Origin: a virus
Lineage: Duplodnaviria; Caudoviricetes
IMG/VR virus record: IMGVR_UViG_3300033121_001921
Coordinates: 16,537 to 80,536 of that record
Length of the DNA: 64,000 bases
Reading direction: 5' to 3' (one strand)
Shown: piece after piece, positions 1 through 64,000 of the stretch
How positions within the stretch are numbered: position 1 is the stretch's first letter
How the letters are laid out: each line of letters opens with the position of its first letter
Notes under the pieces: generated by a model
Told to the model about the DNA's origin: nothing
What the model saw: the letters and a program-made list of their open reading frames with translations, nothing else
The model's database searches: none
Position numbers and translations under genes: made by a program

Positions 1-1
1 T

Positions 2-415
2 GATCCAAATAATCCTACAAATCCTACAAATCCTACAGGTAATTTGACATTCGTTCCTTTTGCAACCGGAACGGAAGCTGGCATTTTGCGTGAAGCCAAA
101 TATGCTGTTGACGGTAACCAATCAACATTTTGGATATCAGGAAAAAGCATGTCTAATGGACAATCAGTGGAGGTTTCATTCACTTCCCAATCAGTTACTG
201 GTGTTGCATTCTCAAGTGGATCATATACAAACAGCTATCCACGCACATACACAGTGGATTACTGGACAGGTAGTGCATGGGTCAAGCTAGGGAATTATAC
301 TGGCGCAGTTAATAGTTCCGCAACATGGGCAGCAAAAACAACCACGAAATTGCGTATTACTTGTAATACTGTAAACGGAAACTGGTGGGCAATATCTGAA
401 TTAACATTGAAATAA
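2..415 (+). CDS. 3' end of a protein with an NPT linker and a C-terminal discoidin/F5-8 type C (CBM32-like) domain; runs off the left edge
   Basis: Frame open from base 2 (DPNNPTNPTNPTG); AVDGNQSTFW and WWAISEL are discoidin-like motifs. Confidence 0.65.
   Translation, partial: DPNNPTNPTNPTGNLTFVPFATGTEAGILREAKYAVDGNQSTFWISGKSMSNGQSVEVSFTSQSVTGVAFSSGSYTNSYPRTYTVDYWTGSAWVKLGNYTGAVNSSATWAAKTTTKLRITCNTVNGNWWAISELTLK
11..37 (+). repeat. (AATCCTACA)x3 coding tandem repeat (NPT linker)
   Basis: Three exact 9-bp copies. Confidence 0.9.
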
Positions 416-417
416 TA

Positions 418-2598
418 TTAATTTTCGATTTTAACGATTTTTATATCTCTGAGAATGTCCTTTGGTAGAGAAAGATCTCTATTCAATTTGTAGTATGGAA
501 ATCCACTCGAAATATTTATAGCCACATCATAAATTCCATCTCTTCCTACGATAAAGTCTCCGATATCTATATTAGATATTAGATTTCCATCGTCTGATAT
601 ACCAGCTATTCCTATTTCTCCAATGAATCCGGGAATAACGATGCCAGAAATTAGATCCGATTCACACCATTCATTAAATGTATCTTCTGGATCATTTTTA
701 GATAGATCTAGAAATTTCTGATATTGATCAATTGTCATAACCGATCCAAACCCCATGGAATTTACATTTTCTTTATCCTTACCATCAACATATAAACAGA
801 ATCGACATTCATCGTCATATATCATAAACTCAGCAACCGTATTAACTGGTTGTTCCATATCTTTTCCAAATCCCAAAAGAACAATATCTGTTGGATTGTC
901 GAATGTGGCAAGTGTTTTGAACCCATCAGAAAGGGAATTTTCATCCTTTTTTGAATCAGCATTGTCTGTGTTATCTGTGACACTTTCTTGTCTCTCAATT
1001 GGCTTTTCAGGCTTGCTCACGGTGTAAGAATTAGATCCACACATTTTCTCGAATTCAGGAGATTGTTCGAATCCCATTCTAGTCATTTTAGACACTAATT
1101 GATGCCAATTTAGATCTCCTCGATACTCGTATTCATTTTCCGAAATCATATTGATGCTTGATTTTGCGGATGATCCTAGGCTAAAGACCTTTTTTAGGAT
1201 ATCCGCGGGTAGTTTAAAATCTTTCTTTTCTAGGTCATCTTTCATACCAACTTGTATATTGAATATTCCTTGTGTCAGGAATAAAAGGACTTTAGACCCA
1301 TCAAGTTTTAGGAGTGGGGCTATTTTATCAACAACTTCTTTTGTTTTTTCATCAGGAACAATGTCAGACTTTTTTTCTTCTGAGACAAAGAATACCCATC
1401 CATTTGGATCGTCTCCAGGTGTCATAGTCTCCAGTCGTGTATTCAGAACTCCAAGATTTTCTTGGAATGTCTTCAATTTATTTTCTGCGGTCTTTAGTTC
1501 AAATTGAGTCTTATGAATTTCCTTCTCAGCCTTCTCAATTCTGTCCTTAAGCTCGATGATTTTTTCCTCATTCATTTTCCTAAAAGATTCTGCGAGATAG
1601 TTTTCTGCAACATTGGTAATTGTTTCTGTTACTTCTTCTGAAACATTCTCACTTCGAGGTGATTCAATATTTGAAACTTCATTATCAGAATCACCAAACA
1701 AGGAATCTAAAATGGAAAGAGCCTTATTTGATAATTTTGTATCAGATGGTTGGGATTTTTCTTCCTCTGAATCACCATTAATCATAGAAAAAAGTTTATC
1801 AATTGGCTTTTCGTGATCTACTTCAAGATAGCAAGTGGTATTATCTGCAATCTTGATTGTCTTCTTATCGGGATCTTGGTTTTTAACAACTTTAAAGCTA
1901 AGACCATGAACAATGAATTTTCCAGTATATCCTGTAACATCACGCTCACAAATATCATCAATTAGTCTTTGTACCATTTCAGTGGTTGTAAAATTGGTTC
2001 CAATTTCTATAAGATCGATTGTTCCATCGGGAAATAGTGTCATTTCAAATTTGACATTATCAAGCATTCCAGATAGCTGCTTTCCATCAATGGTTGCCTT
2101 ATCTGATAAGAGTCGAACTCCACCTTTGAGTGCAGTAACAAATCCTAAAAATCTCTTATTGGGCCTAAAATCACCAGTTGTTTTTAGAATTGTTTCAATT
2201 TTATCTGATCTCTTGAATTCAGTGCCATCAAACACAGAATCAATGAGAGAGTCGTGAACACATCCTGAAAGGCAAATTTCCTCCAATAATTTTTCATTAC
2301 TCATGGCATTATATTCCTTGATTCTTTCATCTTTATCTTCTTCATGCAAAGAAGATAACCACTCAATGGCATAGTCTCTAGAAAGGACAATCATAATTGG
2401 ATCGACTTCTTTCCATCCATTCTTCCAATCATAGTAGTCCTTGTAATCAGACACGGATCCATCTACCCACTCAAGAGTTAGAATATCATAGTCTTTTGGT
2501 GATTCATCGATGGCCTTCACCAATCCAATGGTATTATACTTTGGATCATCCTTATCCATAATTTTGGCATACATGCCGGTCCTGAATTCTCCCTTCAT
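418..2598 (-). CDS. hypothetical protein (726 aa) with central coiled coil
   Basis: Long ORF; heptad-like IKELKDRIEKAEKEIHKTQFELKTAENKL; ends LRDIKIVKIEN. Confidence 0.75.
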   Translation of the reverse strand: MKGEFRTGMYAKIMDKDDPKYNTIGLVKAIDESPKDYDILTLEWVDGSVSDYKDYYDWKNGWKEVDPIMIVLSRDYAIEWLSSLHEEDKDERIKEYNAMSNEKLLEEICLSGCVHDSLIDSVFDGTEFKRSDKIETILKTTGDFRPNKRFLGFVTALKGGVRLLSDKATIDGKQLSGMLDNVKFEMTLFPDGTIDLIEIGTNFTTTEMVQRLIDDICERDVTGYTGKFIVHGLSFKVVKNQDPDKKTIKIADNTTCYLEVDHEKPIDKLFSMINGDSEEEKSQPSDTKLSNKALSILDSLFGDSDNEVSNIESPRSENVSEEVTETITNVAENYLAESFRKMNEEKIIELKDRIEKAEKEIHKTQFELKTAENKLKTFQENLGVLNTRLETMTPGDDPNGWVFFVSEEKKSDIVPDEKTKEVVDKIAPLLKLDGSKVLLFLTQGIFNIQVGMKDDLEKKDFKLPADILKKVFSLGSSAKSSINMISENEYEYRGDLNWHQLVSKMTRMGFEQSPEFEKMCGSNSYTVSKPEKPIERQESVTDNTDNADSKKDENSLSDGFKTLATFDNPTDIVLLGFGKDMEQPVNTVAEFMIYDDECRFCLYVDGKDKENVNSMGFGSVMTIDQYQKFLDLSKNDPEDTFNEWCESDLISGIVIPGFIGEIGIAGISDDGNLISNIDIGDFIVGRDGIYDVAINISSGFPYYKLNRDLSLPKDILRDIKIVKIEN

Positions 2599-2834
2599 TA
2601 TTTAGTTTTATTTTGATAAAAGTAAAAGTCTTTAACACACCAGCTGGATTTATTAGCTTTCTTTGATCCCAAACTGCAAAGTATTGTAAATTTCTTTGTT
2701 ATGAGGCTCTCACAAACATACATATATTTTGTGAATCGATGATCATTAGATACCACTCGATAAAGTTTAAACAGTCCGGGCCTTTTCCTATTCTTAAATA
2801 GGCCAGCCACTCTTTTAAGTTTTTTTGTTCCCAT
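2598..2834 (-). CDS. hypothetical basic protein
   Basis: ORF abutting its neighbours in a minus-strand operon. Confidence 0.55.
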   Translation of the reverse strand: MGTKKLKRVAGLFKNRKRPGLFKLYRVVSNDHRFTKYMYVCESLITKKFTILCSLGSKKANKSSWCVKDFYFYQNKTK

Positions 2835-2835
2835 G

Positions 2836-3120
2836 TTAGAATCCTAGTTGTTCAAGTTGATATGCTCTGAATTCCTGTTTTCCGACAGCACCAATCTCAA
2901 ATCCCCTGCGGAAAAAGATATCAAATAGATGCTCATGTCCCATTTCTTTTGCGGCCATGGCTCGATTTATACATTTATGCTCGTCTGTAATTCTATCAGC
3001 CTGGATTTGAGCAAGCTTCATTTGGCGATCCTTGTCACCATTAGACTTAGTAATTATGTCCTCAATGCGAGTGTAGTTTTTAGAAAACTCTCTTTTGGAT
3101 TGTCCTTTATATTTTGGCAT
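2836..3120 (-). CDS. hypothetical protein
   Basis: ORF preceded by a TATATTTG box (3132-3139, minus). Confidence 0.7.
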   Translation of the reverse strand: MPKYKGQSKREFSKNYTRIEDIITKSNGDKDRQMKLAQIQADRITDEHKCINRAMAAKEMGHEHLFDIFFRRGFEIGAVGKQEFRAYQLEQLGF

Positions 3121-3131
3121 TTTGTGAAATA

Positions 3132-3139
3132 CAAATATA
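3132..3139 (-). promoter_or_regulatory. TAnnTTTG Bacteroidota-type -7 promoter box (also at 16712, 24619, 34995, 45745, 54699 on minus; 60490, 62298 on plus)
   Basis: TATATTTG/TAAATTTG/TATCTTTG usually 3-40 nt upstream of starts (the 62298 copy lies further upstream); matches the known Bacteroidota primary-sigma -7 consensus. Confidence 0.6.
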
Positions 3140-3151
3140 GTTGAAAAAATA

Positions 3152-3733
3152 TTATATCCTAATAATTTCTTCCTCTCTTACAGTTCCTATAATTCCTCTT
3201 GATAGATGGTAAATATATCTAAATCCTTGAATATCAATGATATGTATACTATTATAATCAACCCAATAATGTTTATTCTCTTTATTCTCTTTCTTCATTC
3301 GTGATATAATTAAGGATTGAATCTTTTGATTCATAAGGTTATATACCTCCCATTTAAGTCTACTTTCCTTTATGGACATAAGCCTTTTCATTTCATTTCC
3401 AAAAGGAAGAATATCTTCTAAGATCATTGATATTTTACTATCTCGATCCATATCAAAATCTCGAAATGTATATCCGTTGTCTTTTATAATAAATGCTCTA
3501 ATAAACGACTTCTTAGAATCAGTTGAGTTAAAATATACAACATATTCTCCATTTCCTTCACGAGGAATGATTGTTTTCAAATATGTAACATAATCCCAGA
3601 AGTTCTTATTACTCTTTTCAAATCTAAGATTCAGTCTTAGATACAAATCATGTAGATTATTGATATTCCACTTCTTTGGATATCTATTGAATTTTTTATA
3701 GAATTCAGAGTTATTAGAATTTAGCCTAATCAT
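3152..3733 (-). CDS. hypothetical protein
   Basis: 193 aa ORF, ATGA overlap with upstream gene. Confidence 0.7.
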   Translation of the reverse strand: MIRLNSNNSEFYKKFNRYPKKWNINNLHDLYLRLNLRFEKSNKNFWDYVTYLKTIIPREGNGEYVVYFNSTDSKKSFIRAFIIKDNGYTFRDFDMDRDSKISMILEDILPFGNEMKRLMSIKESRLKWEVYNLMNQKIQSLIISRMKKENKENKHYWVDYNSIHIIDIQGFRYIYHLSRGIIGTVREEEIIRI

Positions 3734-4224
3734 GACTTCAAAATATTATCAATTTTTATATCTCTTAATTCAGAATATCTATACTTTCTACTCGGATTAA
3801 ATCCATTTGGATTAAATCCATTTATTCTATTTTTTAGAATGCTTATTTGGTCTTTCTGGAAGAAGATCATGACATCTGCCCTATAAAGAATTTCTGATTC
3901 AACTCTAGAAACGGCTCCATCGATGGTAGCATATGACATTTTTGTTATGATCAAATTTCTATCTCTGGGGAAGCTTTTAATAAAATTTATAAAATCAGTT
4001 TTGAACTCAAATATATTTGATCTTGGTCGAATATTTATTGTGGATACGTCCATAATGACCTTTTTGAAATCACCAATATTTAATTTAGAAATGTCGTCTA
4101 CAAATTCAATTCTGTGGTAATCAGAAAATATTGGAAGAAAGGATTCTAAATGGCGCTCTGAGGCGGCTTGATATCCAATAATTGTTATTGGACTTGATAA
4201 TATGTCCTTTATTAATTCTTGCAA
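3730..4224 (-). CDS. hypothetical protein, possibly a degenerate RecA/DnaB-like fold
   Basis: ADVMIFF...ILKNR resembles the DnaB-family C-terminal motif; no Walker A. Confidence 0.5.
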   Translation of the reverse strand: MQELIKDILSSPITIIGYQAASERHLESFLPIFSDYHRIEFVDDISKLNIGDFKKVIMDVSTINIRPRSNIFEFKTDFINFIKSFPRDRNLIITKMSYATIDGAVSRVESEILYRADVMIFFQKDQISILKNRINGFNPNGFNPSRKYRYSELRDIKIDNILKS

Positions 4225-4526
4225 GATAGTCTCTCTTTTAAGAGTAGTAGCTTGAATTTGCGTTGGGGCGGAAGTTCGAAATCGAATTTCCTTTCAACAT
4301 GATACAGATCAATTATTCTCTTCCTAGCATATATAACATACTCACTAATCTTTCTTTCACGAGCACCATTAATTTCCTTAATGTGGCTCTCGGGGAAATC
4401 GATAGTGAAGTCAACCATTGAAGAAAATTTATTGCACTCTTCTAGAAGAAATTGACGAGCATTATCAAATCCATCCTCAAGATTCTCTACAATCTTTTTG
4501 TCAATATGATGTTTAACCATGCTCAT
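4212..4526 (-). CDS. hypothetical protein
   Basis: ORF overlapping both neighbours. Confidence 0.65.
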   Translation of the reverse strand: MSMVKHHIDKKIVENLEDGFDNARQFLLEECNKFSSMVDFTIDFPESHIKEINGARERKISEYVIYARKRIIDLYHVERKFDFELPPQRKFKLLLLKERLSCKN

Positions 4527-5113
4527 TTTATGATTCGTTTTTTAATACCTAATCCTATCAATAATCCCATCAATGCCCCGCCAACATGTGCAAAATGTGC
4601 AGTGCTACTTTGATAAACTCCAATATGTGAGAGAAGGCCAGATATAGATTCGTATACTAAAAGACCAGCAGCAACGTGTTTAGCCTTAACATTGAAAATA
4701 AAAAATAGAGATAGCTCAGAATTTGGATTTAATATACAAAATAAAAATAATATACCAAAAACTGCCCCTGATGCCCCAATCATTGGTGTGTCAGAATACC
4801 AATTTGTACTCATTGCGAGAATTGCTGCAAAAAGACCAGAACAGAAATAGAATATGCAAAATTTAGTGCTTCCAAGAAGTCTTTCACAAATAGGACCAAA
4901 CATGATAAACGCTAACATATTAAATATTATATGTGCAGGGTAGCCATGCAAAAACATATGTGTTATTAATTGATGAATTTGAAAATGTGGAGACGTGATG
5001 GAAAATAATCCGAAGTTCATAATAGATGTTTCCATTCCTACCCATATCATTAGGAAGAAAGCAGCAACATTTGTTAGCAAAATCCACCTAACTGATTTAG
5101 TTATTTGATCCAT
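4523..5113 (-). CDS. rhomboid-family intramembrane serine protease
   Basis: HIIFNM, catalytic GASG and AHVGG motifs, hydrophobic helices; start set at MDQITK. Confidence 0.92.
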   Translation of the reverse strand: MDQITKSVRWILLTNVAAFFLMIWVGMETSIMNFGLFSITSPHFQIHQLITHMFLHGYPAHIIFNMLAFIMFGPICERLLGSTKFCIFYFCSGLFAAILAMSTNWYSDTPMIGASGAVFGILFLFCILNPNSELSLFFIFNVKAKHVAAGLLVYESISGLLSHIGVYQSSTAHFAHVGGALMGLLIGLGIKKRIIK

Positions 5114-5513
5114 TTTTAGATTTTTTAATACATTCAGGACCGAATCCACTTTCAATCGATTCGGGAGTTGTCAACCTTCGTCCACACCTAGCACAACATC
5201 CTTCGTGCCAAACTTCAATAAACTTAGGAAGGGAAGACATATCCATCTTGCTGATAAACCACTTAAAAACATTTAAGCTGGGAGATCCCTCCTTAATCAG
5301 AGATCTGTTTGATCCTCTAAAGATATTTTGTGGAAAAATGGTACCAAGGAACTCATAGTGATCTGGAGAAGTAAGAACTGATACAAAAAACAGATCGTTG
5401 GATTTCGACTTACCAATTTTAAAGGTAAATCTATTGCCCGTTTTTGGATTTTTTATAGTAAAGATAGATTTTCCCGCAAAGATAAAATCCTTGATTCTAT
5501 CATGAGGAATCAT
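5097..5513 (-). CDS. DUF6011-like zinc-ribbon protein
   Basis: C-terminal CARCGRRLTTPESIESGFGPEC; start set at MIPHDR. Confidence 0.75.
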   Translation of the reverse strand: MIPHDRIKDFIFAGKSIFTIKNPKTGNRFTFKIGKSKSNDLFFVSVLTSPDHYEFLGTIFPQNIFRGSNRSLIKEGSPSLNVFKWFISKMDMSSLPKFIEVWHEGCCARCGRRLTTPESIESGFGPECIKKSKNGSNN

Positions 5514-5562
5514 TTTTACACTCATCCAACAAATATAAGAAATTTTTTCTTCCAATCAAATT

Positions 5563-5570
5563 AATATATA
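5563..5570 (+). promoter_or_regulatory. (A/T)ATATATA putative phage late promoter (also 16714, 18585, 24660, 25622, 28421, 33531, 35029, 37653, 39064, 41387, 50178, 51039, 53844, 54722, 57750)
   Basis: Recurs 3-20 nt upstream of start codons; analogous to the T4 late TATAAATA. Confidence 0.65.
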
Positions 5571-5575
5571 AATCA

Positions 5576-6433
5576 ATGATAAATGAGGCCGTATTCAGAA
5601 GTCCAAAGTGGCTAAGAGATTTTGTAGATTTCGAAGTCAATACAGGTGAAGATATAAAGGGCGAGCCTTCCAAGTCAGAATTGGAGAGGAGACGGAATAA
5701 AGAATGGAAGACAAAATGGGATAGAATCAAGAGGGATGATAAGATTTCCTTTATTGAAGACTACTTGAATTATGATCTTAGAAGGCATAATTCATCAATA
5801 ATAAATGATTTCCTTTCACGAATTGAGAATGATTTTATGGGCGATCAATCATTTATGGATGAATATGATAAGTGGCTGTCTAAGAAAATAGAAGAGAATC
5901 AAAGGCAGAAAAAAATAATTGATACACTAAACCAATTGCATGATAGCATTTGGTCTGATTATATAAAAAATCCCCATGGTGATAAATTCAAAACTCCAAA
6001 TGATAGGCATGGGAATAGATATTGGGAATATAGATTTGAGAATGGAAAAATTTGCCATCTTTCACCATCGACTAATAAATTGGAATTCGATGGTATTACC
6101 TATACACTTAATATTGAATTCAAAAATAAATTCATAGAGCTAGCAAATAGAATTGGTGAGACAAAACAAAGACCAAGAAATGCTAACAATAGGAATAATT
6201 CTTCTAATACAAAGACTAATCAAACAAAGGCAGACCCAAACAGAGAAAGGTATGAAAAGTTGAAGGGAATAGTTAAGATAAGAGAAGAACAATTATACAA
6301 AATGTCCTCTAGAGATCCCAACAGACCTTCACTTCAAAATGAATTAGATGCTTATAAGCAAAAGCTTAGATCTATGAAATCAGAATATAAATTTGAGTCA
6401 CTTATGTCCTTCAGCAACTTTTCAAAATTCTGA
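5576..6433 (+). CDS. hypothetical protein
   Basis: 285 aa ORF behind AATATATA. Confidence 0.75.
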   Translation: MINEAVFRSPKWLRDFVDFEVNTGEDIKGEPSKSELERRRNKEWKTKWDRIKRDDKISFIEDYLNYDLRRHNSSIINDFLSRIENDFMGDQSFMDEYDKWLSKKIEENQRQKKIIDTLNQLHDSIWSDYIKNPHGDKFKTPNDRHGNRYWEYRFENGKICHLSPSTNKLEFDGITYTLNIEFKNKFIELANRIGETKQRPRNANNRNNSSNTKTNQTKADPNRERYEKLKGIVKIREEQLYKMSSRDPNRPSLQNELDAYKQKLRSMKSEYKFESLMSFSNFSKF

Positions 6434-6804
6434 AACATCCAAATAGTGAATAGGAACTTCATCCACAATCTCATGCTTCTCATACAAAAGAATATTCTTT
6501 CCACCAAATTCCCAAGACTGATGTGAAGTGGATTCTAGATCAGACTGTCCGGATTCCTTTCTTCGAATTGAATTGGGATTTGTATAGAATCTTGATATGA
6601 TGCCTACAAGCATGTCCAAATTAGATTGACACTCAGCTGAATTTTCAAAAAATTTTGATATAGATAAATAGTCATCGTTTCCTTGAATATTCCACCCCCA
6701 CTTCATTGAATCTGGAATAGATTTTATTATCTCGGAAAGATTAGTCTGAGACATGGATGATATAGATGTTACCACACCTATCAACAAGGATATTTTAATT
6801 TCAT
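6422..6804 (-). CDS. hypothetical secreted/membrane protein with an apparent 1-nt deletion near the start
   Basis: ATG at 6804 overlaps the topoisomerase stop (ATGA); adding one A to the A-run gives MKLKISLLIGVVTSISS, a signal-peptide-like start. Confidence 0.5.
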
Positions 6805-8120
6805 TTGAATTTCTTTTTAAGTTCTGTTAAATCTTCTAAATACATATTCTTTGGAAGGAGAGATTTAGTCTTCTCAAGTTCGGATTTTCTTTCAAGAAAA
6901 TCTTCTTTTATTTTCTCAAACGTTTCCTTAGTCAATGAATTAATTGGCATTCTCAATAAATAGTCATAGTCTCCTTCTATCTTTTCTATATTTAGAGACT
7001 GAATTTGATCTACAATCTCTGATTTTGGTTTATTGTTTATTAAAATTTTCCCATCCAAGATAAATTTGATAAACTTACCTCTGTTACCTAGTAACTTCAA
7101 ATCATGGGCAATTCTCTCAATTAGATAATCCTTCCTCTTCTGATAGTAGGTTAATCTAAACTCTACAAAATACGAAACGATTTCCTCTACTGATTCAAAT
7201 ATTTTCAGCTTTCCGTTTTCATCAAGAGTTGTATATATCTCTGTTGAATATTCAATCAATTTGAACATCTTACATATTTCATGTTCGGACAGTATCTTCC
7301 CCCTATTCAACTTAACAACATAGTCTATATTGGATTTGCTATTATTCTTGAATGAGATTATGTATTTATCATCAACTAAATTATCCAAAATACTCTCATA
7401 CATTTCATATGTAAATGATGGAGGTATTTCTAAAATTCGTAATGTATTTCCAGATAATTCATATCTTCCCTTTATTATCCATCTCTTGGAATTTTCTTCA
7501 TCTTTGGTGAAGCTACCACTGAAATCATAAATTTCAGGAACCATTTCTTTTATTTTTTCTCCATTTACCGCTCTAATGCAATTATCTATTATAGATACAG
7601 GATTTCTATTCAGAATATTCATTGAAAATCCAACAGCAATTCCAGATCCACCATTTATTAAGATCATTGGTATTATTGGTAGATAAAATTTTGGTTCACA
7701 TTTAACCCCATCAATAGTCACATATTCTAATATTTCATTATCTTTGAATATGTAATCAAATGATTCAGAAATTCGAGTAGATATGTACCTAGAACTAGAG
7801 GCATGTGGATTTCTTAACGATCCATATATACCAATTTCTTCCAACATGGGAATATTGTTCTTAAATTTTTGAGCCATGTTAACCACAGCATCTTCAACAG
7901 AAACATTACCATGATGGTACTGAGTTTTGAAAATAACTTTCCCACCTAGAACATTAACTTTTATTTTCTCCCTTTTTTCTGAACTTAAAGAAAATAAAAT
8001 CTTCCTCTGAACAGGCTTCAGTCCATCACAAAAGCTTGGAATTGATCTGTTTTCTATAACATAGAAAGCAAATTTTTTGTAATCATTATCTAGAAAATTC
8101 GAAATACTAACGTTGTTCAT
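6801..8120 (-). CDS. DNA topoisomerase II, GyrA/ParC-like subunit (T4 gp52-like)
   Basis: DGLKPVQRKI, YHHGNVS, SSRY active-site Tyr, GIAVGF. Confidence 0.95.
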   Translation of the reverse strand: MNNVSISNFLDNDYKKFAFYVIENRSIPSFCDGLKPVQRKILFSLSSEKREKIKVNVLGGKVIFKTQYHHGNVSVEDAVVNMAQKFKNNIPMLEEIGIYGSLRNPHASSSRYISTRISESFDYIFKDNEILEYVTIDGVKCEPKFYLPIIPMILINGGSGIAVGFSMNILNRNPVSIIDNCIRAVNGEKIKEMVPEIYDFSGSFTKDEENSKRWIIKGRYELSGNTLRILEIPPSFTYEMYESILDNLVDDKYIISFKNNSKSNIDYVVKLNRGKILSEHEICKMFKLIEYSTEIYTTLDENGKLKIFESVEEIVSYFVEFRLTYYQKRKDYLIERIAHDLKLLGNRGKFIKFILDGKILINNKPKSEIVDQIQSLNIEKIEGDYDYLLRMPINSLTKETFEKIKEDFLERKSELEKTKSLLPKNMYLEDLTELKKKFK

Positions 8121-9825
8121 TTTTGTATATCCATTTTTTATTACCCGCCCCCCATATTAAATTGTATTTGCGGCTTTTCATTATTTCATATTCTGTTAAA
8201 TTTTTGTTATATCCATCTTTTATTAATTTTTTCTTATTAAAATTAAATCTGTGGTACTTTTTTTGGCCTATTGACCAGTAATAATTAATTGATTCTCCAT
8301 CGAATTCAAATCCCATTTTTCTGTACATGTCACCAGAATAATATGAATTATCAGAATAGGACACAACTATATCTGGTTTATAGAATTTCAAAAAGTACTT
8401 AAATAATCTAGAATATCCTCCAACAACACTTGTATTTATTTTATTGCAAAATCTCACAAGTTCTAAATTTTTTTTACCGTTGATGTATCTAGTATTAAAA
8501 CACATAACAGATACAATCTCATCTGATAATTTCAAACAAATATTGTATTTGCATTTTATTCCACCCTGAATATGATTATTTTCTAAAAATTCAAATGATT
8601 CATTATTACCAATCTCAAATACATTGCATTTTCTGGCAAATATTTTAGACGATTTACCTACCCTGTTCAAAATTATTGACTTAACAATGTTCTTTTTAAG
8701 AATCCAATCATCTTCCCATATTTGTATCAAATCTATTCCGATATCTGAGCAGAATCTCTTCTTTTCTAGGTGATATCTTTTAGATTTATAATCATCACAA
8801 TGCCAATATAAACCATTATATTCTATTCCGATATTAAGATCAGGCAACACAATATCTATCTCTATCCCATTTAAAAATTCTCTATCATTGAACAAAACAT
8901 TATCAATTTGAATATCTCTCTTTATCCAATCAAAAATTTCGGATTGACCTCCAGAAAAAGATCTTAATTTATTACATTCTAAACAGATAACTTTTCCATT
9001 TCGCAGTCTTTCATTCATTAGAGCACAATCTATATCAAATTCTTTTTCACACACTAAATGGTTTAGTCTGACTGATATCGGACAATTGACCCATTCTATG
9101 AATGAATAATCATTTCCAATCCTATTAGATATAGATATTTTATATTTTTCAGCGGAAATTTTCTTACAAATATCCGAAGATTGGTAATTATCGGCACCAT
9201 ATTTTTCCCTATTTGTTTCTAGTGTTTTTTTTATTGCCTCTGGAGATCTCAGTGTAGATCTAACACCATATTTATCAAATATTCTTTTAAAAAAATCTGT
9301 TTTGATCAGATCATTTTTCATCGGATTGGTATCTCCATATCTTTCTATATTGGTCTGTTTGATCTTATTTTTTACCTCCTCAGATTGAGAAGCATATTCA
9401 AATCCATATTTTTCAATATTTGTCTTCTTGGCCTTTTCTATGGACTTTTCAGATAATAGAGGCGACTTGAATCCATATTTATCAATAAATGTTTTCTCTA
9501 TCTTTTCTATTATTTCTGGTGATTTGGACGCATTATCATATCCAAATTTTTCCATACATGTTTTCTCATATTTAAAAATTGAGCATTTATGGGAGCAAGC
9601 AAATAAATTATGACTCTTGATATTACCCAAATAGGTTTGGTATTTCAATTCTTTTTCTTTATAGCAAAAATCACAAATGGCTGTTACCAGAACAGTACTG
9701 CAATCAGATAGATACTTTACATCTATATTCATTATCTCAGATAAGGTAGATTCGATTCCATCATTAATCAGCAGATCCTTGTATCTCTTATTTATTTTAA
9801 CTCTTATCGTTTTTGTCTTCAACAT
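8107..9825 (-). CDS. free-standing putative homing endonuclease (Zn ribbon, KYG repeats, Vsr/PD-(D/E)XK-like domain)
   Basis: CDFC...CSHKC, repeated KTNIEKYG units, EIDIVLPDLNIGIEYNGLYWH; lies between the two topo II genes. Confidence 0.75.
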   Translation of the reverse strand: MLKTKTIRVKINKRYKDLLINDGIESTLSEIMNIDVKYLSDCSTVLVTAICDFCYKEKELKYQTYLGNIKSHNLFACSHKCSIFKYEKTCMEKFGYDNASKSPEIIEKIEKTFIDKYGFKSPLLSEKSIEKAKKTNIEKYGFEYASQSEEVKNKIKQTNIERYGDTNPMKNDLIKTDFFKRIFDKYGVRSTLRSPEAIKKTLETNREKYGADNYQSSDICKKISAEKYKISISNRIGNDYSFIEWVNCPISVRLNHLVCEKEFDIDCALMNERLRNGKVICLECNKLRSFSGGQSEIFDWIKRDIQIDNVLFNDREFLNGIEIDIVLPDLNIGIEYNGLYWHCDDYKSKRYHLEKKRFCSDIGIDLIQIWEDDWILKKNIVKSIILNRVGKSSKIFARKCNVFEIGNNESFEFLENNHIQGGIKCKYNICLKLSDEIVSVMCFNTRYINGKKNLELVRFCNKINTSVVGGYSRLFKYFLKFYKPDIVVSYSDNSYYSGDMYRKMGFEFDGESINYYWSIGQKKYHRFNFNKKKLIKDGYNKNLTEYEIMKSRKYNLIWGAGNKKWIYKNEQR

Positions 9826-11653
9826 ATACCAATTTATTTTTTCTTAAATTAGATTCATCTCCGAACCAAATATTGATATCATTTTGATATCCATCATTTG
9901 GATCAAATTTGATAAGTTTGGTATTTTGAATTAAATCCTTGAACTCTGCTGATTCTAGAGATCCCAAACCCTTTTTATAATCTATTTCATAATTGTATAT
10001 ATTGTTTTTTTCTATCCATTTGTTGTATTCGTCGTACGTGTAAAAATAAATCTTTTCTCCCTTTCCATTCTTTTTACTAACTACCAATAGAGGTGTAAGT
10101 GCTCTATAGATCATATTCAATTTGAATAGATTATCCCACATGCTAAAGAAATTCAATAGTAGACCACAGATACTATCACCATCAGTATCCATATCAGAAC
10201 ATATTATTATCTTTCCATATCTGAATCCACTGATATCTGATGGATCAAAAAGATTCAACCCAATTGATTGTATCAAATTTTTTGCTTCTTCTTTCTCCAA
10301 TATCTTTTTTTTACTCATTCCATTTGTATTGACAAATTTGCCTTTAAGGGAATAAGCAGCTTGAGTATTAGGATCCCTGTATTTTCTAAAATCTCCAATA
10401 GCTGACAATCCCTCCATTATGAACAATTCACATTTGGTTCTAATTGGAGATTGACAATCTATTAATTTTTCAACCTTGGTTCTCTTTTTTAAATCTCTCT
10501 GAAGCTTATTTTCTTCTGCTAATTTTTTTTGATCGATCCAATCTAATATAGATTGAACTATTTCGGATTTTAGTATTGATTTTATTGTTTTATCAGTTAC
10601 TTGATAAGTAGATCCGAAGTCTTTCACTTCTGTGATGAGTTTCTCTTTTGTTTGAGAAGAAAATGATGGATTAACAATCGTGGAGTTAATAAAAATGAAT
10701 ATATGATTCTTTATTTCTGACGGCTTAACATCGACTTTGTGCTTTTTTTGAAAGAAATCCCTGACCTCTGATATTATCTGACTTAGAATGTAATCAACAT
10801 GATTCCCACCGTCATACGTTTCTGTTGAATTAACAAATGATATTTGTTGAAATCCTGAATTAGATGGTGAGATTGAAATCGACCAAGATTTCTCTTTATT
10901 GTTTTCAAAAAAGTAATCATTGGTATATAATTTAACATAGTCCTCAAAGGATTTGATATTTATCAAAGAATCGTTCAGGTATATTTTAAGATTTGGATTA
11001 CATCCAGCAATATCATACACCCTTTTCTCTATCATTTTATAATTATCATCATTTATACCATCTAGTCCAAATCTTTCAAAATCAGGAATAAATGAAATTT
11101 CTGTATGGTTCTTTGTGCTTTTTATGATTTTAGGAACACTCCTTTCGGTCATGTTATTTTTGAACGTTTGAAAGAATTGCTTCTTACCATCACAGGTCGA
11201 TATTGTAAATTCCTTTGAAAATATATTCACACAGGATGATCCCACGCCATTTGTACCAGACCAAGTTCTTGATTCATCATCAGAGAAATTAGACCCAGAC
11301 TTCATATTTGAAAAAACCATCTCTGGGACCCATTCGTTATGTTCTTTATGTTTCTCAACTGATATTCCACCATTGTCCCAAACAGATATTTTATTATCCC
11401 TTATCAAAACTTTTATTGTATTGATCTTAGTTCCAATTCTTTTGGATTCATCTATTGAATTTGTTATTATCTCATCAAATAGTTTAATAAATGCAGGTAT
11501 ATAAACTATTTCTTTCCTGATCATTGACCCATCACTGATAACATACTTCGATGATATGTTAGGATTTATGGATCCTAAATACATCGATGGTCTTAATAAA
11601 ACATGTTCCTGATCCGTTAATTTTTTATACTTCTCCTCTATCTTCTTCGCCAT
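9797..11653 (-). CDS. DNA topoisomerase II, GyrB/ParE-like ATPase+Toprim subunit (T4 gp39+60-like)
   Basis: EIITNSID, GTNGVGS, EGLSA, DMDTDG, YKKGLGS. Confidence 0.95.
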   Translation of the reverse strand: MAKKIEEKYKKLTDQEHVLLRPSMYLGSINPNISSKYVISDGSMIRKEIVYIPAFIKLFDEIITNSIDESKRIGTKINTIKVLIRDNKISVWDNGGISVEKHKEHNEWVPEMVFSNMKSGSNFSDDESRTWSGTNGVGSSCVNIFSKEFTISTCDGKKQFFQTFKNNMTERSVPKIIKSTKNHTEISFIPDFERFGLDGINDDNYKMIEKRVYDIAGCNPNLKIYLNDSLINIKSFEDYVKLYTNDYFFENNKEKSWSISISPSNSGFQQISFVNSTETYDGGNHVDYILSQIISEVRDFFQKKHKVDVKPSEIKNHIFIFINSTIVNPSFSSQTKEKLITEVKDFGSTYQVTDKTIKSILKSEIVQSILDWIDQKKLAEENKLQRDLKKRTKVEKLIDCQSPIRTKCELFIMEGLSAIGDFRKYRDPNTQAAYSLKGKFVNTNGMSKKKILEKEEAKNLIQSIGLNLFDPSDISGFRYGKIIICSDMDTDGDSICGLLLNFFSMWDNLFKLNMIYRALTPLLVVSKKNGKGEKIYFYTYDEYNKWIEKNNIYNYEIDYKKGLGSLESAEFKDLIQNTKLIKFDPNDGYQNDINIWFGDESNLRKNKLVYVEDKNDKS

Positions 11654-11757
11654 AATACTACTCTATATATCCAAATATTCCCTTTGTTGATCTCACCCTA
11701 AATAGAATTTTGAATTATACTATTTTATGAAATGGAGGGATGTTTTATCAGGAGTTG

Positions 11758-11979
11758 TTACACACCGGGGTGGATGTGAGAGTCCATCTTTACTATAACA
11801 TCACTTCTACTATTTATTGTATTTGACAGACTTTTAATATCTAATCGGAATCTATGAGGCACTGTTGATATCTTATAATAATTAAGCCATTCCAAATTAT
11901 GCCCCTCTGGAAATACTGGCCTTAGATAAAATATTCCAAATTTAGATTGAAAAGATTCAAAAGTTCTAAGGAATTCCAT
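11758..11979 (-). CDS. small hypothetical protein with CTS-like N-terminus
   Basis: MEFLRTFESF, preceded by TATATATA. Confidence 0.55.
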   Translation of the reverse strand: MEFLRTFESFQSKFGIFYLRPVFPEGHNLEWLNYYKISTVPHRFRLDIKSLSNTINSRSDVIVKMDSHIHPGV

Positions 11980-12043
11980 TTGGTATATATAAAAATAGGG
12001 TGGAAGATTTCCACCCTATTTTCTTCTGTATAGTTTTTTTGTA

Positions 12044-13657
<1,614 letters not shown>

Positions 13658-13668
13658 GTTTTTTTTAA

Positions 13669-13941
13669 TTAAATTATTGCGAATATATCAGACTCACGTA
13701 GAATTATAAGATCCTCACCCTCAACACTTATTTCACTACCGGAATATTTACCATATAAGACGTTATCTCCTGTTTTTACTGTCATTGGTTCATCTTTTTT
13801 CCCATTCCCAACTGCGAGAACACTCCCCTTTAGAGGTTTCTCCTTGGCTGTATCAGGAATAATCAATCCGCCTTTTGTAACGGATTCTTGTTCATGTGGC
13901 TTTATCACCACTCTATCATGTAAAGGTTTAATATTGCTCAT
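13669..13941 (-). CDS. groS: co-chaperonin GroES (Bacteroidota-type)
   Basis: [20 protein letters not shown], short [12 protein letters not shown] segment. Confidence 0.97.
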
Positions 13942-13981
13942 TTTTCTTATTTTGTATTGTTATTAAAATTATTGAGAAAGT

Positions 13982-14324
13982 TTAAATTCCAATTTCATCT
14001 AGAATATTGGATCTGTGTTTTGATTTTAGAAACATATTCATTTGATATAGAATCATTCCATCACTTTTGTAGAGTAGTGGGCCAGAAAATAGACCCACAT
14101 CTCTAAAAACCCAAGCTACCCTTAAAGTGGATTTTTGCCTCGTTTGTATAATATGTTATTGAATTTTGTATAATTCTCCTCAACATCAATCTTATTTGAT
14201 CCTTAAACAGTCCAACGTCTATTCTATAGAGTTCATCTATTACTTCATCAATAGAAGATTTTATGAATACATCTATATCACTATTTCCAGACGGACTGGC
14301 AATGAGTATGTAGAATTTATCCAT
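13982..14324 (-). CDS. hypothetical protein with an apparent homopolymer frameshift at about 14105
   Basis: Track ORF 14103-14324 continues in a shifted frame to ...HRSNILDEIGI* if one T is removed from a T5 run. Confidence 0.5.
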
Positions 14325-14556
14325 TAGCAGGAGAAATTTCTACCTTCCATGTCCACCATAGAGAGAAATTAACGTAAATTAGAAACGATGCATTCATTGA
14401 ATCCCCCTCAATAGATACTTCTTCATTTTTGGTCCATATTCCAATTCCTCTATCTTTAGTTCTCCTTAGTCGAAAGGATAATCCATATGGATGCCATTTT
14501 TTATTCTTTATCCATGGAATAACTATTCCATCGCTATATTTCTTATATAAGATCAT
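14317..14556 (-). CDS. hypothetical protein
   Basis: ORF in operon. Confidence 0.55.
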   Translation of the reverse strand: MILYKKYSDGIVIPWIKNKKWHPYGLSFRLRRTKDRGIGIWTKNEEVSIEGDSMNASFLIYVNFSLWWTWKVEISPANG

Positions 14557-14589
14557 TTATATCTTTGAATTTATCCAAAAAATCTATTT

Positions 14590-14883
14590 TCAAGTTCTTA
14601 TCGCGGAATTAAACTTAGAATCATCTAAGTAGCATTCCTTTTCGATACCAAGAGATTCACACATGAGATCATATAATTCATCCTTTTTCGATTTTTGGTT
14701 TATATAGGATAGTCCAGCAATATTATCTTCTAATTTTGCTATTAATTGTAATTTGGAAAATTTGAATCCAAAATTATATTTTTCTAAGGGAAATTCACCA
14801 AGATCATTTTTAAATTTATAAAATTGAGATCTCATGAATCCAGAATCACAATCTAAGAATTTTATTAGATCATTTTCCATCAC
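14590..14883 (-). CDS. hypothetical protein
   Basis: ORF in operon. Confidence 0.6.
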   Translation of the reverse strand: MMENDLIKFLDCDSGFMRSQFYKFKNDLGEFPLEKYNFGFKFSKLQLIAKLEDNIAGLSYINQKSKKDELYDLMCESLGIEKECYLDDSKFNSAIRT

Positions 14884-15442
14884 TCATATTTTTCAAATAC
14901 TGAAGCTCTCTTGGAGATAGAGATTCCATTCCCTTCTCGCTTATTTTATCCAAAATACTATCCATATCTAATGAGCTATCCTCCATGCCAGAGTTTTCTA
15001 TTAGATTATCATAAAATTCTTTAATGGATTCCATAACTTCAATATTACCAACAAAATTCTGCTCCTGAACTATCATATATTTTATGACTTCTTTGGCCAT
15101 ACTTTCAACAAACTCGGGAACAATTCTCTCCAGAACTCGATCCATCTTATGATAATATCCAGCCTTGAAATTTAAGGAACATCTGATTCTAGGCATTTCT
15201 AATTTCACCCTATCTTCATAAACCAATTCCATCTTTCGCTTGTAATTCTCTTGCTGATGATATTTTTCTTCCTCTGTATTTGATTTTTTAACAAAGAATC
15301 CCCAATTCAAAAACCAATTCATATTTTCTTCTAGAGTATCTTTGGATAAGCTTTTAGAGCTCCTGAGTTCAGTAATAAAACTATGATACGTTTCTGGAAA
15401 CCAACTCTTCGCTTGATCTTGAGTCAATTTAAATGTGACCAT
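14870..15442 (-). CDS. hypothetical protein
   Basis: 190 aa ORF ending DSILDKISEKGMESLSPRELQYL. Confidence 0.75.
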   Translation of the reverse strand: MVTFKLTQDQAKSWFPETYHSFITELRSSKSLSKDTLEENMNWFLNWGFFVKKSNTEEEKYHQQENYKRKMELVYEDRVKLEMPRIRCSLNFKAGYYHKMDRVLERIVPEFVESMAKEVIKYMIVQEQNFVGNIEVMESIKEFYDNLIENSGMEDSSLDMDSILDKISEKGMESLSPRELQYLKNMSDGK

Positions 15443-15471
15443 ATGTTTGTTAAAAGTTCTATATATACTAT

Positions 15472-15861
15472 GTGAAGATAAAAAAGTTGAAAGATATTTT
15501 AGATTATCGAGTTAAAGTATCTGTAAATCATAATCATGGACTAAGAACCTATTCACTGATGGACATGAATGATAGGAGAATAGCTTTTTTTACCATCGAT
15601 ATAGAATATGATGAGGATGGTAAAGAAATATTGGAATCTGGACATCTTCAGTCTTTGTTTTTATCGGAAGAGTATAGGGGAATGGGAATATCTAAATTGA
15701 TATTCAGAGTGCTTCTTGGTGAAGTAGAAAAAACAGGATATGAATCTGTTTTCCTATCCGTTACTACTGACAATGAACCTGCTATTAGATTGTATAAATC
15801 TCTCAATTTTGATGTACTCAATAAGAATGATAAATACTATACTATGTCTTTAGACATCTAA
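15472..15861 (+). CDS. GNAT-family acetyltransferase
   Basis: LFLSEEYRGMGISKLI acetyl-CoA motif; NEPAIRLYKSLNF. Confidence 0.88.
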   Translation: MKIKKLKDILDYRVKVSVNHNHGLRTYSLMDMNDRRIAFFTIDIEYDEDGKEILESGHLQSLFLSEEYRGMGISKLIFRVLLGEVEKTGYESVFLSVTTDNEPAIRLYKSLNFDVLNKNDKYYTMSLDI

Positions 15862-16374
15862 ATTTGATAACATGATCTCTCTCCATAAATTAATGAATCT
15901 ATTTTTGATTATTTCTTCTTTATATCTTTTAGTAACATGATGACCACTGCATTGTATAGATTTCATATACTTTTCTTTGATTAATTTATCATATATTGGC
16001 TTGATTTTCTCAAAGCAATTCATTTCATGTGAGTACTTTACCATATTTTGCAAAAGATCAAATTTTATTCTCTCAAAATTAAAATAAAAATCTTCAATTA
16101 CGAAGCTTTGCAAATAATTGAAAATATTTGCAGTGTCAAAATCGAGTGGATTAATATGGGGGTCTGTATTTCTTGGAGAAATGAAAAAGAATTCTATTTC
16201 TCTTTTTGTGAATTCAGATATAGCTTTATAAATATATTTTGATATACGATAATCCAAATAGATAAATATTCTGTTATCAATTTTCTCATAAAATGGAATC
16301 CAAGCAATTTTCTTGGCAAGAATTCTATTCTTCGACCTCTTGGTTTCGAAAGGCCATTCAATATCAAAGACCAT
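15850..16374 (-). CDS. hypothetical protein
   Basis: 174 aa ORF. Confidence 0.65.
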   Translation of the reverse strand: MVFDIEWPFETKRSKNRILAKKIAWIPFYEKIDNRIFIYLDYRISKYIYKAISEFTKREIEFFFISPRNTDPHINPLDFDTANIFNYLQSFVIEDFYFNFERIKFDLLQNMVKYSHEMNCFEKIKPIYDKLIKEKYMKSIQCSGHHVTKRYKEEIIKNRFINLWREIMLSNLDV

Positions 16375-16702
16375 ATTCTTTTTTTATTTTCGTAAATTCT
16401 ATATTATCTAATTCTCTAGTTCCTAGAGACTCTCTGTTTATTTTTAAATCTCTATAGTAATTATTATTTTTTCTATTGGGTGAATACTTTATTTTGTATC
16501 TACTATCATTTTTATGCGTTGAGATGGATTTATATAGATAAAAGTTGTTTGATCCAATTAGATCACACCACTGAGGATCTAAAATCTTTATTCCATTGTT
16601 TCCCACGAAACCATAGCGAGAGTACGACCACTGATTAGACTTTTTTAGTCTCTTTTTGTAGACAATTTCCTGTCTCCATTTTCGCCATATTCTGTTTCTC
16701 AT
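16364..16702 (-). CDS. hypothetical basic protein
   Basis: ORF preceded by TATATTTG (16712-16719, minus). Confidence 0.65.
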   Translation of the reverse strand: MRNRIWRKWRQEIVYKKRLKKSNQWSYSRYGFVGNNGIKILDPQWCDLIGSNNFYLYKSISTHKNDSRYKIKYSPNRKNNNYYRDLKINRESLGTRELDNIEFTKIKKEYGL

Positions 16703-16725
16703 AAGACATTACAAATATATAGATT

Positions 16726-17091
16726 ATGATTAAGAAGTTTGAGGAATTTGAATGGGTCAGTCCAGAAGGGCCGCAAAGTATGATTTTAGAATCGGGACAT
16801 GGCAAAATTTATTCCAAAGAGGAAATAGAAGAATTTTTTCAAGATATTCTTGATGAATGCGATTCCTCAATTTTTGTAACTGTTAGAAATGATTATGTAT
16901 CTGTAATAATATTCATTGATCTATATCAATGGAATTCAAATAAAAATTTGTCGAAAATGATATCAAATGATTTCTGGAGATTAAGAAAATCTACGGAATT
17001 AGCATGGTATGATAATCGTGACCAAGAAGTAGATATAAAAAGAGAATATGGCATTCAGAAGTATTTCATGGTATCTAGAAACTTAAAATAA
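16726..17091 (+). CDS. hypothetical protein with CTS-like N-terminus
   Basis: MIKKFEEFE, behind AATATATA. Confidence 0.7.
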   Translation: MIKKFEEFEWVSPEGPQSMILESGHGKIYSKEEIEEFFQDILDECDSSIFVTVRNDYVSVIIFIDLYQWNSNKNLSKMISNDFWRLRKSTELAWYDNRDQEVDIKREYGIQKYFMVSRNLK

Positions 17092-17110
17092 GAATGCTGG
17101 TATAATTCAC

Positions 17111-17743
17111 ATGATATTTAAAAAGTTCGATAAGAATATCACAAAAGAGCTTATTCAAACAGGGGTTACGGATTCGGAAGAACTAAAAATCCAAATAAAG
17201 GCTGCAAAAAAGGGATATTTAGCTGAATATCGTAGAGAGAGGGGATTCATTTTTACATATGGAATTCTAAGAGCAATTTTTATGGACGCAATCGAAGCAA
17301 AGAAGTCAGCAGATATAAAAATTGGTGCCTATAAGATGTTCCATAGAATCGTTCCAATTGCCATGGCTCCATTTTTTCCAGTCTTAGCAATTGTAGGGTA
17401 CATTTTGGGTACCACAAGAGCAATTAACAAGATCTGGAAACCTTTGATATCGGATTGGAAAATAAATGACGATGGATTCCTAAAAAGAATGATAGATGCA
17501 ACAATGAAAATATCTGAAGGCGAGATTGAGATAAAAGACAGATTTACAAGAGCCTTTGTTATATCAGATAATTTGGTCTCGGCTATAAAATCAGAAATCC
17601 TGCACGAATTTTCAATTTATCTATCAAATAAGATGAGTCTATTAAATAGATCTTTGGAAGTTCCTGAACATTTTGTAGAGAATGAATTAAAATCTTATCT
17701 GAATGATAGATTTAAAGTAAATCCTCGGATCCCTCTCAAGTAG
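17111..17743 (+). CDS. hypothetical protein
   Basis: 210 aa ORF, MIFKKFD start, one hydrophobic stretch. Confidence 0.7.
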   Translation: MIFKKFDKNITKELIQTGVTDSEELKIQIKAAKKGYLAEYRRERGFIFTYGILRAIFMDAIEAKKSADIKIGAYKMFHRIVPIAMAPFFPVLAIVGYILGTTRAINKIWKPLISDWKINDDGFLKRMIDATMKISEGEIEIKDRFTRAFVISDNLVSAIKSEILHEFSIYLSNKMSLLNRSLEVPEHFVENELKSYLNDRFKVNPRIPLK

Positions 17744-18311
17744 ACCAATCTATTTCTGCTTTGCTTATTGATTTTAGGACCTTATTACATTTGGAAAAAT
17801 GTTTGTACCCAAAGAATCCATTGCTGGCAGAATATGGAGAAGGATGGGAGGCTTTTAATATGTGATGCTTCTTATGATCTATCAAATATTCTTTTGATTG
17901 CGCAAATTTTCCCCACAAAAGGAATACCAGATCCTTCTTTAAATTGGAAGTTTCATTGATAATAAAATCTGTGAATATTTCCCATCCTTTATTTTGATGT
18001 GAAGCTGGATGTGATGGTCTTACAGTAAGTATGGTATTCAATAACAAAACTCCTTGATTGGCCCAATTTTCCAAATTTCCTGTTCTACATTCTATTCCAA
18101 GATCATCCTTAATTTCTTTAAATATGTTGATCAGAGATGGTGGCGGAGAAATCTTATTAGAAACAGAGAAACATAATCCATTTGATTGGTTGAGTCCATG
18201 ATATGGGTCTTGCCCTATTATGACCACATTTGTATCTTCAAATTTGGAAAATTTAAAAGCATTGAAAACCTTGTCTTCTGGAGGATATATTAATTGCTTT
18301 TGCCTATGTCT
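17736..18311 (-). pseudogene. ung: uracil-DNA glycosylase (family 1), 5' end missing
   Basis: IYPPEDKVFNAF, GQDPYHG, VLLLNTILTV and HPSPYS present; frame closed by TAA at 18312-18314 with no upstream ATG. Confidence 0.85.
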
Positions 18312-18559
18312 TTAAATTTACAAAATATTCTAATTCAAATTGTGAAGAATCAATTGAGTCAATATCTAACGAAGTCTATAACGAATTTTGTAATATTCTA
18401 GGAAAGGAAAATGTTAGGTTGGTTTGGGGAATAGGTGAATTGGAATCTGATGCGGTCAAATCAGCAATTTCCCTTCATAGATTAGATTCTTTTCCAATAG
18501 TTATTAGTGTCGGAACTCTATTAGACGAATCAAACAATCCTGGAATTTTCTCAATTTGA
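18266..18559 (+). pseudogene. start-less 3' gene fragment divergent from ung
   Basis: Open frame ...KFTKYSNSNCEESIESISNEVYNEFCNILGKENVRLVWGIGEL...GIFSI* with no ATG. Confidence 0.5.
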
Positions 18560-18599
18560 AATTACGTCAGGGAAGTCTATATGAAATATATAGACTAAT

Positions 18600-21500
18600 A
18601 TGTGGGTTCCCAATAATGATACTTATAAATGGTCTGAGCGAGAGGATAAGAACTCTGTTCAGGATTTTGAGTCCTACAAGCAAGATCTTAAATCAGTTAG
18701 ATTCTATCAAAAATGTCTCAGCGGATCAACATATGTTGCAGTAAATAACCTAGAAAATATCTATGATATTTTGGATGAGCAAGATCCAAGAACATATTAT
18801 TATGATTCGGGATTCAGTGGATATGTAGATTCAGGATCACCGACAGGATCGTTCCAAATAGGGATAAATGGAGCGACATCAGGTACTTATTCTCAATATG
18901 AATTCCTAAACAAAGAAATTGCAGAATATGGAATGACTCTAAAAAATTTGTTTACTCCAAATAGATTAATATCAGACCAAATATCCAATTTATTTTATGT
19001 AGATGTTGCTACGGATGGACCTGTAAGTAATATTGGGCAATTTACTCAAAACCTTATAATCGATGATATAAGATTAAAAGAAGGACATAGGATTCTCGTA
19101 AAGGATCAATATAGAACAGAGATACTATCAAACTCTATTGATCCTGATACCTATTTTATAGGTTATTATGAGGTAGTGGAGGAGGGATCAACTCAATCTT
19201 CATATAGAATACCGACTTCCGAAAATGGAATTTATATTTTTAGAAATTCTAGACTTGAAAGGACAACAGATTTAGATGAATATGAGAATCTTATTAAGTA
19301 TAGTATATGCGCGAAACTTGGATCCGCGAATAGAGAGCTCCAATTCCATCTTCAAAGATTAAGCAATGGGTTTTTTCCTGAATACCAAAACTCGGAACCA
19401 ATTTACTTCAAATTAAAGAAAAATTGGGTAGTTAGAAATAGAATGGACTATAATAATCTATTCGAGCTCATGTTATACGATACAATAAAACATGCAACTC
19501 AATCAATTTTCAATTCAGAAGATGGTATAACATATTCAATACCATCAAGAACAATAGCTGTAGGTGAATTTGGATCAATATTAAACACTCAAGGTGATCT
19601 TACAACTATAGTAAATAATAAATGGAAAACAAATCTCCGAAGCATAGATGAGACGGAAACTAACTATTGGATATGTGGTGATGATGGGACACTTCTGAAG
19701 GTCGATAAGATTTCATTTGAAATAACCAAAATAAAAATTGACGTTGAGACAAGATTAAATAAGATATCCTTCTTTAATAATCTAAGAGGTGTAATTATTG
19801 GAAAATTTAATCAATTATGGGTTACAAGTAATGGAGGATATTCTTGGACCAGAATCCAATTTGATTCATTTGAGGGATTCAATTATAATTCCGTTATATA
19901 TTCTCAAATTGATAAATTTTATGTTGGTGGTGATAATGGTGTATTTATAGAATTCGAGGTCGTTGGATCTGAATGGAATGCCTACAAAAGAAGAATATCT
20001 AGATTTGAGGGACAAGATGATGAATTCTTATTGGTTGAAGATATAACTTCACTTTCATATATAGAAATTAATGATGATCCATATATATCAATAGGTGCCA
20101 GAGGAAACAACATATTCATATATGATAAAAATCACGTCTTGTCAGAATATGATTTTATATACCTTAGAGGTGATATAGAAATTAGTGATGTTACAAGTAT
20201 TATAAATTATGGTCCAACTTACAGTTTGGTATTTTCTACGTTTGATGGAGTTTACCAAACTTATCCATATTTAGCGGTTCCAACATCATTCAATATAATC
20301 GATGTAACTTTTCAAACATATCTAAATCAATTTGCAATAAATTCTATTTTTAATTATGCAGATACGGAAATAATTTTAGTTGGTAACAACTCAACATGGA
20401 AATTGAGTCAATTATCTCTATCAAGTGTTGATGTATACGATAATGATAACATATCGAATTATCTTGATAGATTGAAGCCAAAGCTTCTATTTATGAATTA
20501 TGACATTGGATCAAAGCTTTATTGGTTTGATGATTACGGACAATATAGAATTCCACAACGATTTTCGATGCTAATCACTGATCTATTATCATCTACAAGC
20601 ATTGAATTTAGATCAAAGTCTGGAGAGATAAGTTGGATAGACTATTGGAAAGACCGACAAAAGACATTTGGATATGCTAGCGGAGATATGTCCAACTCAA
20701 CAACTGTCGAGCCTAGCTTCCTATTTAGACAAGATGATACGAATTCGGGAACATGGTCATATGTTGGATCGGATGTAACAATATCCTACGATGCCAACGT
20801 AATGCCACTAACGCAATCATCGAGATTTAGACCACCATCAACCCCAACACCTGGATTTGTAGAAGATCTGTACTTTTATGATTATCTTGGGGTGTGGAAA
20901 AATCCGGGATCTCAAGTTGGAGATGTGATTTTAATAAAATCTGATATCGTAGAGGGAAAATTCATAATAAACAGAGTTGAAGGCAGCTATTCTTATTTCT
21001 TTACAGATTTCAACGAAAACATAATTACAAATTTATCCCAAACGATTGATCCTATTTATGTCAAGAATTTAAATCTTTACAACTCAACGAGTCAAGATCT
21101 ATTTATGGATGTCTTCAACAGACATTACATTTCCAATGCTTATGGAATTGATACTTTAGAATATTCTGCCACACAATCCTCATTTGAAATATTCGGTAAA
21201 TATAGTAGATATTCAGCATACTATAATCTAGAAATGGAAATAGATGACGGAACAAACACAACAGAAATAAATTATCCAAGCGGATTCTTGAATTTCGGAT
21301 ATACTCCAACATATAATCTTTTAAGCTATCTAACTTTTATAAATCCTGCTCTATCAGCATCAAAGGAATTCTTATCTCTACCAGTCTTCGAGAATATACC
21401 ATGGGGAACAACAGTTTCTAATGTTTACATAGATATTGGAATACCAAGTCATAATAAAATAAGATTTGGGACCGATCTAAAGCACATTTGGGATTCTCTT

Positions 21501-23540
21501 CTATTATGGACATTTGTTGATGTAGAAGTAACTGGATCCCCAAATATATTAAAAGAAGGATTAATAATCGTAAATAAGTATTTCGAAGAAAATATCAATT
21601 ACCCTGGACTAAATTGGATCATTGAATTTCATGATTTAATTGGCAGCAACTGGGCTTCAATAACTGATATATCCATTAGATCAAGAAGGAGATTAGATCA
21701 AATTTCCAGAGATTTGCAATACTTTAATAATTTTCATCGTCCGGAAGATCTAATAACTGATGTTTATGATCTTTCAGGATCTCCAATAGTATCGACATTC
21801 TCAAATTATGAGACCGAAATAAAATACAAAATACCAACAGACTCATATGTTAAGGCAATGCTATCAGACACCGAATTTTTTGAATCCATTACAGGTGTTA
21901 TATACACAGACTATAAGAATGAGTTAGCTATACAAATAGCTAAATTAGATAGGGAATATGAAATTGATATAACAAGTGGATCAGCGAGTCAGATAACCTT
22001 ATCAGATCCACACAATTTGGTAATTGGGGATAGTGTATCTATAGAATATACAGGAACTCAATCCGTATTAACTCCGTCTGCTCTCGGATATAGATCCGTG
22101 ACATCAATAATTAATGAATATACTTTAGAAATAGATGCTACTATTTCATTTCAATTGGGACTCGTCTTAACATATACTAAAAAAGATCCATTTTTGAATT
22201 TTGAACCAATAGATATCTTTGATTTAGGAGTGGGAGATAAGAAAGTTAAACAAGCTGTTGAGATAACTCCAGACAAGTGGGATGTCGAAGGAAGTCGATA
22301 TTTCCTACAAAATATGGATTTCAATAAATTCAGATACAGGCTTATCGATGGACTTGATCTGGAAACGCTATCAAACAATTATCAATGGATTCTAGAAGCT
22401 GAGATTAAAGATGCTATAATAGGATATAGATTGGTGGACAAGGAATTAGTTTGGTATAAGGGAATCTGGGAATGTGGAAGATGGTTTGGTGGTCGTTGGA
22501 TATCAGGTACTTGGAAGTCGGGGGACTGGTATGGTGGTACGTGGGAATCTAAAAAGATTAAGGATAATTTTATCTCCGTTGGTGTTGATGACTCATCTTC
22601 AAATTTAGAAAGTTCTAAGTGGTTTGGTGGAAGATGGTTTGGTGGAATTTGGAATGCCGGAACTTGGTATGATGGAAGATGGTATGATGGAATTTGGTCG
22701 TCTGGAAGGTGGTATGATGGCACTTGGAATGATGGCACTTGGAAATCGGGAGACTTCCTATCAGGAATTTGGGTTCTGGGCGAGTGGAGCAATGGAATAT
22801 TCAATACTTCAAATGGACCCGCTTTCTGGCTAGATGGTAAATTTATGGGTGGTGATTTCGAAAATGGAGTTTGGTATAGTGGGGAGTTCAATCAATTGGA
22901 AAATGGTCCCGTTTCTAGGTTCGGAACAAAAGCTATAAATACAAGAAATGCTAATTGGTTAGGTGGTAAATTCATCGCTGGACAATTCCATTCATATTTA
23001 AACTTAAATGATGATGGAGATCCTGACGTATCAGATATACATAAGTATTCAAATTGGCATACTGGATTTTTCAGTGGGGATTTCTATGGTGGTAATGCCT
23101 ATAACATAAACTTCAATTCCGGCGTCTGGCATGGGGGTATACTAAATGATCTAGAAATAGTTGGAATTAATTCTACTCCATCCAATACATTTTTATTAAG
23201 TGGCATTTGGAGATTTAACATTGGTGATCAATTTTATGTGACTGATGATTTGATCACATCCACATATTCAGTCTTTGGATCAACTCAAGATCCTATTAGA
23301 TATAGAGTCATAGATACTACCTTAGATGAGGATGCTAATACAACTGAAATCTATGTTGATAGAAGATTGTTTGATATTCTTTCAGTGAATACTGGTGAAA
23401 TAGATACGGGACTTAAACTGGTTTCTAGATTTTCAAATTCCTTCTTTAACTCAGGAATTTGGTTCAATGGAGTTTTTGAGTCTGGATATTTCAATGGTGG
23501 AATGTGGTATATGGGAAACTTTTCAGGAAATTGGGGCTAA
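18600..23540 (+). CDS. large putative virion protein (1646 aa) with BNR-like propeller region and C-terminal G-x-W pentapeptide repeats
   Basis: TSNGGYSW BNR-like motif; tandem GIWEC/GRWFG/GTWKS repeats; behind AATATATA. Confidence 0.7.
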   Translation: MWVPNNDTYKWSEREDKNSVQDFESYKQDLKSVRFYQKCLSGSTYVAVNNLENIYDILDEQDPRTYYYDSGFSGYVDSGSPTGSFQIGINGATSGTYSQYEFLNKEIAEYGMTLKNLFTPNRLISDQISNLFYVDVATDGPVSNIGQFTQNLIIDDIRLKEGHRILVKDQYRTEILSNSIDPDTYFIGYYEVVEEGSTQSSYRIPTSENGIYIFRNSRLERTTDLDEYENLIKYSICAKLGSANRELQFHLQRLSNGFFPEYQNSEPIYFKLKKNWVVRNRMDYNNLFELMLYDTIKHATQSIFNSEDGITYSIPSRTIAVGEFGSILNTQGDLTTIVNNKWKTNLRSIDETETNYWICGDDGTLLKVDKISFEITKIKIDVETRLNKISFFNNLRGVIIGKFNQLWVTSNGGYSWTRIQFDSFEGFNYNSVIYSQIDKFYVGGDNGVFIEFEVVGSEWNAYKRRISRFEGQDDEFLLVEDITSLSYIEINDDPYISIGARGNNIFIYDKNHVLSEYDFIYLRGDIEISDVTSIINYGPTYSLVFSTFDGVYQTYPYLAVPTSFNIIDVTFQTYLNQFAINSIFNYADTEIILVGNNSTWKLSQLSLSSVDVYDNDNISNYLDRLKPKLLFMNYDIGSKLYWFDDYGQYRIPQRFSMLITDLLSSTSIEFRSKSGEISWIDYWKDRQKTFGYASGDMSNSTTVEPSFLFRQDDTNSGTWSYVGSDVTISYDANVMPLTQSSRFRPPSTPTPGFVEDLYFYDYLGVWKNPGSQVGDVILIKSDIVEGKFIINRVEGSYSYFFTDFNENIITNLSQTIDPIYVKNLNLYNSTSQDLFMDVFNRHYISNAYGIDTLEYSATQSSFEIFGKYSRYSAYYNLEMEIDDGTNTTEINYPSGFLNFGYTPTYNLLSYLTFINPALSASKEFLSLPVFENIPWGTTVSNVYIDIGIPSHNKIRFGTDLKHIWDSLLLWTFVDVEVTGSPNILKEGLIIVNKYFEENINYPGLNWIIEFHDLIGSNWASITDISIRSRRRLDQISRDLQYFNNFHRPEDLITDVYDLSGSPIVSTFSNYETEIKYKIPTDSYVKAMLSDTEFFESITGVIYTDYKNELAIQIAKLDREYEIDITSGSASQITLSDPHNLVIGDSVSIEYTGTQSVLTPSALGYRSVTSIINEYTLEIDATISFQLGLVLTYTKKDPFLNFEPIDIFDLGVGDKKVKQAVEITPDKWDVEGSRYFLQNMDFNKFRYRLIDGLDLETLSNNYQWILEAEIKDAIIGYRLVDKELVWYKGIWECGRWFGGRWISGTWKSGDWYGGTWESKKIKDNFISVGVDDSSSNLESSKWFGGRWFGGIWNAGTWYDGRWYDGIWSSGRWYDGTWNDGTWKSGDFLSGIWVLGEWSNGIFNTSNGPAFWLDGKFMGGDFENGVWYSGEFNQLENGPVSRFGTKAINTRNANWLGGKFIAGQFHSYLNLNDDGDPDVSDIHKYSNWHTGFFSGDFYGGNAYNINFNSGVWHGGILNDLEIVGINSTPSNTFLLSGIWRFNIGDQFYVTDDLITSTYSVFGSTQDPIRYRVIDTTLDEDANTTEIYVDRRLFDILSVNTGEIDTGLKLVSRFSNSFFNSGIWFNGVFESGYFNGGMWYMGNFSGNWG

Positions 23541-24028
23541 AATCCTATATAATTTTCATGATAAAATATCATAACATGTCTAATATATTTTCCCCTTTTG
23601 AATTTGCGACGTTCATTCTCCAAGTCTTGATATGAATCATAAATTTGCAAAAATCCAAATTCCTTAGCTAAGTTGGAAAATTCCTGGATATTTTCATTCC
23701 ATTTACCCTCCTCGAATGTTATAGATACAGTATAAAATGGAATGTTCCTATATCCATATCCCACGGAAGCCTTCCTTTGAATATCTATAAGCTCTGAATC
23801 TGGTAACAATCTACTTATATTGTAATAAAATTAAGACTGTCTGTATCTAAGAATATCATAAAATGATGGATTTCCATCCCATCCATTCCAGACAGGAGCG
23901 TGCCATTTAAGCGATAAGAATATCTTTTTCACATCAACCGAAACGTTGAAAGATTCTTCCAATCCAGAAAAGATATCAAATAGCACTCCCTCATCTTCTG
24001 AATAAGATTCAAATTTCTTTATTATCAT
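23537..24028 (-). pseudogene. CTS-motif protein split by an in-frame TAA (23831-23833)
   Basis: Track ORFs 23831-24028 and 23537-23809 share a frame: YRQS*FYYNISRLLPDSEL. Confidence 0.6.
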
Positions 24029-24615
24029 AGATCATCAAATTTCTTTATCTTAAATAGAGAATTAATGTTATTCAGTTTTGCCTTTATATCATCTAATAGT
24101 CTTTTATGTATAGTATTTAGGTCTCTATTTTTTTCAAGTCCTTTTACTATTCTAAAAGTTTCTTCAAAATAATTATTTCTGAACTTCTCGGACGCTGTAA
24201 ACGCATCTGAAATATTTTGAAGCCTGTCTGATAATTTAATGATAAGTGCTTTGTCCGACATCTTTATCATCTTATTAAGAAGATAACCCCCCTTATCACC
24301 ACCCCATTTATGTGAAATCTCACCACCATCAGATGTAAGTTCCATGACAATATCAGCAATATCGGGACCAAATCTATCCTTTATGTCCCTATATCCTATC
24401 CATTTGTCCTCATAACAATCTTCTGCAACATCATGCAAAAGAGATGCACAGAGAATATCCTCATCTGTTGTGTAGAATTTAGCTATACCATTGACTTTCT
24501 GAACATGATCATCAAAATAAGGTAGTCCAATAAATTTTCTTACTTGTCCCCTATGCTTTTCTTGAGCAAATTCCCAAGCTTGCTTCTCCTTTTCCGTAAT
24601 AGGTCTGTTAGCCAT
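24025..24615 (-). CDS. HD-domain protein, SpoT/Mesh1-like (p)ppGpp hydrolase family
   Basis: AQEKHRGQVRK, PYFDDH, LLHDVAED, IKLSDRLQN. Confidence 0.88.
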   Translation of the reverse strand: MANRPITEKEKQAWEFAQEKHRGQVRKFIGLPYFDDHVQKVNGIAKFYTTDEDILCASLLHDVAEDCYEDKWIGYRDIKDRFGPDIADIVMELTSDGGEISHKWGGDKGGYLLNKMIKMSDKALIIKLSDRLQNISDAFTASEKFRNNYFEETFRIVKGLEKNRDLNTIHKRLLDDIKAKLNNINSLFKIKKFDDL

Positions 24616-24671
24616 CTACAAATTTAATCATTTTTTCACAAATTACAAAATGCGTAATTTATATATAAATT

Positions 24672-25250
24672 ATGAATCACATTAAAAAATTTGAATCTTG
24701 GGATAATGATGCTCCAGTATTCAATTTTGATCAAACATTTCATGTTGTTGGCAGAAATGAAATATCTAGCTGGTGGGATTGTCTATCATGTGATAATATA
24801 TGGGAAAATTTTAATAAAATAGATCCATCAGAATGTCCAAAATGCTCTTCAAAAGAAATTGAAGAAATAGAATCTGGTGAAGAAGATGACTTACTAGATT
24901 TATATAGTCTTAAGAAAGCCTATGAAAATCTGAATCCAGAATCGCACCAAGAAGTTATAAATGAAGTTAAGTCACTAATTGAATCAACAATTGAAAAGTC
25001 TGGAGGTGAATTTTCAACTTTTGTGGAGTCTATGGTAAAGGAACCAGAAAAATTCAAAATTGAAGGACTTATCAATGATTCCGACATATATGATTTCTAT
25101 CTAAAATATAGAAATGATATAGATGAGATATTAAATGATGTGAAGTTCTATGATGAGGTTCCATCTGAAATAAATGTTTTTGGTCTATACGATTATATAA
25201 TTACGGGAACGAATAGAGCCGTTCAAGAGGTTGTCAAGATGATCAAGTAA
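24672..25250 (+). CDS. hypothetical protein with CTS-like start and Zn ribbon
   Basis: MNHIKKFESW; CLSC...CPKC. Confidence 0.75.
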   Translation: MNHIKKFESWDNDAPVFNFDQTFHVVGRNEISSWWDCLSCDNIWENFNKIDPSECPKCSSKEIEEIESGEEDDLLDLYSLKKAYENLNPESHQEVINEVKSLIESTIEKSGGEFSTFVESMVKEPEKFKIEGLINDSDIYDFYLKYRNDIDEILNDVKFYDEVPSEINVFGLYDYIITGTNRAVQEVVKMIK

Positions 25251-25617
25251 GAGTTATGCAAATTAGCATTTCCGCATATTGTCTTTTAATTCTTAGTCCA
25301 TCATATTCAATCTTTGATACCGATTCATAAATTAATTTATAAATCTTAGATTCGTCTTCTAAAAACTTATAATACTCTTCAAGATCTTCGGGATTTCTAA
25401 CATCTTTACTAACTTCTTTACCTAGGGTCACAACAACAAGAAATTGATTACTCATTCTATGATTATCAAAGTATCCGAAAAGGCCTTGATACACTTTATA
25501 AATTTCTTTAGAGTAGTAAAATTTGATTTGATTTTCATCAGAAATATTTAAAAACGCAAGCTTTATATCATCCAATCTATCATCAATTGAAGATTCATTG
25601 AATCTACTAATTTTCAT
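25243..25617 (-). CDS. hypothetical protein with CTS-like start
   Basis: MKISRFNESS; shares a palindromic TATATATA with the divergent gene. Confidence 0.7.
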   Translation of the reverse strand: MKISRFNESSIDDRLDDIKLAFLNISDENQIKFYYSKEIYKVYQGLFGYFDNHRMSNQFLVVVTLGKEVSKDVRNPEDLEEYYKFLEDESKIYKLIYESVSKIEYDGLRIKRQYAEMLICITLT

Positions 25618-25633
25618 TATTTATATATAAATT

Positions 25634-26044
25634 ATGAACAAGAGTAAATATTTTATGTCAATTCATGATAAATTTGGCAACTATATGAAGGTTTGTGATA
25701 ATATGGAGTTAATAACTGGATACACAAAATCAGAAATTATTGGGCGATCAGCCTATGAATTCTTTAATCCAAAATGTATCCCAGATATCGTGACTTCTCA
25801 TTTAAGTCCAATACTGACAAGCATAAGCTATCAAATTGTTAAAAAAGATGGGACATTTCTTTATGTAAATACCTTATCATTCAAGACAGTTGATGACGGC
25901 ACTAAAAATGATTATATTTGTTGTGTAACTAAGAAAATGAATTTCTTAGAGAGATTTCTTTATAGAGTAAGCAGATATAAAAGGAAACTAAACTCAATTA
26001 TTACTCTAAAAATCAGAAAGGCTCGTGATCAAAAAAACATATAA
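25634..26044 (+). CDS. stand-alone PAS-domain protein
   Basis: IHDKFGNYMKVCDNMELITGYTKSEIIGRSAYEFFNP is a PAS-like signature. Confidence 0.8.
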   Translation: MNKSKYFMSIHDKFGNYMKVCDNMELITGYTKSEIIGRSAYEFFNPKCIPDIVTSHLSPILTSISYQIVKKDGTFLYVNTLSFKTVDDGTKNDYICCVTKKMNFLERFLYRVSRYKRKLNSIITLKIRKARDQKNI

Positions 26045-26534
26045 TGATCAAGATATTGGAAATTTTCTAGATTGTTTTCTAGAGATTGAGGATAGTGGAT
26101 TTAAAATAGATTTAGAAATTGACATATTGATGGATGCTTATCCTTATGGGTTTCTTTACAATCCACATATATGGAATAGTGCAAAGCGACAATGGAATAC
26201 TCCATGGGAAGGAGATCCATCAAAAATGCCCAGTATGGATGCAACTAGAGGTGGTATAATTACAAATTATCATTCCGACCTTATAAGAGTAAAAATCACA
26301 GGATCAAAGGAATTATTAATGGGAATAGATTTTTATGAAAACGTGATAAATATTCATAGGCCACTTAGAAGTGATTCTGTAAATCAAATATCACTTAAAA
26401 ACCTCGAAAATATAAGATCCAATATACTTATGAGAAAAATTAAGAATATTTCTGGATTCTACTTATATAACTCTCAATATTATTCTCTGACGAATGGGAA
26501 AGGATCTATAATTTTGGAATTCATACATCAATAA
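26025..26534 (+). CDS. hypothetical protein, paralog of 32043-32552
   Basis: Shared QDIG..LDCFLE.ED.GFKI and DAYPYGFLYNP.IWN.AKRQWN.PW.GDPSK. Confidence 0.75.
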   Translation: MIKKTYNDQDIGNFLDCFLEIEDSGFKIDLEIDILMDAYPYGFLYNPHIWNSAKRQWNTPWEGDPSKMPSMDATRGGIITNYHSDLIRVKITGSKELLMGIDFYENVINIHRPLRSDSVNQISLKNLENIRSNILMRKIKNISGFYLYNSQYYSLTNGKGSIILEFIHQ

Positions 26535-27113
26535 TCAATCCCACCAATTTATCAATCCTCGCCCGGTATGAATTTCCTCATATGACTTGTTTTTTAAATT
26601 AGGATCTATGATGTAATCGTAGTCAAAATTATCACCTTTTAGTATATCGAAAAGTTCTATCCACGTCTCCTTTTCTATTTTTCGAGATTCAGTCATTATA
26701 GCATCATCTGTTGATATCTCTTCTTCGGTTCTAAGATCAATCATTTCATAATACTTCTCACCATCAATAATTGTTTCCTCAAATTTGAATCCGTTAGATG
26801 AGTGATTCAATCCTAAATTCTTTTCAGCCAGGTTAGAAAATGAATCATTGATGATACAATCAAGTAGATAAATACACCTCCTCATGTAATAGACTTTCTT
26901 CGATCTAGATTCATTTTCTTCTTTTCCGTAGTTCTCAATGTAATCGCAGGATCTTGTCAAAGATTTTTTCAATAATCTTAAACTATGTTCATAATCACAA
27001 GGGTGGTAATTTGTTAATTCCGATCTAAATATCCATATATTCCTAATAAAATTAGGAATATCATATCTGATAAGATCATAAACCCTCATAAGTCTGTATC
27101 TTATATTTTTCAT
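26535..27113 (-). CDS. hypothetical protein
   Basis: 192 aa ORF ending GLINWWD. Confidence 0.75.
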   Translation of the reverse strand: MKNIRYRLMRVYDLIRYDIPNFIRNIWIFRSELTNYHPCDYEHSLRLLKKSLTRSCDYIENYGKEENESRSKKVYYMRRCIYLLDCIINDSFSNLAEKNLGLNHSSNGFKFEETIIDGEKYYEMIDLRTEEEISTDDAIMTESRKIEKETWIELFDILKGDNFDYDYIIDPNLKNKSYEEIHTGRGLINWWD

Positions 27114-27288
27114 AGGCTATATTTCCACAAGATGGACACACTCCTTTTTTAATTCTACGTTCAAATTTGTCAGAAAGTTCCCTAGATATACACATTGGGT
27201 CACAGTTAAATCTAAGACAATGTGGGCACATGTCTAGAGATCTAGAACCGTCCAATTTTAATCCCCTCGGTTTCCTCTTTTTGATCAT
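27076..27288 (-). CDS. small Cys-rich hypothetical protein
   Basis: CPHC, CDPMC, CPSC. Confidence 0.6.
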   Translation of the reverse strand: MIKKRKPRGLKLDGSRSLDMCPHCLRFNCDPMCISRELSDKFERRIKKGVCPSCGNIAYEKYKIQTYEGL

Positions 27289-27953
27289 ATTATCTCTATG
27301 CTATCCGCCTCAATAGAAACACTGATAGGCTTATTTTTATATCTATAATCCTCGTCGAGATTAGATGCGTTTATGTATAAAGTTCCATTATCTGATTTAG
27401 ATCCATAACCATTGTGAATATGCCCAAACACATGAACTTTTGGATTTATGTATTTTGATACTTCTTCAAATAGTAGTTCACACCCACAATTAAATCCATC
27501 AGGTAGGTGGTCCAATATTCCATGGGGTGGTCCGTGGGTAATAAGAATATCAGTGTTTCCGGGAATCATTTTCCACTTTGATAATAATTCTTCCCCTCTT
27601 CTTGGCAAATTAAAGGCCCAATTATAAAATACTGGCTGCCATGGAGATCCCCAAATTTTAATTCCCTCAATTTCAATTCCATTATCTTCTAGATATATAA
27701 TATTTGGATACCTAGATAGAATTTCTTTAGCTCTCTTTGGATCATCTTGAAAAATAAAATCATGATTACCAGCAATGAAAACTTTATATCTATAAGGAAG
27801 GCTGGAAAACCATTGTAAAAAATTCTCAATTTCATGTTTATATCCTCTTATTGATAAATCCCCAGCATGTACCACAACATCACCACCAATAAAGTCGCTA
27901 TTTGGCATCCAAGCCTGAGAAGAATGAGTGTCTGATAAAAAGGTTATTATCAT
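27285..27953 (-). CDS. calcineurin-like metallophosphoesterase
   Basis: SDTH, HAGD, AGNHD, THGPP, GHIH. Confidence 0.93.
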   Translation of the reverse strand: MIITFLSDTHSSQAWMPNSDFIGGDVVVHAGDLSIRGYKHEIENFLQWFSSLPYRYKVFIAGNHDFIFQDDPKRAKEILSRYPNIIYLEDNGIEIEGIKIWGSPWQPVFYNWAFNLPRRGEELLSKWKMIPGNTDILITHGPPHGILDHLPDGFNCGCELLFEEVSKYINPKVHVFGHIHNGYGSKSDNGTLYINASNLDEDYRYKNKPISVSIEADSIEII

Positions 27954-28372
27954 AAAAGGTCAATCCAATTAAAGTGTATATGGAAATGATTTATTATCAA
28001 TGCAAATATAATAAGTGATTTTGCTAACTCAAATAAAAATCCTAGAACCTTTCCAATGAAAGTGAATTTACTATTGACTATAATGTTGAAAAGAAATGAT
28101 AACAAAATCAGAACTAAGAAAACAATCCAACTTTTGGTTATCAATCCAAAAAAGAACCAGATAAATTCAGCCTTCGCGAAAGTATTAAAAGTTGAGAATA
28201 CATCATAGTCGTGTTTACTCCTAAAGTCTTTTTGAATTGGATCTATGCCAGATATTTTTTTAAAGGATTTAATCCACATCAACGTATTGTAAAATCCATT
28301 GAAGTATATGATGTTCGATATGGCCAAAAAAAGAATAGCAAGGCCAATCAGATAATATGCATGTCCCATCAT
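27950..28372 (-). CDS. hypothetical membrane protein
   Basis: Four hydrophobic segments. Confidence 0.75.
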   Translation of the reverse strand: MMGHAYYLIGLAILFLAISNIIYFNGFYNTLMWIKSFKKISGIDPIQKDFRSKHDYDVFSTFNTFAKAEFIWFFFGLITKSWIVFLVLILLSFLFNIIVNSKFTFIGKVLGFLFELAKSLIIFALIINHFHIHFNWIDLL

Positions 28373-28432
28373 TTTTTATTATATCTGGTTGGGGATTTAT
28401 GTTTAGAACATCTCAATCATAATATATAGATA

Positions 28433-29350
28433 ATGTTAATTAGCGAGTCTGTATTTACTCCAACGAACAATAGAAATTATAAAAAATTCAAATCACTAGG
28501 ATATGAATTTGATATTGGTGATGTGATATTGGTAAGTATCAATCATCTTTCTACAGGATCAAAATCTATTGTTGTTGTACAGTGTGATGTTTGTGGGTCT
28601 AAAATGGATTTAAAATATTCCATGTATGTAAAGAATACTAAAAAGTATGGCATTTATACATGTAATGGTCGATGCTCCAAAATAAAATTTAAAAAAACTT
28701 AGAATTTCGGTTCAGAGACTCCGATGCAAAATCCCGATATAAGAAATAAAGTTGGTGAGTATTTCCTATCTAAATATGGAGTTAGACACCCATCAATGCT
28801 TTTAGAATTTGAAAAGAAAAAACAAGACACAAATATAGAAAGATACGGAGTTCCTCACCAAATGCATATATCAGATAATATCCTAAAAATAAAAAGCTCC
28901 AAGTTAGAAAAATACGGGAATGAAAATTATAATAATATCAAAAAGAATAAAGAGACTTGCTTGGAACGATATGGTGTTAATAATGTAATGAAAGTTGAAG
29001 AGATATTTAACAGGCAAAAATCATCTAGCTTTAGTAAAAACGAAATAAATAATTTAATATATCAAAGTACTTATGAGCTAGACTTCATAAAAAAATGTCT
29101 GAGTATGAACATTAGAATAGAAAACGGGCCATCTATTGATTACGCATTTGATGGCAAAGATCATAAATATTATTCAGATTTCTACTTGCCAGAATATAAT
29201 TTAGTGTGTGAGATCAAGTCTAATTATATATACAACATGGAAGTTGATATAAATGAACGTAAAAAAGCATCTTCGATAAAAAATGGATATAATTTCTTAT
29301 TTATAATTGATAAGAACTATACTGAATTTGAAAAAATATTGATTAGATAA
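28433..29350 (+). pseudogene. KYG-repeat PD-(D/E)XK homing endonuclease interrupted by an in-frame TAG (28700-28702)
   Basis: CDVC...CNGRC, KYG repeats, YYSDFYLPEYNLVCEIKS; the two track ORFs share a frame. Confidence 0.7.
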
Positions 29351-32046
29351 TGGTTTGCCCGTTGTACAAAAGATTAAAGGAAAATGGAACAAGTTTTTAT
29401 GTATTTCCGGGTAGTGCTGAAGATATTTCAGCCAGTCACCAGAATCAGAATTATAAAATGTACTTTTCTAAGTACACTTTAGTCAACTTTCCAAAAGTAA
29501 ACTCTGTTGATCCTGGTGGTACACAATCAGAATATATTACATTTAATTTTGGTACTTTCAGCACCATATCTCCCGGTGCCCCTGATAATTTCAGTGATCA
29601 AATAGTTGAATCTCTTAGAAATTATGTCGCTAATCATGAGACATCAATAAGAGGATCTAGATTAAACAATACAGATTTTTACTATGACCCAACTGCATTA
29701 GAAACAACTTCAGAAAAGATATTTTTTAAATGGTGTAAGAAAATAGGAATAATAGGATTTGAACCAGCTATTCCCCAAGATGAATATTTTGACAATTTGG
29801 ATGAATTTGCTAGAAAAAATTCTAATGATGATTCTTATTTTAAAGAATATCTCTGGAAAGAAAGAGAGATATCCGAATATGCAATTATTGATATAGATGC
29901 AACATCGAATTTGACTCTAACGGTTAATGGGGTGTCAAATATCAGAGAAGGTGATATTATAGAAATCTATGGCGATTCTGATTTAACGACAACTATAGGA
30001 GAATACGTCAGAGTAAGAGTATTGGGAGTGACATTCGATGTTGATGACAATCATGTTATTGAACTATCATTGACGCCGGGTGGATCCTATGTCGCCACAG
30101 GAACAAAAATAAGATTATACTATCATAGACTAATCCAATATATTGGGGAAGTCAATGGTGTTTCAAACGTTCAACAATCTAACAAATCATATACCGAAGT
30201 TTATGCGCATGTTCCAGATCACACTGGACAAACACCTGATATTCTTTTCAGAACAATCGCAGATTCAAATTATAAACCAGGATTAATATTTCCGATAAGA
30301 CCAAATCAATATCAACCAGAAATTGTTGGAGCTGAGTTATTTTCATCACCAATTGTAAATGATCCACTATCCTATCCTGGGTCCTATTATGGTCAATTTG
30401 ATACTCCAGATTTCACATACGAAGTTGCAAATGGAGATTCGTTCAGAAGATCTGGAAGCTACTTTGGTGTATCAGGTGATATTAACGAACCTATAGTTGA
30501 TGGATCTTTGATAGACGGAATAACAATAGATTTTGATACATCACACTATGTTAAGATGAATATCGAAGATAGAGTTATTTCAACATTTGATCAATTCAGC
30601 GCATTGGAAGTTAATAACGATCCTCCACAAGATTTTGATTTTAATGCAATTCTGTGGTACTATATGGTTGAGGACTCTAATGGAAATAAGAGAACAAACT
30701 TGTATGGAATCTCCTTTTTGGATAATCCAGAAAACAATCCCGTTGTGGACGATATTGGACTAAGATTTCCTCTATATAAAAAATTAGTCACAAATGGCCA
30801 ACAAGATGGAACATCTTATGCCTTTGCTATTAATTTGAATTTCAATATTGTAAGTGATAACATTATCGAGGCCTATAATCCTGACGCCGTTAATTCACTA
30901 TTCAGTATGAACTTATTCAACAGCGCTATGAGCAAATTGGCGTCAGCGAATGACAGCTTTCTGAACGTTATAAGTGAGCATGTTACTCTAAAAACCGAAA
31001 TAAATGGATTAAAACAGCTTCTATATTCTCAAACTGACTTTGCTGCAATAAATTCGAGACTCTCAACTCTGGATAGCTTGCTAAGATTATATAGCACAAG
31101 TCAAATGGTTTCATCAGATACAATTGAAGTTGAATTGGATGATAGTGTTTCTCCACCTGTAATAAAGCATAACTCTATTGATAGGTCATATATTTCAACC
31201 GAAATATATAAGACAAGTCAGATGTTTTCATCTGCTGGAGTAGTTCCTGTTCAAATAAATCCACCTCAATATAAAGATTTCCTAATTCAGATCGAGAACA
31301 ATGATGAGGTAGAATTTGAACTTGATGGCAATCTAAAGATAGTCTTGAACTCAGATCTTGAAATAAGACAAAGTATAGATATTTTGATATCTGGATCTGA
31401 TCTATCTTCGCAAAATAAAAAACTTGATATTTACATAACTACCGTCAATCCAAATACAAACATTGTAGAGGAAGATGACGATGAGGTAACTACAACAAGT
31501 TCTGACGGATCAACAGAATTCTCTGATGTTCAACCTGTCGAAACACTTTTAATTGGGGATGTTGATCTGCCTGTGTTCTATAATTTGAATACATCTCAAC
31601 CCAACTCTGCCAAGTCATGGAAGAGTTTTAATTTTGATATAGACTTCGATGAAGATATAATAATGCTCCCCAATAACACTTTACAAATATCCCTAGTAGG
31701 GAATCAATTTATAATTGCAAACTCAATCAAAGAGGGGGATGCTTTAGTACTAAATAATTTATTTATTGGCACTTCATCAGTTTTTGATTTCTCTGGCCAA
31801 TATTTTGTGACTTCTGTGTCTGTCAATCAAATAACACTTGATATATCTATCAATGAGGAATTTGTCTCTTATGGAACGGGACTTCTCCCTCTAACACTCC
31901 ATAGTGCATCTTCGACTGTACTGAGCAATAGTCCATTCATATCTCTAAACAAAGGAATTTGGGTAAGAGTTACAAGAATTAGCTCTTCTGAACAAGTCTC
32001 CATAGATCAAAAATATTTAATTGATGTTAGAGATCTGCAATACTAA
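29350..32046 (+). CDS. large hypothetical, probably virion structural protein (898 aa)
   Basis: Acidic, beta-rich composition; co-transcribed behind AATATATA. Confidence 0.6.
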   Translation: MVCPLYKRLKENGTSFYVFPGSAEDISASHQNQNYKMYFSKYTLVNFPKVNSVDPGGTQSEYITFNFGTFSTISPGAPDNFSDQIVESLRNYVANHETSIRGSRLNNTDFYYDPTALETTSEKIFFKWCKKIGIIGFEPAIPQDEYFDNLDEFARKNSNDDSYFKEYLWKEREISEYAIIDIDATSNLTLTVNGVSNIREGDIIEIYGDSDLTTTIGEYVRVRVLGVTFDVDDNHVIELSLTPGGSYVATGTKIRLYYHRLIQYIGEVNGVSNVQQSNKSYTEVYAHVPDHTGQTPDILFRTIADSNYKPGLIFPIRPNQYQPEIVGAELFSSPIVNDPLSYPGSYYGQFDTPDFTYEVANGDSFRRSGSYFGVSGDINEPIVDGSLIDGITIDFDTSHYVKMNIEDRVISTFDQFSALEVNNDPPQDFDFNAILWYYMVEDSNGNKRTNLYGISFLDNPENNPVVDDIGLRFPLYKKLVTNGQQDGTSYAFAINLNFNIVSDNIIEAYNPDAVNSLFSMNLFNSAMSKLASANDSFLNVISEHVTLKTEINGLKQLLYSQTDFAAINSRLSTLDSLLRLYSTSQMVSSDTIEVELDDSVSPPVIKHNSIDRSYISTEIYKTSQMFSSAGVVPVQINPPQYKDFLIQIENNDEVEFELDGNLKIVLNSDLEIRQSIDILISGSDLSSQNKKLDIYITTVNPNTNIVEEDDDEVTTTSSDGSTEFSDVQPVETLLIGDVDLPVFYNLNTSQPNSAKSWKSFNFDIDFDEDIIMLPNNTLQISLVGNQFIIANSIKEGDALVLNNLFIGTSSVFDFSGQYFVTSVSVNQITLDISINEEFVSYGTGLLPLTLHSASSTVLSNSPFISLNKGIWVRVTRISSSEQVSIDQKYLIDVRDLQY

Positions 32047-32552
32047 CTGTAGATAAATTCTAAACTAATACATCCGATATTGTCCACTAAGTCATTATAA
32101 TAGCAATGGTGAAGGTAAAATCCAGTTAAATTATAGATCTTTTTCAATAGTGGATTTTTTCTAATAATTTCTAAATGTTGATATGACTCAGTGTCAACGA
32201 ATGAGTTGCCAGTTACTGATTTGCACAAATGCAATAAATATTTATAGAAATTTATTCCCTTTATAAGGGATTCTGATCCAGATATATCAATTCTGATTAA
32301 ATCAGGATTTGAATGTGTAATTACACCACCTCTTATGGTTGGGATCTTTGATGGATCACCTAGCCAAGGATTGTTCCATTGCCTTTTTGCCTCATTCCAT
32401 ATCTCTGGATTATATAAGAATCCATAAGGATATGCATCGATTGTTAAATTTGTTTTTAACCCTATTTTGAATCCGATATCTTCAAATTCAAGAAAGCAGT
32501 CTAAAACAGTTCCAATATCTTGATTCGTATATGATCCAAATTTTCTTATCAC
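32043..32552 (-). CDS. hypothetical protein, paralog of 26025-26534
   Basis: See paralog; MIRKFGSY start. Confidence 0.75.
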   Translation of the reverse strand: MIRKFGSYTNQDIGTVLDCFLEFEDIGFKIGLKTNLTIDAYPYGFLYNPEIWNEAKRQWNNPWLGDPSKIPTIRGGVITHSNPDLIRIDISGSESLIKGINFYKYLLHLCKSVTGNSFVDTESYQHLEIIRKNPLLKKIYNLTGFYLHHCYYNDLVDNIGCISLEFIYS

Positions 32553-32561
32553 AAATTAATA

Positions 32562-33530
32562 TCAAAAATCCAAATTCACAACTATTTCATCATCCAATGC
32601 ATCATATCCTTCTTCTCTTGGGGGTTCATTATAAAGAGCTCCATTGCTCTGAATCAGAACATAATTTTTGAATGATGAATTCCAATTAGAAAATACTCCA
32701 GAATCTGGATTATAGAACTTGAATGTATCGATATACGGATAATATCTCAATTGGTGATTGTCTAATTTTACCTTCAAGAACAATTCTACATTTGAACTTC
32801 CAACTTGGAAGTATATTTCGCTTTTTGAGGTTTGTTCTGTTTTATAGATATATCCATTTTCTTTTGCCCAAGTCTTAAAAGAAGTCACGTCATGATCATA
32901 GATCGAATAGATTCGATCCATTACTTTATATATCTTTCCATCTTCCGCGACACATTCCTCCCAAAGAAGAGCTCTAGTGCGTAATTTACCATCTTCTTCA
33001 AGATTGATAAGCATTTTAATCTTATTTGGATTCTTGGCATAAAGCTCCATAAATCTGTTTCTATCATTATATCTCATACATGAATTCCAAAGAGTACCGC
33101 ATGATCTTTCGTTTGGCATATGATAATTTTGATCTAGGTACCATTTTAATATTTCTTCTCCTTCAATAACCTTGAACTTAGAACTATCATTTGAGAAATA
33201 GCTTTTATAGATATTGACAAATTTTTCGATATCGTGACTAGATATTTGAAATTGATTGATCCATTCTTTCTTTATCAACTTTGTAATAAACCTACCAATT
33301 TTCATTTTAACACGATGCTTAGCATCATCTGCAAATCCAGAAGAAAGATGGAGCTTATCCTTTGGTATATAAGAAATATGACCAGACTCTGAATCAGCTT
33401 TGATCCAATCACCTATTGGATCCAAATATTCATCACGGCAAATAACATCGGATATTCTTGAGATATGATAATTATGGCAAAATATCAAAAATTTCCGAAA
33501 CTCGTTTTCAATATTAAATGAATAGAACAT
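32562..33530 (-). CDS. hypothetical protein (SCMRY...RALLW motif)
   Basis: 322 aa ORF; GTLWNSCMRY, RALLWE, MDRIYS, YYPYIDTFK. Confidence 0.75.
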   Translation of the reverse strand: MFYSFNIENEFRKFLIFCHNYHISRISDVICRDEYLDPIGDWIKADSESGHISYIPKDKLHLSSGFADDAKHRVKMKIGRFITKLIKKEWINQFQISSHDIEKFVNIYKSYFSNDSSKFKVIEGEEILKWYLDQNYHMPNERSCGTLWNSCMRYNDRNRFMELYAKNPNKIKMLINLEEDGKLRTRALLWEECVAEDGKIYKVMDRIYSIYDHDVTSFKTWAKENGYIYKTEQTSKSEIYFQVGSSNVELFLKVKLDNHQLRYYPYIDTFKFYNPDSGVFSNWNSSFKNYVLIQSNGALYNEPPREEGYDALDDEIVVNLDF

Positions 33531-33542
33531 AATATATAGACT

Positions 33543-33755
33543 ATGGAGTTTTTATTAGAGTATTCGTCTTATTATAAAGTTGGGGACAAGGTTCTAATAG
33601 AGTATTGGTACAATGATGACATAACAGTTGTTAAAATAGATGAGATCATTGGTAGGAAATACAAAGTTACGCACAATATTCCAGAATCTAAAATTTTTAA
33701 TGCTCCAGATGAATTACTTAAATCTTCAGACATAATTGATTATTTTAAGCCCTAG
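33543..33755 (+). CDS. small SH3/KOW-like protein with CTS-like start
   Basis: MEFLLEYSSYYKVGDKVLIEY. Confidence 0.65.
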   Translation: MEFLLEYSSYYKVGDKVLIEYWYNDDITVVKIDEIIGRKYKVTHNIPESKIFNAPDELLKSSDIIDYFKP

Positions 33756-33775
33756 TGTTATTTAACACTACATTT

Positions 33776-34978
33776 TCAATGTACAGGTTGTTTATTATCC
33801 ATCCCACAATATGTGGAAATCAAGTATCCGTAATAGCCAACGTCCTGAGGATCATTCATATCGAGATATTGTGTGGCTAGAATAGATAGTTCGTCACGGG
33901 TTAGGTTGTGATCTAAAAACTTAACTTTCAACATATCATATTGTCCTGATTCTTGTTGATCCATAAAATCATCAGATTCTCTCCAATTCTTAACCTCTGT
34001 CAAATTAGCACCTGATTCTATATAGACTTTGGAGTCACGGTTCTTTCTTTTCCATCGATTCTTACGGCGACGGCGACTCTTTTTACTAGAATGTGTATAT
34101 TCAACGATGCCATTGGTACTCATGTGATCCATGTCATATGCATCATTATCCACATAAGTTCTCTTTTGTGTATATGTAGGATAATTCGAATATGAATATG
34201 ATTTGTATTCAGTTTTGGTCTTATCTCTTTCAGTTGGAAGACTTTCCCAATCAATCAATATTACAGCATCTGCAAGATTCGCAAGGTGGGTAAGATCCTG
34301 CCTTTCATTGGTTGTATGTTCATTATAATATCCAACAGATATATTAGTGCATTCGGATATCACTCTTACAAATTCAGCTGAATCTGTATAGATCCCTGTG
34401 TCATCCTTTCGATAAGAGAGATTCAATTTATTGAATTCGGAGGCAAGTGATTCTGCAAATTTATCGGAGCAGGTTCTGGTAGAGGATTGGTGAGTAATTA
34501 CAGAGTTTGTGCCTCGTCTATCAAAAGACACCATTCTATGATATGGCGAAAATTCATCTATAAGATTAGATGCAGCCGTTGATCCCAAACAACCAACCTC
34601 TTCACCATAGAAAAAGTAATAAGTCCCTGGAATATTATGCTTCATCATCCACAAAAGGATTGTGACTCCAGCTTTATCATCTGCTCCCAAAATCGATGTC
34701 CCATCAGTCTTAACTATTTCATTACCACAATCATCATCGAAGACGTGGCTTACATCAACTTGAGCTTGACAAGCAGTGTCCAAATGAGATGTAAAAATGG
34801 TTTTAGAATTGCCAACTTGATAATAAAAGTTTCCAAACTGATCTTCTTTCAAATCTTTTGGAAAAAGTCCACACTGAATCATATCGTCTACTAGACCATC
34901 CTCAAATCCAAATGGATAGGTCTTGGTAGTCAATTTCAAAAAAGTTGATTTAATCCACTCAAACGTATCTATCTTCAC
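33776..34978 (-). CDS. M20/M28-family zinc peptidase
   Basis: SHLDT, GADDKAGV, GEEVG, FDRRG, VGYYNEHT. Confidence 0.85.
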   Translation of the reverse strand: MKIDTFEWIKSTFLKLTTKTYPFGFEDGLVDDMIQCGLFPKDLKEDQFGNFYYQVGNSKTIFTSHLDTACQAQVDVSHVFDDDCGNEIVKTDGTSILGADDKAGVTILLWMMKHNIPGTYYFFYGEEVGCLGSTAASNLIDEFSPYHRMVSFDRRGTNSVITHQSSTRTCSDKFAESLASEFNKLNLSYRKDDTGIYTDSAEFVRVISECTNISVGYYNEHTTNERQDLTHLANLADAVILIDWESLPTERDKTKTEYKSYSYSNYPTYTQKRTYVDNDAYDMDHMSTNGIVEYTHSSKKSRRRRKNRWKRKNRDSKVYIESGANLTEVKNWRESDDFMDQQESGQYDMLKVKFLDHNLTRDELSILATQYLDMNDPQDVGYYGYLISTYCGMDNKQPVH

Positions 34979-35047
34979 GTATACAAAATTTTTACAAATA
35001 TACGAAATTTTTCCAAATTTGGTGTATTAATATATAATATATACCCA

Positions 35048-36316
35048 ATGATCAAAAGATATCATCAATTTCTTTTAGAATCCATAGAAATCAATGAAAT
35101 AAGGGATTATTTTTCAGATCTAATAGATAGTGGATTTGGAATAGATATCATCGATAATATTTACTATGATACAACTTATCAACATCTATCTAAGGAATAT
35201 GGTATAACCATGGTAGATTTTGATAGACATGAATCATATCAATTAATGTTTTCTGGGTCTAAATATAGAGAGGGTATTATTATAAAGCTGTTGGTAAGTG
35301 GTGGCGCCACATTTGAGGACGTAACAATTGATTTTCAAAATTCAATTTCACAACTGGATTCAATTGGATTTAATCTCTTAAAAATAAGAGCTATTTCTGA
35401 CAATGGCAATGGATGGGATGATTTGAATGTAAATCATATTAGTATGAAAGATAGCTCAATTGTATTAGAAGGAATGAATTTTGAATATAATCAGTGTGTT
35501 CTGGAGTTGCAATTCTATATTGACGATGAAAAGAAATTTAATGATATCGATGTGGCTAGATACTATGGGTGGACAGGTTATGAAAAAGATGAGTCTGGAA
35601 ATATATCCATAAAATTGGAAACTTCGGATGTTATTTCTACTTTTGGATATAAAAGCGAATACTACCAAATATTACTCGAATATGAGGATATATTTGATAG
35701 ATATAGGAATCATGGGAATTACGTACCGCAAGTTAAAGAGTTTGGTCAAAGATATTTTGGCATTGATAAAGAAAATATGATAAAACTCCTCACCTATATT
35801 ATTGATTCATCAAATTGGAATGTATTTTTGGATAAATATGTGGAAAACGAAGAATTAAAAACTCTATCCAAGGATAATTTCCTAATCGAGATAACAAGCT
35901 ATAAGCAAGAGCGCAATCTGTGCTCAGTATTAGAAAATTGCAATGCAGATTATAGCGATATAATATCTGATATAAGATGGATAATTGGGGATTTTGCATC
36001 AGATGCTCATGCTGGAAAAAATCTGAAAGAAATCCAAAATTCATTTGATGATATGTTAAGTAAGCATTGCTCTTACACAGTAGATGGTGAAGATATGAAA
36101 ATTCGATTCAGTAATGATTGGATTAGGGATGTACAAATGTATATTCTAAATGAATCTTTAGAATCAATTTTCTCAAACTGGGTCACAGAAGAAATACCCA
36201 GATCGGAGAAAGATCTTAAGCCTAGACTATCTGATTGGGGTGATATTGATAAGAAAGAACTCAATATCGAAATATCAGGTATTGTTGATAACTATAAGAG
36301 AAAAATCACATCATAG
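35048..36316 (+). CDS. hypothetical protein with CTS-like start
   Basis: MIKRYHQFLLES, behind AATATATA. Confidence 0.75.
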   Translation: MIKRYHQFLLESIEINEIRDYFSDLIDSGFGIDIIDNIYYDTTYQHLSKEYGITMVDFDRHESYQLMFSGSKYREGIIIKLLVSGGATFEDVTIDFQNSISQLDSIGFNLLKIRAISDNGNGWDDLNVNHISMKDSSIVLEGMNFEYNQCVLELQFYIDDEKKFNDIDVARYYGWTGYEKDESGNISIKLETSDVISTFGYKSEYYQILLEYEDIFDRYRNHGNYVPQVKEFGQRYFGIDKENMIKLLTYIIDSSNWNVFLDKYVENEELKTLSKDNFLIEITSYKQERNLCSVLENCNADYSDIISDIRWIIGDFASDAHAGKNLKEIQNSFDDMLSKHCSYTVDGEDMKIRFSNDWIRDVQMYILNESLESIFSNWVTEEIPRSEKDLKPRLSDWGDIDKKELNIEISGIVDNYKRKITS

Positions 36317-36533
36317 CTCCCGGCGGAACATTGGGTGGAGAACTAGCTCTCCATAGAACACAATCATTCGGATTTGTGTAATATCCATAATCCTTAAATA
36401 TATCTGATTCTTCTAGAATTTTATTTACTATGGCATACTTATTAGATGTTATTATCAAATAATTCCTATTTGAATCATATTCATATTCAATTGCATTTTC
36501 CCTCAATCCATTTATTAATTGATCCATAGACAT
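36306..36533 (-). CDS. hypothetical protein
   Basis: 75 aa ORF. Confidence 0.5.
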   Translation of the reverse strand: MSMDQLINGLRENAIEYEYDSNRNYLIITSNKYAIVNKILEESDIFKDYGYYTNPNDCVLWRASSPPNVPPGAMM

Positions 36534-36569
36534 GGATTTACGCTTTCCTTTATGAATTCATTGAATTTT

Positions 36570-37145
36570 CTAATTTCCATTTATATTAAGGTATTCCTTT
36601 ACTTTCATCAACATAAATTCAGTTATAAGATCTGAAGAAATAATAGAGTTAATATATTTAAGATCAACTTTTACTGATTTGCTCAATTCTTCAGCTTTGG
36701 AACCATCACCAGAAGCGACTATTTCATGGTAGTCCCTTTCAGTTAGAGTTATTATTGCTGGATGGTATTTTGCTGAATTGGATTTAGAAATATAGACTGG
36801 TGTCATAAATTCAATGTTAAAATCAGGACTTATAACTATTCCAGCCTCCTCTTCTATTTCTCTTAGAATTGCAGTTTGTGGAGTTTCCCCAACTTCTATA
36901 GATCCAGATATTACGGTGATATGGTACTCTTGCCCATCTACATACTTAAAAGTTGGAATGTATTCTTGTCTTATTATTATCTGATTCATTTCTATTAAAT
37001 AGATAATACAGACAACATAGTCTGGCTCTTTTATTATAGACCAATCCTCAAATTGAATTAATTTCAAATGATCATCTGAATATAAAACATTCTCATCTTC
37101 ATCAGGAATGTCAGATTTTGGTTTCAATCTAGAAAATTTGTCCAT
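36570..37145 (-). CDS. NUDIX hydrolase
   Basis: Nudix box GSIEVGETPQTAILREIEEEAG. Confidence 0.9.
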   Translation of the reverse strand: MDKFSRLKPKSDIPDEDENVLYSDDHLKLIQFEDWSIIKEPDYVVCIIYLIEMNQIIIRQEYIPTFKYVDGQEYHITVISGSIEVGETPQTAILREIEEEAGIVISPDFNIEFMTPVYISKSNSAKYHPAIITLTERDYHEIVASGDGSKAEELSKSVKVDLKYINSIISSDLITEFMLMKVKEYLNINGN

Positions 37146-37165
37146 GAGGTATATATAAATATAAA

Positions 37166-37411
37166 TTAGGACTTTCGTTTCCCATCTCTAAATGCTGATT
37201 GAGTCTTGTTAGAAAAATCAACCACGTCTTGTAAACTCATATTCCATTTACGAACATATCCTTCAATTGCACCAATCAAATCTGATAACTCACATAATTG
37301 CAAAATTCCATCATTTTGCTCGTAGGCATCTTCAAGTTCTTGATATTCCTCCTTTATTTTAGAAAATTCTCCGTACTTACCTTTCTTTATTTCTGTTTTA
37401 TGATATCCCAT
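37166..37411 (-). CDS. MazG-like all-alpha NTP pyrophosphohydrolase
   Basis: KIKEEYQELEDA...ELSDLIGA acidic helices. Confidence 0.65.
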   Translation of the reverse strand: MGYHKTEIKKGKYGEFSKIKEEYQELEDAYEQNDGILQLCELSDLIGAIEGYVRKWNMSLQDVVDFSNKTQSAFRDGKRKS

Positions 37412-37652
37412 GTAGCATTTGTATTTTTACCAACCTCAATAGTATTTTTATATAGTCATTGTGTGATTTAAATGAATCATCAATTACTATTCTATATAAT
37501 TGAATACTATCTGTTTTGCGTATTAAAATTCTAGCAAATCCAAATTCATTCATTTCTTCAAGAATATCTAAAAAGACATCATTCTTTTCTCTAGTATAAA
37601 ATTTTAATATTTCATATGGATCACTTTTATCAACTTCCAAGGCGTAGATCAT
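37398..37652 (-). CDS. hypothetical protein
   Basis: 84 aa ORF. Confidence 0.6.
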   Translation of the reverse strand: MIYALEVDKSDPYEILKFYTREKNDVFLDILEEMNEFGFARILIRKTDSIQLYRIVIDDSFKSHNDYIKILLRLVKIQMLHGIS

Positions 37653-37665
37653 AATATATAATACT

Positions 37666-38007
37666 ATGGAGTTACAATATGTTTTTGTCTACGGCGTTTT
37701 TAGAGACGCTTATAATAATCTACTAGGTGAGTCTGTTTATTGTTGCAATTCATTTGTTTATGGTAAAATGTATAGAGTTAGTGAATTTTATCCAGGATTT
37801 AAGAGATCCGATTGTAGTGATCGAGTTTACGGTGATGTTTATCTAATAGATCCATCAATTTTAGAAACATTAGATGAATTTGAAGGCGAAGAATACGAGA
37901 GAAAGAAAATATGGACCTCAATGGGAGAGGAATGTTGGATATATGAATATAAATATCCAATAGATCAATTCGAGGAAATTACAGCAGGTGATTGGATTTT
38001 GAGATAA
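37666..38007 (+). CDS. gamma-glutamylcyclotransferase (AIG2-like) family protein
   Basis: VFVYGVFR, VYGDVY, LDEFEGEEYER, CWIY. Confidence 0.88.
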   Translation: MELQYVFVYGVFRDAYNNLLGESVYCCNSFVYGKMYRVSEFYPGFKRSDCSDRVYGDVYLIDPSILETLDEFEGEEYERKKIWTSMGEECWIYEYKYPIDQFEEITAGDWILR

Positions 38008-38056
38008 TTTTCGATAGCTAAGTTCCATAATAATTGGAATGATTGATTAGAAAAGA

Positions 38057-38803
38057 CTAAGGAGTATGATGATTCTTTCTGAGTATCTCTTTCTCGTAAT
38101 ACTCTTCAAATCCAGATAAAAGATCATTCATACCTGGAGACTTATTTAGTCCTATGATTTCATCTACCAATCCAAATTCTAAAGCTTCTTGTGAATTAAA
38201 CCACTTGTCCCATCTAGATGATTCTAACATTTCATCAAATGTTTTTCCACAATTTTTAGCCAGTAATTTGAATAGAATATAATTGTATTTTTCGGCCTCT
38301 AGTTGCCCAATTCTTGTTGATTGCACATTACCCTCTATCCCATGCGATACCATATGAGTCATAATTTTAGAGAAAATCAATGAAGATCTTTTTCCTTTAG
38401 CCCCAGATGATAATAAAATTGATCCCATTGACGCACACATTCCTATATTTATAGTTGCAACGTCCGAAGAGATATAATTCATTAGATCCACAATTCCTAA
38501 GCCATGTAGTACAGAACCACCAGGTGAATTTATATGGAGCGTTATATCCTTTTTAGGATCAACCGAATCTAGAAAAAGCAATTGAGCTTGAATAATATCA
38601 GACATATGCTGGTTTACAACTCCTGAAACCCAAATTATTCTATCTCTAAGAAGTCTACTGAATACATCCATCTGAGTTACTCTTAATTCTCTTTCTTCTA
38701 AAATGTATGGTGTTAATCCATTTTCAATATGATAGTTTATTGAATCACCATTTATATTGAGATGTCTGGTTGCATATTTGCAAAATTCTTTTGAATTGTC
38801 CAT
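38057..38803 (-). CDS. clpP: ATP-dependent Clp protease proteolytic subunit
   Basis: MDVFSRLLRDRII, INSPGGSV, MCASMGS (Ser), MTH (His), EALEFGLVD. Confidence 0.95.
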   Translation of the reverse strand: MDNSKEFCKYATRHLNINGDSINYHIENGLTPYILEERELRVTQMDVFSRLLRDRIIWVSGVVNQHMSDIIQAQLLFLDSVDPKKDITLHINSPGGSVLHGLGIVDLMNYISSDVATINIGMCASMGSILLSSGAKGKRSSLIFSKIMTHMVSHGIEGNVQSTRIGQLEAEKYNYILFKLLAKNCGKTFDEMLESSRWDKWFNSQEALEFGLVDEIIGLNKSPGMNDLLSGFEEYYEKEILRKNHHTP

Positions 38804-38881
38804 TATAAATTTATTTGTTCATTCTATCTTTTATGAAATGGTTTGTTTAGAAGCAATTTTCTTGGAAAGATATACGATAAA

Positions 38882-39037
38882 TCATATTCTTTGTTTTAAT
38901 AAATTAATTATACTTTTTACATCCCCAGACTCAACCTCATGAAATTGAATATTATTTTCTCTTATCAAATTGTAATAAGAATTATCTACTTCTTTTGCTT
39001 GTTCTAAATTTTGAACCCTACCATCCGGTCTGTAGGA
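38882..39037 (-). pseudogene. 3' fragment of a NadR/AAA_28-like P-loop protein
   Basis: YRPDGRVQNLEQAKEVDNSYYNLIRENNIQFHEV resembles the C-terminus of 42502-43059; no N-terminal P-loop. Confidence 0.5.
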
Positions 39038-39075
39038 GGCGCAAAAACAAATCAAAAAAATATAATATATAAGTC

Positions 39076-39417
39076 ATGAAATAGATTGATACAAAATTAA
39101 TTATTATCACAAGGGAAGATATATCCGATGGATATAAAGTTGTTCAATCCGCCCATTCTATTGCAGATTTTGCTCACCAACATCCTGAAAAATTTAATGA
39201 TTGGAAAAATACATCCAATTCTATAATCTGCCTCTCTTGTAAGTCAGAAGAACATCTTTTAGATCTCCATAAAAAGTGGAGTAAACGGACTCCGTGTTCA
39301 ATATTTTTTGAACCCGATATAGATCAGTTTACTTCACTTTGTCTTTTTGGTGCCCCTGAAATAAGAAAATCATTTTCAAATTTACCCCTAGCTCTAAAAA
39401 AACAAATAACCCAATGA
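39076..39417 (+). CDS. Pth2-like peptidyl-tRNA hydrolase with an in-frame TAG at codon 3
   Basis: ATG AAA TAG ATT..., then KLIIITREDISDGYKVVQSAHSIADF, SIICL, FFEPDI, LPL; not in the ORF track. Confidence 0.75.
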
Positions 39418-39490
39418 ATAGACTCGCCGTAGTAGATGAAGTTAGATTACAAAGAATTCAATATCGTTTAAAATATGTTATATATACTTT

Positions 39491-40423
39491 ATGAAAAATA
39501 ACATTGAATTAAAAAATTATAACAAAAGTGGAATCTATAAAATAGAAAACATTGAAAATGGATTTGTTTATATAGGAAGTGCATACAATTTTTATAACAG
39601 ATATAGAGTTCATAAATCAAGATTATCCAGAGGAAAACATGATAATTATCATTTACAAAAATCATATAATAAATATGGTGTTGAAAAATTTGAATTCAGT
39701 ATTGTTGAAATAGTAGACAATATTGATAATATCTATGATATAGAAAAATTTTACATAAATAAGTTCTTTGGTACTAAATGTTATAATATTAACACCGAAA
39801 CACAACCCCACATTAATCTCATTTCTTGGAATGATTCTAGAGAAAAAGAATTTTCTTTAATTTCCCCAGATGGAGAATTAAGATTTTTTAAGGGGTATGT
39901 AAGAGCCGGAAAAGAATTGGGAATACTACCATCAGGAATAAGACAAGTTGTAATTGGTAAAATAAAAAGCTATAAGGGATGGAGAACAATAGATAATAAA
40001 GACTATGATTATAAAAATTATAGAAAAATAAAAAATAAAGGGGCTAAATTACATGATATTAAATTATTATCTCCAAGCGGAGAAATAATTGGCCCAATAT
40101 TTAATATTGAAGAATTTGCAAGATTAAATAACATACATCCATCGATAATATTTAATATTATCGCAAAAAGAACAAGATATTCTAATGGATGGTCTCTTTA
40201 CGAAGGAAGTATCAAGAAACCGATAGAAAAAAATGCAAAATTATATGATATTTGCCTTATTTCACCATCAGGTGAAGTATTTGATGGTATAGAAAATCTT
40301 GCAAAATTTTGCAGAGAAAACAATGTCCAAATAGCAAGCATAAGAAAGCTTATAAAAGGAACCATCAAAAGAAAATCTTATAAAGGATGGAAATTAAAAG
40401 AAAATCACCATGTCAAAAATTGA
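39491..40423 (+). CDS. GIY-YIG homing endonuclease with three C-terminal LISPxG repeats
   Basis: SGIYKIEN, YIGSA, HDNYHLQKSYNKYG; repeats LISPDG/LLSPSG/LISPSG. Confidence 0.88.
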   Translation: MKNNIELKNYNKSGIYKIENIENGFVYIGSAYNFYNRYRVHKSRLSRGKHDNYHLQKSYNKYGVEKFEFSIVEIVDNIDNIYDIEKFYINKFFGTKCYNINTETQPHINLISWNDSREKEFSLISPDGELRFFKGYVRAGKELGILPSGIRQVVIGKIKSYKGWRTIDNKDYDYKNYRKIKNKGAKLHDIKLLSPSGEIIGPIFNIEEFARLNNIHPSIIFNIIAKRTRYSNGWSLYEGSIKKPIEKNAKLYDICLISPSGEVFDGIENLAKFCRENNVQIASIRKLIKGTIKRKSYKGWKLKENHHVKN

Positions 40424-40916
40424 ATTACGAATAATTAAATTCCTGAATAGAATTCTTAAGAAATTCAACAAGCAAATATCCATTAATGGAAAATACTACC
40501 TTATAGAAGAGGGAAGAATTCATTACGAATGTGTGTATTGTCAAAGGGATCAAATAGCTCTTCCGGATTTTAAGTATAAAAAATATTCATACGAGTTGCA
40601 AAAACTACCACAGATTACATCACAAGATATAACTATTTCAGATGATGAATTATACGAAATTTATGGATGGGCCATAGAAACAAGATCCACAATAAGTGTA
40701 GATGAAGATGAAAATCCCCAATGGAGAAATGCCAAACCACATAAGATATACTCGTCTAGAGAAACGGCGTTGGATTCAATAATCCAACTAAAATCAACCG
40801 AAGACCCATGGACCAAAAGATACTACTCATATGAATATCGAGTTAAACCCATCTATCACATTTCATCAACAGAAGGAATGCGAAACGTTCTAATCAATAA
40901 AATCTTAAACAAATAA
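40410..40916 (+). CDS. hypothetical protein
   Basis: 168 aa ORF ending MRNVLINKILNK. Confidence 0.7.
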   Translation: MSKIELRIIKFLNRILKKFNKQISINGKYYLIEEGRIHYECVYCQRDQIALPDFKYKKYSYELQKLPQITSQDITISDDELYEIYGWAIETRSTISVDEDENPQWRNAKPHKIYSSRETALDSIIQLKSTEDPWTKRYYSYEYRVKPIYHISSTEGMRNVLINKILNK

Positions 40917-40926
40917 ACCAAAAACA

Positions 40927-41334
40927 ATGAAAACAAAAGAACAAAACAAGCAAGAAGTCGTTAATTATCTAACCAAGTGCTCTCAACACATTTTCGTTAA
41001 GGGATGGGAAGAATGGAGGCAAATTTTTCTTAAGCAAAAAGAAATAACAGAATTTGTTAAAATACTTGTTAAAGAAGATGGATTTGAAATTTACTCATTT
41101 GGAAAAATTAGAAAACTCACTAACAAAGACATTGATGACTTGGTTGAGAATTTCAAATCAAATGCAAAAAATCAAATCAAAATGACAACATTTGTTAATC
41201 AATATGTAAACGGCCCAAGGCTTTGTGCAGTCAAAAGCAATAGATACGTCAAAGAGCAGGTAGATAAAATTCTTAATCAAAGAGAGGATCCGTCCAAAAA
41301 AGAATCTACTATATCTAAAATTTTCAAATTCTAA
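40927..41334 (+). CDS. hypothetical protein
   Basis: 135 aa ORF. Confidence 0.7.
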   Translation: MKTKEQNKQEVVNYLTKCSQHIFVKGWEEWRQIFLKQKEITEFVKILVKEDGFEIYSFGKIRKLTNKDIDDLVENFKSNAKNQIKMTTFVNQYVNGPRLCAVKSNRYVKEQVDKILNQREDPSKKESTISKIFKF

Positions 41335-41341
41335 ATATTTT

Positions 41342-41371
41342 GGTGGAGGAGGTGGAGGAGGTGGAGGAGGA
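41342..41371 (+). repeat. (GGTGGAGGA)x3+GGA G-rich tract
   Basis: Directly visible between two + strand ORFs. Confidence 0.9.
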
Positions 41372-41410
41372 GAAAGTGCATGTATTAATATATACTGAAA
41401 GATAATCAGT

Positions 41411-42493
41411 ATGATAGTATCAAAATCTGCAGAAGTCACAATAAATCCATCAAATTATAAGCATTACGCTAGATTTTATCCAAGCATTAATTTTAGGGAT
41501 AAAGTCTTTGTTAATATTTCCGAATTAACCAAATCATCATCATGTATTATCAAAGCTTCTTGTGACTTCTGTAAATTTGAAAAAGATATAACATATAAAG
41601 CATATTGCGCCCAAACAAAATCCATAGATTATTATTCTTGTTCCAAGAAAGATTGCGTTAGTAAGAAAATTAAACTAGTATCTCAACTAAGATATGGTGT
41701 AGATAATCCATCTAAATCAGAAAATATTAAGGAAAAAATAAGAAATGTAATCAAAGAAAGATATAGAGTTGATAATGTTATGCATCTTGAATCATTCAAA
41801 GAAAAACAGAAAAAATCTATACGTAATAGATACGGGGTTGATAATCCATTTCAGTCTGAAGAAATTAAAGATAGAATAAAAGCAAAAAATTTAGAAAAAT
41901 ATGGAAATGAAATATCATCAAAATCCCCAATAATTAAAGAAAGAGTAATTATAAACAATAACAAAAAATATGGAGTTAATTATCCGCAACAACTGGAAGA
42001 AATTAAAGATAAAATAAAATCCACCAATTTAGAACGATATGGATATGAATCGGCATCATCCTCTATTGAGATAAGGAATAAAATAAAATCAACCAATTTA
42101 GAACGATATGGTGTCCCCAATTACTCCCAATCAAACGAATTTTGGCATAAATTTAAAAGCTCAATTGCTTGGAAAAAACACAATGGGCAAAATTATCAAA
42201 CCTCATATGAGCTAGATTTTTTAATACATTGTGAATCAAAAAATATTACATTATCATCGAATATACCAAGGATAAAATATAATCTAAATGAAGAAGATCA
42301 TTATTACTTCCCCGATTTTTACATAGAATCCATAAATTTATTAATAGAGATAAAATCTTACTATTGGTGGAAAAAGCTGGAAGATAAAAACATTCAAAAA
42401 ATTGAATCATCCAAACTACTAGGATATAATCACATATTGATAATGGAAAAAGATTATTCTGAATTTGACAAACTTATACAATCGATTTTATAA
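41411..42493 (+). CDS. KYG-repeat PD-(D/E)XK homing endonuclease
   Basis: CDFC...CSKKDC, repeated KSTNLERYG, YFPDFYIESINLLIEIKS. Confidence 0.78.
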   Translation: MIVSKSAEVTINPSNYKHYARFYPSINFRDKVFVNISELTKSSSCIIKASCDFCKFEKDITYKAYCAQTKSIDYYSCSKKDCVSKKIKLVSQLRYGVDNPSKSENIKEKIRNVIKERYRVDNVMHLESFKEKQKKSIRNRYGVDNPFQSEEIKDRIKAKNLEKYGNEISSKSPIIKERVIINNNKKYGVNYPQQLEEIKDKIKSTNLERYGYESASSSIEIRNKIKSTNLERYGVPNYSQSNEFWHKFKSSIAWKKHNGQNYQTSYELDFLIHCESKNITLSSNIPRIKYNLNEEDHYYFPDFYIESINLLIEIKSYYWWKKLEDKNIQKIESSKLLGYNHILIMEKDYSEFDKLIQSIL

Positions 42494-42501
42494 AATTTTA
42501 T

Positions 42502-43059
42502 ATGAGATCAAAATTAGTTAGCTTTATTGGTGCACCCGCATCAGGAAAGTCAACGTTGGCAACAGATGCCCACACAGAGCTAAAAAAATTAGGAAAGAAT
42601 TCCATCTACATTTCGGAATCAGCTACGGACTTCATTGCAGAATACGGAATACCAGATACTCCAGTAGATCAAATAACAATATTTTATAAACAAACCAATA
42701 GAGAAAAAATGTTTATTGGTACAAAGGAGTATATAATATGTGATTCCAGTGGAATCTTGAATTATTTCTATTTTAGAAAACTATTTAAGACACCCCTATC
42801 CAACAAGGACATAGCAACGATAAATCACCTTCAAAAAGAGATACTCAAAACATTGAACCATTGGGATTTTATATTTTATCTACCACCCATGTTGGGAAAT
42901 ACGGAAGATGGTATAAGATATCAAAACAAAGATGAAATAATAAAAATAGATAGATGGATAAAATCCTACCTTGAAATGGAATCAATTCCTCACATAGATT
43001 TAAGTAGTATTGATGTTAGTAAGAGGCAAGAATTTGTTATAAAAACCATATTACAATGA
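42502..43059 (+). CDS. NadR/AAA_28-like P-loop nucleotide kinase/ATPase
   Basis: Walker A GAPASGKST; ICDSSGI. Confidence 0.8.
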   Translation: MRSKLVSFIGAPASGKSTLATDAHTELKKLGKNSIYISESATDFIAEYGIPDTPVDQITIFYKQTNREKMFIGTKEYIICDSSGILNYFYFRKLFKTPLSNKDIATINHLQKEILKTLNHWDFIFYLPPMLGNTEDGIRYQNKDEIIKIDRWIKSYLEMESIPHIDLSSIDVSKRQEFVIKTILQ

Positions 43060-43313
43060 ACTACCTTAAAAAGGGAGATTATGTTAGAATTAAAGATGAT
43101 TGTGATATCTTCAACCACATAAAAAACACAACTGGTCGAGTAATAAACATTACAAGCAGCGGATATATAGTTGAATGTATTTTCAAAAATCCATATCCTG
43201 ATTTCTATAACATCCCCTATGAGTACATTTCAATAATACCCTACACTCTAAGAAAAATAAGAGAAAGAAAAATAGATCGCATAATAGATGATAAATCTGA
43301 ATATAGTAACTAG
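43056..43313 (+). CDS. small KOW-like hypothetical protein
   Basis: LKKGDYVRIK; ends RERKIDRII. Confidence 0.65.
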   Translation: MNYLKKGDYVRIKDDCDIFNHIKNTTGRVINITSSGYIVECIFKNPYPDFYNIPYEYISIIPYTLRKIRERKIDRIIDDKSEYSN

Positions 43314-45195
43314 ATGCACTAGACTTAAATACATCAATGATGTAAAAAATTCCATATTTAATACCGATAAATTCGAAATAACTTGGTGGCTAATATTCGA
43401 TACTAGAAATCTAAAAGAAATAGATGCTGATTTTTTGGAATCCCTACAATCAGTAAATTGCAAAACTCTATTCTATAAGGGAGAAGATGGGGACTTTGGC
43501 CACCAATTGGTAAATAAAGTATTTGACCAAATATCAGATGGATTTGTCTATATGTTGGATGACGATAATATAATACATGAGGACTTTTATGAAAATATCC
43601 ACGAGTCTATAATAAAAAATCCAGAAAAAAGAGGATTTATATTTTCACAGAAAGTTGGAGGAAGAGATTTTAGCGGATTAGATGTGAGAATGGGATCTCC
43701 AGAAAATACCAAGGTGAGTCATATAGATATGGCCCAATTTATTTTAAGGAGGGATCTAATAAGATCATATAGAATAGATCCTATGAATTATATAGCTGAT
43801 AGCATTTTTATAGAAAAAATCTACACAGAAAATAAGGATGACTTTTTTTTCATAAATAAAATCCTCTGTCATTATAACTATCTTAGTAAGGATAGTGGAT
43901 GGGTATCATCTCCACGTATATTATACATAGGCGAAGACATACCTGTATTAAAATCAATTGCATACGAGAATCTAGGAGAGAGCGATCACTTAAAAGTGGA
44001 GTATAGAACAGATGATTCTGATCTACAAAACATACTTAATAACTTCAATCCAAATGCCATAGTGGTAGTTGGTGATCCAAATAATGGTAGAAATGTAATT
44101 TCTCAGCCTCCAGATATAAGAAGGAGGGCAATTCATTTCGACAAATCTTCCTCTTCAATTGGTGAATCTGCCTATCAAGTGGCGATGAACTGGATTTTAG
44201 ACCACAATAGAAGAGATACGGTGTCATATTTCACCCCAATTTATAATACGGGAGAAAAGCTAAGACTAACATATCAATCTCTACAAAACCAAACCTGGAA
44301 CAATTGGGAATGGGTTATTGTTAATGATTCAACAGATGATGGCAAAACTCTAAAAATAGCAGAGGAATTAGCATCAAATGATAATCGTATAAAACTATAT
44401 GATTTTAGAAAAAAATCCGGGGGAGTTGTTGGTGAATCAAAGTACAGAGCTGCAACACTATGTAGCGGAGAAATACTTGGAGAGGTCGATCATGATGACT
44501 ATCTAATGCCAAACTGCACAGAGATGCTATTGAAAGCATCAGAAAAGCATCCACAGGCTGGATTCTTCTATACCGACTGTGTAGAGCTAACTTCAAATTG
44601 GGAATCTCCGAAATTTTATGGAGAAGGATTTGGATTAGGATATGGAAAATATAAAGAAGAGATGCATTTTGGAAGAATGATGAATGTGGCTGAGTCATTT
44701 AATATAAATCCAAAAACAATAAGGCACATTGTGGGTGTACCTAATCACATCCGAGCTTGGAGAAGAAAAGATTATATGAGAATAGGAGGCCACAATAGAA
44801 ATCTAACAATAGCAGATGATTTTGAGTTGGTTATTAGAACATTCTTAGAAACAATATTTGTTAGAATCCCAAAGCTTGGGTATTTGCAATTTATTCATGA
44901 AAACGGATCAAATACACATAAACAATCCATATATGATATCCAGAGAAGAGTAAGAACTATATCAAACTATTACAATCTACGAATAAAAGAAAGGTTTCAT
45001 GAATTAGGAGTAAATGATTGGGCATTTCAAGAAAATCCCCATTATCCGCTCCTAACTCCAAGTAGGTTTGGTGATAAAGAGGAAAAGGTTAATCTTATTT
45101 ATGAAGAAGAATCTGGACTAAAACAGGAATTTATGTCAAATACACCCCCTCAATCTGCTGATCCACTAAATTCAGAATTAGAATATATGATTTGA
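43288..45195 (+). CDS. two-domain GT-A (family 2) glycosyltransferase
   Basis: YMLDDDN in domain 1; TPIYNT, VNDSTD, EVDHDD and ADDFEL in domain 2. Confidence 0.88.
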   Translation: MINLNIVTRCTRLKYINDVKNSIFNTDKFEITWWLIFDTRNLKEIDADFLESLQSVNCKTLFYKGEDGDFGHQLVNKVFDQISDGFVYMLDDDNIIHEDFYENIHESIIKNPEKRGFIFSQKVGGRDFSGLDVRMGSPENTKVSHIDMAQFILRRDLIRSYRIDPMNYIADSIFIEKIYTENKDDFFFINKILCHYNYLSKDSGWVSSPRILYIGEDIPVLKSIAYENLGESDHLKVEYRTDDSDLQNILNNFNPNAIVVVGDPNNGRNVISQPPDIRRRAIHFDKSSSSIGESAYQVAMNWILDHNRRDTVSYFTPIYNTGEKLRLTYQSLQNQTWNNWEWVIVNDSTDDGKTLKIAEELASNDNRIKLYDFRKKSGGVVGESKYRAATLCSGEILGEVDHDDYLMPNCTEMLLKASEKHPQAGFFYTDCVELTSNWESPKFYGEGFGLGYGKYKEEMHFGRMMNVAESFNINPKTIRHIVGVPNHIRAWRRKDYMRIGGHNRNLTIADDFELVIRTFLETIFVRIPKLGYLQFIHENGSNTHKQSIYDIQRRVRTISNYYNLRIKERFHELGVNDWAFQENPHYPLLTPSRFGDKEEKVNLIYEEESGLKQEFMSNTPPQSADPLNSELEYMI

Positions 45196-45740
45196 TTTAT
45201 TCTCCAATCTCTTAAATTCGTGAAGTGATTTTTAAAGTGTCCCTCTTCATATTCAGATTCTGAGATACCATATTTCATATCTCCGGGTTTGTCCCTGTTA
45301 ATAACATAATATTTATCACCGTGAATAAAGTATGAATAAATTACACCTCGGAAAAATTTTGCCCTATGGTAGAAGGATCCAAAGATAGTGTCTTTAATAC
45401 AAATGCAATGAGTTTTTTGGACCTTAACGGGCTTTGCTCCCGAATTTCTACCATAGGTGAAATTATGATCTCCCACAGATGGAAGAATTGAATTCATTTT
45501 TTCAATCCTCACAACGTGTTTTATCTTTTTGTTTAATTCGCCCTTTATATTATTGACAGTTTTGGAAAACTGAACCTCATTTTTGCCTATCTCCCTAGCA
45601 AATTTTTCCGGAGAGAATCTCATGAATTCTTTAAGAAGCAAATATTCAGCACTATCAGACCTCTCGGGATTTAAAGTCCTTAAATAGTCCACGTATCTCT
45701 GTAAATCAGGAAGCGTTGATATGCTGGTCAGAACTCTCAC
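45150..45740 (-). CDS. hypothetical protein
   Basis: 196 aa ORF behind TATATTTG. Confidence 0.6.
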   Translation of the reverse strand: MRVLTSISTLPDLQRYVDYLRTLNPERSDSAEYLLLKEFMRFSPEKFAREIGKNEVQFSKTVNNIKGELNKKIKHVVRIEKMNSILPSVGDHNFTYGRNSGAKPVKVQKTHCICIKDTIFGSFYHRAKFFRGVIYSYFIHGDKYYVINRDKPGDMKYGISESEYEEGHFKNHFTNLRDWRINQIIYSNSEFSGSAD

Positions 45741-45815
45741 TACACAAATATATTAAAAATGATCGAATGCAGACTTTTTTCGCAATGACAATATAAATTA
45801 AAAATTATATCTATA

Positions 45816-46787
45816 ATGCTATTGTCATGCATAATCGACGGAAATTACATTTTATCAAAACTCGTATTCACTCTACATAAAAACAATTTACTATATGGAG
45901 CTTTAGATCAGGCATTAGAAAATTCTATATTAAATTATAGAAAAATTTACCCATTCAGTGATTTCTATCTCGTATCTGATTCAAAAGAAAGATCTTGGAG
46001 AAAAGAACTTCTAACAGAATATAAAACAAATCGAAAGAAGGACTCTGATATTGATTGGAAATTTGTATACTCTACATATGATAGATTCAAATCTAGGCTC
46101 TCTGGGGTCAAGATTCTCGAATATCCTCGAATAGAGGGAGATGACTGGATAGCATTTTTAGTCCAAAAATTGAATGAGGATAAAAAGTCTACTATGATAG
46201 TCTCAAACGATTATGATATAAAACAACTCATAACCTTCAATTTAGAAGGAATGTGGATAAATTTCATGTCAAATGAAATGTTCAATAAGCAAAAAATATT
46301 TCTACCAAGCAATTACCAAATAATTATAGATAAGATTAGAAAGCTACCAAACGATGATATTTTCAATCTAAATGATAACTCAGAATTTCTATCTCTATTT
46401 AAAAAATTTGAAACAAAATACGAAATATCAGAAATCAACAACATGGAATCACTTTTTATAAAAATAGTCTCTGGAGATTCGAGTGATAATATACATTCGG
46501 TTTACAGAGTTAATAAAAATGGAAGAGTTCGTGGAATAGGATTCAAAGGAGCCCAATCAATATATAATTCATATATTAATGAATTCGGAGAAGTATCTTT
46601 AACAGATCCTGATTTATATGAAAATATTGCTGATATAATTTGTGAAAAAAAGAAGCTATCAAAATCTATGATAGGAAAAATAGTTTCCAACATAAATGGC
46701 AATATGAAACTTATTGATCTAAGAATGAATAACTTCCCAAGTGATATTCTAAATTCAATGAACGATAGATTTTCAAAATGTCAATAA
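45816..46787 (+). CDS. 5'-3' exonuclease / T4 RNase H (FEN1-like)
   Basis: IIDGN, SWRK...YKTNRK, EGDD, SNDYD, GDSSDNI. Confidence 0.88.
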   Translation: MLLSCIIDGNYILSKLVFTLHKNNLLYGALDQALENSILNYRKIYPFSDFYLVSDSKERSWRKELLTEYKTNRKKDSDIDWKFVYSTYDRFKSRLSGVKILEYPRIEGDDWIAFLVQKLNEDKKSTMIVSNDYDIKQLITFNLEGMWINFMSNEMFNKQKIFLPSNYQIIIDKIRKLPNDDIFNLNDNSEFLSLFKKFETKYEISEINNMESLFIKIVSGDSSDNIHSVYRVNKNGRVRGIGFKGAQSIYNSYINEFGEVSLTDPDLYENIADIICEKKKLSKSMIGKIVSNINGNMKLIDLRMNNFPSDILNSMNDRFSKCQ

Positions 46788-47065
46788 TAGAACAAATATT
46801 CAGACTCACCACCCATGGATTCAAGTCCACACTTAATAAGTGGTCGATTAGAAATCTCAAAATTGATGTACCAATTGAAGTATCAAGGCTCTTGATATTT
46901 GAAAATATATTAGTACTAGATAGTGGAAATTTAGAAACAGGAGAAGAACACTACGTCTATAATCCAGATCTAATCGGAAAAGAAATCACAATCAAAAACG
47001 AAGAAATATCTAATTCTTTAATAAGCATTTTAAGGCAAATAAAATTGAACTCTATAGATGTTTGA
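46778..47065 (+). CDS. hypothetical protein
   Basis: Ends ILRQIKLNSIDV. Confidence 0.65.
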   Translation: MSIIEQIFRLTTHGFKSTLNKWSIRNLKIDVPIEVSRLLIFENILVLDSGNLETGEEHYVYNPDLIGKEITIKNEEISNSLISILRQIKLNSIDV

Positions 47066-47764
47066 GATCAAATGCGAAGATAATCTCTCATTTATGAGAT
47101 CTATAGATTCCAATTCTATTGATTTGATCTATGGTGACATTTCGAAGACCTAAAGCCAAAAAAAGAGGATATATACGAATTCTATGTGCCTAGAATAAAA
47201 GAAATGCATAGAATTTTAAAATCCACTGGATCCATCTATCTTCAAATGGATTGGAGAATAAATCATTGGATTAGATGTATAGGTGATGATATATTTGGAT
47301 ATGATCGGTTTCTGAATGAAATAGTATGGTACTACAATTCATCACCAAGAAAAAAAGGAAATTTCAGCAACCGACATGATACTATATTGAGATGGTCAAA
47401 AACAAAAAAATTTAAATTTAACGAAGATATCGTAAGAGAACCATATTCACTATCCGCTCCTCGCGGATATGAGAAAGAGAAATACTATCATCCAAAAGGA
47501 AAAGTAATGGGAGATGTTTGGCAAATAAACATTTTAGGACAGAACGATAAAAGTGAAAGAGTTGGATATTCAACCCAGAAACCAAAAGAATTAATTAAAA
47601 GAATAATCGAAGTATCAACTGATAAAGGAGATTTAGTGGGGGATTTTTTCATGGGATCAGGAACATCGGCTATTGCGTGTAGGGACACGGGGCGGAAATT
47701 TATAGGATGTGACATAAACGAAAAAGCAATAAAGATATCGAAAGAAAGAATAGGAATAAAATGA
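47058..47764 (+). pseudogene. N6/N4 DNA methyltransferase with a frameshifting deletion at about 47140
   Basis: MFEIKCEDNL...IDLIYGDI, then shifted frame FEDLKPKREDIYEFYVPRIKEM...YSTQKP...DFFMGSGT. Confidence 0.8.
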
Positions 47765-48039
47765 TTGAAAAGACATTCAAAAATTTTGATATTGAATCAG
47801 ATGAAGGCAAAATGCTATTAGCATCCATTGCCATCTTGACAAGTATTAGTATTTCAGATATACAGGAGAAAAAATATGGAAGTACTTGTTCTCCAGAGGA
47901 TGTTATAGATACTATTCAAGATTTAGCAAACAGAATATTTCACGAAAAAGAGTGGAAAAGAGATCAAATGGGTAAAAAGAGAATTGAAAAAATAAATAAA
48001 CTAGAAAATGAACTATCCACTACCAGGAGAAATTTATAA
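47761..48039 (+). CDS. hypothetical protein
   Basis: 92 aa ORF. Confidence 0.6.
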   Translation: MIEKTFKNFDIESDEGKMLLASIAILTSISISDIQEKKYGSTCSPEDVIDTIQDLANRIFHEKEWKRDQMGKKRIEKINKLENELSTTRRNL

Positions 48040-48238
48040 ACATTACAAAGGCGGAACATATGAGATAATATCCCTCGCAATTCATACAGAAACAAAGGAA
48101 ACTCTAGTCATATATAAGTCTCTAAATTTTGGATCTGTACATGCTCGTCCGTTTGAGATATGGAACGATACTGTACAAATAGAAGAATCTAAGGGCGAGC
48201 TAAAAACAATTGTTCCAAGATTTAAGAAAAATGGTTGA
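48008..48238 (+). CDS. DUF1653-like protein
   Basis: YKHYKGGTYEII...HTET.E.LVIYKSL...ARP. Confidence 0.82.
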   Translation: MNYPLPGEIYKHYKGGTYEIISLAIHTETKETLVIYKSLNFGSVHARPFEIWNDTVQIEESKGELKTIVPRFKKNG

Positions 48239-48635
48239 AGATAATATATTATCAGTCTCCAAAGCCATGTTCCAGAATAAAAATAATTGGCCATTGGTGA
48301 CTATTGATATGAAGGAGAAATACTTCTTCATATTTAATAGGTATCTAAGTAAAAAATATCCCAAAGAGGCTCAACTTATCAATGATAAATTGATAAATAA
48401 ATCCATTGGATTAGACCTTTGGTACTATTTCATGTTAGACAAACCATACCCAAGATGGTTTTGGTCCAAATCTAAAAAATCAGAATCGGAAGACATATCA
48501 GATAAAGACTATGATCTCCTGATGCGGAAATTAAACCTAAACAAAAGTGAGGATTTAACATATTTAATTAATAACTTCTCTGAAGTAATTGAAGAAGAAT
48601 TAAAATTTTATAAAAAACAACTTAACAATGGATGA
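48210..48635 (+). CDS. hypothetical protein
   Basis: 141 aa ORF overlapping nusG. Confidence 0.7.
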   Translation: MFQDLRKMVEDNILSVSKAMFQNKNNWPLVTIDMKEKYFFIFNRYLSKKYPKEAQLINDKLINKSIGLDLWYYFMLDKPYPRWFWSKSKKSESEDISDKDYDLLMRKLNLNKSEDLTYLINNFSEVIEEELKFYKKQLNNG

Positions 48636-49167
48636 AATGAAATGGTACGCTATCAGAACACAAAATAATAAAGAAAAGAGTGTTTTAGAAAAACTGACCC
48701 TGGAAGTGGGGAGATCAGGAATGTCAAATCTCGTTGGTAGAACAATAATACCGGTGGAGAAGATCTTGTCCTCAAAAGGTGGAAAAAAATTCTTTAGAGA
48801 AAGGACAATATATCCCGGATATGTATTTATTGAGACATCAGCTCTAGGAGAAGTGAATAATATTCTTAAAAGCGTTCAAGGAGCAACTGGATTTGTCAGA
48901 AGCAAATCAGGAGATATACATCCCATAAAAGACGATGAAGTTAGAAATTTACTAAAAGTTGAAGATGAAAAGCGCGAGGTTGTTGAGAAATTAACAACTT
49001 TCCACACAGATGATGAAATCCGAATAATAGATGGGCCATTTGATACCTTCAAGGGTAAAGTACTAGAAGTCCTCCATGAAAAGCAAAAAATTAAAATTGG
49101 TGTTCTGGTATTTGGCCGAATAACCAATATCGAGCTTAATTATGACCAAGTTGAAAGAGTCTATTAA
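48628..49167 (+). CDS. nusG: NusG-family transcription factor
   Basis: WYAIRTQNNKE, YPGYVFIE, GATGFV, KOW motif IIDGPFDTFKGKV, VFGRITNIEL. Confidence 0.92.
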   Translation: MDEMKWYAIRTQNNKEKSVLEKLTLEVGRSGMSNLVGRTIIPVEKILSSKGGKKFFRERTIYPGYVFIETSALGEVNNILKSVQGATGFVRSKSGDIHPIKDDEVRNLLKVEDEKREVVEKLTTFHTDDEIRIIDGPFDTFKGKVLEVLHEKQKIKIGVLVFGRITNIELNYDQVERVY

Positions 49168-49531
49168 AAATAGAAAGATATACGGAAATTACAGAGTTTA
49201 TTCACCCGATGATATTCTGATGTTCAGAACCAATTTAAAAAAGATAAATTGGTATTTGGGTAGAAATTTAGCTCAAAAAATAGATGAGGAATCTATAAAG
49301 TTAACTTTTGTTCCAAATGGGATGGGATGTTATGGGGTTGGATATGGGTTGGGTAAAATGCAAAACATTTGCGTTGTGTGTGGAAATAATGAATTTCTAA
49401 CAAAACATCATGTTGTTCCAAGATGCTACCGAATTCATTTTTCCGAATCATCAAAATCACATAAATTTCATGATGTTTTAACGCTATGCTCAAACTGTCA
49501 TTACAAATATGAAGAAATAGCTTTTTCATGA
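49142..49531 (+). pseudogene. N-terminal half of an EXD2-like HNH/Zn protein
   Basis: CVVCG, HHVVPRCYR, KSHKFHDVLTLCSNCH; truncated at an insertion. Confidence 0.7.
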
Positions 49532-49562
49532 TAACCCATTTATTATTGAAGTTCAGTATCTT

Positions 49563-50186
49563 ATGAATACTATTAGTGATCTAACATTTGATAATATTTA
49601 TCATGAACATACTAATTATTGGTCAGTTACATCATTGAAAAACTTTTTTGATAAATTGGGAGTTACTATCAATAAAGTAGAACATGTTAAAACTCATGGT
49701 GGATCAATAAGAGTATATACTTCAAAAAATAATTCAATTGATGAAAGTGTTTCATTGTTTTTGAAAAATGAGAGTGGTTTTGGAATTGATGATTATTCAA
49801 CTTATTTGAATTTTTCTGATAAAGTTAAAAATATCAAAAATACTGTATATGAAAATATAGTCGAACTGAAAAAAAGATATAAGATATCATCTTATGGATC
49901 ACCAGCTAAGGCAACAACATCTCTTAATTATTTTGGAATTGATGATAACTTAATTGATTTTACAGTTGAAGATAATCAGTTAAAAATTGGAAAAATTATA
50001 CCGGGAGTAAATATTCCGATAGTTTCGAAGGAATATTGTCTTAATAATTTACCAGATGTTATTATTGTCTTAGCGTGGAATTTTTTCAATGAGATAAAAT
50101 CAAATAATAAAGATTTAATTGATTTAGGTGTTAAATTTATATCAATAAAAGATTTGGAAAATCCGAATATTTATTTTAATATATAA
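49563..50186 (+). pseudogene. 5'-truncated sugar C-methyltransferase (Methyltransf_14-like C-terminal part)
   Basis: FDNIYHEHTNYW, HGGSIRVY, YGSPAKATT, IPGVNIPI, LAWNFFNEI; SAM-binding N-terminus absent. Confidence 0.8.
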
Positions 50187-50202
50187 AAGAAAATATTAAA
50201 TC

Positions 50203-50628
50203 ATGTCAATTTTGAAATTTCGAATATTTGAATCTGAATCTGCCTCAGATATGGAAAATAATATAACGGACATTTGTAAAAAACTTATTGATAGTTGTGG
50301 ACCGGGTAAGGTTTCTATTAAAAGTGTCTACTTTGGTAAAAAATATGAGTTTCCGCGGGAGTATGGGGCGAAGGAGCAGATTGAAGATGGCATTCCGGGA
50401 GTTGTAGTAAGAATAATGAATCGACCAATTGATGCAAGATATATCAAAAGAGAAACAAAAATTATAGAAGAGAATAAAAATTTTTGGAACCTCATATCTG
50501 AAATTAATCAACGACTTAAGTCTGAATATTTTTATAAATTTGAACAAGTTGGAGACAAAGATTTATACTTCTATATGATAGAAAACGATGCCGCTGACCA
50601 TGAATACGCCATTCGTGGATGGATATAA
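50203..50628 (+). CDS. hypothetical protein with CTS-like start
   Basis: MSILKFRIFESE, behind AATATATA. Confidence 0.65.
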   Translation: MSILKFRIFESESASDMENNITDICKKLIDSCGPGKVSIKSVYFGKKYEFPREYGAKEQIEDGIPGVVVRIMNRPIDARYIKRETKIIEENKNFWNLISEINQRLKSEYFYKFEQVGDKDLYFYMIENDAADHEYAIRGWI

Positions 50629-50995
50629 GAAGGAAATAGCTAAAATCTATAACGCTCCAATAAATGGGGATCTAATAAGTAATAGAAAAATTCAAAAGAT
50701 AAAAGGACTATTTCTTTGTATTTCAGAAAATAGAAATATACCATCTAAAAGAATAAAGGAAATAAAGAACGAAATAAAGAACGAATTGGGCATTAAAAAA
50801 ATAACAAAAAATCTTACCAACAGATGGATAAATTCAAAATCGTCTACACCAGTAGTTTGTGTTAAAACACATGGCGAAATGGTTGTTAACCAACTCAAAA
50901 ATATATCAAATTTCGTTAAAGAGTGGAGAATACATTTTGTAAATAATACCAATCCAAAATTTTTACCAGAAAATTGGTCTATTGATCATGAGTAA
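50624..50995 (+). pseudogene. C-terminal half of the EXD2-like HNH protein
   Basis: YKKEIAKIYNAPING...HGEMVV...WRIHFVN...FLPENWSIDH. Confidence 0.65.
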
Positions 50996-51049
50996 CCACT
51001 AAAATTGATAAAATTCTATTTACCAATTTAGCATTCTAATATATAGATA

Positions 51050-52418
51050 GTGATAAAGTGTATGATTTGTAATTTAATGTATAAAGGACTAGCGGGACAT
51101 CTGAAATCGAAGCATAATATATCCACCAAAGAATATAAATTAAAATTCCCAAATTCCACGACCCTATCCAAAGAAAGCTTATCAAAAATAATAAAGGATA
51201 AAAATAAAAAGTGTATTCACTGTGATAATACATTTCTTTCTAAAGATCCTAGAAATCTAACATGTAGTAAAAAATGTAGATATGATCACAGATCTTCCAA
51301 AACGAAAAGGAATAAAAAGAAGCAAAAACTACATTGATATAAAATGTCATTATTGTAATAAAGAAAAATCCATGTTAAAATACAGAGAGGGTGGTAAAAA
51401 TTTTTGCAATAAAGATTGCTATTCCAATTATCATAAATCTCCAAAAATTACCATCAAATGCAAATATGCAAAATGCCAAAATTCATTTGAGAGGTACAAG
51501 AAAGAAAAAACAAAATATTGTTCCAGAATTTGCTATAAGCTCGACTATAGTGAAGACAGGCAGGATTTTAACACAAATAGTAACTATCGAAAGGGATACT
51601 ACACATCTCTAAGGGATGGGTCTAAAAAATGGTTCGATAATCGATACGAGTTGAGTAGAATGAAACAATTAGACATGGATAAAAATGTTTTAGAATGGAC
51701 AAAAAACAAAATAAAAATAAGATATACTGGAGAGGACAATAAAGAGCATATTTATACCCCAGATTTAATTATAAGATATAAAGACGAAACAATTATTGAA
51801 GAAATAAAAGAAAGAATTACCAAAATAGATGTTCTTAAAATGGAATCAGCTATTCCATTTTTGAAAAATATGAACATAGAATATAAAATAATTCAAAAAA
51901 ATAACATATACGATGATTATCTAGATCCAATTATTGAAATCTACGAAAATAAATTTGGATCATTTCAAAGAATATCACTAATATATTCATTTATGAAGAT
52001 GGCAAAAACCATATCTGATAGATCGACTTGCATAAGAAGGAAAGTAGGGTGTTTAATAGCTCCACAAAACTTATATAATATATCAGCAATTGGATATAAT
52101 GGATCTTTACCAGGAAAAGAGAATGGATGTATTTCTATGGGATCTGGAAAATGTGGATGTATTCATGCGGAAATTAACGCATTATCAAAATTCAAAGAAT
52201 TTAATAAGTCCGAGACATATATATTGTTTTGCACCCTATCTCCATGCATGAACTGTTCATCAGAAATCCTAAACTATCCAATAAAAAAAGTTATCTATTT
52301 GGAAGGATATAGAGACACTTCTGGAATAAGACATCTAAAGAAAAATGGAATATCTGTGATAAAATACCAAGAATTGGTAGATAAAAACAACACCGGATAT
52401 GAAATCCCTAGGAGATAA
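51050..52418 (+). CDS. Zn-finger/TnsA-like endonuclease fused to a dCMP deaminase, with an apparent +1 indel at about 51300
   Basis: CxxC repeats; YTPDLIIRY...EEIK; RSTCIRRKVGC, HAEINAL, PCMNC. Confidence 0.8.
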
Positions 52419-52442
52419 TAGTAGAAAAAATAGATACGTAAG

Positions 52443-52940
52443 ATGTCTATTATAGATCAGATAAATGATTTATGCGAAACCTTCAAAGATGATACTAAAA
52501 GTATCTACTGTGTCAATGATTATGATATAATACCATTTGTAAAATTATACATGAACTGCAAGCTAATTAGCTCAGCAACTGTACATGATGGGTCTGGAGG
52601 GGTGACAATAACATCAATAAGTCCAGAGACGTGGTTTGATAAGCTCCTGCCCTATCTGGTAAATAATGTCAGGATAGTTACAAACTCAAGATCATTTATT
52701 TTGTTTTCCTTTTCCGAGAAAGGAATATCATCCACAAGTCATGAATGCAACTCTATGAGGTTTGAATCAGATGAAAAAATAGTAGACTTTCTAACTCTAG
52801 AAAGAAATGAAGATTTGGTCCTATATTATATTTGCAAATATGTTGATCTGTCCACACTACAACCACAATGGCTAATCAGCTATTATCTAGTCAAAGATCC
52901 AAAAGCAATAAGAAACAGAAAAATCAACTCTATACTTTGA
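52443..52940 (+). CDS. hypothetical protein
   Basis: Ends IRNRKINSIL. Confidence 0.7.
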   Translation: MSIIDQINDLCETFKDDTKSIYCVNDYDIIPFVKLYMNCKLISSATVHDGSGGVTITSISPETWFDKLLPYLVNNVRIVTNSRSFILFSFSEKGISSTSHECNSMRFESDEKIVDFLTLERNEDLVLYYICKYVDLSTLQPQWLISYYLVKDPKAIRNRKINSIL

Positions 52941-53841
52941 ATTTGGATCTATAATTCAAAACGGCTATATCTTTGGACTTAGCCTCAATTTCAACATCAA
53001 AATCCATCCCAAAATCCTCTATCTTCTCATAGATAAGATCAGCATGTGCGGTGAATTTACTTGAAATGTCTTCTATTTTTCTAGATGAACTCATGTGAGT
53101 AATAGGTCTGGACTTCCATGTTGACATGGCCATCTTAAGAGCCTCTTCCATTGATTGATCTTGAGGGCCATATTTAAAATGCAATTGATCAAAGACTATT
53201 GGAATACCTATTTTGGAATGAACAAGATCGTATAGCATTCTAACAGAATACTGTGATATTTTATCGTCATTTTCAACTGTTAGTCTTTTTTGACAAGACT
53301 CGGAAAGGAGTTTATAGTTATCACAAAATCTGCCAGCAGCTTCTTCCCTATTTGGTTGAGTAGTATTAATATGAATATTTATTGGATAATATGTTGTTTG
53401 ATCAAGTCCCATCAAATCCATCAACACGGAATGTTGATTGAGTTCATAAATTGTCTTCTTAACAACTGCAGAATTGGAACTAGCCAAGACATTGAATGGC
53501 CCTGGATGATAACTGACTCTCATTTTATTTAATTTCACAAATTCTCCAATTTTAGATAATAAAGACTGAATTTCATCGAATCTGGGCAACTTTAAAAATT
53601 CATATTCAGTCATCCAGGGAAAAGAATCACTAGACATTCTATAGACCAATATGTCATTGGATAAATTCCATTTCAAAATTTCCATTGTGTCTCTTAAGTT
53701 TAGCAGTGATAGATCCGAAACATATGATAATCCCTTTGAATCAAATGTCTTTTTTACCATTCCTCTATTAACTTGAATAAAATCCTTCTTTTTTCTTAAA
53801 GAATTCAAAGAAAGATTTATACAACAATATCCAATGTTCAT
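52930..53841 (-). CDS. uvsE: UV damage endonuclease (UvsE/UvdE)
   Basis: IGYCCIN, YRMSSD, SYHPGPF, LTVENDDK, FDQLH, HAD, EAKSKD. Confidence 0.93.
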   Translation of the reverse strand: MNIGYCCINLSLNSLRKKKDFIQVNRGMVKKTFDSKGLSYVSDLSLLNLRDTMEILKWNLSNDILVYRMSSDSFPWMTEYEFLKLPRFDEIQSLLSKIGEFVKLNKMRVSYHPGPFNVLASSNSAVVKKTIYELNQHSVLMDLMGLDQTTYYPINIHINTTQPNREEAAGRFCDNYKLLSESCQKRLTVENDDKISQYSVRMLYDLVHSKIGIPIVFDQLHFKYGPQDQSMEEALKMAMSTWKSRPITHMSSSRKIEDISSKFTAHADLIYEKIEDFGMDFDVEIEAKSKDIAVLNYRSKFKV

Positions 53842-53855
53842 TTTATATATACTTT

Positions 53856-54269
53856 ATGCGAATAAAAAGATTTAATGAGATAAATGAAGGATGGAAGGAA
53901 AATCTCCTAGTATCTTTATCTCTTCTACTTTCGACTCCGTCATTTTCCCAGAAATCAAATATAGATAAAACTGATCAAAAAGAGCAATCCATTGACTACA
54001 ATAAAGACTTTTGGAGGGCTTGTTTTCAACTTTGTGAGGAACTAAAATCCCCCAAAATGTCTCTTGAGGAGAGAGCTGGAATCCTAGAAGCCCAAATTCA
54101 TTTCCAAGCCAAAAGGGATGGAACATCACCGAAGAAAATGTCAGAAAAGGGGGAAATTACAGCTAAGATAATAATGGAAAAGGTATCCAAGTTATCCAAT
54201 GATCAAATCGATATTCTAGTGCAAAAAGGATCTAGTGGAAATATATCTGGATCAATCACAGGTCTGTAA
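53856..54269 (+). CDS. hypothetical protein with CTS-like start
   Basis: MRIKRFNEINEGWK, then a hydrophobic stretch. Confidence 0.7.
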   Translation: MRIKRFNEINEGWKENLLVSLSLLLSTPSFSQKSNIDKTDQKEQSIDYNKDFWRACFQLCEELKSPKMSLEERAGILEAQIHFQAKRDGTSPKKMSEKGEITAKIIMEKVSKLSNDQIDILVQKGSSGNISGSITGL

Positions 54270-54492
54270 TCAAATCTACTTTCAATTCTCTATTTATTTT
54301 CTCTAATTGTGGCTTCGTTATACCAATGCCACATGTAAAATCGGATTGGCAAAGGCAACACATCATATATATTATATAGTACTGAAGATCAATGGCGTAC
54401 CCAAAGGAAGATTCTAATCTATTCTTATCGATTTTATCTACACAATTTCTACATATACTAAAATAGTATCCACTTTTCCCTGAAAATCCCAT
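54256..54492 (-). CDS. small Cys-rich hypothetical protein
   Basis: CRNC, CCLC. Confidence 0.55.
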   Translation of the reverse strand: MGFSGKSGYYFSICRNCVDKIDKNRLESSFGYAIDLQYYIIYMMCCLCQSDFTCGIGITKPQLEKINRELKVDLITDL

Positions 54493-54683
54493 TAGATATT
54501 ATTTTGTGTTCTCTCTTTCTTCCTTTCGTAGGCCAAATATTTAATTATAATATTGACCTCATCTGCTGTCACATCATATTTGCGACACATGTCCAGCTTA
54601 TCCTTTTTACCAAAAATAGACTTCCTGAATTTTTTCAGTTCTTCTTTAATCCGAGAGAACTTCTTCATATCCATTTTAATCAT
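54492..54683 (-). CDS. small hypothetical protein
   Basis: ORF behind TATATTTG. Confidence 0.55.
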   Translation of the reverse strand: MIKMDMKKFSRIKEELKKFRKSIFGKKDKLDMCRKYDVTADEVNIIIKYLAYERKKERTQNNI

Positions 54684-54734
54684 GTGTAGTTTTGATTTTC
54701 AAATATACAAATTTCGCAATTTATATATACATAT

Positions 54735-55286
54735 ATGGAAATTAAAAAATTTGTTGATTTCATTAGAGAAAGCATATCAGATACTCCCGAGGAGTATATA
54801 AAAATGGAATTAACAAAATTGAAGAGAAAAATAGATGGATTCTTCGAAAAGAAAGAAGAAGAATCTGATGGGAATAAGGTTTCAAATATGTCTGACGCCC
54901 TAAAAAAGGGGAAGGATCAAGAAAAATCAGAAAAAACTATATCATTTTCTGAACTTGGTCTTCAACTACAAAGCTCTGAAATAAGTAAATACTCAGCTCT
55001 ATATGATAATTTAGTGGTAAAATTTTCTGATGATGAGTTTCTTTATAATCTTTATGTTACAATTCCCCTAAAAGAAGCAGTTCCAGAAGAAGATGGAGAA
55101 TCAAAGAACATAAAAAAATGCTTCCTTAAATTCAAGAAATATGATCTAGATCACTTTGATTTAATTGGGCAGATCACAAGAAATACAGATATCGATAAAA
55201 TCGACGAAGATTATTTAGTATCTCTTAAGATAGATTTAGACGATGAATTTGATAAGAAAGAGGATTTAGGAATCGAAACCGAGTAA
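54735..55286 (+). CDS. hypothetical protein with CTS-like start
   Basis: MEIKKFVDFIRES, behind TATATATA. Confidence 0.75.
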   Translation: MEIKKFVDFIRESISDTPEEYIKMELTKLKRKIDGFFEKKEEESDGNKVSNMSDALKKGKDQEKSEKTISFSELGLQLQSSEISKYSALYDNLVVKFSDDEFLYNLYVTIPLKEAVPEEDGESKNIKKCFLKFKKYDLDHFDLIGQITRNTDIDKIDEDYLVSLKIDLDDEFDKKEDLGIETE

Positions 55287-55296
55287 TATATTCAAT

Positions 55297-55470
55297 ATGA
55301 ATAGGATGAAATCATTTAATGACTTTTCACATCTTCGTAAAGATATCTATAAAGATTTTGGATCAACTAATAGAGAAATAAACGAAATAGAGGTGTTAAG
55401 ACATATTGAAAATTTCATTATAGAAAATAAAATTGATGGACACAGAAAATGCAGACACGGTAAAGAATAA
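55297..55470 (+). CDS. 57 aa hypothetical protein immediately left of the array
   Basis: MNRMKSFNDFSHLRK...GKE*, translated by hand. Confidence 0.5.
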   Translation: MNRMKSFNDFSHLRKDIYKDFGSTNREINEIEVLRHIENFIIENKIDGHRKCRHGKE

Positions 55471-55491
55471 TTTTTAATCTATTTTTATTGT

Positions 55492-55545
55492 ACATAACGT
55501 CCGATGATAAACAATCGTTTTAATGTTGTTTATCATTTGTTATGT
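55492..55545 (+). repeat. hairpin H1 (near-identical to H14)
   Basis: acataac-gtccg-atgataaacaa/ttgtttatcat-tt-gttatgt. Confidence 0.9.
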
Positions 55546-55625
55546 GTAGGTGTGGATTATTAAGGTAGAATGTTTAATCGAAGAACTGAACAAAAATTTT
55601 AAAAGAAAAAGAAGGGTGAGAAGTT

Positions 55626-55907
55626 TTAATTCTTAAAGATTAATGAAAAATCATAGTTATCATATCCTTCTACAATTCTTATTTTTACACCTGTTATATG
55701 TCCGAATGAGCCATACCCAAATTCTTTACCTGTTGATTTTGTTATTTGTCTCCATTCAGTTTTGGAAATATTGTGAATAGGTATATCCTTACCTAAAATA
55801 TCTTCCATCTCCTTTAATGATTTTTCATAGTGTTCATCTTTTGGTTTCCCTATAATTAATCCAGGAAACATATTTTTGCTGTGAATTTCTTCAATTCTTA
55901 TTTTCAT
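55626..55907 (-). CDS. cassette hypothetical protein
   Basis: 93 aa ORF. Confidence 0.65.
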   Translation of the reverse strand: MKIRIEEIHSKNMFPGLIIGKPKDEHYEKSLKEMEDILGKDIPIHNISKTEWRQITKSTGKEFGYGSFGHITGVKIRIVEGYDNYDFSLIFKN

Positions 55908-55954
55908 AATTTTTTATTTTTAAAGATTTCTTTTCAATGTCTTTAAGTTCGTCT

Positions 55955-56080
55955 TTACCTCTTCCAAATTGTTACTACTTCAATAACACCACCACTCTTA
56001 ATATCGGTGTTTATACTTTCGTTTAAGAATTGTCCAAAATTCTTAACTTTATTTATTTGTTCTCTCATTTCTTTACTCAT
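55955..56080 (-). CDS. 41 aa ORF MSKEMREQINKVKNFGQFLNES..., starting in the H2 loop
   Basis: Hand translation; CTS-like KNFGQFLNES. Confidence 0.5.
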   Translation of the reverse strand: MSKEMREQINKVKNFGQFLNESINTDIKSGGVIEVVTIWKR

Positions 56081-56159
56081 AATTTTACTTTACTATCAAG
56101 TTTAGTGGTAAATTGAAAGTTCATCAAAGCAAACCTTCTCATACACCCAACCGTTATGT
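55996..56159 (-). repeat. hairpin H2 (left arm and loop like H7; right arm degenerate)
   Basis: acataac-ggttg-ggtgtatgagaaggtttgct on minus; GTT box apparently ATT. Confidence 0.65.
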
Positions 56160-56176
56160 GTAATAAAAAATAATTA

Positions 56177-56539
56177 TTATCCACTAAATGAAGCATCTCT
56201 ATCAGATACCATCCAACCATTGAGCATACTGGCTGGTCCATATATTCTCAAATTTTTAATGCTTGTTTTTTCTAAATGTTTTTTAATAGAATATAAAAGA
56301 TTTTTCACATTAGCTCTGCGAATACCATTATTAGATTCAGTTCTTAAAAGTTCTAATTTAGCAACTGAACTTGCTTTAAGTCCAAAATTAGTTTTATCTA
56401 TTATTGATTCCAAATAATCTAACATTTCATCATTAGAACCATTTTTTATTAAATTATCTATTTCTTTAATATATTTACGGTTTAGTGTTTTCCTAATTAA
56501 AGATTCATTAAGTTCATCAAATCTTTTGATATGTTTCAT
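56177..56539 (-). CDS. cassette protein with CTS-like start
   Basis: MKHIKRFDELNES. Confidence 0.75.
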   Translation of the reverse strand: MKHIKRFDELNESLIRKTLNRKYIKEIDNLIKNGSNDEMLDYLESIIDKTNFGLKASSVAKLELLRTESNNGIRRANVKNLLYSIKKHLEKTSIKNLRIYGPASMLNGWMVSDRDASFSG

Positions 56540-56564
56540 ATTGTATTAATTATTTTTTAATAAC

Positions 56565-56665
56565 ACATAACAAGGTGTATATGTAAGTTTTTTATTAGTT
56601 TTTTATTAGTGTATATATTAAAAAAAAATGTGAAAAAAACCTACATATACACCCAACCGTTATAG
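56565..56665 (-). repeat. hairpin H3 (loop contains AATATATAC)
   Basis: ggtgtatatgtaggttttt/aaaaacttacatatacacc stem. Confidence 0.9.
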
Positions 56666-56712
56666 GTAATTGTTTTAAAAATTCCCACACTCCTTAACAA
56701 TTTTCTTATTAA

Positions 56713-56868
56713 TTAACCTTGTTTATATTCTTGCAATACATACGGTAAATTCATTGAACTTACTCTGTTTTTGCTTTCATAAATAAATTGCCCGTGTTCG
56801 TTTTTTACGGCATCAATTTCTTTACAAAATTCTAATTCGTCTTTAATTAATTCGGTCATTGCATCCAT
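56713..56868 (-). CDS. small cassette protein MDAMTELIKDEL...
   Basis: Hand translation, 51 aa; possible 1-nt deletion at the 3' end. Confidence 0.55.
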   Translation of the reverse strand: MDAMTELIKDELEFCKEIDAVKNEHGQFIYESKNRVSSMNLPYVLQEYKQG

Positions 56869-56913
56869 TTTATTTAAGTTTAATTTACCAACGCTAATTT
56901 TTAAAACAACTAC

Positions 56914-57041
56914 CTATAACATAGTGTATATGTAATGTGAGGTTCAGTTGTATATTCAAAGTTTATATTTCTAATCAACATTTGTGGTTAAGTCAAGTTT
57001 CGTGTTTCAAATCTCACACTACATATACACAATCGTTCTGC
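56914..57041 (-). repeat. hairpin H4 (near-identical to H10, inverted)
   Basis: gtgtatatgtagtgtgag/ctcacattacatatacac stem. Confidence 0.9.
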
Positions 57042-57045
57042 GCAA

Positions 57046-57347
57046 TCATGAAACGAACAGCCGAACGGTCACAGGGCCTTCGCGGAAGTCGCCAGTGATT
57101 GTGCCGTCCACGTATTGCTCGTCACCCTTGCGGAAGTTCTTCCACTTCCATGGGAGCGGCGTTGCATCGTAATCGCCTTGACCAAGGCCAACGGCAGCAT
57201 TGAGCAGGTGCTGCCTGCCGTGAAGCCTTTGGCCTCAGCCCACGCCTGGGCCGCGTAGTATGCCTCCCATGTTCCCTTGTTATCGAACGTGGCCTGCTCC
57301 ACCACTGGCTTATTGACCCTGACCGTTCCACCTATTCGCTTTCGCAT
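57046..57347 (-). CDS. GC-rich (about 61%) cassette gene with a 1-nt frameshift at about 57178
   Basis: MRKRIGGTV...LALVK/GDYDATPLPWKWKNF...GPVTVRLFVS*. Confidence 0.7.
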
Positions 57348-57381
57348 TATTGTTGAGTTTTGAGTGAGTTGAAAAGACCGC

Positions 57382-57459
57382 GCAGAACATGCAGCTATGC
57401 GGCATGCCTCAACACAGGTCCAACGCGCTGCACGCCGCATAGCTGCTGAACCGTTATAT
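57382..57459 (-). repeat. hairpin H5 (GC-rich)
   Basis: gcagctatgcggc/gccgcatagctgc perfect 13-bp stem. Confidence 0.9.
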
Positions 57460-57537
57460 TCAATTAAACAAAAAATTATGAGTTTTTAATTGCTTCTAAT
57501 ATTTGTTGTTATATTTAGTAAAAATTAATTTATACCT

Positions 57538-57702
57538 ATGAAAAAAGAACAATATGCAGTTTATGAAAAAGAACCAAGACACGGAAAAGATAAAAACGGA
57601 GTGATACTTGCACCATTTAACACTAAGGAAGAAGCCGAAGAAGCAGGTAAGAAATATGGTTATTATGGTGATAATTACTATGTAGATAAACTCATAAATT
57701 AA
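57538..57702 (+). CDS. 54 aa cassette protein MKKEQYAVYEKEPRHG...
   Basis: Hand translation. Confidence 0.65.
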   Translation: MKKEQYAVYEKEPRHGKDKNGVILAPFNTKEEAEEAGKKYGYYGDNYYVDKLIN

Positions 57703-57712
57703 TTTTTATCGA

Positions 57713-57847
57713 ATATAACGGTTCTCAGATATATTTAGGTTTTCATTTTAATATATACACTAAAATAACAAAAGAAGATGAAACTTTTAAAAACACAAAA
57801 ACAGTTGAACGAAGCATCGGAAAACTTGAATATATCTGATGTTAGTG
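57713..57847 (+). repeat. hairpin H6 (loop holds AATATATAC and an ATG)
   Basis: tcagatatatttaggtttt/aaaacttgaatatatctga stem. Confidence 0.9.
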
Positions 57848-58119
57848 AGAGTAAAAAATTAGACAAAACTCTATCAAACCCCGAGTTCGATAATCTTATC
57901 GATAAATTATCTGAGATGGGTGTATCACATGATGACGTAGAAAAGTTTAAAGAGTATTCAATCGAATTTGAGAACGAAAATGATGAATATGAAAAGAAGG
58001 CGATTTTAGATACATTCTCATTAGATATATCAATGGATTATGAAAGTTTATACGATGAAGTGGAAGATGATATATCAGACTTATATTATGAGACAGGATT
58101 AGACCCTATGGAGTTTTAA
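57778..58119 (+). CDS. acidic cassette protein starting inside H6
   Basis: MKLLKTQKQLNEASENLNISD|V; GTT is in frame. Confidence 0.75.
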   Translation: MKLLKTQKQLNEASENLNISDVSESKKLDKTLSNPEFDNLIDKLSEMGVSHDDVEKFKEYSIEFENENDEYEKKAILDTFSLDISMDYESLYDEVEDDISDLYYETGLDPMEF

Positions 58120-58130
58120 TTTTTTATTCT

Positions 58131-58225
58131 TACTAACGTTTGGGTGTATGAGAAGGTTTGCTTTGATGAACTTTCAAAATCACCACTAAACTTGATAGCA
58201 AACTTTCTTATACACCTTGTTATAT
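58131..58225 (+). repeat. hairpin H7
   Basis: ggtgtatgagaaggtttgct/agcaaactttcttatacacc stem. Confidence 0.9.
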
Positions 58226-58343
58226 GCTGTGCGGATTTAACCACTAAACTACCTACGAAGAACAGAACCTTTTTGTTTTATTTTTGTGGGTGGAAAATTA
58301 AAATTTGAATATTTATATATATATAATAAAACTATTTAATAGT

Positions 58344-58799
58344 ATGGAATTAAGAAAATTTATAGCAACTACTATACGTGAATATTTGAATGAAAGTCAA
58401 ATCGAACAAATTAGAAATACTGGGCTATCAGTTAGTAATAAAATTGAAGGTGGCTTTTTAACTAAAAAAGAAGTTGATGAACTTCAAAGAGAAATTGAAT
58501 CAAATTATGATACAACACCTAAATTTGGACAAGATAGTAATGACATAAGAAAACGTTTGTATAATTATGATAATCCTTATGCAGAAAAAGATATTAATGG
58601 TGTTAATTTAAGAATAGTACAAGGTTTGATAGAGGGTGAGCCATATTCTGGTAATAGAAGAAAAACTTGGTTATTATATGCTGATGGTAAAATTGTTGGT
58701 AAATTTTATAAAGTGGATGATATTAAAAAAGTTATTAAACATATTGAAGATAATTTAGTTAAATCAATATCTAATAATCCAAAAGAATTGGGTGGGTAA
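58344..58799 (+). CDS. cassette protein with CTS-like start
   Basis: MELRKFIATTIREYLNES, behind a TATATATA tract. Confidence 0.75.
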   Translation: MELRKFIATTIREYLNESQIEQIRNTGLSVSNKIEGGFLTKKEVDELQREIESNYDTTPKFGQDSNDIRKRLYNYDNPYAEKDINGVNLRIVQGLIEGEPYSGNRRKTWLLYADGKIVGKFYKVDDIKKVIKHIEDNLVKSISNNPKELGG

Positions 58800-58858
58800 A
58801 AATAAAACAAAAAGAATGTTACGATGAAACTTAATATGAAGTACCAATGTAGCATTGC

Positions 58859-58988
58859 ATATAACGGCTGCGTGTATGAAACGTAATGGATTAGATGCAC
58901 TAAACTTTAAACATAAAATGAACTATAATAGAAATATGAACTTTAAATATACCACTGAAACCATTATGTTTTATACACGATGTTAGCA
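58859..58988 (+). repeat. hairpin H8
   Basis: gtgtatgaaacgtaatgg/ccattatgttttatacac stem. Confidence 0.9.
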
Positions 58989-59077
58989 GTAGTACGGATT
59001 TAAACCACAAATGCTCAATCGAAGAACTGAACCTTTTTTTCTTTTCTTTTTGTGCGGTGGGAAAATAAAATTGAATA

Positions 59078-59875
59078 ATGGAACGAAATATAATTTATAA
59101 CGAAGATTGTAAGATTACCTTGAAAAAACTTCAAGATAAATCTATTGATGGTGTAATTACATCACCACCATATAATATAAATACTGAAAGAAGCGATTGT
59201 TATTACAATAACGGATATTCTGAATTGGATGGGTTAAGTGAAAATGATTATCTTGAAGTAAGAACTAATGAATTTAAAGAATTTTCAAGAGTGATAAATG
59301 ATACTGGTGTAATTTGCTATAACATATCTTATGCAAAAGAAAATCCAATACTACCAACATTGTTGGTTGCTAAAATTCACAATGAAACTGATTTAACTAT
59401 TGCGGATATTATTTGTTGGAAGAAACCAAATGCTATACCTTTTCAGACTTCACCAACTAAATTGAGTAGGATTACTGAATTGATTTATGTTTTTGTGAAG
59501 AAAGAGCATTTACACACATTCAAAACCAACAAGGAAGTAAGTAAGGTAAATAAAAAAACAGGTCAAAAGTTTTACAAAAACTATGTGAATTATATTGAAG
59601 CAAGAAACAATGACGGATACCAATGTCAATTGAAAGCATCATTTTCGCAAGATTTAGTAAATCAATTAATAAATATTTATTTTCCAAAAGGTAGTTTAAT
59701 TTACGAACCGTTTACTGGAATAGGGACTACACAATTAAGTTGTATTGAAAATGAATGTGATTACATTGGTAGTGAATTAGTAAAAGACCATTATGAAATT
59801 GCTTTAGAGAGGGTTAGAGAAAAAAGAAAAGAAAAAGAATTTAATCTAATAACTTCATTCGGAGATGGGATGTAG
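59078..59875 (+). CDS. N6/N4 DNA methyltransferase (beta-class motif order), solitary
   Basis: TSPPYN precedes YEPFTGIGTT. Confidence 0.9.
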   Translation: MERNIIYNEDCKITLKKLQDKSIDGVITSPPYNINTERSDCYYNNGYSELDGLSENDYLEVRTNEFKEFSRVINDTGVICYNISYAKENPILPTLLVAKIHNETDLTIADIICWKKPNAIPFQTSPTKLSRITELIYVFVKKEHLHTFKTNKEVSKVNKKTGQKFYKNYVNYIEARNNDGYQCQLKASFSQDLVNQLINIYFPKGSLIYEPFTGIGTTQLSCIENECDYIGSELVKDHYEIALERVREKRKEKEFNLITSFGDGM

Positions 59876-59881
59876 TATTAC

Positions 59882-59939
59882 TGCTAACGGACAGGCATTG
59901 CCGCCGTTGCATTTGAATGGCGGCAATGCAGTGTTAGGC
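59882..59939 (+). repeat. hairpin H9 (GC-rich)
   Basis: gcattgccgcc/ggcggcaatgc stem. Confidence 0.9.
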
Positions 59940-59971
59940 CACGTTCTTTTAACTTTCAAAAGCAAAAGGCA

Positions 59972-60235
59972 ATGAAGCGATTTCACGAAACCGCTGATGG
60001 CAAGTTCATTGAACTAAAGGACTTGACAGACGAGCACCTTGCCAACATCATAAAGATGATTGAACGCAAGGCCAAGGATGGCATTGATCTCGTGTTCGGC
60101 GGAGGACACGGTGATTACGAAGAAATGTGGGGTGATGTTGAACACCTGCATGGGCAGGAAGTCTTTGACCACTTCGGGTACGAGAAGTACAAGAAAGAGC
60201 AGCGTCGTCGTATTCGTCTTCGGAATGTGGCCTAA
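59972..60235 (+). CDS. cassette protein (about 48% GC); stop TAA lies inside the terminal TAAC box
   Basis: ELKDLTDEHLANII...; GCC TAA C. Confidence 0.75.
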   Translation: MKRFHETADGKFIELKDLTDEHLANIIKMIERKAKDGIDLVFGGGHGDYEEMWGDVEHLHGQEVFDHFGYEKYKKEQRRRIRLRNVA

Positions 60236-60358
60236 CGATTTGGTGTATATGTAGTGTGAGATTTGAAACACTAAACTTGACTGAACTACAAATGTTGATT
60301 AGAATGATGAACTTGAATATACCACTGAACCTCACATTACATATACACCTTGTTATGT
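60230..60358 (+). repeat. hairpin H10
   Basis: ggtgtatatgtagtgtgag/ctcacattacatatacacc stem. Confidence 0.9.
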
Positions 60359-60536
60359 GTAGGTGTGCTTATTTATCACCAACCTTCAATCGGAGAACTG
60401 AAAGAAAATTTTAGAAAAAAGAAGGGAGGGAAATTTTTAATAATTTTTAATCTTTGTGTCCTTAAATTTTTTATTTAAGAATTTTTTGTTATATTTGTAG
60501 AGTTGAATTAGTATTAATAACTAAATAAAAAATAAA

Positions 60537-61115
60537 ATGAATATAAATGAATTAACAAACCCAATAAAAGTGTGTGATTTATCATTAAACGAAAATGACA
60601 ATGATAGAGCATTGTGGAATATAACATGGAACAGAGATGTTGATAACACAATCCTTTCACAGAAAAATGGTAGATGTTATTATATTGTTGTTAATGGTGA
60701 AATATTCAAGATAGGATATTCAGATTGTGATGGTGGTATAAAATCAACCATAGGCTCATATAGAAGTTCTGGTAATTCCGGGAGACCTTCTGATAGAACA
60801 CATGGTATTCATGTTTTAATAGCGGAGCAATTATTATTAGGCAATAAAGTTGAAATATACTTTCATTATAATCCACTTATAAATGTTAATTTAACACTTA
60901 TGGATGGTTCTGTTGTTTCAATAGAAAATTCAATTTCTGGTAAAATATTAGAATTAAAAAACATGGAAATATATAAAAATAAACATAATGATTTTCCTGT
61001 TTGGAATTTACAAGAGGCTGGAAAACCTTGGCCGACACACATACAAGAAAGTAGAAATAACTTATTATCGGGAAATCCTTTAAAATTAAATGAAATAAAA
61101 GAAAGATTATTTTAA
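60537..61115 (+). CDS. putative GIY-YIG restriction-type endonuclease (Hpy188I-like)
   Basis: GRCYYIVVNGEIFKIGYSD...IKSTIGSY...VEIYF pattern, recalled similarity only. Confidence 0.55.
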   Translation: MNINELTNPIKVCDLSLNENDNDRALWNITWNRDVDNTILSQKNGRCYYIVVNGEIFKIGYSDCDGGIKSTIGSYRSSGNSGRPSDRTHGIHVLIAEQLLLGNKVEIYFHYNPLINVNLTLMDGSVVSIENSISGKILELKNMEIYKNKHNDFPVWNLQEAGKPWPTHIQESRNNLLSGNPLKLNEIKERLF

Positions 61116-62011
61116 TCTTTCTTTTTAACTATTAATATTTCGTGTGATTTTTTAACTACTTCACTATTGTTCAATTCTATTCTATTCTTACCAATTCTTT
61201 TTTCACCATTACTCATAGAATAATTCCACTCTGGAAAATAAAAATCAAAATCTTTGTAGTATTCTCTTATTGTTTCACAATTATTATACGAAAGGACAAA
61301 ATCACCATTATGTGATAATAGTAAATCTCTTAATAATTCGTGATCAAAACCACTATGATGAACATCTATATTTTTCATCGGATACATACCTTTGTGCATT
61401 TTATTATCACTATCTTTATCTAAAAAATAAGGTGGGTCAAGATACAAAAAATCGTTTTTATGTTTTATTATAGATTTTTCAAATGGTAATTGTTCAACTT
61501 TTAGATTATCACATTTGAAATCTTTTATTTTATCTATCATAGATCTCCATTTTTTATCATTTAGATAAACACTTGAACCCCAACCTAAATAACCTGGACC
61601 ATAAGAACAATTGTGATTGAAATAATAATATGCTGCCAACTTTATATCATCCAACTTTATTATATTTTCTCTTTTGTAGTGATCAGTATTCCAATCTTTC
61701 AACATTTCTTGCGTCTTATCTAAACACATCAATATTTCTTTAATTCTAATATACTCACTATCTGTTGGTTGTATTTTTAATAACTCATTATACAATTCTT
61801 TTGGTTTGTTTAGTAATATATTCCAAAAATTAACAAGTACATCAAATACATCATATCCAACAACTTCTTTATTTAGGTTTCCTGACCAATGGACTTCAAG
61901 GGATCCACCACCAATAAAGGGAGATACTATTTTATCATATTTTTCAACAAATGGTGTTATCTGTTTAATGGCTTTACTTTTACCACCAGCATATCTTAAT
62001 AATGTTTTCAT
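61112..62011 (-). CDS. D12/Dam-class N6-adenine DNA methyltransferase
   Basis: LRYAGGKSK, SPFIGGGS, YLDPPY. Confidence 0.92.
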   Translation of the reverse strand: MKTLLRYAGGKSKAIKQITPFVEKYDKIVSPFIGGGSLEVHWSGNLNKEVVGYDVFDVLVNFWNILLNKPKELYNELLKIQPTDSEYIRIKEILMCLDKTQEMLKDWNTDHYKRENIIKLDDIKLAAYYYFNHNCSYGPGYLGWGSSVYLNDKKWRSMIDKIKDFKCDNLKVEQLPFEKSIIKHKNDFLYLDPPYFLDKDSDNKMHKGMYPMKNIDVHHSGFDHELLRDLLLSHNGDFVLSYNNCETIREYYKDFDFYFPEWNYSMSNGEKRIGKNRIELNNSEVVKKSHEILIVKKKD

Positions 62012-62137
62012 AAATAAATTTCTTTTTCTTTTATATATTAAATTCCAAAATTAGTTTTCTGTATTTTCTGTAAAATAAATAAAACTTTATGAAATAATTA
62101 ATATATAAATTATAGTAGAAAAATTAAAAATAGTTTG

Positions 62138-62287
62138 ATGAAAAAGAGACGAGATAAAGAATACTTTACATTAAATCCAGAAGTTAGAAAAGAATTTCTA
62201 AAACATATAGAGGAAAATAACCTAAATAAATCAAAGTTGATAGAAACTCTTATAGAGGAATATATGAAAAAAGTTAAAGAAAAATAA
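62138..62287 (+). CDS. 49 aa ribbon-helix-helix-like putative regulator
   Basis: MKKRRDKEYFTLNPEVRKEF...NKSKLIETLIEEYM, hand translation. Confidence 0.55.
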   Translation: MKKRRDKEYFTLNPEVRKEFLKHIEENNLNKSKLIETLIEEYMKKVKEK

Positions 62288-62395
62288 AAAAATTTCTTAT
62301 CTTTGTGTTCTTAAAAAATTATTAAAAATGTGCGGTGGGTTTTTTCTAAAATTTTCTAACACAAAAGTTGATTCGGAGGACAGAACCACACTTAC

Positions 62396-62584
62396 ACATA
62401 ACGGTAGGGCGGTTGGCGCAGTGCGTATTATTAACGATAAACTAAATTAGAATGAAAGCAGAAGATTTTTACAAACAACGAAGCAACTCAATAAGGGAGT
62501 TGTGGGCATTATCACCAAAGCAAATTGAATACATAGGTTTGATTATGGAAGAGTATGCAGCATTGCGCCAACCGCCTGTTAGCA
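62396..62584 (+). repeat. hairpin H11 (loop encodes the first part of an ORF)
   Basis: ggcggttggcgcagtgc/gcattgcgccaaccgcc stem. Confidence 0.9.
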
Positions 62585-62676
62585 GCAGTTTTTCATCTGA
62601 AAGCGACCATATTTGTATGATGTACTTAGATAAGCAAAGAACTTGTATGGTTTGCGGTAAACAAAATTGCTGCTAA
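62452..62676 (+). CDS. 74 aa protein spanning H11 and a 100-bp cassette
   Basis: ...ALRQPP|VSSS...CMVCGKQNCC, stop in TAAC. Confidence 0.7.
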   Translation: MKAEDFYKQRSNSIRELWALSPKQIEYIGLIMEEYAALRQPPVSSSFSSESDHICMMYLDKQRTCMVCGKQNCC

Positions 62677-62791
62677 CGTTTTGCGTATATACGCAGTGCA
62701 ACCGAAAACTTTATTTGAAACACAAAAATTGAAATTATGATAAAAAATTTGATTGAAAAACTGAAAGCATTGCGTATATACGCTGTTATAA
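62671..62791 (+). repeat. hairpin H12 (ATG in loop)
   Basis: gcgtatatacgcagtgc/gcattgcgtatatacgc stem. Confidence 0.9.
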
Positions 62792-62991
62792 GCCGTTTTT
62801 TATTTCCATACAAAACTTGGATTGAAATGAGAGAAAAATCTAAAGACGAGTATGGAGAAAAATTATGCTACTGTGGACATACCTATAAATGCACTTGTTC
62901 CAATCCAGATAAAACTTTGTTTAAGGAAAGTATAAAACGTGGTAGTATAATTTTATGGGATAAAGAGAACGGTTGGAAAAATGGCTTATAA
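62737..62991 (+). CDS. 84 aa protein starting inside H12
   Basis: MIKNLIEKLKALRIYA|VISR...CYCGHTYKCTC, stop in TAAC. Confidence 0.72.
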   Translation: MIKNLIEKLKALRIYAVISRFLFPYKTWIEMREKSKDEYGEKLCYCGHTYKCTCSNPDKTLFKESIKRGSIILWDKENGWKNGL

Positions 62992-63116
62992 CGGCTGACG
63001 CTATACGAAGGTGGGGATTAAGATGCACAACCCTTGCTTACCGCACAAAAGCAAATTAGATGCACAACTGTACAATTTTGGCACACAGCCCCACTTTTGT
63101 ATAGCGTATGTTATAG
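62986..63116 (+). repeat. hairpin H13
   Basis: acgctatacgaaggtgggg/ccccacttttgtatagcgt stem. Confidence 0.9.
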
Positions 63117-63134
63117 GCTGTTAAAAAGAATTTT

Positions 63135-63386
63135 ATGACAACTGTTAAAGAACTTAGAGAATTACTCGCAACAATGCCTGATGATTATGAAGTGGTTATT
63201 TATCCGAAATATTCATCCGATAAAGTTGATGGATATAGAAAGCACAGATTTAGAATTGACCAAGTTTGTGAACAAGAACCGTATGCTGTATCAATTAAAG
63301 ACGATGCTGAAAAATTAAAAACTTATTTCGGGAGTAAAGATTATGAAGAATATGAGGTAAATAACCACGTAGCTATTCTTTTTTAA
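63135..63386 (+). CDS. cassette hypothetical protein
   Basis: MTTVKELRELLATMPDDYEV. Confidence 0.75.
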   Translation: MTTVKELRELLATMPDDYEVVIYPKYSSDKVDGYRKHRFRIDQVCEQEPYAVSIKDDAEKLKTYFGSKDYEEYEVNNHVAILF

Positions 63387-63390
63387 TTGC

Positions 63391-63444
63391 CTATAACGTC
63401 TGATGATAAACAATCGTTTTAATGTTGTTTATCATTTGTTATAT
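63391..63444 (+). repeat. hairpin H14 (near-identical to H1)
   Basis: atgataaacaa/ttgtttatcat stem. Confidence 0.9.
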
Positions 63445-63477
63445 TTTAGTATCAAAAATTTTATACAAATTAAAAAT

Positions 63478-63849
63478 ATGAAAAAAGAAAAAGCGGAAAA
63501 GGAAATAAAACAACTATTAGATAGTGGTTTAAGTTTTGATTACAAAATTGATATGAATATCATAAATAAACAAATGTTCTGTATTGAACGGGAAGGATTT
63601 TCTATGGGCGATATTATATCAAAACTTAAAGAAGGTGAGAAAATTTTGTTCTATCTTAACGATGGTTATAGATCAGATTGGGATGATAAGAAAGGATATT
63701 CACCTCTTTATCAAATAAAAGATAGAGAAGGAAGTATCTATTGGAAACATGACACTTATGGAGAGTGTGTTCGTATAGATAGTGATATGGGTTCAATCAG
63801 AGAATGGTGTAACGAATTAAACGAAATTTATAGTATAAAAAATTCATAA
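63478..63849 (+). CDS. cassette hypothetical protein
   Basis: Start set at MKKEKAEKEI. Confidence 0.7.
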   Translation: MKKEKAEKEIKQLLDSGLSFDYKIDMNIINKQMFCIEREGFSMGDIISKLKEGEKILFYLNDGYRSDWDDKKGYSPLYQIKDREGSIYWKHDTYGECVRIDSDMGSIREWCNELNEIYSIKNS

Positions 63850-63864
63850 AATTTTTGATATTGA

Positions 63865-63995
63865 ATATAACGGTTGCAGATATACTCAATTTGGGATTAA
63901 ATAGTAGAAACTTTAAAATTAAGATAAAATGAATAAAGAGAAACAAGAGTGGGATAAACATCTAACACCCAAATTGGGTATATCTGATGTTATGC
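63865..63995 (+). repeat. hairpin H15 (ATG in loop)
   Basis: cagatatactcaatttggg/cccaaattgggtatatctg stem. Confidence 0.9.
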
Positions 63996-64000
63996 AACGT
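63929..64000 (+). CDS. partial ORF starting inside H15
   Basis: MNKEKQEWDKHLTPKLGISD|VMQR, GTT in frame. Confidence 0.6.
   Translation, partial: MNKEKQEWDKHLTPKLGISDVMQR

Follow-up and report, generated by a model that had tools for sequence, protein, structure and literature searches.

The PTH2-like gene and its surroundings

The DNA analysed here (hereafter the window) covers 64 kb of a linear virus contig that is 80.5 kb long and has a GC content of 31%. CheckV estimated the completeness of this contig at approximately 28%, and no terminal repeats were found on it. Encoded on its plus strand is a short gene that starts with an ATG (39076-39078), followed by AAA as the second codon (39079-39081), an in-frame amber codon, TAG, as the third (39082-39084), and then a PTH2-like domain of 110 codons (39085-39414), the first of which is ATT (39085-39087), before a TGA stop codon (39415-39417). 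Direct reading of the sequence from 39070 gave TAA GTC ATG AAA TAG ATT, such that an in-frame TAA (39070-39072) lies two codons upstream of the ATG, which is the sole in-frame start; none of the 110 codons 3' of the TAG is an ATG, GTG or TTG. The arrangement reported in an earlier note on this DNA, namely ATG AAA TAG ATT followed by an intact 110-codon Pth2-like open reading frame without another start, was confirmed by the sequence, as was the end of the frame at 39417, but the gene start placed there at 39064 merely adds leader to a coding sequence that begins at 39076.

The ATG is preceded on the plus strand by an A-rich leader (39044-39075) that ends in the TAA GTC described above, and that is approximately 90% identical to the leader of the closest relative. 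No Shine-Dalgarno sequence was present in this leader, no significant RNA structure was predicted around the leader and the TAG (fold energy -2.4 kcal/mol, z-score 0), and a scan for sigma-70 promoters and terminators returned no excess over shuffled sequences. Both the +1 and -1 frames are closed within 3-6 codons of the TAG, leaving the zero frame alone to join the ATG to the domain. Frameshifting and hopping over the TAG were considered and ruled out, since both other frames close at once. Directly 3' of the gene lies a GIY-YIG homing endonuclease gene (39491-40423, plus strand); the matching gap in the closest relative is smaller by approximately 420 bases, suggestive of a mobile insertion.

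The closest relative with respect to the PTH2-like gene was IMG/VR contig G001 (locus L090), with 84% protein identity. The next relatives were the huge phages described by Al-Shayeb et al., with genomes of 460-735 kb (LR745206 and LR756500 to LR756504), and the cultured Tenacibaculum phage pT24, and distant relatives were found in Lak phages and mycobacteriophages. A megablast search with the gene region against a phage collection returned no match. Near-identical DNA, searched for with positions 38600-39900, was found in wastewater, activated-sludge, anaerobic-digester and river metagenomes from at least nine studies, dating from 2016 to 2025.

The earlier note had also raised the presence of the TAG in reads. 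The nine bases ATG AAA TAG (39076-39084) were unchanged in DNA contigs from the runs of two further activated-sludge studies, one from 2016 and one from 2024. None of the contigs from RNA libraries (metatranscriptomes) spans the gene start, and they are thus uninformative as to expression. The frame 3' of the TAG had a dN/dS of 0.11 relative to the closest relative, similar to that of a neighbouring gene and indicative of purifying selection. Since the codon is the same in other runs and conserved in homologues (see below), and since purifying selection acts on the frame that follows, the TAG is genuine, and neither a sequencing error nor a chance occurrence.

Relationship of the product to Pth2

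PTH2 is the peptidyl-tRNA hydrolase fold of archaea and eukaryotes. The product of the gene scored 28 bits on the Pfam PTH2 family (PF01981), above the cut-off of 23 bits (E-value 2.8e-6), over residues 4-68 only, and the pT24 homologue matched with 32 bits across the entire domain. A profile built from 30 homologues retrieved Pth2 chains from the PDB, including 24bt_A (E-value 1.7e-5) and 2zv3_A (E-value 5.5e-4). An AlphaFold2 model of the product had a mean pLDDT of 72 with a poorly predicted N-terminus, and the nine top Foldseek matches to it were all Pth2 structures (2zv3, 1wn2, 3erj, 1q7s and 1rzw), these matches being weak (E-values 0.025-0.25, TM-score approximately 0.4).

In the profile alignments, the G-K motif of 24bt_A and 2zv3_A was aligned with G16-Y17 of the product, a pair that is invariant in the 30 homologues. 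The lysine of this motif, Lys18 in Sulfolobus Pth2, is reportedly the catalytic residue of these enzymes (Fromant et al. 2005); an invariant tyrosine occupies its position in all 30 homologues, such that a catalytic lysine typical of PTH2 is lacking there. An E-P-D motif (D78) and T83 were also invariant among the homologues. Because of the tyrosine at the lysine position, the product is referred to here as PTH2-like and no activity is claimed for it; judged from its sequence, whether it acts as an enzyme is uncertain.

Conservation of the early amber codon and its context

An IMG/VR scan using the 30-sequence alignment yielded 80 loci, which were pooled with other homologues to give 71 distinct start contexts. 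The suspicion that homologues might have a sense codon in place of the TAG, as expected of a private nonsense mutation, was not borne out; an early in-frame TAG was found in 70 of the 71 contexts, though these pooled counts are not phylogenetically independent. In 69 of the 71, an in-frame ATG lies 0-7 codons 5' of the TAG; the two are most often separated by a single codon (41 of the 69), less often by two codons (13) or three (seven). This pattern was present in LR745206, LR756502, LR756504, LR756500, LR756501 and pT24, in addition to the IMG/VR loci, and every close or middle-distance homologue that was read (the LR-series, pT24, L090 and L091) opened with an ATG, reached the TAG after one or two codons and continued with ATT or ATA. 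The sole TAG-less context of the 71, locus L174, has no CUA-anticodon tRNA gene nearby; the homologue of Lak phages has no early TAG.

The codon immediately 3' of the TAG was ATT in 48 of the 69 contexts, GTA in nine, ATA in seven, and AAC, AGC, ACA or AAA in the other five, with the result that the first base after the TAG was a purine in all 69. In genome-wide usage, ATT accounts for 38-57% of isoleucine codons and GTA for 25-27% of valine codons. Since the bias towards ATT and GTA is far above codon usage and the purine is invariant, selection acts on the context of the TAG at the nucleotide level. A purine directly after UAG is reported to favour amber suppression in E. coli (Bossi 1983; Miller and Albertini 1983). 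The codon preceding the TAG encodes lysine in only 25 of the 69 contexts.

Three homologues, those of LR756501 and of two IMG/VR loci, carry a second in-frame TAG further downstream, which in two of the three lies within the domain. The second TAG of LR756501 falls in an alignment column that holds E, D, V or T in other homologues, and the conserved domain continues beyond it. These additional codons indicate that amber read-through, one of the two routes named in the earlier note, is needed for the full-length protein, given that the domain goes on behind the second TAG in LR756501.

Proteins of this family in public databases either start with M-x-Q-I or have lost their 5' part, such that they begin at an internal ATG, GTG or TTG. 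The Q in such starts is probably the TAG as translated by gene callers set to genetic code 15, a reading that draws on the DNA of the 80 IMG/VR loci. The GenBank pT24 coding sequence (BPT24_235) begins 45 codons late. The amber codon is thereby hidden in public databases, with gene callers either truncating the gene, as in pT24, or silently rendering the TAG as glutamine. In several homologues, a C-terminal domain of approximately 190 residues is joined to the amber-preceded PTH2-like domain (L005, corresponding to pT24 194083-195036, L154, L156-L161 and L168). This extension contains an H-D-L-G-K motif in pT24, and no Pfam match was found for it in the fused homologues.

CUA-anticodon tRNA genes in related phages

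A search for tRNA genes with a CUA anticodon, suggested by the earlier note, found them in relatives, usually adjoining the gene, and found none on the contig itself. Using ARAGORN, a CUA tRNA gene was called within 3 kb of the gene in 36 of approximately 80 IMG/VR loci, and in up to 42 with laxer settings, always on the same strand as the gene (loci were oriented on the gene). CUA was by far the commonest anticodon near the gene (42 of 161 ARAGORN calls), and the CUA tRNA was the only tRNA called in approximately 18 of the loci; about half of the loci had no CUA tRNA within 3 kb. The second commonest anticodon within 3 kb was CAA (16-18 calls). ARAGORN labels these genes 'tRNA-Pyl', its default name for any CUA anticodon.

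A CUA tRNA was found in all six of the large genomes checked. Phage pT24, which has four tRNA genes in total, encodes one 2.5 kb upstream of the PTH2-like gene on the same strand, annotated as tRNA-Sup. LR756501 has two in tandem 2.1 kb downstream of the gene and LR756500 has one 0.8 kb downstream. The CUA tRNA lies at least 100 kb from the gene in LR745206, LR756502 and LR756504. The first two of these share a tRNA-Sec-like CUA tRNA (LR745206 507344-507421, L075:7340-7419; LR756502 609678-609762, in L204), missed by ARAGORN at default settings, that has stems of 8 bp (acceptor), 6 bp (D) and 4 bp (T), and in which CUA replaces the UCA anticodon. Where the two copies differ in the acceptor stem and the 6-bp D stem, compensatory changes support both stems. 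The tRNA of LR756504 (c281045-281120, approximately 100 kb from the gene) has the same loop, NTTCTAAC, and was called by ARAGORN as having a four-base anticodon. Quadruplet decoding through this 8-base loop was rejected, as a reading of UAGA would leave the frame of the domain.

The CUA tRNAs were very diverse, some forming ordinary cloverleaves and others being tRNA-Sec-like, and comparison with 300 other phage tRNAs revealed no consistent nearest isoacceptor. The tRNA islands of several huge phages (L009, L032, L034 and others) also contain many Lys, Asn, Arg, Glu and Thr tRNAs of 80-91 bases; these isoacceptors normally lack a long variable arm, and the extra length may represent inserts or introns.

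A truncated tRNA-like gene in the window

In the closest relative, an intact tRNA-like gene (L090:2870-2950) precedes the PTH2-like gene, folding into a cloverleaf that ends 36 bases 5' of the ATG and has the anticodon loop CUCUAAA and the T-loop GGTTCGAATCC. Its D arm is odd, and its Rfam tRNA score of 24.4 bits is below the cut-off of 29. Of this gene, the window shares only CTGTAGGAGGCGCA; the remnant, 14 bases on the plus strand (39030-39043), was recognised by synteny and consists of the last 12 bases plus CA, after which the shared leader follows. Nucleotide synteny between the window and contig G001 begins exactly at 39030, inside the tRNA-like gene, and the block upstream, which encodes a ClpP protein (38057-38803, minus strand) and a GGACT protein (37666-38007), is not shared with that contig; we therefore place a recombination breakpoint within the tRNA-like gene.

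No tRNA signal was detected at an E-value of 10 or below between positions 38000 and 40000 of the window, and no tRNA of any kind was detected on the 80.5-kb contig, which represents approximately 28% of the genome. As the contig is devoid of tRNA genes, a decoder of the TAG would either be encoded in the unsampled 72% or so of the genome or have been lost.

Genetic code of the contig and its relatives

Treating TAG as a sense codon raised the coverage by open reading frames in the contig (from 0.903 to 0.941), in pT24 (from 0.915 to 0.927) and in the whole of LR745206 (from 0.919 to 0.935). These gains of 1-4 points were similar to those obtained with TGA as sense; for the contig, they were 3.8 and 2.6 points, respectively. 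A gain in coding density of 5-10% has been applied as the requirement for a recoding call (PMC10879173, a study of theta ribozymes, after Borges et al.), and the gain of the contig lies below it. Of the 104 long open reading frames on the contig, 12 end in TAG, that of ClpP among them, as do 7-12% of those across these genomes. Back-up stop codons were not enriched behind genes that end in TAG (median distance of 8.5 codons, compared with 7 for TAA). In pT24, splits of two long open stretches were caused by TAG in five cases, compared with 23 by TAA and 14 by TGA.

The pattern of an ATG, a few codons, a TAG and a long frame with no start codon nearby was essentially unique to this gene in each of the three genomes searched (the contig, pT24 and LR745206). 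The genome sampled by the contig otherwise uses the standard code and the TAG feature is specific to the gene. One further gene of the window, a homing-endonuclease-like gene (28433-29350, plus strand), is split by a single in-frame TAG (28700-28702); its LR756501 homologue aligns continuously across this position, where it has an asparagine. This TAG would be compatible either with an active suppressor or with a selfish gene in decay or a recent pseudogene.

A putative amber gate on the PTH2-like gene

Considered together, we think it probable that synthesis of the PTH2-like protein depends on a phage-encoded amber-suppressor tRNA and that the TAG acts as a translational gate on this single gene, a reading drawn from comparative sequence analysis. 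Translation would start at the ATG at 39076 and would have to pass the UAG at codon 3, which the phage tRNA(CUA) would decode, with protein output roughly proportional to suppressor activity. We infer here that the CUA tRNA is expressed and charged and that it reads UAG. When the suppressor is not available, only a dipeptide would be released from the gene in the window (a di- to octapeptide across the family) and nothing would be wasted; the early position of the codon suits a gate for this very reason. As TAG still ends 7-12% of the long open reading frames in these genomes, and back-up stops are not in excess, a strong general suppressor should be costly, which speaks for suppression that is weak, brief or dependent on context. 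In the phage of the window, the decoder would be situated in the approximately 72% of the genome that lies off the contig, the adjoining copy having been cut by a rearrangement. The purpose of such a gate can only be guessed at, but it may couple an activity that recycles tRNAs or ribosomes to how long, or how strongly, stop codons are suppressed.

A rival mechanism, built on the model of the earlier note, treats ATG-AAA-TAG as a minigene similar to lambda bar on which termination or peptidyl-tRNA drop-off is sensed, the enzyme being made without a dedicated tRNA, through re-initiation at the AUU or through near-cognate read-through induced by stress. AUU can be used as a weak start codon, as in infC, and the predominance of ATT after the TAG (48 of 69), a synonymous bias well past codon usage, agrees with such re-initiation, as do the very short mini-ORF of most lineages and the absence of tRNA genes from the contig. 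Yet nine lineages have GTA at this position, which is not a bacterial start codon, and another five have AAC, AGC, ACA or AAA, and re-initiation would be of no help to the three homologues in which a further in-frame TAG follows, in two of them within the domain itself; re-initiation at the ATT is therefore disfavoured. The Met-Lys minigene and the starvation for tRNA-Lys that the note connected with it are likewise at odds with the alignment, in which lysine precedes the TAG in just 25 of the 69 contexts and the spacing varies between 0 and 7 codons. The purine that invariably follows the UAG is, from E. coli genetics, a context that favours suppression, and the linkage of the gene with CUA tRNAs, left unexplained by a minigene, points to a dedicated decoder in place of read-through triggered by stress. 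We regard the minigene explanation as quite improbable, although autoregulation by the enzyme itself may still occur.

Only a little less doubtful is a genuine gate in the family whose decoder has been lost from the phage of the window, so that the PTH2-like gene is silent or barely expressed and is decaying. Synteny with the closest relative breaks inside the tRNA-like gene, of which 14 bases are left, and 80.5 kb lack any tRNA, both as expected from such a loss. Against it, the frame is intact with a dN/dS of 0.11, a value that mostly reflects older history, and the same sequence was still present in runs from 2016 to 2025; moreover, the contig covers just 28% or so of the genome, the CUA tRNA is at least 100 kb away in LR745206, LR756502 and LR756504, and a second gene of the window also has an in-frame TAG. 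That second gene could instead be taken to mean that the whole phage uses genetic code 15, as do Lak and crAss-like phages, with the early TAG being one of many; TAG-recoded Lak phages are indeed among the relatives, and code-15 gene callers probably gave the M-x-Q-I proteins in the databases. This is very unlikely given a standard-code coverage of 90.3%, a gain of 3.8 points where 5-10% is required, the 12 of 104 long open reading frames that end in TAG (that of ClpP included), and the restriction of the early-TAG pattern to the PTH2-like gene, the Lak homologue of which is itself without it. The view of the gene as a pseudogene, or of the TAG as a sequencing error or private nonsense mutation, has only the stop codon itself in its favour; it is refuted by conservation of the TAG in 70 of 71 contexts, by its identity in other runs and by the dN/dS of 0.11, and we give it practically no weight.

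An extension of the amber-gate reading is that the tRNA(CUA) and the gated PTH2-like gene form a feedback module, a homeostat of stop-codon suppression in phages that use the standard code. The enzyme would then act on the aminoacyl or peptidyl form of the suppressor tRNA, or on by-products of read-through, and its synthesis through UAG would in turn set or limit the strength of UAG reading in the infected cell. We put this forward as a speculation that is unlikely to hold; if true, such a module might be a seed of whole-genome TAG recoding.

Suppressor tRNAs in phages are usually discussed in connection with a change of code across the whole genome, and dozens of distantly related large phages with a normal code keep one amber codon at the very beginning of a translation-related gene, typically close to a tRNA gene with the matching anticodon. 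Should the coupling work as proposed, it would represent a minimal genetic switch of natural origin, operated by suppression of a stop codon, and a plausible intermediate towards recoded genomes. The idea of a gate is directly testable, since both phage pT24 and the Tenacibaculum that it infects are cultured.

Comparison with known systems

A full-text literature search, in which few subscription journals were covered, found no published account that connects PTH2 or peptidyl-tRNA hydrolase with an amber codon or suppressor tRNA in phages. PTH2 genes of jumbo phages have been described (Iyer et al. 2021, PMC7824862), and these concern the same protein family and class of phage, also with tRNA genes nearby; PTH2 was considered there a possible ribosome-rescue factor, and neither an amber codon nor a suppressor tRNA was mentioned.

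Several systems resemble the proposed gate in part. The lambda bar minigenes, a known source of the peptidyl-tRNA drop-off that Pth must clear, likewise consist of one or two codons and a stop, as does the ATG AAA TAG of the window. A bar minigene stands alone, whereas the mini-ORF described here is in frame with a conserved downstream domain, has 0-7 codons between its ATG and the TAG and a variable last sense codon at which lysine is not conserved, and is linked to a tRNA. In prfB, which encodes release factor 2, an early in-frame stop similarly ties the output of a translation-factor gene to the decoding of that stop, but the codon is UGA, it is passed by a +1 frameshift and the product acts on its own gating codon; in the PTH2-like gene the frame is unchanged. 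The read-through that yields the A1 protein of Q-beta or retroviral gag-pol resembles the gate in that a stop codon decoded in the zero frame gives a functional product. In those cases a complete protein is extended at low frequency by host tRNAs, whereas here the stop precedes the entire protein and a virus-encoded tRNA is linked to it.

The closest parallels are Lak, crAss-like and other phages that use genetic code 15, with TAG read as glutamine (Borges et al., bioRxiv 10.1101/2021.08.26.457843; PMC9523058; PMC10879173), in which a phage-borne tRNA reads UAG and in-frame UAG codons have been proposed to delay certain genes until that tRNA is active. Low-GC genomes are a further common feature, and the relatives point to hosts among the Bacteroidota. 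In contrast to the present case, tens to hundreds of genes in code-15 phages are recoded, chiefly those for structure and lysis, and their coding density drops sharply when read in the standard code. The preprint by Borges et al. (10.1101/2021.08.26.457843) never mentions a hydrolase, and regards suppressor tRNAs in standard-code phages only as possible forerunners of a code change. Conserved across very distant phages, the putative gate described here occurs under the standard code and concerns one translation-related gene with one TAG at a fixed place close to its start, and is best read as a new form of phage stop-codon recoding, that is, an amber gate specific to a single gene and position and linked to a suppressor tRNA.

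Follow-up and report, generated by a model that had tools for sequence, protein, structure and literature searches.

The viral DNA analysed here (64,000 nucleotides, called the window below) carries at 55.5-64 kb what we consider, with good confidence, to be a cassette array resembling that of an integron, with at least 14 mobile cassettes, which would be exchanged at TAAC|G by a Xer-like catalyst acting on a folded single-stranded substrate. The hairpins are recombination sites, and they bound mobile cassettes. A shuffled cassette array on attC-like hairpins had been proposed in the original prediction, and this is supported by exact joints and by variant cassette orders in other contigs. The features are listed in Table 1. 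The end of the contig (80.5 kb) falls inside the array.

Table 1. Features of the cassette array; positions are those of the window.
Feature	Position	Strand	Remarks
H1, short hairpin	55496-55541	+	Stem 11-13 bp, loop TCGTTTTAATG; opens the array
Conserved tail (~90 nt) after H1	55542-55640	+	GTTATGTGTAGGTG...AATCGAAGAACTGAAC...; direct repeats D13, D7 with the tail after H10
Inverted block	55626-57455	-	Cassettes in minus-strand order H5, H4, H3, truncated H2
ORFs of the inverted block	57350-57069 (GC-rich), 56868-56713, 56539-56177, 56080-55955, 55907-55626	-	
H2, truncated hairpin	56077-56161	-	5' arm and loop only, 3' arm missing; inverted repeats I2/I16 with H7
H3, hairpin	56569-56661	-	
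H4, hairpin	56918-57037	-	92% inverted copy of H10 (I1, I4)
H5, GC-rich hairpin	57386-57455	-	Part of GC-rich cassette 57035-57452
Hairpin 3'-half remnant (~57490-57512) and cassette body	57490-57719	+	26-bp terminal inverted repeat (I18) around ORF 57538-57702
H6, hairpin	57717-57843	+	Cassette 57720-58137; loop holds start of ORF 57778-58119
H7, hairpin	58135-58221	+	Tail to ~58300; cassette 58138-58865, ORF 58344-58799
H8, hairpin	58863-58984	+	Tail to ~59075; cassette 58866-59888, N6/N4 DNA methyltransferase 59078-59875
H9, GC-rich hairpin	59886-59935	+	GC-rich cassette 59889-60236, ORF 59972-60235
H10, hairpin	60234-60354	+	Cassette 60237-62402 between inverted ~80-nt tails 60351-60440 and 62326-62402
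Genes of the H10 cassette	60537-61115; 61112-62011 (-); 62135-62287		Putative endonuclease; D12 adenine methyltransferase; 50-aa ORF
H11, hairpin	62400-62580	+	Cassette 62403-62677; loop holds start of ORF 62452-62676
H12, hairpin	62675-62787	+	Cassette 62678-62992, ORF 62737-62991
H13, hairpin	62990-63112	+	Cassette 62993-63397, ORF 63135-63386
H14, short hairpin	63395-63440	+	Cassette 63398-63871, ORF 63478-63849
H15, hairpin (to 63991) and cassette start	63869-64000	+	ORF from 63931; cut off by the contig end

There are 15 hairpin sites (14 intact, one truncated) at positions 55496-63991, with the design TAAC-G-(3-5 nt)-stem-loop-stem-(0-2 nt)-T-GTTA. A strict scan required AACG, a spacer, a perfect stem of at least 8 bp, a second spacer and TGTT; it returned 13 sites, every one within this region, and an extra, chance-like match at 28462. 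A more lenient scan, covering all 80.5 kb of the contig, yielded H7 and H8 in addition, and no site scoring 12 or more with AACG/TGTT in the remaining 72 kb. Together with the truncated copy, the two scans give the count predicted earlier (15 hairpins, 14 intact, in 8.5 kb). The clustering of the sites is non-random. Applied to a wider set of 180 loci, the scanner returned 611 sites, versus 36 in reversed-sequence controls. Counted from AAC and GTT, the 5' spacers measure 4-6 nt and the 3' spacers 1-3 nt, and each gap holds 1-3 ORFs; these values agree with the earlier ones. Stems have 11-26 bp and loops ~11-145 nt (11-20 bp and ~10-130 nt in the original description).

At all intact sites, the structure is closed by (Y)TAAC ... 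GTTA(K). The G:T mismatch that had been described as fixed is indeed present; it forms a wobble pair by which the TAAC/GTTA helix is closed on one of the strands only. Stems are unlike between sites, while TAAC/GTTA and a wobble at position 11 are kept. In an alignment of the short hairpins, no fixed extrahelical base was found. Three pairs are near-identical repeats: H1/H14 (stem and loop identical, also to hairpins of many viral contigs), H4/H10 and H2/H7 (88-90% identity, in inverted orientation).

The ends of a cassette fit each other. In the window, the GTT side of one site pairs with the AAC side of the next over 14-25 bp, while the two flanks of one site pair over just 4-7 bp (at most 13 bp with interruptions). 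Own-end pairing is also found inside the inverted block (H5 to H4, 15 bp; H4 to H3, 25 bp). Among 368 cassettes from 180 loci, own ends pair at 9.3 of 13 positions, versus 6.1 in controls (same-site flanks or skip-one), and 70% have a T.G wobble at position 11. The GC-rich cassettes have both ends exactly at AAC|G. In the inner stem, compensatory changes were found in 12 of 12 pairs, with 380 doubly changed cells versus 115 in shuffles, and 92.8% of positions are paired versus 33-52% when the partner is slid. Neutral scoring gave 600 G.T versus 92 A.C, indicating a strand-specific fold. In 343 of 360 cassettes, it is the mRNA strand that folds. One third of the ORFs begin in the hairpin loop, and GTT is in frame in 82 of 113 of those. 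Because the hairpins lie on the mRNA-sense strand, covariation and G.U bias are equally compatible with an RNA role.

Based on these features, a cassette would consist of G-spacer-hairpin-T-GTTA, a variable inverted repeat, the gene or genes, the complement of that repeat and TAAC. In a free cassette circle, both ends and the hairpin of the gene-sense strand are predicted to combine into a single long, imperfect hairpin. Its outer part would be a 12-25-bp helix ending in TAAC/GTTA, with the conserved T.G wobble at position 11. The middle would be an asymmetric bulge (5 nt versus 1-2 nt) and the inner part a covarying helix. Strand exchange is proposed to occur at TAAC|G, where the outer helix meets the bulge, so that whole cassettes could be inserted, excised and reordered. 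Recombination probably uses single-stranded DNA in folded form; as in integrons, one strand would be exchanged and replication would resolve the product. Further events, not predicted by this model, are required for the inverted block and the two truncated hairpins.

Contigs from other metagenomes and assemblers (JGI, ENA, NCBI, Logan) carry the same cassettes at ~99% identity (98-99.9%), deleted or reordered. The variant joints are exactly at TAAC|G and link unrelated hairpins. Examples are 59884 to 62399, 63391 to 63866 and 62673 to 63394; the only shared bases are TAACGG, TATAACG or TAACGT (6-7 bases), an overlap far below the 31-mer of the assembler. The H9 cassette and c10 are both missing from contigs of runs X6 and X1, with a joint at TAACGG, and the H14 cassette is precisely missing in X6 (31-kb contig) and X10, with a joint at TATAACG. 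Other orders are found in contigs L191, L195 and L192. The order in L191 is c8, c12, c11, two new cassettes, c13, c15, c9. In both L191 and L195, the H12 cassette directly follows the methyltransferase cassette, and the H9 cassette is placed after the H15 cassette, which runs on in L185, L191 and L194. In a relative with 75% identity, the array is absent from the corresponding locus. Cassette content and order thus vary between strains; a fixed order had been named as evidence against shuffling. The contigs record only the end products of rearrangement; neither an excised circle nor a single-stranded intermediate was seen.

A candidate enzyme comes from related phages. Of 37 arrays whose downstream end can be seen, 15 are closely followed, in the same strand orientation, by a gene for a 266-residue Xer-like tyrosine recombinase; among arrays with at least six sites, this applies to 10 of 13. 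No copy was seen on the opposite side of an array. The protein matches PF00589 and PF13495. It scores 155 bits against TIGR02249 (integron integrase; cut-off 265) and aligns colinearly to XerA (4A8E). The alignment to VchIntIA is in two pieces, with 37 residues against 85 in IntIA; thus, the recombinase lacks the IntI-specific insertion. In recombinase-linked arrays, the last cassette ends in TAAC|, followed by a conserved non-hairpin (attI-like) sequence, 50-70 nt before the ATG of the recombinase (16 related loci). Hairpin families of the window (H1, H3, H6, H7) recur beside recombinases. Judged by these relatives, the enzyme is likely a Xer-like tyrosine recombinase rather than an HUH enzyme or a reverse transcriptase.

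It had been predicted that no recombinase gene is in view, and the 80.5-kb contig indeed has no recombinase and no match to PF00589 or PF01797. The conserved attI-like motif was not found in the window. In sister contigs that extend past the window end, the array closes at TAAC|TATTGC... without a recombinase, and the neighbouring gene codes for an 879-residue PKD-domain protein. The suggested search for a linked recombinase thus succeeded in relatives, but not in the contig or at the sister array ends. In the lineage of the window phage, the enzyme may come from another part of the genome, from a co-infecting phage or from the host.

Members of the hairpin family were found in over 119 viral contigs as well as in cultured phages of Flavobacteriaceae, and the window phage is probably a phage of Bacteroidota. 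The original designation as a jumbo phage has a single basis, a CheckV estimate of 28% completeness for the 80.5-kb fragment. The cargo comprises two DNA methyltransferases, one of them paired with a putative endonuclease, and otherwise small proteins without known function. This cargo suggests an accessory, counter-defence gene bank. At its ends, the H8 methyltransferase cassette shares ~90% identity with one from Flavobacterium phage mymlan6-1; conservation is high at the ends only.

Small accessory genes flanked by stem-loops are known from T4-type phages, where PeSL "mobile regulatory cassettes" in hyperplastic regions are shuffled between genomes, thought to occur through sequence homology of the promoter-stem-loop repeats. 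Similarly, the hairpins might be regulatory stem-loops (terminators or promoter-linked) and the genes might be shuffled through ordinary homologous recombination of similar copies. Near-identical hairpins and tails exist (H1/H14, H4/H10, H2/H7), and the hairpins stand between co-oriented genes on the sense strand. Also, the tails, with their very high metagenomic depth, could support homologous exchange. We nevertheless regard this as very unlikely. Joints link unrelated hairpins with 6-7 shared bases, TAAC/GTTA and the position-11 wobble are kept although stems are wholly different, and a dedicated site-specific tyrosine recombinase and an attI-like site occupy a fixed end of such arrays. A still lower probability is given to hairpins that act as RNA only (as processing sites, mRNA stabilisers or in translation control via the loop-held start codon), with polymorphism of unrelated cause. 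The predominance of mRNA-strand folds (343 of 360 cassettes), the third of ORFs that start in a loop (GTT in frame in 82 of 113) and the common G.U pairs would all fit. Left unaccounted for are DNA breakpoints exactly at TAAC|G, own-end pairing across the gene, and the linked recombinase with its attI-like site. An additional RNA role may exist alongside recombination.

Each unit begins directly behind TAAC and has TAAC as its last bases, with a 5' subterminal hairpin, a one-strand fold and no target duplication. This resembles "peel and paste" transposition of the IS200/IS605 type by an HUH Y1 transposase, with a unit inserting 3' of TAAC and recreating TAAC at its own end. We consider it slightly more remote again: the contig has no PF01797 match, no Y1/HUH family turned up among ORF clusters that recur in 180 loci, and those array-nearest clusters that were scanned against Pfam matched the tyrosine recombinase and cargo genes, with no PF01797 among them. 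In addition, the hairpin is at one end only, the right end being without one; IS200/IS605 elements have subterminal hairpins at both ends. We give hardly any credence to MITEs scattered between genes by a classical transposase. Their hallmarks are partly present (length of 46-180 nt, terminal inverted repeats, several near-identical copies), but the arms covary rather than stay conserved, there are no target-site duplications and no linked transposase, and GC content and joints indicate that hairpin and downstream gene travel as one unit.

Thus, cassette exchange by a Xer-like recombinase is the preferred reading. Gene stockpiling and shuffling is the textbook role of integrons, which count as bacterial and IntI-dependent. 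We lean, with some reservation, towards the view that Bacteroidota phages carry a second kind of integron. It would have a short Xer-like recombinase without the I2 helix and its own site design (long outer helix, fixed T.G wobble, asymmetric bulge), with genes on the folding strand, and would be a route by which unrelated phages, from ~38-kb siphoviruses to jumbo phages, exchange accessory genes, including those for anti-restriction. The window would represent a member without recombinase, and its cassettes would still undergo reshuffling in wastewater and river communities. If so, hairpin-site cassette capture has more than one origin or is older than the IntI-specific domain; the I2 helix is thought to have let integron integrases use single-stranded hairpins. 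There would be a concrete mechanism for hyperplastic accessory regions of large phages. The movement of orphan methyltransferases and other counter-defence genes between unrelated phages would also be explained. The recombinase and its site would be a compact pair that is directly testable.

The phage arrays share many features with integrons. Both consist of small, mostly single-gene cassettes with an order that varies between strains, as in sedentary chromosomal integrons especially. Their sites are imperfect hairpins closed by AAC/GTT boxes, and those of the window agree with attC (RYYYAAC / GTTRRRY). The crossover is at AAC beside an unpaired central bulge, in a strand-specific fold. Cassette boundaries are at the AAC/GTT core, and the cassette start is complementary to its own far end. 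In relatives, an attI-like site and a tyrosine recombinase gene are at one fixed end, with the polarity of the integron bottom strand. The original prediction had placed the ORFs on the wrong side of the site as compared to integrons. This requires correction: the AACG...TGTT strand corresponds exactly to the integron bottom strand, with the order hairpin, cassette body, next AAC and, downstream in sense orientation, attI-like site and recombinase gene; only the ORFs are flipped. An earlier likeness to the Flavo-1 motif did not hold up: RF01705 has no match at the gathering score over the 64 kb, and there is no Rfam match at E<=10 over 55000-64000.

The differences concern enzyme, site, gene orientation and carrier. 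The phage enzyme has 266 residues, is Xer/XerA-like, scores below the integron-integrase cut-offs and lacks the IntI-specific domain (I2 helix). The outer helix has 12-25 bp with a fixed T.G wobble, as opposed to the 7-bp R box of integrons, and the spacer is asymmetric, whereas the central spacer of attC is roughly symmetric (~5 nt on each side) and its stem has extrahelical bases. In integrons, each gene precedes its own attC on the top strand and is driven by Pc beside attI. Phage cassettes code on the bottom-like, folding strand; they are therefore transcribed towards the recombinase, without Pc-type logic. Finally, the carriers here are phages.

In CTX-type phages and other Xer-dependent elements, a Xer-family tyrosine recombinase acts on an attP that is folded from one strand. 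A single strand is exchanged and the product is resolved by replication. There, whole elements are integrated at the chromosomal dif site by host XerCD, in contrast to cassette arrays with their own recombinase.

Phage clusters of attC sites without integrase (CALINs) have been described (Qi, Rajabal, Ghaly, Tetu and Gillings 2023; PMC9892861), and the sites were treated as ordinary attC recruited from bacterial integrons. One of them, P12002L_attC1 (their Table S3), was called as attC within a CALIN. It belongs to the family described here, sharing the TAACG...TCGTTTTAATG...TGTTA design with H1 and H14. HattCI called one site of the hairpin family in P12002L, and this array carries DNA methyltransferases, with no integrase nearby. 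P12002L_attC1 was the only one of six sites that was not recombined by IntI1, which is the only published test for the family (PMC9892861). A dedicated Xer-like recombinase, an attI-like site, the extended own-end helix and the flipped gene orientation are not part of that account (PMC9892861). CALINs are defined by at least two attC sites called with the IntegronFinder/HattCI models and no integrase in the vicinity; the window array and its sister contigs likewise have no integrase close by. If our reading is correct, "CALIN" calls of the IntegronFinder type in phages may represent a separate system rather than integron debris.

The contig from which the window was taken (IMG/VR; 80,536 bp, classed as linear and 28% complete) contributes its final 64 kb, so that the window end is also the contig end. 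A strict scan detected 13 AACG...TGTT hairpins, every one within 55496-63991, and 1 chance-like match elsewhere. A lenient scan of the entire contig added H7 and H8 (hairpin sites are numbered H1 to H15) and returned no site comparable to the array hairpins in the remaining 72 kb. With a truncated copy at about 56077-56161, the two scans bear out the original prediction of 15 sites, 14 of them intact, and its spacers, stem sizes, loop sizes and one to three ORFs per gap all agree with them. Eleven sites are on the plus strand, and the truncated site and three others fall within an inverted block (55.6-57.46 kb), the genes of which are likewise on the minus strand. The inverted block (55626-57512) consists of four cassettes between truncated H2, which has lost its 3' arm, and a remnant 3' half-hairpin (~57490-57512). 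Rfam scans with the gathering score and with E<=10 yielded nothing beyond two microRNA-like matches on H3, both ascribed to chance. An exact 28-mer from H15 retrieved zero further viral contigs, and deposited phages offer a single nucleotide match, of 87 nt at 92% identity, in Flavobacterium phage vB_FspS_mymlan6-1.

The array consists of cassettes, each running from the G that follows one TAAC to the next TAAC, with the hairpin ahead of its gene or genes. Because GC-rich units in the array (see table) include the hairpin at their 5' end, the hairpin moves together with its downstream gene. In the window, the sequence from the GTT of one site pairs with the sequence ending in the AAC of the next over 14-25 bp (10 bp, a G:T wobble, then 3-14 bp), whereas pairing between the flanks of any one site is limited to 4-7 bp (as many as 13 if interruptions are allowed). 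As a circle, a cassette would thus form one continuous outer helix, an asymmetric bulge, an inner helix and a loop. Such a circle would open between TAAC and G, which is seen as the array junction. Among 368 cassettes from related loci (median size 411 bp), the two ends of a cassette pair at a mean of 9.3 of 13 positions, compared to 6.1 in each of two controls. Their outer helix follows the consensus ATTRYNNMTAAC ... GTTAKNNRYAGT, and position 11 is a T.G wobble in 70%. For 343 of 360 cassettes, the hairpin strand also carries the longest ORF; this longest ORF begins inside the hairpin loop in 113, of which 82 read GTT as valine.

The array varies in nature. In a relative with ~75% nucleotide identity, synteny extends to 55286; ordinary large genes follow, with no hairpin in the 10 kb beyond the end of synteny. 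Between 39% and 97% of the sampled array words are present in each of 20 public runs, which belong to 13 studies of wastewater, activated sludge or river, and joints lacking one or more cassettes were read from contigs of four of these runs (see table). These are not assembly chimeras, since 6-7 shared bases cannot yield a chimera in a 31-mer assembly. Where a run leaves parts uncovered, as X6 and X10 do at 60.5-62.1 kb, these were counted only if bridged by a contig. Joints with low support (a side <30 or 'between: not known'), such as 60357 to 63867 and 57524 to 63380, were excluded from the evidence. The same cassettes occur in contigs from JGI, ENA, NCBI and Logan, produced by other assemblers. 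In one of these sister contigs (L191), the order is c8 (the cassette starting at H8; 99.9% identity), c12, part of c11, two cassettes that the window lacks, then c13, c15 and one resembling c9. Another (L195) has the left half of the window, followed by c8, c12, c11, two new cassettes, c13, c15, c9 and more. A third, L192, comes from a metagenome bin at NCBI and has a 5.9-kb unit (2224-8166) between two array hairpins, directly after the H15 cassette. Order and content thus clearly vary between the run contigs, L191, L192 and L195, in line with the shuffled gene bank that had been proposed. The 5.9-kb unit codes for proteins of 804, 585 (Eco57I family) and 319 aa.

Features of the array and joints that lack cassettes (X numbers denote metagenome runs)
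Feature	Position	Strand	Details
Raised-GC stretch	57035-57452	minus	starts just past AAC, ends with next AAC, 5' hairpin included
Raised-GC stretch	59889-60236		starts just past AAC, ends with next AAC, 5' hairpin included
Raised-GC stretch	62403-62677		starts just past AAC, ends with next AAC, 5' hairpin included
Cassette c10	60237-62402		192-aa putative endonuclease, phrog_1111, 3.2e-9
Cassette c10	60237-62402		D12-class adenine methyltransferase, convergent to endonuclease, PF02086, 3.9e-27
Cassette c10	60237-62402		50-aa ORF as third gene
Conserved ~90-nt tail	55542-55640		after H1
Conserved ~90-nt tail	58222-58300		after H7
Conserved ~90-nt tail	58985-59075		after H8
Conserved ~90-nt tail	60355-60440		after H10
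Tail copy, inverted	62326-62402		closes cassette c10
Joint	59884 to 62399		c9 and c10 absent; X6 (sides 882 and 275 nt), X1; shared TAACGG
Joint	63391 to 63866		c14 absent; X6 (31,219-nt contig), X10; shared TATAACG
Joint	62673 to 63394		c12 and c13 absent; X6; shared TAACGT
Joint	55499 to 58138		H1's AACG to H7 absent, inverted block included; X2 (44.7-kb contig); no shared letters reported

Of 17 cassette proteins tested against PHROGs and Pfam, 14 had no match below thresholds. With its three genes, c10 resembles a small restriction-modification-type module that travels in a single cassette, with ~80-nt inverted tails on either side. The tails have the layout GTTA...GGATTTAAACC...AATCGAAGAACTGAACC, a T-rich run and GTGCGGTGGG, and are 92% identical to a stretch in mymlan6-1; they behave as long imperfect terminal repeats. 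Their summed depth in metagenomes reaches 330x, compared to about 20x in neighbouring sequence. A methyltransferase cassette (58866-59888) and its counterpart in mymlan6-1 (3513-4400) are ~90% identical at their ends but only ~50% in the gene between. On the 5' side the shared stretch is ~95 nt long; on the 3' side it measures ~85 nt and takes in the last ~20 codons. Summed depth is 130-330x at the ends versus 16-28x in the middle. It is as if the ends were retained while the cargo was swapped. In mymlan6-1, AGCTTGCTTATAAC is found ahead of the first hairpin of the array (925-940) and again at the end of the last cassette (5165-5180), which could be a footprint of array building. This last cassette is followed by TACAATATT..., not by a hairpin.

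The same site type occurs in cultured phages. Phage mymlan6-1 (38.5 kb), found via the 87-nt match, has an array around four methyltransferase genes, and Polaribacter phage P12002L also carries such sites. The latter is among 17 phage 'CALINs' (attC clusters without an integrase), and its P12002L_attC1, as listed in the primer table, has the design of H1 and H14, including the loop TCGTTTTAATG; of six sites assayed with IntI1, it was the sole one without recombination (Qi et al. 2023, PMC9892861). Full-text literature searches returned no account of this system other than the CALIN report. A pattern search on the loop TCGTTTTAATG retrieved at least 119 stretches from IMG/VR and 58 from a set with one genome for each of 185,579 prokaryote species, the latter mostly on short contigs from Bacteroidota metagenome bins. 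When 98 distinct 48-nt hairpins of the H1/H14 type are aligned, the inner stem has compensatory changes in 12 of 12 pairs, and 92.8% of its cells are paired; sliding the partner lowers this to 33-52%. The TAAC and GTTA boxes and the loop are invariant, being fixed by the search pattern. This 11-nt loop, again as fixed by the pattern, sits on wholly different covarying stems in at least 119 viral contigs. At stem positions 5-6, a T-A/A-T pair is almost fixed (94/98 and 83/98). To judge from the alignment, the loop and this pair look like protein contacts. A general scanner detected 611 sites in 180 loci, versus 36 in reversed controls, the longest array having 19 sites.

Counted with a neutral scorer, the stems contain 600 G.T versus 92 A.C. 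A scorer favouring G.T (1044 G.T versus 73 A.C) had been discarded and replaced by the neutral one. As G.T is far above A.C even so, the hairpin strand is the strand that folds. Across all loci, the wobble has G on the 5' arm and T on the 3' arm 532 times, and the reverse 68 times. Given this strand-specific fold, the wobble kept in the outer helix, the differing spacers of partner sites and the integron precedent, single-stranded DNA is the preferred substrate. A double-stranded, Xer/dif-like reaction was set aside: we infer that the second strand exchange of the classical reaction would be blocked, since the spacers of partner sites differ. Neither an excised circle nor a single-stranded intermediate was seen among the contigs, which represent end products only. 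The hairpins may additionally act in RNA.

The candidate catalyst emerged when all ORFs of the loci were clustered. The second most widespread family codes for a protein of ~267 residues, encoded at a median of ~300 nt from a hairpin and never located within an array. It is a tyrosine recombinase (PF00589 at 1.6e-36, plus a SAM_4 N-terminal domain), and the motifs visible in its alignment with VchIntIA (the GLRVSE arginine, HQLRHS, GHS and the IYTH tyrosine) are those expected of active enzymes of this class. The named families nearest to it are archaeal XerA, integron integrase, XerD and XerC, with each match under the cut-off; of solved structures, P. abyssi XerA is nearest and VchIntIA comes next. 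The alignment with VchIntIA is in two pieces, with 37 residues opposite 85 in the integron integrase, in the region that bears the specific insertion of integron integrases. In all 16 loci of its cluster, the gene shares the strand of the hairpins and lies downstream of the array, 160-900 nt past the last hairpin. Of 37 arrays for which 1.5 kb or more of downstream sequence is visible, 15 have the gene in this position, as do 10 of 13 arrays of six or more sites. Hairpins adjoining recombinases include the families of H1, H3, H6 and H7 from the window. Metagenomes contain at least 120 clusters of this protein (77-99% identity, nearly all with a length of exactly 266 residues); their contigs reach 354 kb, and the source annotation is just 'XerD'.

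The window had been described as lacking an integrase gene. This holds for the whole contig, in which PF00589 has no match; neither has PF01797. In sister contigs that extend past the window end, the array closes at ...ATTGTGTATAAC, followed by TATTGCAAAT, two small ORFs and a gene for an 879-residue PKD-domain protein, with no recombinase. None was found in an 80-kb relative (G001), which says little because that record is only a 31% fragment, and Pfam gave no match for mymlan6-1 gp001 and its neighbours, which were candidates. The lineage of the window is in the recombinase-less state, as are mymlan6-1 and P12002L. Turnover of its array may be catalysed by a copy of the recombinase encoded elsewhere in the genome, which is perhaps 290 kb long, by an enzyme from a co-infecting phage, or by a Xer enzyme of the host.

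Where an array is linked to a recombinase, its last cassette closes with TAAC, followed by a conserved sequence instead of a hairpin. This attI-like site, written as TAAC directly followed by TAGATTATAT..., reads TA(G/T)ATTATAT... or G(T/G)GGGGTTAGA... and lies 50-70 nt ahead of the recombinase start. The bottom strand of an integron is the one on which attCaadA7 reads AACG...TGTT. Compared to the bottom strand of a canonical integron, the phage arrays have the same order of hairpin sites, attI-like site and recombinase gene in sense. The sole difference in layout is that the cassette genes are flipped in the phage arrays.

Follow-up and report, generated by a model that had tools for sequence, protein, structure and literature searches.

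Related systems of gene exchange

In CTX-phi the substrate of a Xer-type recombinase is a hairpin folded from single-stranded DNA, which integrates at dif, and in the pdif modules of Acinetobacter plasmids genes lie between recombinase sites of inverse orientation; both systems rely on host XerC/D and on one conserved dif-like sequence. The phage arrays described here share with the former the combination of a Xer-type recombinase and a folded hairpin of single-stranded DNA, which in our case is inferred, and with the latter the gene modules lying between inversely oriented sites, but they differ from both in having cassette-specific arms, arrayed sites and an element-encoded recombinase. In integrons, an integrated cassette begins with part of its recombination site (PMC3575428). 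PeSL cassettes of T4-type phages (PMC2839356, PMC4122927) resemble the present units as small accessory genes bounded by stem-loops in the hyperplastic regions of large phages, and mini-circles have been proposed as their vectors. PeSLs, however, are repeated sequences whose recombination relies on their homology, whereas the sites considered here have few fixed bases in common, exchange base-precisely at TAAC and form arrays capped by a tyrosine recombinase.

We found no published description of such a system in Bacteroidota phages, for which the literature offers only partial glimpses. The closest of these, in the accessible portion of Qi et al. 2023 (PMC9892861), concerns phage CALINs and attC sites, including P12002L_attC1, which belongs to exactly the site family analysed here; methyltransferase cassettes are pointed out there as well. 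That portion views the sites as bacterial integron components, reports P12002L_attC1 as predicted by HattCI only and as not recombining with IntI1, and contains no description of own-end arms, a reversed unit or a cognate recombinase.

Architecture of the array

The window, a 64,000-nt stretch of a giant-phage fragment, carries at its end an array with 15 hairpin sites (Table 1), and the contig terminates inside this array. The block 55541-57455 is inverted relative to the rest, and the stretch 55539-56092 is no simple cassette.

Table 1. Hairpin sites and cassette bodies of the array in window coordinates; own-end figures are identities/length in anchored alignments.
Feature	Position	Strand	Remarks
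Hairpin site 1, AAC..GTT, 46 bp, spacers 4x1	55496..55541	+	opens the array; near-copy of 63395-63440
Truncated hairpin site, reversed polarity	56090..56155	-	inverted partial copy of 58135-58221; polarity from spacers
Cassette body, inverted block	56153..56571	-	ORF 56177-56539 (-); own ends ~24 bp contiguous, 36/45 gapped
Hairpin site, reversed polarity, spacers 2x5	56569..56661	-	
Cassette body	56659..56920	-	ORF 56713-56868 (-); own ends 24/25
Hairpin site, reversed polarity	56918..57037	-	inverted copy of 60234-60354
GC-rich cassette body	57035..57388	-	ORF 57069-57350 (-); own ends 9/9
GC-rich hairpin site, reversed polarity, 2x6	57386..57455	-	goes with GC-rich body 57035-57388
Cassette body, right edge of inverted block, parted from own hairpin	57453..57719	+	ORF 57538-57702; ends 27/33 gapped
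Hairpin site, 5x1	57717..57843	+	ORF start within loop, 57778
Cassette body	57841..58137	+	own ends 19/21, or 27/34 gapped
Hairpin site, 4x1	58135..58221	+	
Cassette body	58219..58865	+	ORF to 58799; own ends 9/9
Hairpin site, 5x2	58863..58984	+	
Cassette body, N6/N4 DNA methyltransferase (59078-59875)	58982..59888	+	own ends 13/14
GC-rich hairpin site, 6x3	59886..59935	+	homologous to hairpin upstream of same cassette in L010
GC-rich cassette body	59933..60236	+	ORF 59972-60235; own ends 13/14; also in GC-rich contigs L010-L013
Hairpin site, 5x2	60234..60354	+	
2-kb cassette body, three ORFs incl. Dam methylase 61112-62011 (-)	60352..62402	+	own ends 17/19
Hairpin site, long loop, 4x0	62400..62580	+	ORF start within loop, 62452
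100-bp cassette body	62578..62677	+	own ends 14/15
Hairpin site, 5x1	62675..62787	+	ORF start within loop, 62737
Cassette body	62785..62992	+	own ends 15/16
Hairpin site, 5x2	62990..63112	+	
Cassette body	63110..63397	+	ORF 63135-63386; own ends 20/23
Short hairpin site, 4x1	63395..63440	+	family present in at least 118 IMG/VR stretches
Cassette body	63438..63871	+	ORF ending 63849; own ends 24/27
Final hairpin site before contig end	63869..63991	+	ORF start in loop, 63925; array continues in metagenome contig L132

The 15 sites of the window, together with 414 oriented sites elsewhere, are imperfect palindromes of diverse sequence closed by a conserved AAC and GTT, and fall into size classes of about 46, 85 and 122 bp. 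Conserved positions in the consensus of the 414 are T-11, T-1, AAC, G+1 and the TA of the L-box; the R-box halves, A-T-T-N5-T-AAC and GTT-A-N5-A-G-T, make up 15 bp with a G.T at position 11, and the spacer, or internal loop, is asymmetric, with 4-5 nt facing 1-2 nt. Of 269 cassettes, 257 have their gene downstream of their own hairpin and running with the site polarity, and a GC-rich hairpin sits on the GTT side of both GC-rich bodies. The unit is a hairpin plus its downstream gene or genes, which mirrors the integron cassette, and each body owns the hairpin adjoining its GTT end, which precedes the gene. This ownership was not mentioned in the first-pass annotation of the sequence.

Pairing of the cassette ends

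That annotation had proposed that every complete cassette body carries its own GTT...AAC inverted ends, and this proved correct for all 13 bodies listed: each starts with GTT and ends with AAC, and pairing extends well past the common GTTA/TAAC, giving 9 to ~27 bp of complementarity in anchored alignments. Own-end pairs had a mean score of 12.65, as opposed to 4.98 (sd 1.77) for 156 non-own pairs (Mann-Whitney p = 1e-9), a mean reached in none of 200,000 permutations, and the own partner was the best-scoring one for 11 of 13 starts; complementarity no better than between random ends, which would have refuted the proposal, is thus not what we see. Pairs across a hairpin, said not to match, indeed scored 4.7, which corresponds to the conserved GTTA/TAAC only. 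When units circularised in silico were folded with DNA parameters, a check suggested at the outset, the arms added -11.8 kcal/mol beyond the hairpin, compared with -3.1 kcal/mol in the array context and -3.7 +/- 2.2 for non-own arm pairs. The R-box as it stands in the array pairs over 4-5 bp only, which we count against our interpretation. The arms are mostly unit-specific, but not fully unique to each cassette, as had been claimed: positions 4 and 10-12 are conserved, with position 11 always mismatched by a G in the starting arm and a T in the closing arm, and a few arms recur in unrelated cassettes, such as GTTATAAGCCGTT in the window and in LR745206.

The same pairing of own ends is seen in 272 cassettes from ~120 other viral loci, with a score of 10.4 for own pairs as against 4.9 across a hairpin and 4.95 for random pairs. 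A typical arm spans 15 bp, in which 10 paired bases are followed by position 11, a near-invariant G/T without Watson-Crick pairing, and then by 4 more. Match rates are 0.70-0.83 at positions 5-10, 0.06 at position 11 and 0.64-0.77 at positions 12-15, and position 11 is G in 72% of starts and T in 97% of ends, the reverse never occurring. If every unit had at one time been a circle or single-stranded DNA with arms and hairpin in one long stem, which is how integrons are known to work, then own ends should pair, ends across a hairpin should not, and circularised units should fold into one stem, as observed; this earlier inference is therefore supported.

Unit mobility and position of the crossover

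The arms had also been taken as direct evidence of mobility. By themselves they are only indirect evidence, but mobility is backed by independent observations. A GC-rich cassette is common to the window and to GC-rich contigs, and homology breaks exactly at the AAC boxes, the alignment with L010, L011 and L012 running from the AAC to the left of the upstream hairpin to ...GTGGCCTAAC. Likewise, identity between the window and L132 begins just after TAAC and not before it. Metagenome contigs omit whole units, from AAC to AAC: the joint 63391>63866 skips 474 nt (overlap TATAACG), so that unit 63397-63870, hairpin and body together (474 bp), is precisely missing from contigs of two runs, and the joints 62673>63394 and 59884>62399 skip 720 and 2514 nt, respectively. 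These joints narrow the exchange to TA(T)AACG and no further, leaving the strand and phosphate of cleavage unresolved. Finally, the Polaribacter phage isolates Freya_1 and Freya_10 differ only by 4.9 kb of units, which are inserted at ...ACAAC|ACCCC in an attI-like site ~50 nt before the integrase. The GC-rich cassette breaks, the unit-skipping contigs and the Freya isolates all support mobility of the units; they demonstrate natural unit gain and loss with a crossover at AAC, the hairpin travelling with the body downstream of it. No X'-AAC/hairpin circle junction was found in assembled contigs, a search that did not cover raw reads, and this absence counts against the model.

The array-linked recombinase

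Related loci show a direct linkage of recombinase and array. A Xer/IntI-like tyrosine recombinase of ~265 aa (264-268 aa) adjoins the array end in all 13 loci that have one; it follows the cassettes in every case and shares their orientation, and its catalytic RKHRHY residues are invariant. These proteins score 150-159 bits on the integron-integrase model (TIGR02249, cut-off 265), matching it in two pieces, and remain below every curated cut-off; their alignment to VchIntIA (2A3V) stops at about residue 181, and the IntI-specific insertion is absent. Among the ten recurrent neighbor families annotated, the tyrosine recombinase is the sole recombination enzyme. An attI-like sequence follows the last AAC in related loci, with an analogue in the Freya and Ingeline isolates.

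The 80.5-kb record itself contains no match to TIGR02249 or PF00589, and no recombinase of any kind was found in it; because the contig breaks off within the array, the window shows neither such a gene nor an attI-like site. This absence counts against the model, although the array runs off the contig on the side where a recombinase gene would lie. Also against it, no full copy is present in the array-bearing LR745206, P12002L and mymlan6-1, which have none, or in LR756500, which has a fragment only, so that many arrays must be served in trans or be inactive. LR756502, the nearest huge-phage relative, lacks a recombinase, and no site occurs in the one stretch of it that was scanned.

Alternative explanations

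Could the array be a fragment of an ordinary bacterial-type integron (CALIN), with canonical attC sites for IntI and long arms that are incidental? Much is shared: cassettes lie head to tail, the sequence-diverse but structure-conserved palindromes closed by AAC and GTT come in discrete sizes, part of each site sits at the other end of its cassette so that own core and inverse-core sites pair, as they do in integrons (PMC3575428), insertion in related phages occurs at a fixed site beside a gene of the Xer/IntI superfamily, site polarity relative to that gene is alike when read on the strand with 5'-AA|C, and arrays without a recombinase are common in both. HattCI, moreover, called one such site of Polaribacter phage P12002L an attC (PMC9892861). 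However, integrons place the gene before attC and cross over at G|TT of R', whereas here the hairpin lies upstream of the gene, breakpoints are at TAAC on the AAC side, and genes point towards the recombinase. The 7-bp RYYYAAC/GTTRRRY boxes and roughly symmetric unpaired central spacer of integrons are replaced by an R-box of at least 15 bp with an obligatory G.T at position 11 and by a 4-5 x 1-2 nt loop, and no integron-type extrahelical bases were recognised, although these were not scored separately. No IntI with its additional domain stands beside the arrays, as the bit scores and truncated VchIntIA alignment of the linked recombinases indicate. The carriers are Bacteroidota phages. At least 118 matches fall in viral contigs, and in only one of the best 15 prokaryote loci scanned does a like-oriented run of sites lie directly upstream of the recombinase. 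In the published assay (PMC9892861), IntI1 failed on P12002L_attC1 alone among six sites. We regard an ordinary integron fragment as very unlikely.

Selection on RNA, with the 5'-3' stem closing a transcript or polycistronic segment for processing or stability and DNA mobility unrelated, would fit a position 11 that as G.U is pairable on the sense strand only, its polarity tracking gene orientation even in the inverted block, and the ORF starts inside loops. The folded sense DNA strand accounts for the same polarity, though, and neither the TAAC breaks in cross-genome homology, population deletions and isolate insertions nor the recombinase and attI-like site capping the arrays are explained, so that this reading appears very improbable. 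A secondary RNA role of the arms is not excluded. We also give very little credence to gain and loss of units without a dedicated enzyme, whether replication slips or switches templates at the stable stems or repeated intergenic elements recombine homologously in the manner of PeSLs. TAACG, a short direct repeat, flanks the stacked stems in an arrangement that is classic for slippage, 6-7 nt of identity are found at each of the three deletion joints, several array-bearing phages lack a recombinase, and T4-type phages provide documented cases of mini-circles mediated by PeSLs (PMC2839356). Yet neither hairpins nor arms keep the same sequence from one unit to the next, leaving no homology for recombination and none of the repeated homologous promoter and terminator motifs of PeSLs; site-specific exchange is needed to bring a 55%-GC unit into a 30%-GC phage with ends exact to the base, and to insert units at a single fixed position next to the integrase; and T-11, T-1, AAC, G+1 and the L-box TA resemble protein contacts. 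Finally, GTT...AAC terminal inverted repeats of 9-27 bp recall small MITE-like transposons whose ends are recognised by a transposase, but the arms are unit-specific save for a few fixed positions rather than family-wide, no target-site duplications are seen, units stand strictly head to tail with one hairpin between each instead of as dispersed copies, and no transposase was seen among the recurrent neighbor families; this possibility is scarcely credible.

A model for cassette exchange

We consider it probable that each cassette has a folded recombination site of its own with an extended R-box, and that the inverted ends represent the two arms of this box. A free circular unit, reading 5'-...A-T-T-N5-T-AAC-G(GTTG)-[hairpin]-(A)T-GTT-A-N5-A-G-T...-3' on the sense strand, would fold into a single long imperfect stem composed of a 15-bp R-box (10 bp, the fixed G.T at position 11 and at least 4 more bp), an asymmetric internal loop of 4-5 x 1-2 nt, and the hairpin with a TATA-containing L-box at its base. 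We infer that the substrate is this folded single strand, specifically the sense strand, on which position 11 can wobble-pair. A site-specific recombinase would swap strands at TAA|C(G), a point with the 5' R-box arm on one side and the hairpin on the other. Because this crossover lies 5' of the hairpin, integration would split the R-box and separate its arms, the GTT-X arm remaining behind the hairpin at the gene head and the X'-AAC arm forming the tail of the unit. Arrays would grow at the double-stranded attI-like site, YTAAC|TAKWTTATATA or AAC|ACCCNNATAAC, directly upstream of the ~265-aa recombinase gene. That the array-linked enzyme catalyses the exchange is an inference, as no experiment ties recombinase to sites, and so is the notion that the window array is served by such a recombinase, encoded beyond the contig end or acting in trans. 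On this model, the matching inverted ends would mark an integron-like gene-swapping system of Bacteroidota phages.

Complementarity of cassette ends

The complementarity between the two ends of each cassette body, that is, the GTT...AAC segment between successive hairpins of the array, is real and highly non-random. As proposed in the first-pass annotation, all 13 bodies possess their own inverted ends, matching over 9 to ~27 positions; own-end pairs score 12.65 on average, compared with 4.98 (sd 1.77) for the 156 non-own pairs, and none of 200,000 permutations equalled the observed own-pair mean. The absence of a match across the hairpin was likewise borne out, with facing ends having only GTTA/TAAC in common. 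In folds computed with DNA parameters for units closed into circles in silico, the arms contributed -11.8 kcal/mol on top of the hairpin, versus a gain of -3.1 in the array context and -3.7 ± 2.2 kcal/mol for non-own arm pairs. Taken together, the scores, permutations and folds therefore rule against own ends being no more complementary than randomly paired ones, which would have refuted the annotation, and its inference that each unit once existed as a circle or as ssDNA, in which arms and hairpin formed one stem, was right in substance. Its description of the arms as unique to each cassette stands only in part: they are cassette-specific, but not free to vary, positions 4 and 10-12 being conserved. 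The cassette at 62785-62992 and one from LR745206 share 13-16 nt of their arms and were considered as a single cassette in two contexts, a possibility rejected because the bodies are not homologous.

One short hairpin from the window represents a family with at least 118 exact-pattern matches in IMG/VR. About 120 loci of this family, together with two huge-phage loci, yielded 515 candidate sites, the great majority with spacers of 4-5 x 1-2 nt or the reverse arrangement. In the 272 cassettes flanked by like-oriented sites, from which the arm statistics were taken, the score was 10.4 for own ends, 4.9 across the hairpin and 4.95 for random pairs. Positions 5-10 match in 70-83% of these cassettes (29-49% in random pairs), positions 12-15 in 64-77% and positions 16-22 in 40-51%, while position 11 matches in merely 6%, since G (72%) at the start stands opposite T (97%) at the end. 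This makes a typical arm of 15 bp with one fixed G·T, which was never reversed after the sites had been oriented by spacer asymmetry. The complementary strand has a C/A mismatch here, so that position 11 can pair on the sense strand only, which points to the sense strand, in folded form, as the recombination substrate. We infer that the wobble and the 4-5 x 1-2 nt bulge supply the asymmetry that extrahelical bases give to attC. The automatic site scan, with a stem threshold of 11, missed the sites of phage P12002L, which were recognised on reading the sequence.

Position of the crossover and structure of the unit

Pairing of own ends indicates only that the crossover lies between the arms and the hairpin, without specifying the exact side. 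Five independent observations place it on the AAC side, which assigns each hairpin to the body lying on the side of its GTT. The GTT side of each of the two GC-rich bodies (57035-57388 and 59933-60236) carries a GC-rich hairpin, and the opposite side an AT-rich hairpin. The 87-aa protein of body 59933-60236 has homologues 61-93% identical, encoded behind a site of the same type in contigs of 51-55% GC (L010, L011 and L012/L013), and in L010 and L012/L013 the gene is flanked by two such sites. The DNA alignment between the window and these contigs extends from the AAC on the left flank of the upstream hairpin to exactly ...GTGGCCTAAC, and hairpin stems are shared with L010, the closest relative. 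In L132, a metagenome contig that prolongs the array, likeness to the window starts just past TAAC. Relatives of the GC-rich cassette protein were recovered by a word-based protein search; back-translated searches of viral contigs with two GC-rich cassette proteins found none. More distant homologues of the GC-rich gene (contigs L005, L008 and L009) lie in packed ordinary operons without sites and are uninformative on unit ends.

We also compared the array region with contigs assembled in four runs from as many studies. One joint, 63391>63866, omits 474 bp and was seen in two runs (shorter side 105 and 135 nt, overlap TATAACG), while 62673>63394 omits 720 bp and 59884>62399 omits 2514 bp; all unit-skipping joints lead from AAC to AAC, and several assembled contigs start or stop at TAAC. 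Circle junctions of the form X'-AAC-hairpin-GTT-X were not seen in the assembled contigs, which drop rare forms, and contig joints that go back were discarded as candidates, their positions not being at unit ends.

In 257 cassettes out of 269, the longest ORF points away from the hairpin, into the body, and four ORFs of the window start within hairpin loops (at 57778, 62452, 62737 and 63925). The loop-starting ORFs extend across the 3' arm of the stem and across the GTT box to reach the body, and the 100-bp body 62578-62677 could code for protein only by way of such an ORF. At the other end, a conserved T ahead of AAC gives TAA (59886-59888, 60234-60236, 62675-62677 and others), and the TAA of TAAC is the stop codon of cassette ORFs 59972-60235 and 62452-62676, so coding can extend to the last bases of the unit. 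Just past the 5' arm, several cassettes share a leader consisting of AATCGAAGAACTGAACC, a T-rich run and then TGTGCGGTGGG or GAAGGGAGGG; it lies upstream of the ORF, is conserved in unrelated phages, and may serve the cassettes that carry it as a promoter, a terminator or a regulatory element.

Positions of the shared cassette leader and of two gene features of the window
Feature	Sequence	Position	Strand
Shared leader	window	55573-55625	
Shared leader	window	58236-58293	
Shared leader	window	59000-59057	
Shared leader	window	60385-60440	
Shared leader	L004 (P12002L)	~32200-32130	minus
Shared leader	L003	6001-6058	
Topoisomerase II large and medium subunit genes, with a 572-aa HNH homing endonuclease gene (8107-9825) in between	window	6801-11653	
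378-aa protein with TnsA-like endonuclease N-terminal domain and dCMP/cytidine deaminase domain	window	51282-52418	

Genomic setting of the array

The window makes up the final 64 kb of a virus record of 80.5 kb in IMG/VR, for which CheckV gives a completeness of 28%. Its gene content, including T4-type topoisomerase II, GroEL, UvdE, NusG and DNA methylases, is of the very large low-GC phage type, and the closest sequenced relatives are "uncultured phage" genomes of 635-642 kb; the stretch was detected in runs of 13 studies, chiefly from wastewater and activated sludge. From 55496 to the end of the contig, the array comprises 15 sites of a single design, YTAAC-(4-5 nt)-stem...stem-(1-2 nt)-GTTA, with stem sequences that vary among sites and size classes of ~46, 85 and 122 bp. 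Rfam gave nothing beyond one sub-threshold miRNA-like match, on one hairpin.

The segment 55541-57455 is inverted, with mirrored site spacers, minus-strand genes and flipped G/T polarity, and two of its hairpins are inverted copies of hairpins located farther right in the window. It comprises three or four units; at the left edge (55539-56153) the head of a 60352-type cassette is joined to minus-strand ORFs and a truncated hairpin, and contigs of other samples contain alternative arrangements of this segment. In the hairpin at 62400-62580, other-sample contigs keep the stem with a swapped loop (joints 62422/62429/62435 to 62559/62562), and hairpin loops may turn over independently of stems.

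A tyrosine recombinase adjoining the arrays

When the ORFs surrounding the arrays were clustered, methyltransferases formed the most frequent family, followed by a tyrosine recombinase of 264-268 aa, composed of PF00589 and a SAM-like N-terminal domain, with the catalytic RKHRHY residues kept. The gene adjoins the array in 13/13 loci containing it, lying downstream of the last cassette with the same orientation. The last cassette ends in YTAAC followed by TAKWTTATATA... instead of a hairpin, and two loci with identical recombinase-proximal sequence are divergent right up to the final AAC. The bit scores are below every curated cut-off: 167-194 vs 220 for the XerA-type model, about 140-164 vs about 330 for XerC/D, and 150-159 vs 265 for the integron integrase, which is matched in two pieces. 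Archaeal XerA gives the best alignment to a solved structure, and the alignment to VchIntIA goes no further than about residue 181, which would be expected of an enzyme without the IntI-specific insertion. A single-protein scan revealed relatives 38-48% identical in Bacteroidota MAGs, and only one of the 15 best MAG loci scanned has a run of like-oriented sites directly upstream of the recombinase; platforms in host chromosomes are therefore not confirmed.

The same arrangement is present in cultured phages, whose integrases are 37-40% identical to the array recombinase. In Polaribacter phages Freya_1 and Freya_10 the region is 100% identical save for one insertion: Freya_10 has 4.9 kb extra exactly at ...TTTACAAC↓ACCCCTATAAC, ~50 nt ahead of the integrase start, and this block begins with a hairpin site, ends with TAAC and contains more such sites inside. 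Genome sizes of the ten Freya isolates lie between 43,978 and 48,920 bp, and the cassette block at the attI-like site preceding the integrase is the entire difference between Freya_1 and Freya_10. The authors of these genomes took the integrase solely as a sign of lysogeny (PMC8776804).

No recombinase was found in the 80.5-kb record, from which the array runs out on the relevant side. It goes on for at least three further complete cassettes in L132, the one contig (1.4 kb) that a metagenome scan past 64000 gave, which does not reach a recombinase; no longer contig past this point was found among viral contigs. The array-bearing LR745206, P12002L and mymlan6-1 are also without one, and LR756500 has only a fragment; many arrays are therefore integrase-less, like CALINs. 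The fragment, an 88-aa open frame (LR756500 48599-48814) remote from the array, matches only residues 32-108 of the array-linked recombinase and may be its remnant. The related huge phage LR756502 has no recombinase, nor any site in the single stretch scanned, and its Dam homologue was rejected as an array cassette, as it is not within an array.

Relation to integrons and significance

Integrons are the textbook device for gene stockpiling and shuffling and are regarded as bacterial. In the mechanism that we propose, with catalysis by the recombinase being inferred, the site in a free circular cassette would read X'-AAC-spacer-hairpin-spacer-GTT-X, and exchange at TAA↓C would open this circular form between X'-AAC and the hairpin. 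Once the unit is inserted, the gene would be headed by GTT-X, and the unit closed by X'-AAC. An integron cassette, once integrated, also has a portion of the site at its start (PMC3575428). The split-site principle is the same in the phage units, although their R-box, the arm-formed stem of the site, is longer and the unit is a mirror image; on the 5'-AA↓C strand, site polarity relative to the recombinase gene is identical to that of an integron, and the cargo genes alone are reversed. PeSL cassettes of T4-type phages, which are driven by homology, do not fit the array units (PMC2839356). CALINs in phages were reported by Qi et al. 2023 (PMC9892861), and its P12002L_attC1 is a site of the window's family, predicted by HattCI only and the sole one of six sites not recombined by IntI1. 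Full-text literature searches turned up no account of an integron-like system that is carried by phages and has an Xer-like recombinase. The R-box that the arms define is that of an integron-like cassette system of phages which has apparently not been described.

We are evenly divided on a fuller reading, in which Bacteroidota phages possess their own integron analogue. In this reading, a compact Xer-like recombinase without the IntI domain would act on folded sense-strand sites, in which a 15-bp R-box with an obligatory position-11 G·T wobble and a 4-5 x 1-2 nt bulge would fix strand and orientation in place of the integron extrahelical bases. Cassettes would bear the site, and probably also their expression signals, ahead of the gene. 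Methyltransferase genes, along with other accessory genes, would pass between phages as far apart as 30% and 55% GC, and the long own-end arms would be the footprint of the folded sense-strand substrate.

The phage arrays show integron logic in viruses, rebuilt with another site architecture and a smaller recombinase, and widespread, with at least 118 IMG/VR stretches. The arms provide the first precise definition of the substrate (15-bp R-box, fixed G·T at position 11, crossover TAA↓C), so that the system is open to direct test in Polaribacter and Cellulophaga phages in culture. It would contribute to an understanding of assembly breaks at array regions and of the turnover of small accessory genes in large phages, including DNA methyltransferases protective against restriction, as well as of why the "integrases" of apparently lytic flavobacterial phages need not signify lysogeny.

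Follow-up and report, generated by a model that had tools for sequence, protein, structure and literature searches.

Hairpins of a phage-borne, integron-like array travel with the downstream gene and point to cassette exchange on their AAC side

INTRODUCTION

When imperfect hairpins separate the genes of a tandem array, does each hairpin move with the gene before it or with the gene after it? The neighbor that a folded site keeps fixes the crossover point and the reacting strand, and the partner of the hairpin decides whether cassettes are self-contained or, like those of integrons, rely on one shared promoter. Integrons consist of an IntI integrase, an attI site, and cassettes bounded by attC sites; crossover takes place at G^TT of the R′ box, and attC stays 3′ of the gene. 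Integron cassettes are promoterless and are transcribed away from the integrase from Pc. In chromosomal integrons, homogeneous attC sites on unrelated cassettes are the rule, with a single crossover point. Here, we address the question for a locus in the viral record IMGVR_UViG_3300033121_001921, of which one 64,000-nucleotide stretch (the window) was analyzed.

RESULTS

Layout of the array and its two GC-rich cassettes

The whole cassette array (55488-64000, not assigned to a single strand) contains at least 15 sites of the form …YTAAC-G-(3–5 nt)-stem-loop-stem-(1–4 nt)-GTTAY…, with stems of 12 to 24 bp. Its right part (57717-64000, + orientation) continues off the contig end, the block 55626-57455 has − orientation, and no sites of this type were found outside the array in the 80.5-kb record. 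The array corresponds to a CALIN, a cluster of attC-like sites that lacks an integrase: at least 15 sites fall within 8.5 kb, and a tyrosine recombinase was not found in the record (28% complete). In the IMG/VR 15-mer scan, many matches are probably due to chance, and loci with structured sites alone were kept; the window and 128 related loci contain 294 distinct hairpins of this type.

Stems of these sites covary under a constant loop. The body between two hairpins begins with an R′ box and ends with an R″ box, which are complementary over 10 nt in 104 of 246 cassettes and over 9 nt in 53, but never over more than 10 nt. The longest open reading frame (ORF) lies on the site strand in 221 of 230 cassettes.

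Cassette A is read from the − strand. Its 5′ hairpin H5 (57386-57455, 60 to 64% GC) has the order GAATATAAC-G-GTTC-stem (57446-57430)-loop-stem (57407-57391)-T-GTTCTGCGC. The body (57035-57388, 56% GC) opens with R′ GTTCTGCGC (57388-57380) and closes with R″ GCGCAGAAC (57043-57035); between them lies gene A, which runs from 57350 to 57049 and has a −1 frameshift near 57170-57180. Gene A is followed by site H4 (56918-57037, −, 28% GC), which corresponds to the H10 family in reverse complement and was assigned to the next unit, with the gene at 56868-56713, rather than to gene A. Cassette B lies on the + strand, where its 5′ hairpin H9 (59886-59935, 57% GC) reads CTGCTAAC-G-GACA-GGCATTGCCGCC-loop-GGCGGCAATGC-AGT-GTTAGGCCAC. 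In its body (59933-60236, 47% GC), R′ GTTAGGCCAC (59933-59942) is followed by a leader and by gene B (59972-60235, 87 amino acids), whose stop codon falls within the terminal R″ GTGGCCTAAC (60227-60236). The next site, H10 (60234-60354, +, 33% GC), co-travels not with gene B but with the downstream leader element and the 2-kb body at 60352-62402; its matches in three related loci (L093, L101, and L112) run over 60233-60489. Both H5 and H9 fold as drawn (−18 to −21 kcal/mol, z of −2.2 and −3.3, respectively).

GC-rich hairpins precede GC-rich bodies

The sequence-only reading of this locus had concluded from hand-counted GC content that the hairpin travels with the downstream gene. We computed 56.2% GC for body A (57035-57388), rather than the 61% it had given, and 58.2% for the ORF A part (57069-57350). 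Its figures for H5 (61%; computed, 59.7% over 57389-57455 and 64.3% for the stem-loop), body B (48%; computed, 47.4% over 59933-60236), and H9 (57%; computed, 56 to 58%) were right, and the contrast is real. H4 (28.3%) and H10 (33.3%) are, as it had stated, AT-rich like the phage, with the whole window at 31.2%.

A GC content of at least 0.55 was found in only 3 of the 294 distinct hairpins: H5, H9, and the hairpin at 1585-1636 of related locus L116. Long (>300 nt) GC-rich bodies also number just three, and each has one of these hairpins directly upstream, the third case again being a unit of GC-rich hairpin, leader, and gene. Chance falls far short of explaining this pattern. In a set of 231 non-redundant cassettes, the GC content of the body correlated with that of the upstream hairpin (Spearman 0.36 to 0.40, P values of 1e-8 to 1e-10) and much more weakly with that of the downstream hairpin (0.08 to 0.18). 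Under classical integron linkage, the hairpin would belong to the upstream gene, crossover would take place at G^TT after the hairpin on the coding strand, and the placement of H5 and H9 would be a coincidence. The attC-like order RYYYAAC…GTTRRRY after each ORF speaks for such linkage; the position of all three GC-rich hairpins upstream of GC-rich bodies speaks against it.

Strain variants place whole-unit exchange on the AAC side

Wastewater or activated-sludge samples from 12 studies contain this phage. Breakpoints were mapped on contigs of near-identical strains from four wastewater or sludge metagenome runs of four studies (X2, X10, X14, and X18); reads were placed at 90% likeness, and two joints have short sides (24 to 30 nt). 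The left edge of unit B, TAACGG at 59885-59890 (+), has several partners. A joint 59884->62399 with the common letters TAACGG (X2 and X10; partner interval 62399-62404) drops H9 with body B and H10 with its 2 kb. A 2507-nt X14 contig with 0 to 1 mismatches carries the joint 59880->62670 (common letters CTGCTAACG) and, in addition, a 970-nt insert placed precisely between …TATAAC and the hairpin that follows. After the methylase body, X18 has AACG and then an S7-type hairpin. A second interval, TAACGT at 62674-62679 (+), is joined to 63394-63399 in X10 and X18 (X18 side, 121 nt); this joint, 62673->63394, shares TAACGT and drops two units of hairpin plus gene. A further X10 variant lacks H5 and gene A (57030->57449). 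Two candidates, the joint 55913->60682 and joints between copies of a leader termed the second element, were set aside as repeat cross-mapping.

All unit-boundary joints listed fall within TAACG(G/T), and none among them removes or adds whole units on the GTT side. These results support a crossover in TAACG(G/T), on the 5′ side of the hairpin as read along the coding strand, an interval that covers both CG^TT and C^GTT on the opposite strand. Consistently, the last cassette in relatives ends in …AAC directly before a non-hairpin, attI-like site. The earlier placement of the crossover on the AAC-G side was thus borne out. The joints share only 6 to 9 nt, a stretch too short for homologous recombination or for assembly artifacts at k = 31; the hairpins flanking the exchanged unit are themselves unrelated (H9 versus S11 and S12). 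Classical linkage also has to contend with the position of the joints and with the methylase body, which is followed by four different hairpins across strains.

Hairpins are linked to the downstream gene, though not absolutely

The same asymmetry is seen between phages. The donor comparison suggested earlier was made through two related loci, L006 and L007. In L006, another phage contig, gene B is found at 99% identity; the homology stops right after CCTAAC-G, and a different hairpin follows the gene, contrary to classical linkage. Upstream of gene B, L006 retains R′ and the 3′ arm of H9, the break being located inside the H9 loop and not at AAC-G. Among hairpin-homologous pairs, the downstream flank alone is common to 215 and the upstream flank alone to 2, the opposite of what classical linkage entails. 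Where the downstream flank is the same (at least 110 nt at 85% identity or more) and the upstream flank differs, the hairpin is common to 24 of 36 pairs and differs in 11; in the reverse case, it is common to 2 of 9 pairs, which are probably duplicates because both are between loci with identical cassettes.

Homologous bodies in new contexts keep their upstream hairpin (identities of upstream versus downstream hairpins of 0.97 versus 0.61, 0.93 versus 0.30, 0.91 versus 0.69, and 0.72 versus 0.23). Three weakly homologous body pairs favor the downstream hairpin (0.43 versus 0.68, 0.41 versus 0.64, and 0.19 versus 0.47), as classical linkage would have it; however, identities of 0.64 to 0.68 are within the top 10% of the background of random hairpin pairs. 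Classical linkage is therefore largely refuted, and we consider it extremely improbable.

The link between hairpin and body is not absolute. Most hairpin homology between loci begins at TAAC and stops at GTTA, the second element follows either S1-type or S10-type hairpins and begins at GTT, one short hairpin (loop CGTTTTAATG) stands upstream of at least eight different R′ boxes, and the methylase cassette of Flavobacterium phage mymlan6-1 has neither hairpin in common with that of the window. Such observations would be expected if hairpins and bodies were independent modules, swapped at both AAC and GTT, with the hairpin only loosely tied to the downstream gene; such swapping could arise through an additional crossover, through gene conversion, or through recombination over short homology in conserved hairpins, as has been suggested for the PeSL elements of T4-type phages. 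Yet the recent strain-level whole-unit events are all on the AAC side, the linkage is strongly asymmetric, and junction homology is limited to 6 to 9 nt. Homogeneous attC sites on unrelated cassettes are, moreover, also usual in chromosomal integrons with their single crossover. We therefore regard independent modules as unlikely and retain the unit of hairpin plus downstream gene.

A Xer-like recombinase adjoins related arrays

A short Xer-like tyrosine recombinase gene (264 to 277 amino acids) closes 14 of 14 related arrays: it is located downstream of the cassette genes and has their orientation. This arrangement agrees with the earlier view that the cassettes are inverted relative to classical integrons; relative to the recombinase, the crossover position equals that of integrons on the opposite strand. 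The recombinase is also encoded in two further records (G002 and G003). Compared with the integron integrase model TIGR02249, it scored 147.7 bits (cut-off, 265), the best match being XerA. In the comparison with VchIntIA (2a3v), query residues 178-200 face residues 180-245, and ~43 residues of the IntI insertion are missing. The gene adjoins an attI-like site, AAC followed by TATTATATAT; in 11 of 13 loci, the recombinase start is preceded at a distance of 50 to 70 nt by the non-hairpin word …YATAAC continued by TA(T)TATATAT, which is also found in L134 and L135.

In the window, the attI-like word does not occur above chance, and no PF00589 match to a tyrosine recombinase was found in the 80.5-kb record. 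The latter may be an artifact since the record is 28% complete (CheckV) and ends inside the array. No tyrosine recombinase was found either in the complete genome of mymlan6-1, where such arrays are present.

An HUH enzyme that cuts beside the hairpin after TAAC could, in principle, move such units by IS200/IS605-like single-strand transposition, with no tyrosine recombinase involved. IS200/IS605 elements encode the Y1 HUH transposase TnpA and transpose as single strands. Insertion always 3′ of TAAC in a fixed orientation, a hairpin only a few nucleotides from the cut, and a spacer that is often GGTT, complementary to AAC, fit this mechanism. The Y1 transposase (PF01797), though, is absent from the record and from five array-bearing records (one a complete genome, most incomplete), and among large genes only the Xer-like tyrosine recombinase recurs beside arrays. 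Transposition of this kind is thus highly unlikely.

The hairpins could instead be regulatory only (terminators, RNA processing sites, or leaders) in a static array whose GC-rich stretches are ordinary horizontal acquisitions. They do lie between genes, some loops hold start codons, and the enzyme is not seen in the record itself. This explanation is contradicted by the strain joints, with cassette-precise presence and absence between strains, and by the exact 10-nt terminal inverted repeats that bracket bodies, the occurrence of the same sites in unrelated phages of 38 kb to over 600 kb, and the linkage of the recombinase to arrays. Rfam gave no family match for the hairpins, one of which had a single sub-threshold, microRNA-like match. 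We attach next to no probability to a purely regulatory role.

5′ regions, gene content, and origin of the cassettes

The proposal that cassettes bring their own 5′ region was upheld in part. Hairpin and leader co-travel, and many ORFs begin in the loop. The data do not support a promoter there: the Bacteroidota −7 promoter motif TAnnTTTG showed neither enrichment nor strand bias in the hairpins.

Neither Pfam nor PHROGs assigned a function to gene A or B. The C-terminal part of gene A matches residues 48-93 of proteins of 92 to 97 amino acids, and a word-based homolog search with it restricted to longer proteins gave no match; nor did blastn of 57030-57460 against GenBank phages. The closest homologs are P0002 to P0005 for gene B (83 to 93%) and P0013 for gene A (63%). 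Import of cassettes from genomes of different composition, as suggested earlier, is plausible judging from the three GC-rich units with GC-rich hairpins and from homologs found in contexts of 50 to 65% GC.

DISCUSSION

Our results make it likely that 55488-64000 is a phage-borne, integron-like array, with hairpin plus downstream gene as the unit and site-specific exchange on the AAC side. On this reading, the mobile unit is G-spacer-hairpin-GTT plus 7 nt (R′), leader, gene, and 7 nt plus AAC (R″), so that the hairpin sits 5′ of its own gene on the coding strand. Site-specific recombination swaps the units, crossing over within or directly behind the AAC in front of each hairpin; viewed on the opposite strand, this is the C/G^TT position of the integron R′ box. 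The structure of the unit, its 10-nt terminal repeats, and the crossover interval are shown by the data, as is the recombinase position in relatives. Once a unit has been excised as a circle, its 10-nt R″ and R′ would pair into a recombinase-binding arm beside the hairpin stem, giving an attC-like folded site; single-stranded folding would take part in cassette exchange. The reaction is presumably carried out by the short Xer-like tyrosine recombinase, which in relatives lies at the downstream end beside AAC followed by TATTATATAT; the contig studied here ends earlier. Cassettes A (H5 with the frameshifted gene A, 56 to 60% GC) and B (H9 with gene B, 47 to 57% GC) may be recent imports, their hairpins having been made in GC-richer donor genomes that use the same site type.

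The array resembles integrons, especially sedentary chromosomal ones, in its single-gene cassettes between imperfect hairpins flanked by …AAC and GTT…, the complementarity of the start box of a cassette to its end box, the gain and loss of whole cassettes at one short conserved word, hairpin families that are homogeneous on unrelated genes, and, in relatives, a recombinase 5′ end beside a simple attI-like site at one array end. It differs in gene orientation: with respect to the recombinase and the crossover point, the cassette genes are on the other strand. This places each hairpin 5′ of its own gene and directs the genes toward the recombinase, so that a Pc-type promoter cannot drive them. 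The enzyme is short, Xer-like, and without the IntI-specific insertion, the R boxes have 10 nt and are variable beyond TAAC/GTTA, and the hosts of the arrays are phages of Bacteroidota-like composition. Thus, neither an IntI-type integrase, nor crossover at G^TT, nor Pc-driven cassettes were found.

CALINs have been reported in virulent phages, among them Polaribacter phage P12002L and a methylase-bearing myovirus, where the sites were treated as ordinary integron attC, tested with IntI1, and read as a route for bacterial cassettes (Qi et al. 2023, PMC9892861). As here, small genes, orphan DNA methyltransferases among them, sit between attC-like sites in lytic phages (one with a flavobacterial host), and no IntI is present. 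In contrast to our array and its relatives, no phage-encoded Xer-like recombinase, 5′ hairpin-gene linkage, or reversed gene orientation was reported (PMC9892861). Beyond that report, the system is apparently undescribed in the literature.

T4-type phages carry mobile regulatory cassettes known as promoter-early stem-loops (PeSL; Arbiol et al. 2010, PMC2839356; Comeau et al. 2014, PMC4122927). There, too, conserved stem-loops stand on either side of small variable genes in the hyperplastic regions of large phages, mark the borders of insertions, deletions, and replacements, and give 5′ regulatory sequence to the downstream gene. However, PeSLs are thought to use homologous recombination between ~50-nt repeats and contain a sigma-70 early promoter (PMC2839356, PMC4122927), whereas the array here has 6- to 9-nt junctions, 10-nt terminal inverted repeats, a linked tyrosine recombinase, and no enriched TAnnTTTG. 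Judged by the junctions, the hairpins around the exchanged unit, and TAnnTTTG, exchange through a ~50-nt motif combined with a sigma-70-type early promoter is not what we find. IS200/IS605 elements share with the array strand-specific, hairpin-guided cutting beside a 4-nt word, insertion 3′ of the word, and fixed orientation; they differ in that no HUH gene was found for the array, whose units are in tandem beside a tyrosine recombinase.

We lean toward a broader view in which Bacteroidota phages, from 38-kb siphoviruses to megaphages, have in common an integron-analogous device with a Xer-like enzyme, the coding strand as the reacting strand, and cassettes that are self-sufficient for expression. 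If the coding strand reacts, each cassette would therefore carry its own 5′ hairpin and leader and sometimes a start codon. This yields a testable model, a Xer-like enzyme that cuts at AAC on the coding strand. The cassettes here are self-contained, which would explain how anti-restriction methylases and many uncharacterized small genes can be swapped among unrelated phages and still be expressed. If this is true, cassettes could move among phages whose hosts differ greatly in base composition, a possibility raised by units A and B. The GC-rich units are natural tracers of cassette flow between the phage populations of different hosts.

Array layout and cassette ends

The window (31% GC) is the final 64 kb of an 80.5-kb IMG/VR record whose CheckV completeness is 28%, which indicates a large phage. 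From position 55488 to the contig end, it carries at least 15 sites, one in each gap between neighboring small genes, of the form ...YTAAC-G-(3-5 nt)-stem (12-24 bp)-loop (11-135 nt)-stem-(1-4 nt)-GTTAY..., and the hairpins fold as described in the sequence-only reading. Sites and genes are on the + strand from 57717 onward and on the − strand in the block 55626-57455, which comprises four cassettes, i.e., hairpins with their downstream gene bodies. The body 57453-57719 (gene 57538-57702) has the AAC-G sides of hairpins H5 (−) and S6 (+) head-to-head on its flanks; it therefore has no hairpin of its own and is the pivot of two divergent arrays. At site S2 (56090-56170), an S7-type hairpin is represented by its 5′ half alone.

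Each gene body begins with GTT and 7 nt (box R′) and ends with the complementary 7 nt and AAC (box R″). The boxes are GTTCTGCGC and GCGCAGAAC in GC-rich cassette A (body 57035-57388, − strand) and GTTAGGCCAC and GTGGCCTAAC in GC-rich cassette B (body 59933-60236, + strand). Among 246 cassettes of related loci, 104 had a start/end complementarity of exactly 10 nt and 53 one of 9 nt, with none longer than 10 nt; random pairs, and also pairs across a hairpin, gave 4-5 nt. The sharp stop at 10 nt suggests a protein-defined duplex arm, not general selection for pairing. Window examples of this pattern are 59933/60236 and 62578/62677. The ORF stop was the TAA of the terminal TAAC in 31 of the 221 sense cassettes of related loci, and the longest ORF began within the upstream hairpin in 81; coding sequence thus often overlaps both recombination boxes.

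GC-rich hairpins lie upstream of GC-rich bodies

Hand counts had suggested that cassettes A and B share a high GC content with their upstream hairpins, H5 and H9. Computation confirmed this contrast, although body A had been overcounted (56.2% versus 61%); the values were 60-64% for H5 (61% by hand), 47.4% for body B (48%), and 56-58% for H9 (57%). The downstream hairpins H4 and H10, which had no hand count, are 28 and 33% GC. In a comparison set of 128 loci with this site type (GenBank phages, IMG/VR, and JGI metagenomes; 342 oriented sites called), GC content was at least 0.55 in 3 of 294 distinct hairpins: H5, H9, and L116:1585-1636. Each of the three is located directly upstream of one of the only three long GC-rich bodies in the window and these loci. 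The L116 unit carries a different gene but has a short GC-rich hairpin of the same kind and a leader like that preceding gene B. Across 231 non-redundant cassettes, body GC correlated with upstream-hairpin GC (rho 0.36-0.40, p 1e-8 to 1e-10) and far more weakly with downstream-hairpin GC (rho 0.08-0.18).

The hairpin travels with the downstream gene

When other copies of gene B were inspected, locus L006, another AT-rich phage contig, was found to carry the gene at 99% identity. On the downstream side, homology extends precisely through CCTAAC-G, beyond which stands another hairpin; on the upstream side, the copy retains R′ and the H9 3′ arm, but the break falls within the H9 loop, preceded by ~170 nt of other GC-rich sequence. 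This copy of cassette B is therefore not a clean unit. An 84-codon ORF (L006 2750-3004) runs from AT-rich phage DNA across the 170 nt, the H9 3′ arm, and R′, terminating 1 nt into gene B; R′ of cassette B may thus lie inside a former donor gene. R″ of B contains codons conserved by gene B homologs (..NVA*). Both observations bear on how cassettes arise. A 70% relative of gene B (L007) is found in a ~50% GC context, in a tight operon without hairpins.

Hairpin-homologous pairs between loci shared the downstream flank only in 215 cases, the upstream flank only in 2, both in 24, and neither in 1290. Under strict flank criteria (at least 110 nt, at least 85%), the hairpin was shared in 24 of 36 non-redundant pairs with the same downstream and different upstream flanks and in 2 of 9 pairs with the opposite arrangement. 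Both of the latter join loci with identical cassettes and are probably duplicate contigs. In the four best cases of homologous bodies in new contexts, the upstream hairpin was retained. Together with the strain joints described below, the flank counts and the L006 3′ arm support the proposal that the hairpin travels with the downstream gene, a link that is statistical rather than absolute.

Strain joints place the crossover on the AAC-G side

Twelve studies of wastewater, activated sludge, and river water contributed 20 public runs that contain the stretch; contigs from four of these runs were aligned to 55000-64000. A joint 59884→62399, seen in contigs of two studies and sharing the hexamer TAACGG between its sides, deletes [H9 + gene B] and [H10 + 2-kb body]. 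Another, 62673→63394, also in two studies (shared TAACGT; shorter side, 121 nt), deletes two [hairpin + gene] units. In one 2507-nt contig (0-1 mismatches), 59880 is joined to 62670 via CTGCTAACG; the same contig has a 970-base insert placed precisely at the border of ...TATAAC (62991) with the following hairpin. H5 and gene A are missing from one contig (57030→57449), and in one other run the methylase body is followed by AACG and an S7-type hairpin. Neither homologous recombination nor k=31 assembly artefacts can account for the joints, given how short the shared words are. These breakpoints agree with a crossover on the AAC-G side; among the listed joints by which whole units are lost or gained, none is on the GTT side. 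A listed substitution, 58223→58288, starts right after the GTT of S7.

A Xer-like recombinase and an integron-like geometry

When ORFs of 120 aa or more in the vicinity of arrays were clustered, a single family dominated: tyrosine recombinases 264-277 aa in length. The gene is located just beyond the array's downstream end, on the same strand as sites and genes, in 14/14 loci, and the records that L116 and L020 come from encode it too. By score, the protein is most XerA/XerD-like and stays under the integron-integrase cut-off; it is ~43 residues short where VchIntIA carries the IntI-specific domain. Between the last cassette and the recombinase start codon, 11/13 loci contain ...YATAAC followed by TA(T)TATATAT, without a hairpin, a candidate attI-like site. 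The base following AAC is T there and G at hairpins, which places the exchange point within AAC or at its 3′ edge (AA^C or AAC^).

Read on the opposite strand, this layout corresponds to an integron: the recombinase gene is directed away from the array, the attI-like site lies beside the recombinase 5′ end, and crossover takes place at the recombinase-distal ..C/GTT end of each site. What differs is that the phage genes are on the other strand, so the cassettes are, as had been proposed, inverted relative to classical integrons.

No recombinase, and no attI-like word above chance, was found in the window's 80.5-kb record, which ends inside the + array, where relatives place both. HUH transposase was absent from this record and from five array-bearing records. 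The complete genome of Flavobacterium phage mymlan6-1 (MN812227), with an array at ~1787-8030 on the − strand and four methylases, contains neither a tyrosine recombinase nor an HUH gene; as a genuinely CALIN-like phage, it would depend on an enzyme provided in trans.

Shared hairpins and carried genes

Hairpin families are common to many unrelated bodies, which resembles the homogeneous attC sites of chromosomal integrons. A short hairpin with the invariant loop (T)CGTTTTAATG, present at 55496-55541 and 63395-63440 and at 41 sites in other loci, has at least 12 different, fully covarying (compensatory) stems, and its most frequent version stands before no fewer than 8 different R′ boxes. This covariation is strong evidence that both structure and loop sequence are recognized. 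Inter-locus homology mostly starts at TAAC and stops at GTTA. Such sharing leaves room for hairpin replacement or rarer GTT-side exchange.

A conserved leader follows several hairpins, of either S1 or S10 type (55539-55625, 58222-58300, 58985-59075, 60352-60440, and partly 62330-62397), and is present in dozens of other phage contigs. It starts at GTT and contains TCGAAGAACTGAAC, a T- or A-rich run, and then GTGGGTGGAAAA. It has no Rfam match and may be a leader or phage promoter module. A promoter within the hairpins was unsupported (Bacteroidota motif TAnnTTTG not enriched).

Gene A (− strand) has a −1 frameshift near 57170-57180, in a short G run, separating its N-terminal (from 57350) and C-terminal (to 57049) parts; taken together, the halves match metagenome proteins 92-97 aa long, P0013 among them. 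The frameshift may reflect genuine pseudogenization or a misassembly; the metagenome contigs listed show no indel at the break. Its relatives occur in contexts of 30-65% GC. One, on a Chitinophagaceae MAG contig (JAIXOS010000310.1, 2240-3100), lies in a cassette between GTTGCACGTT and AACGTGCAAC, with GC-rich hairpins of ~150 nt and matching architecture also bracketing it; the system itself or its carrier phages thus extend to other Bacteroidota lineages.

The methylase cassette 58981-59889 is ~90% identical to a cassette of mymlan6-1 (38 kb, cultured) at its 5′ end (R′ and leader) and 3′ end (last ~100 nt and R″), while the bodies and both hairpins differ. Body replacement inside conserved ends was also seen in metagenome contigs (joints 59069→59808 and 58393→58799). 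Three genes lie in the single 2-kb body 60352-62402, whose terminal repeat is 14/15 nt: one endonuclease-like (phrog_1111, 60537-61115), one encoding a Dam-type methylase in convergent orientation (61112-62011), and one small. They may form a restriction-modification-like or homing module within a single cassette. Other strains have replacements in parts of this body (joints 60502→62064 and 60557→62275).

Relation to known systems

Virulent phages, a Polaribacter phage among them, have been reported to carry CALINs, methylase cassettes included (PMC9892861), and the PeSL cassettes of T4-type phages offer another comparison. Our literature search did not turn up any account of 5′-hairpin cassettes in an array linked to a Xer-like recombinase. 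Overall, the initial observation is confirmed and its interpretation supported. The analysis gives the direction of hairpin linkage and the crossover interval, the GC-rich units serve as natural GC tracers of import, and the array is a new variant of the integron principle.
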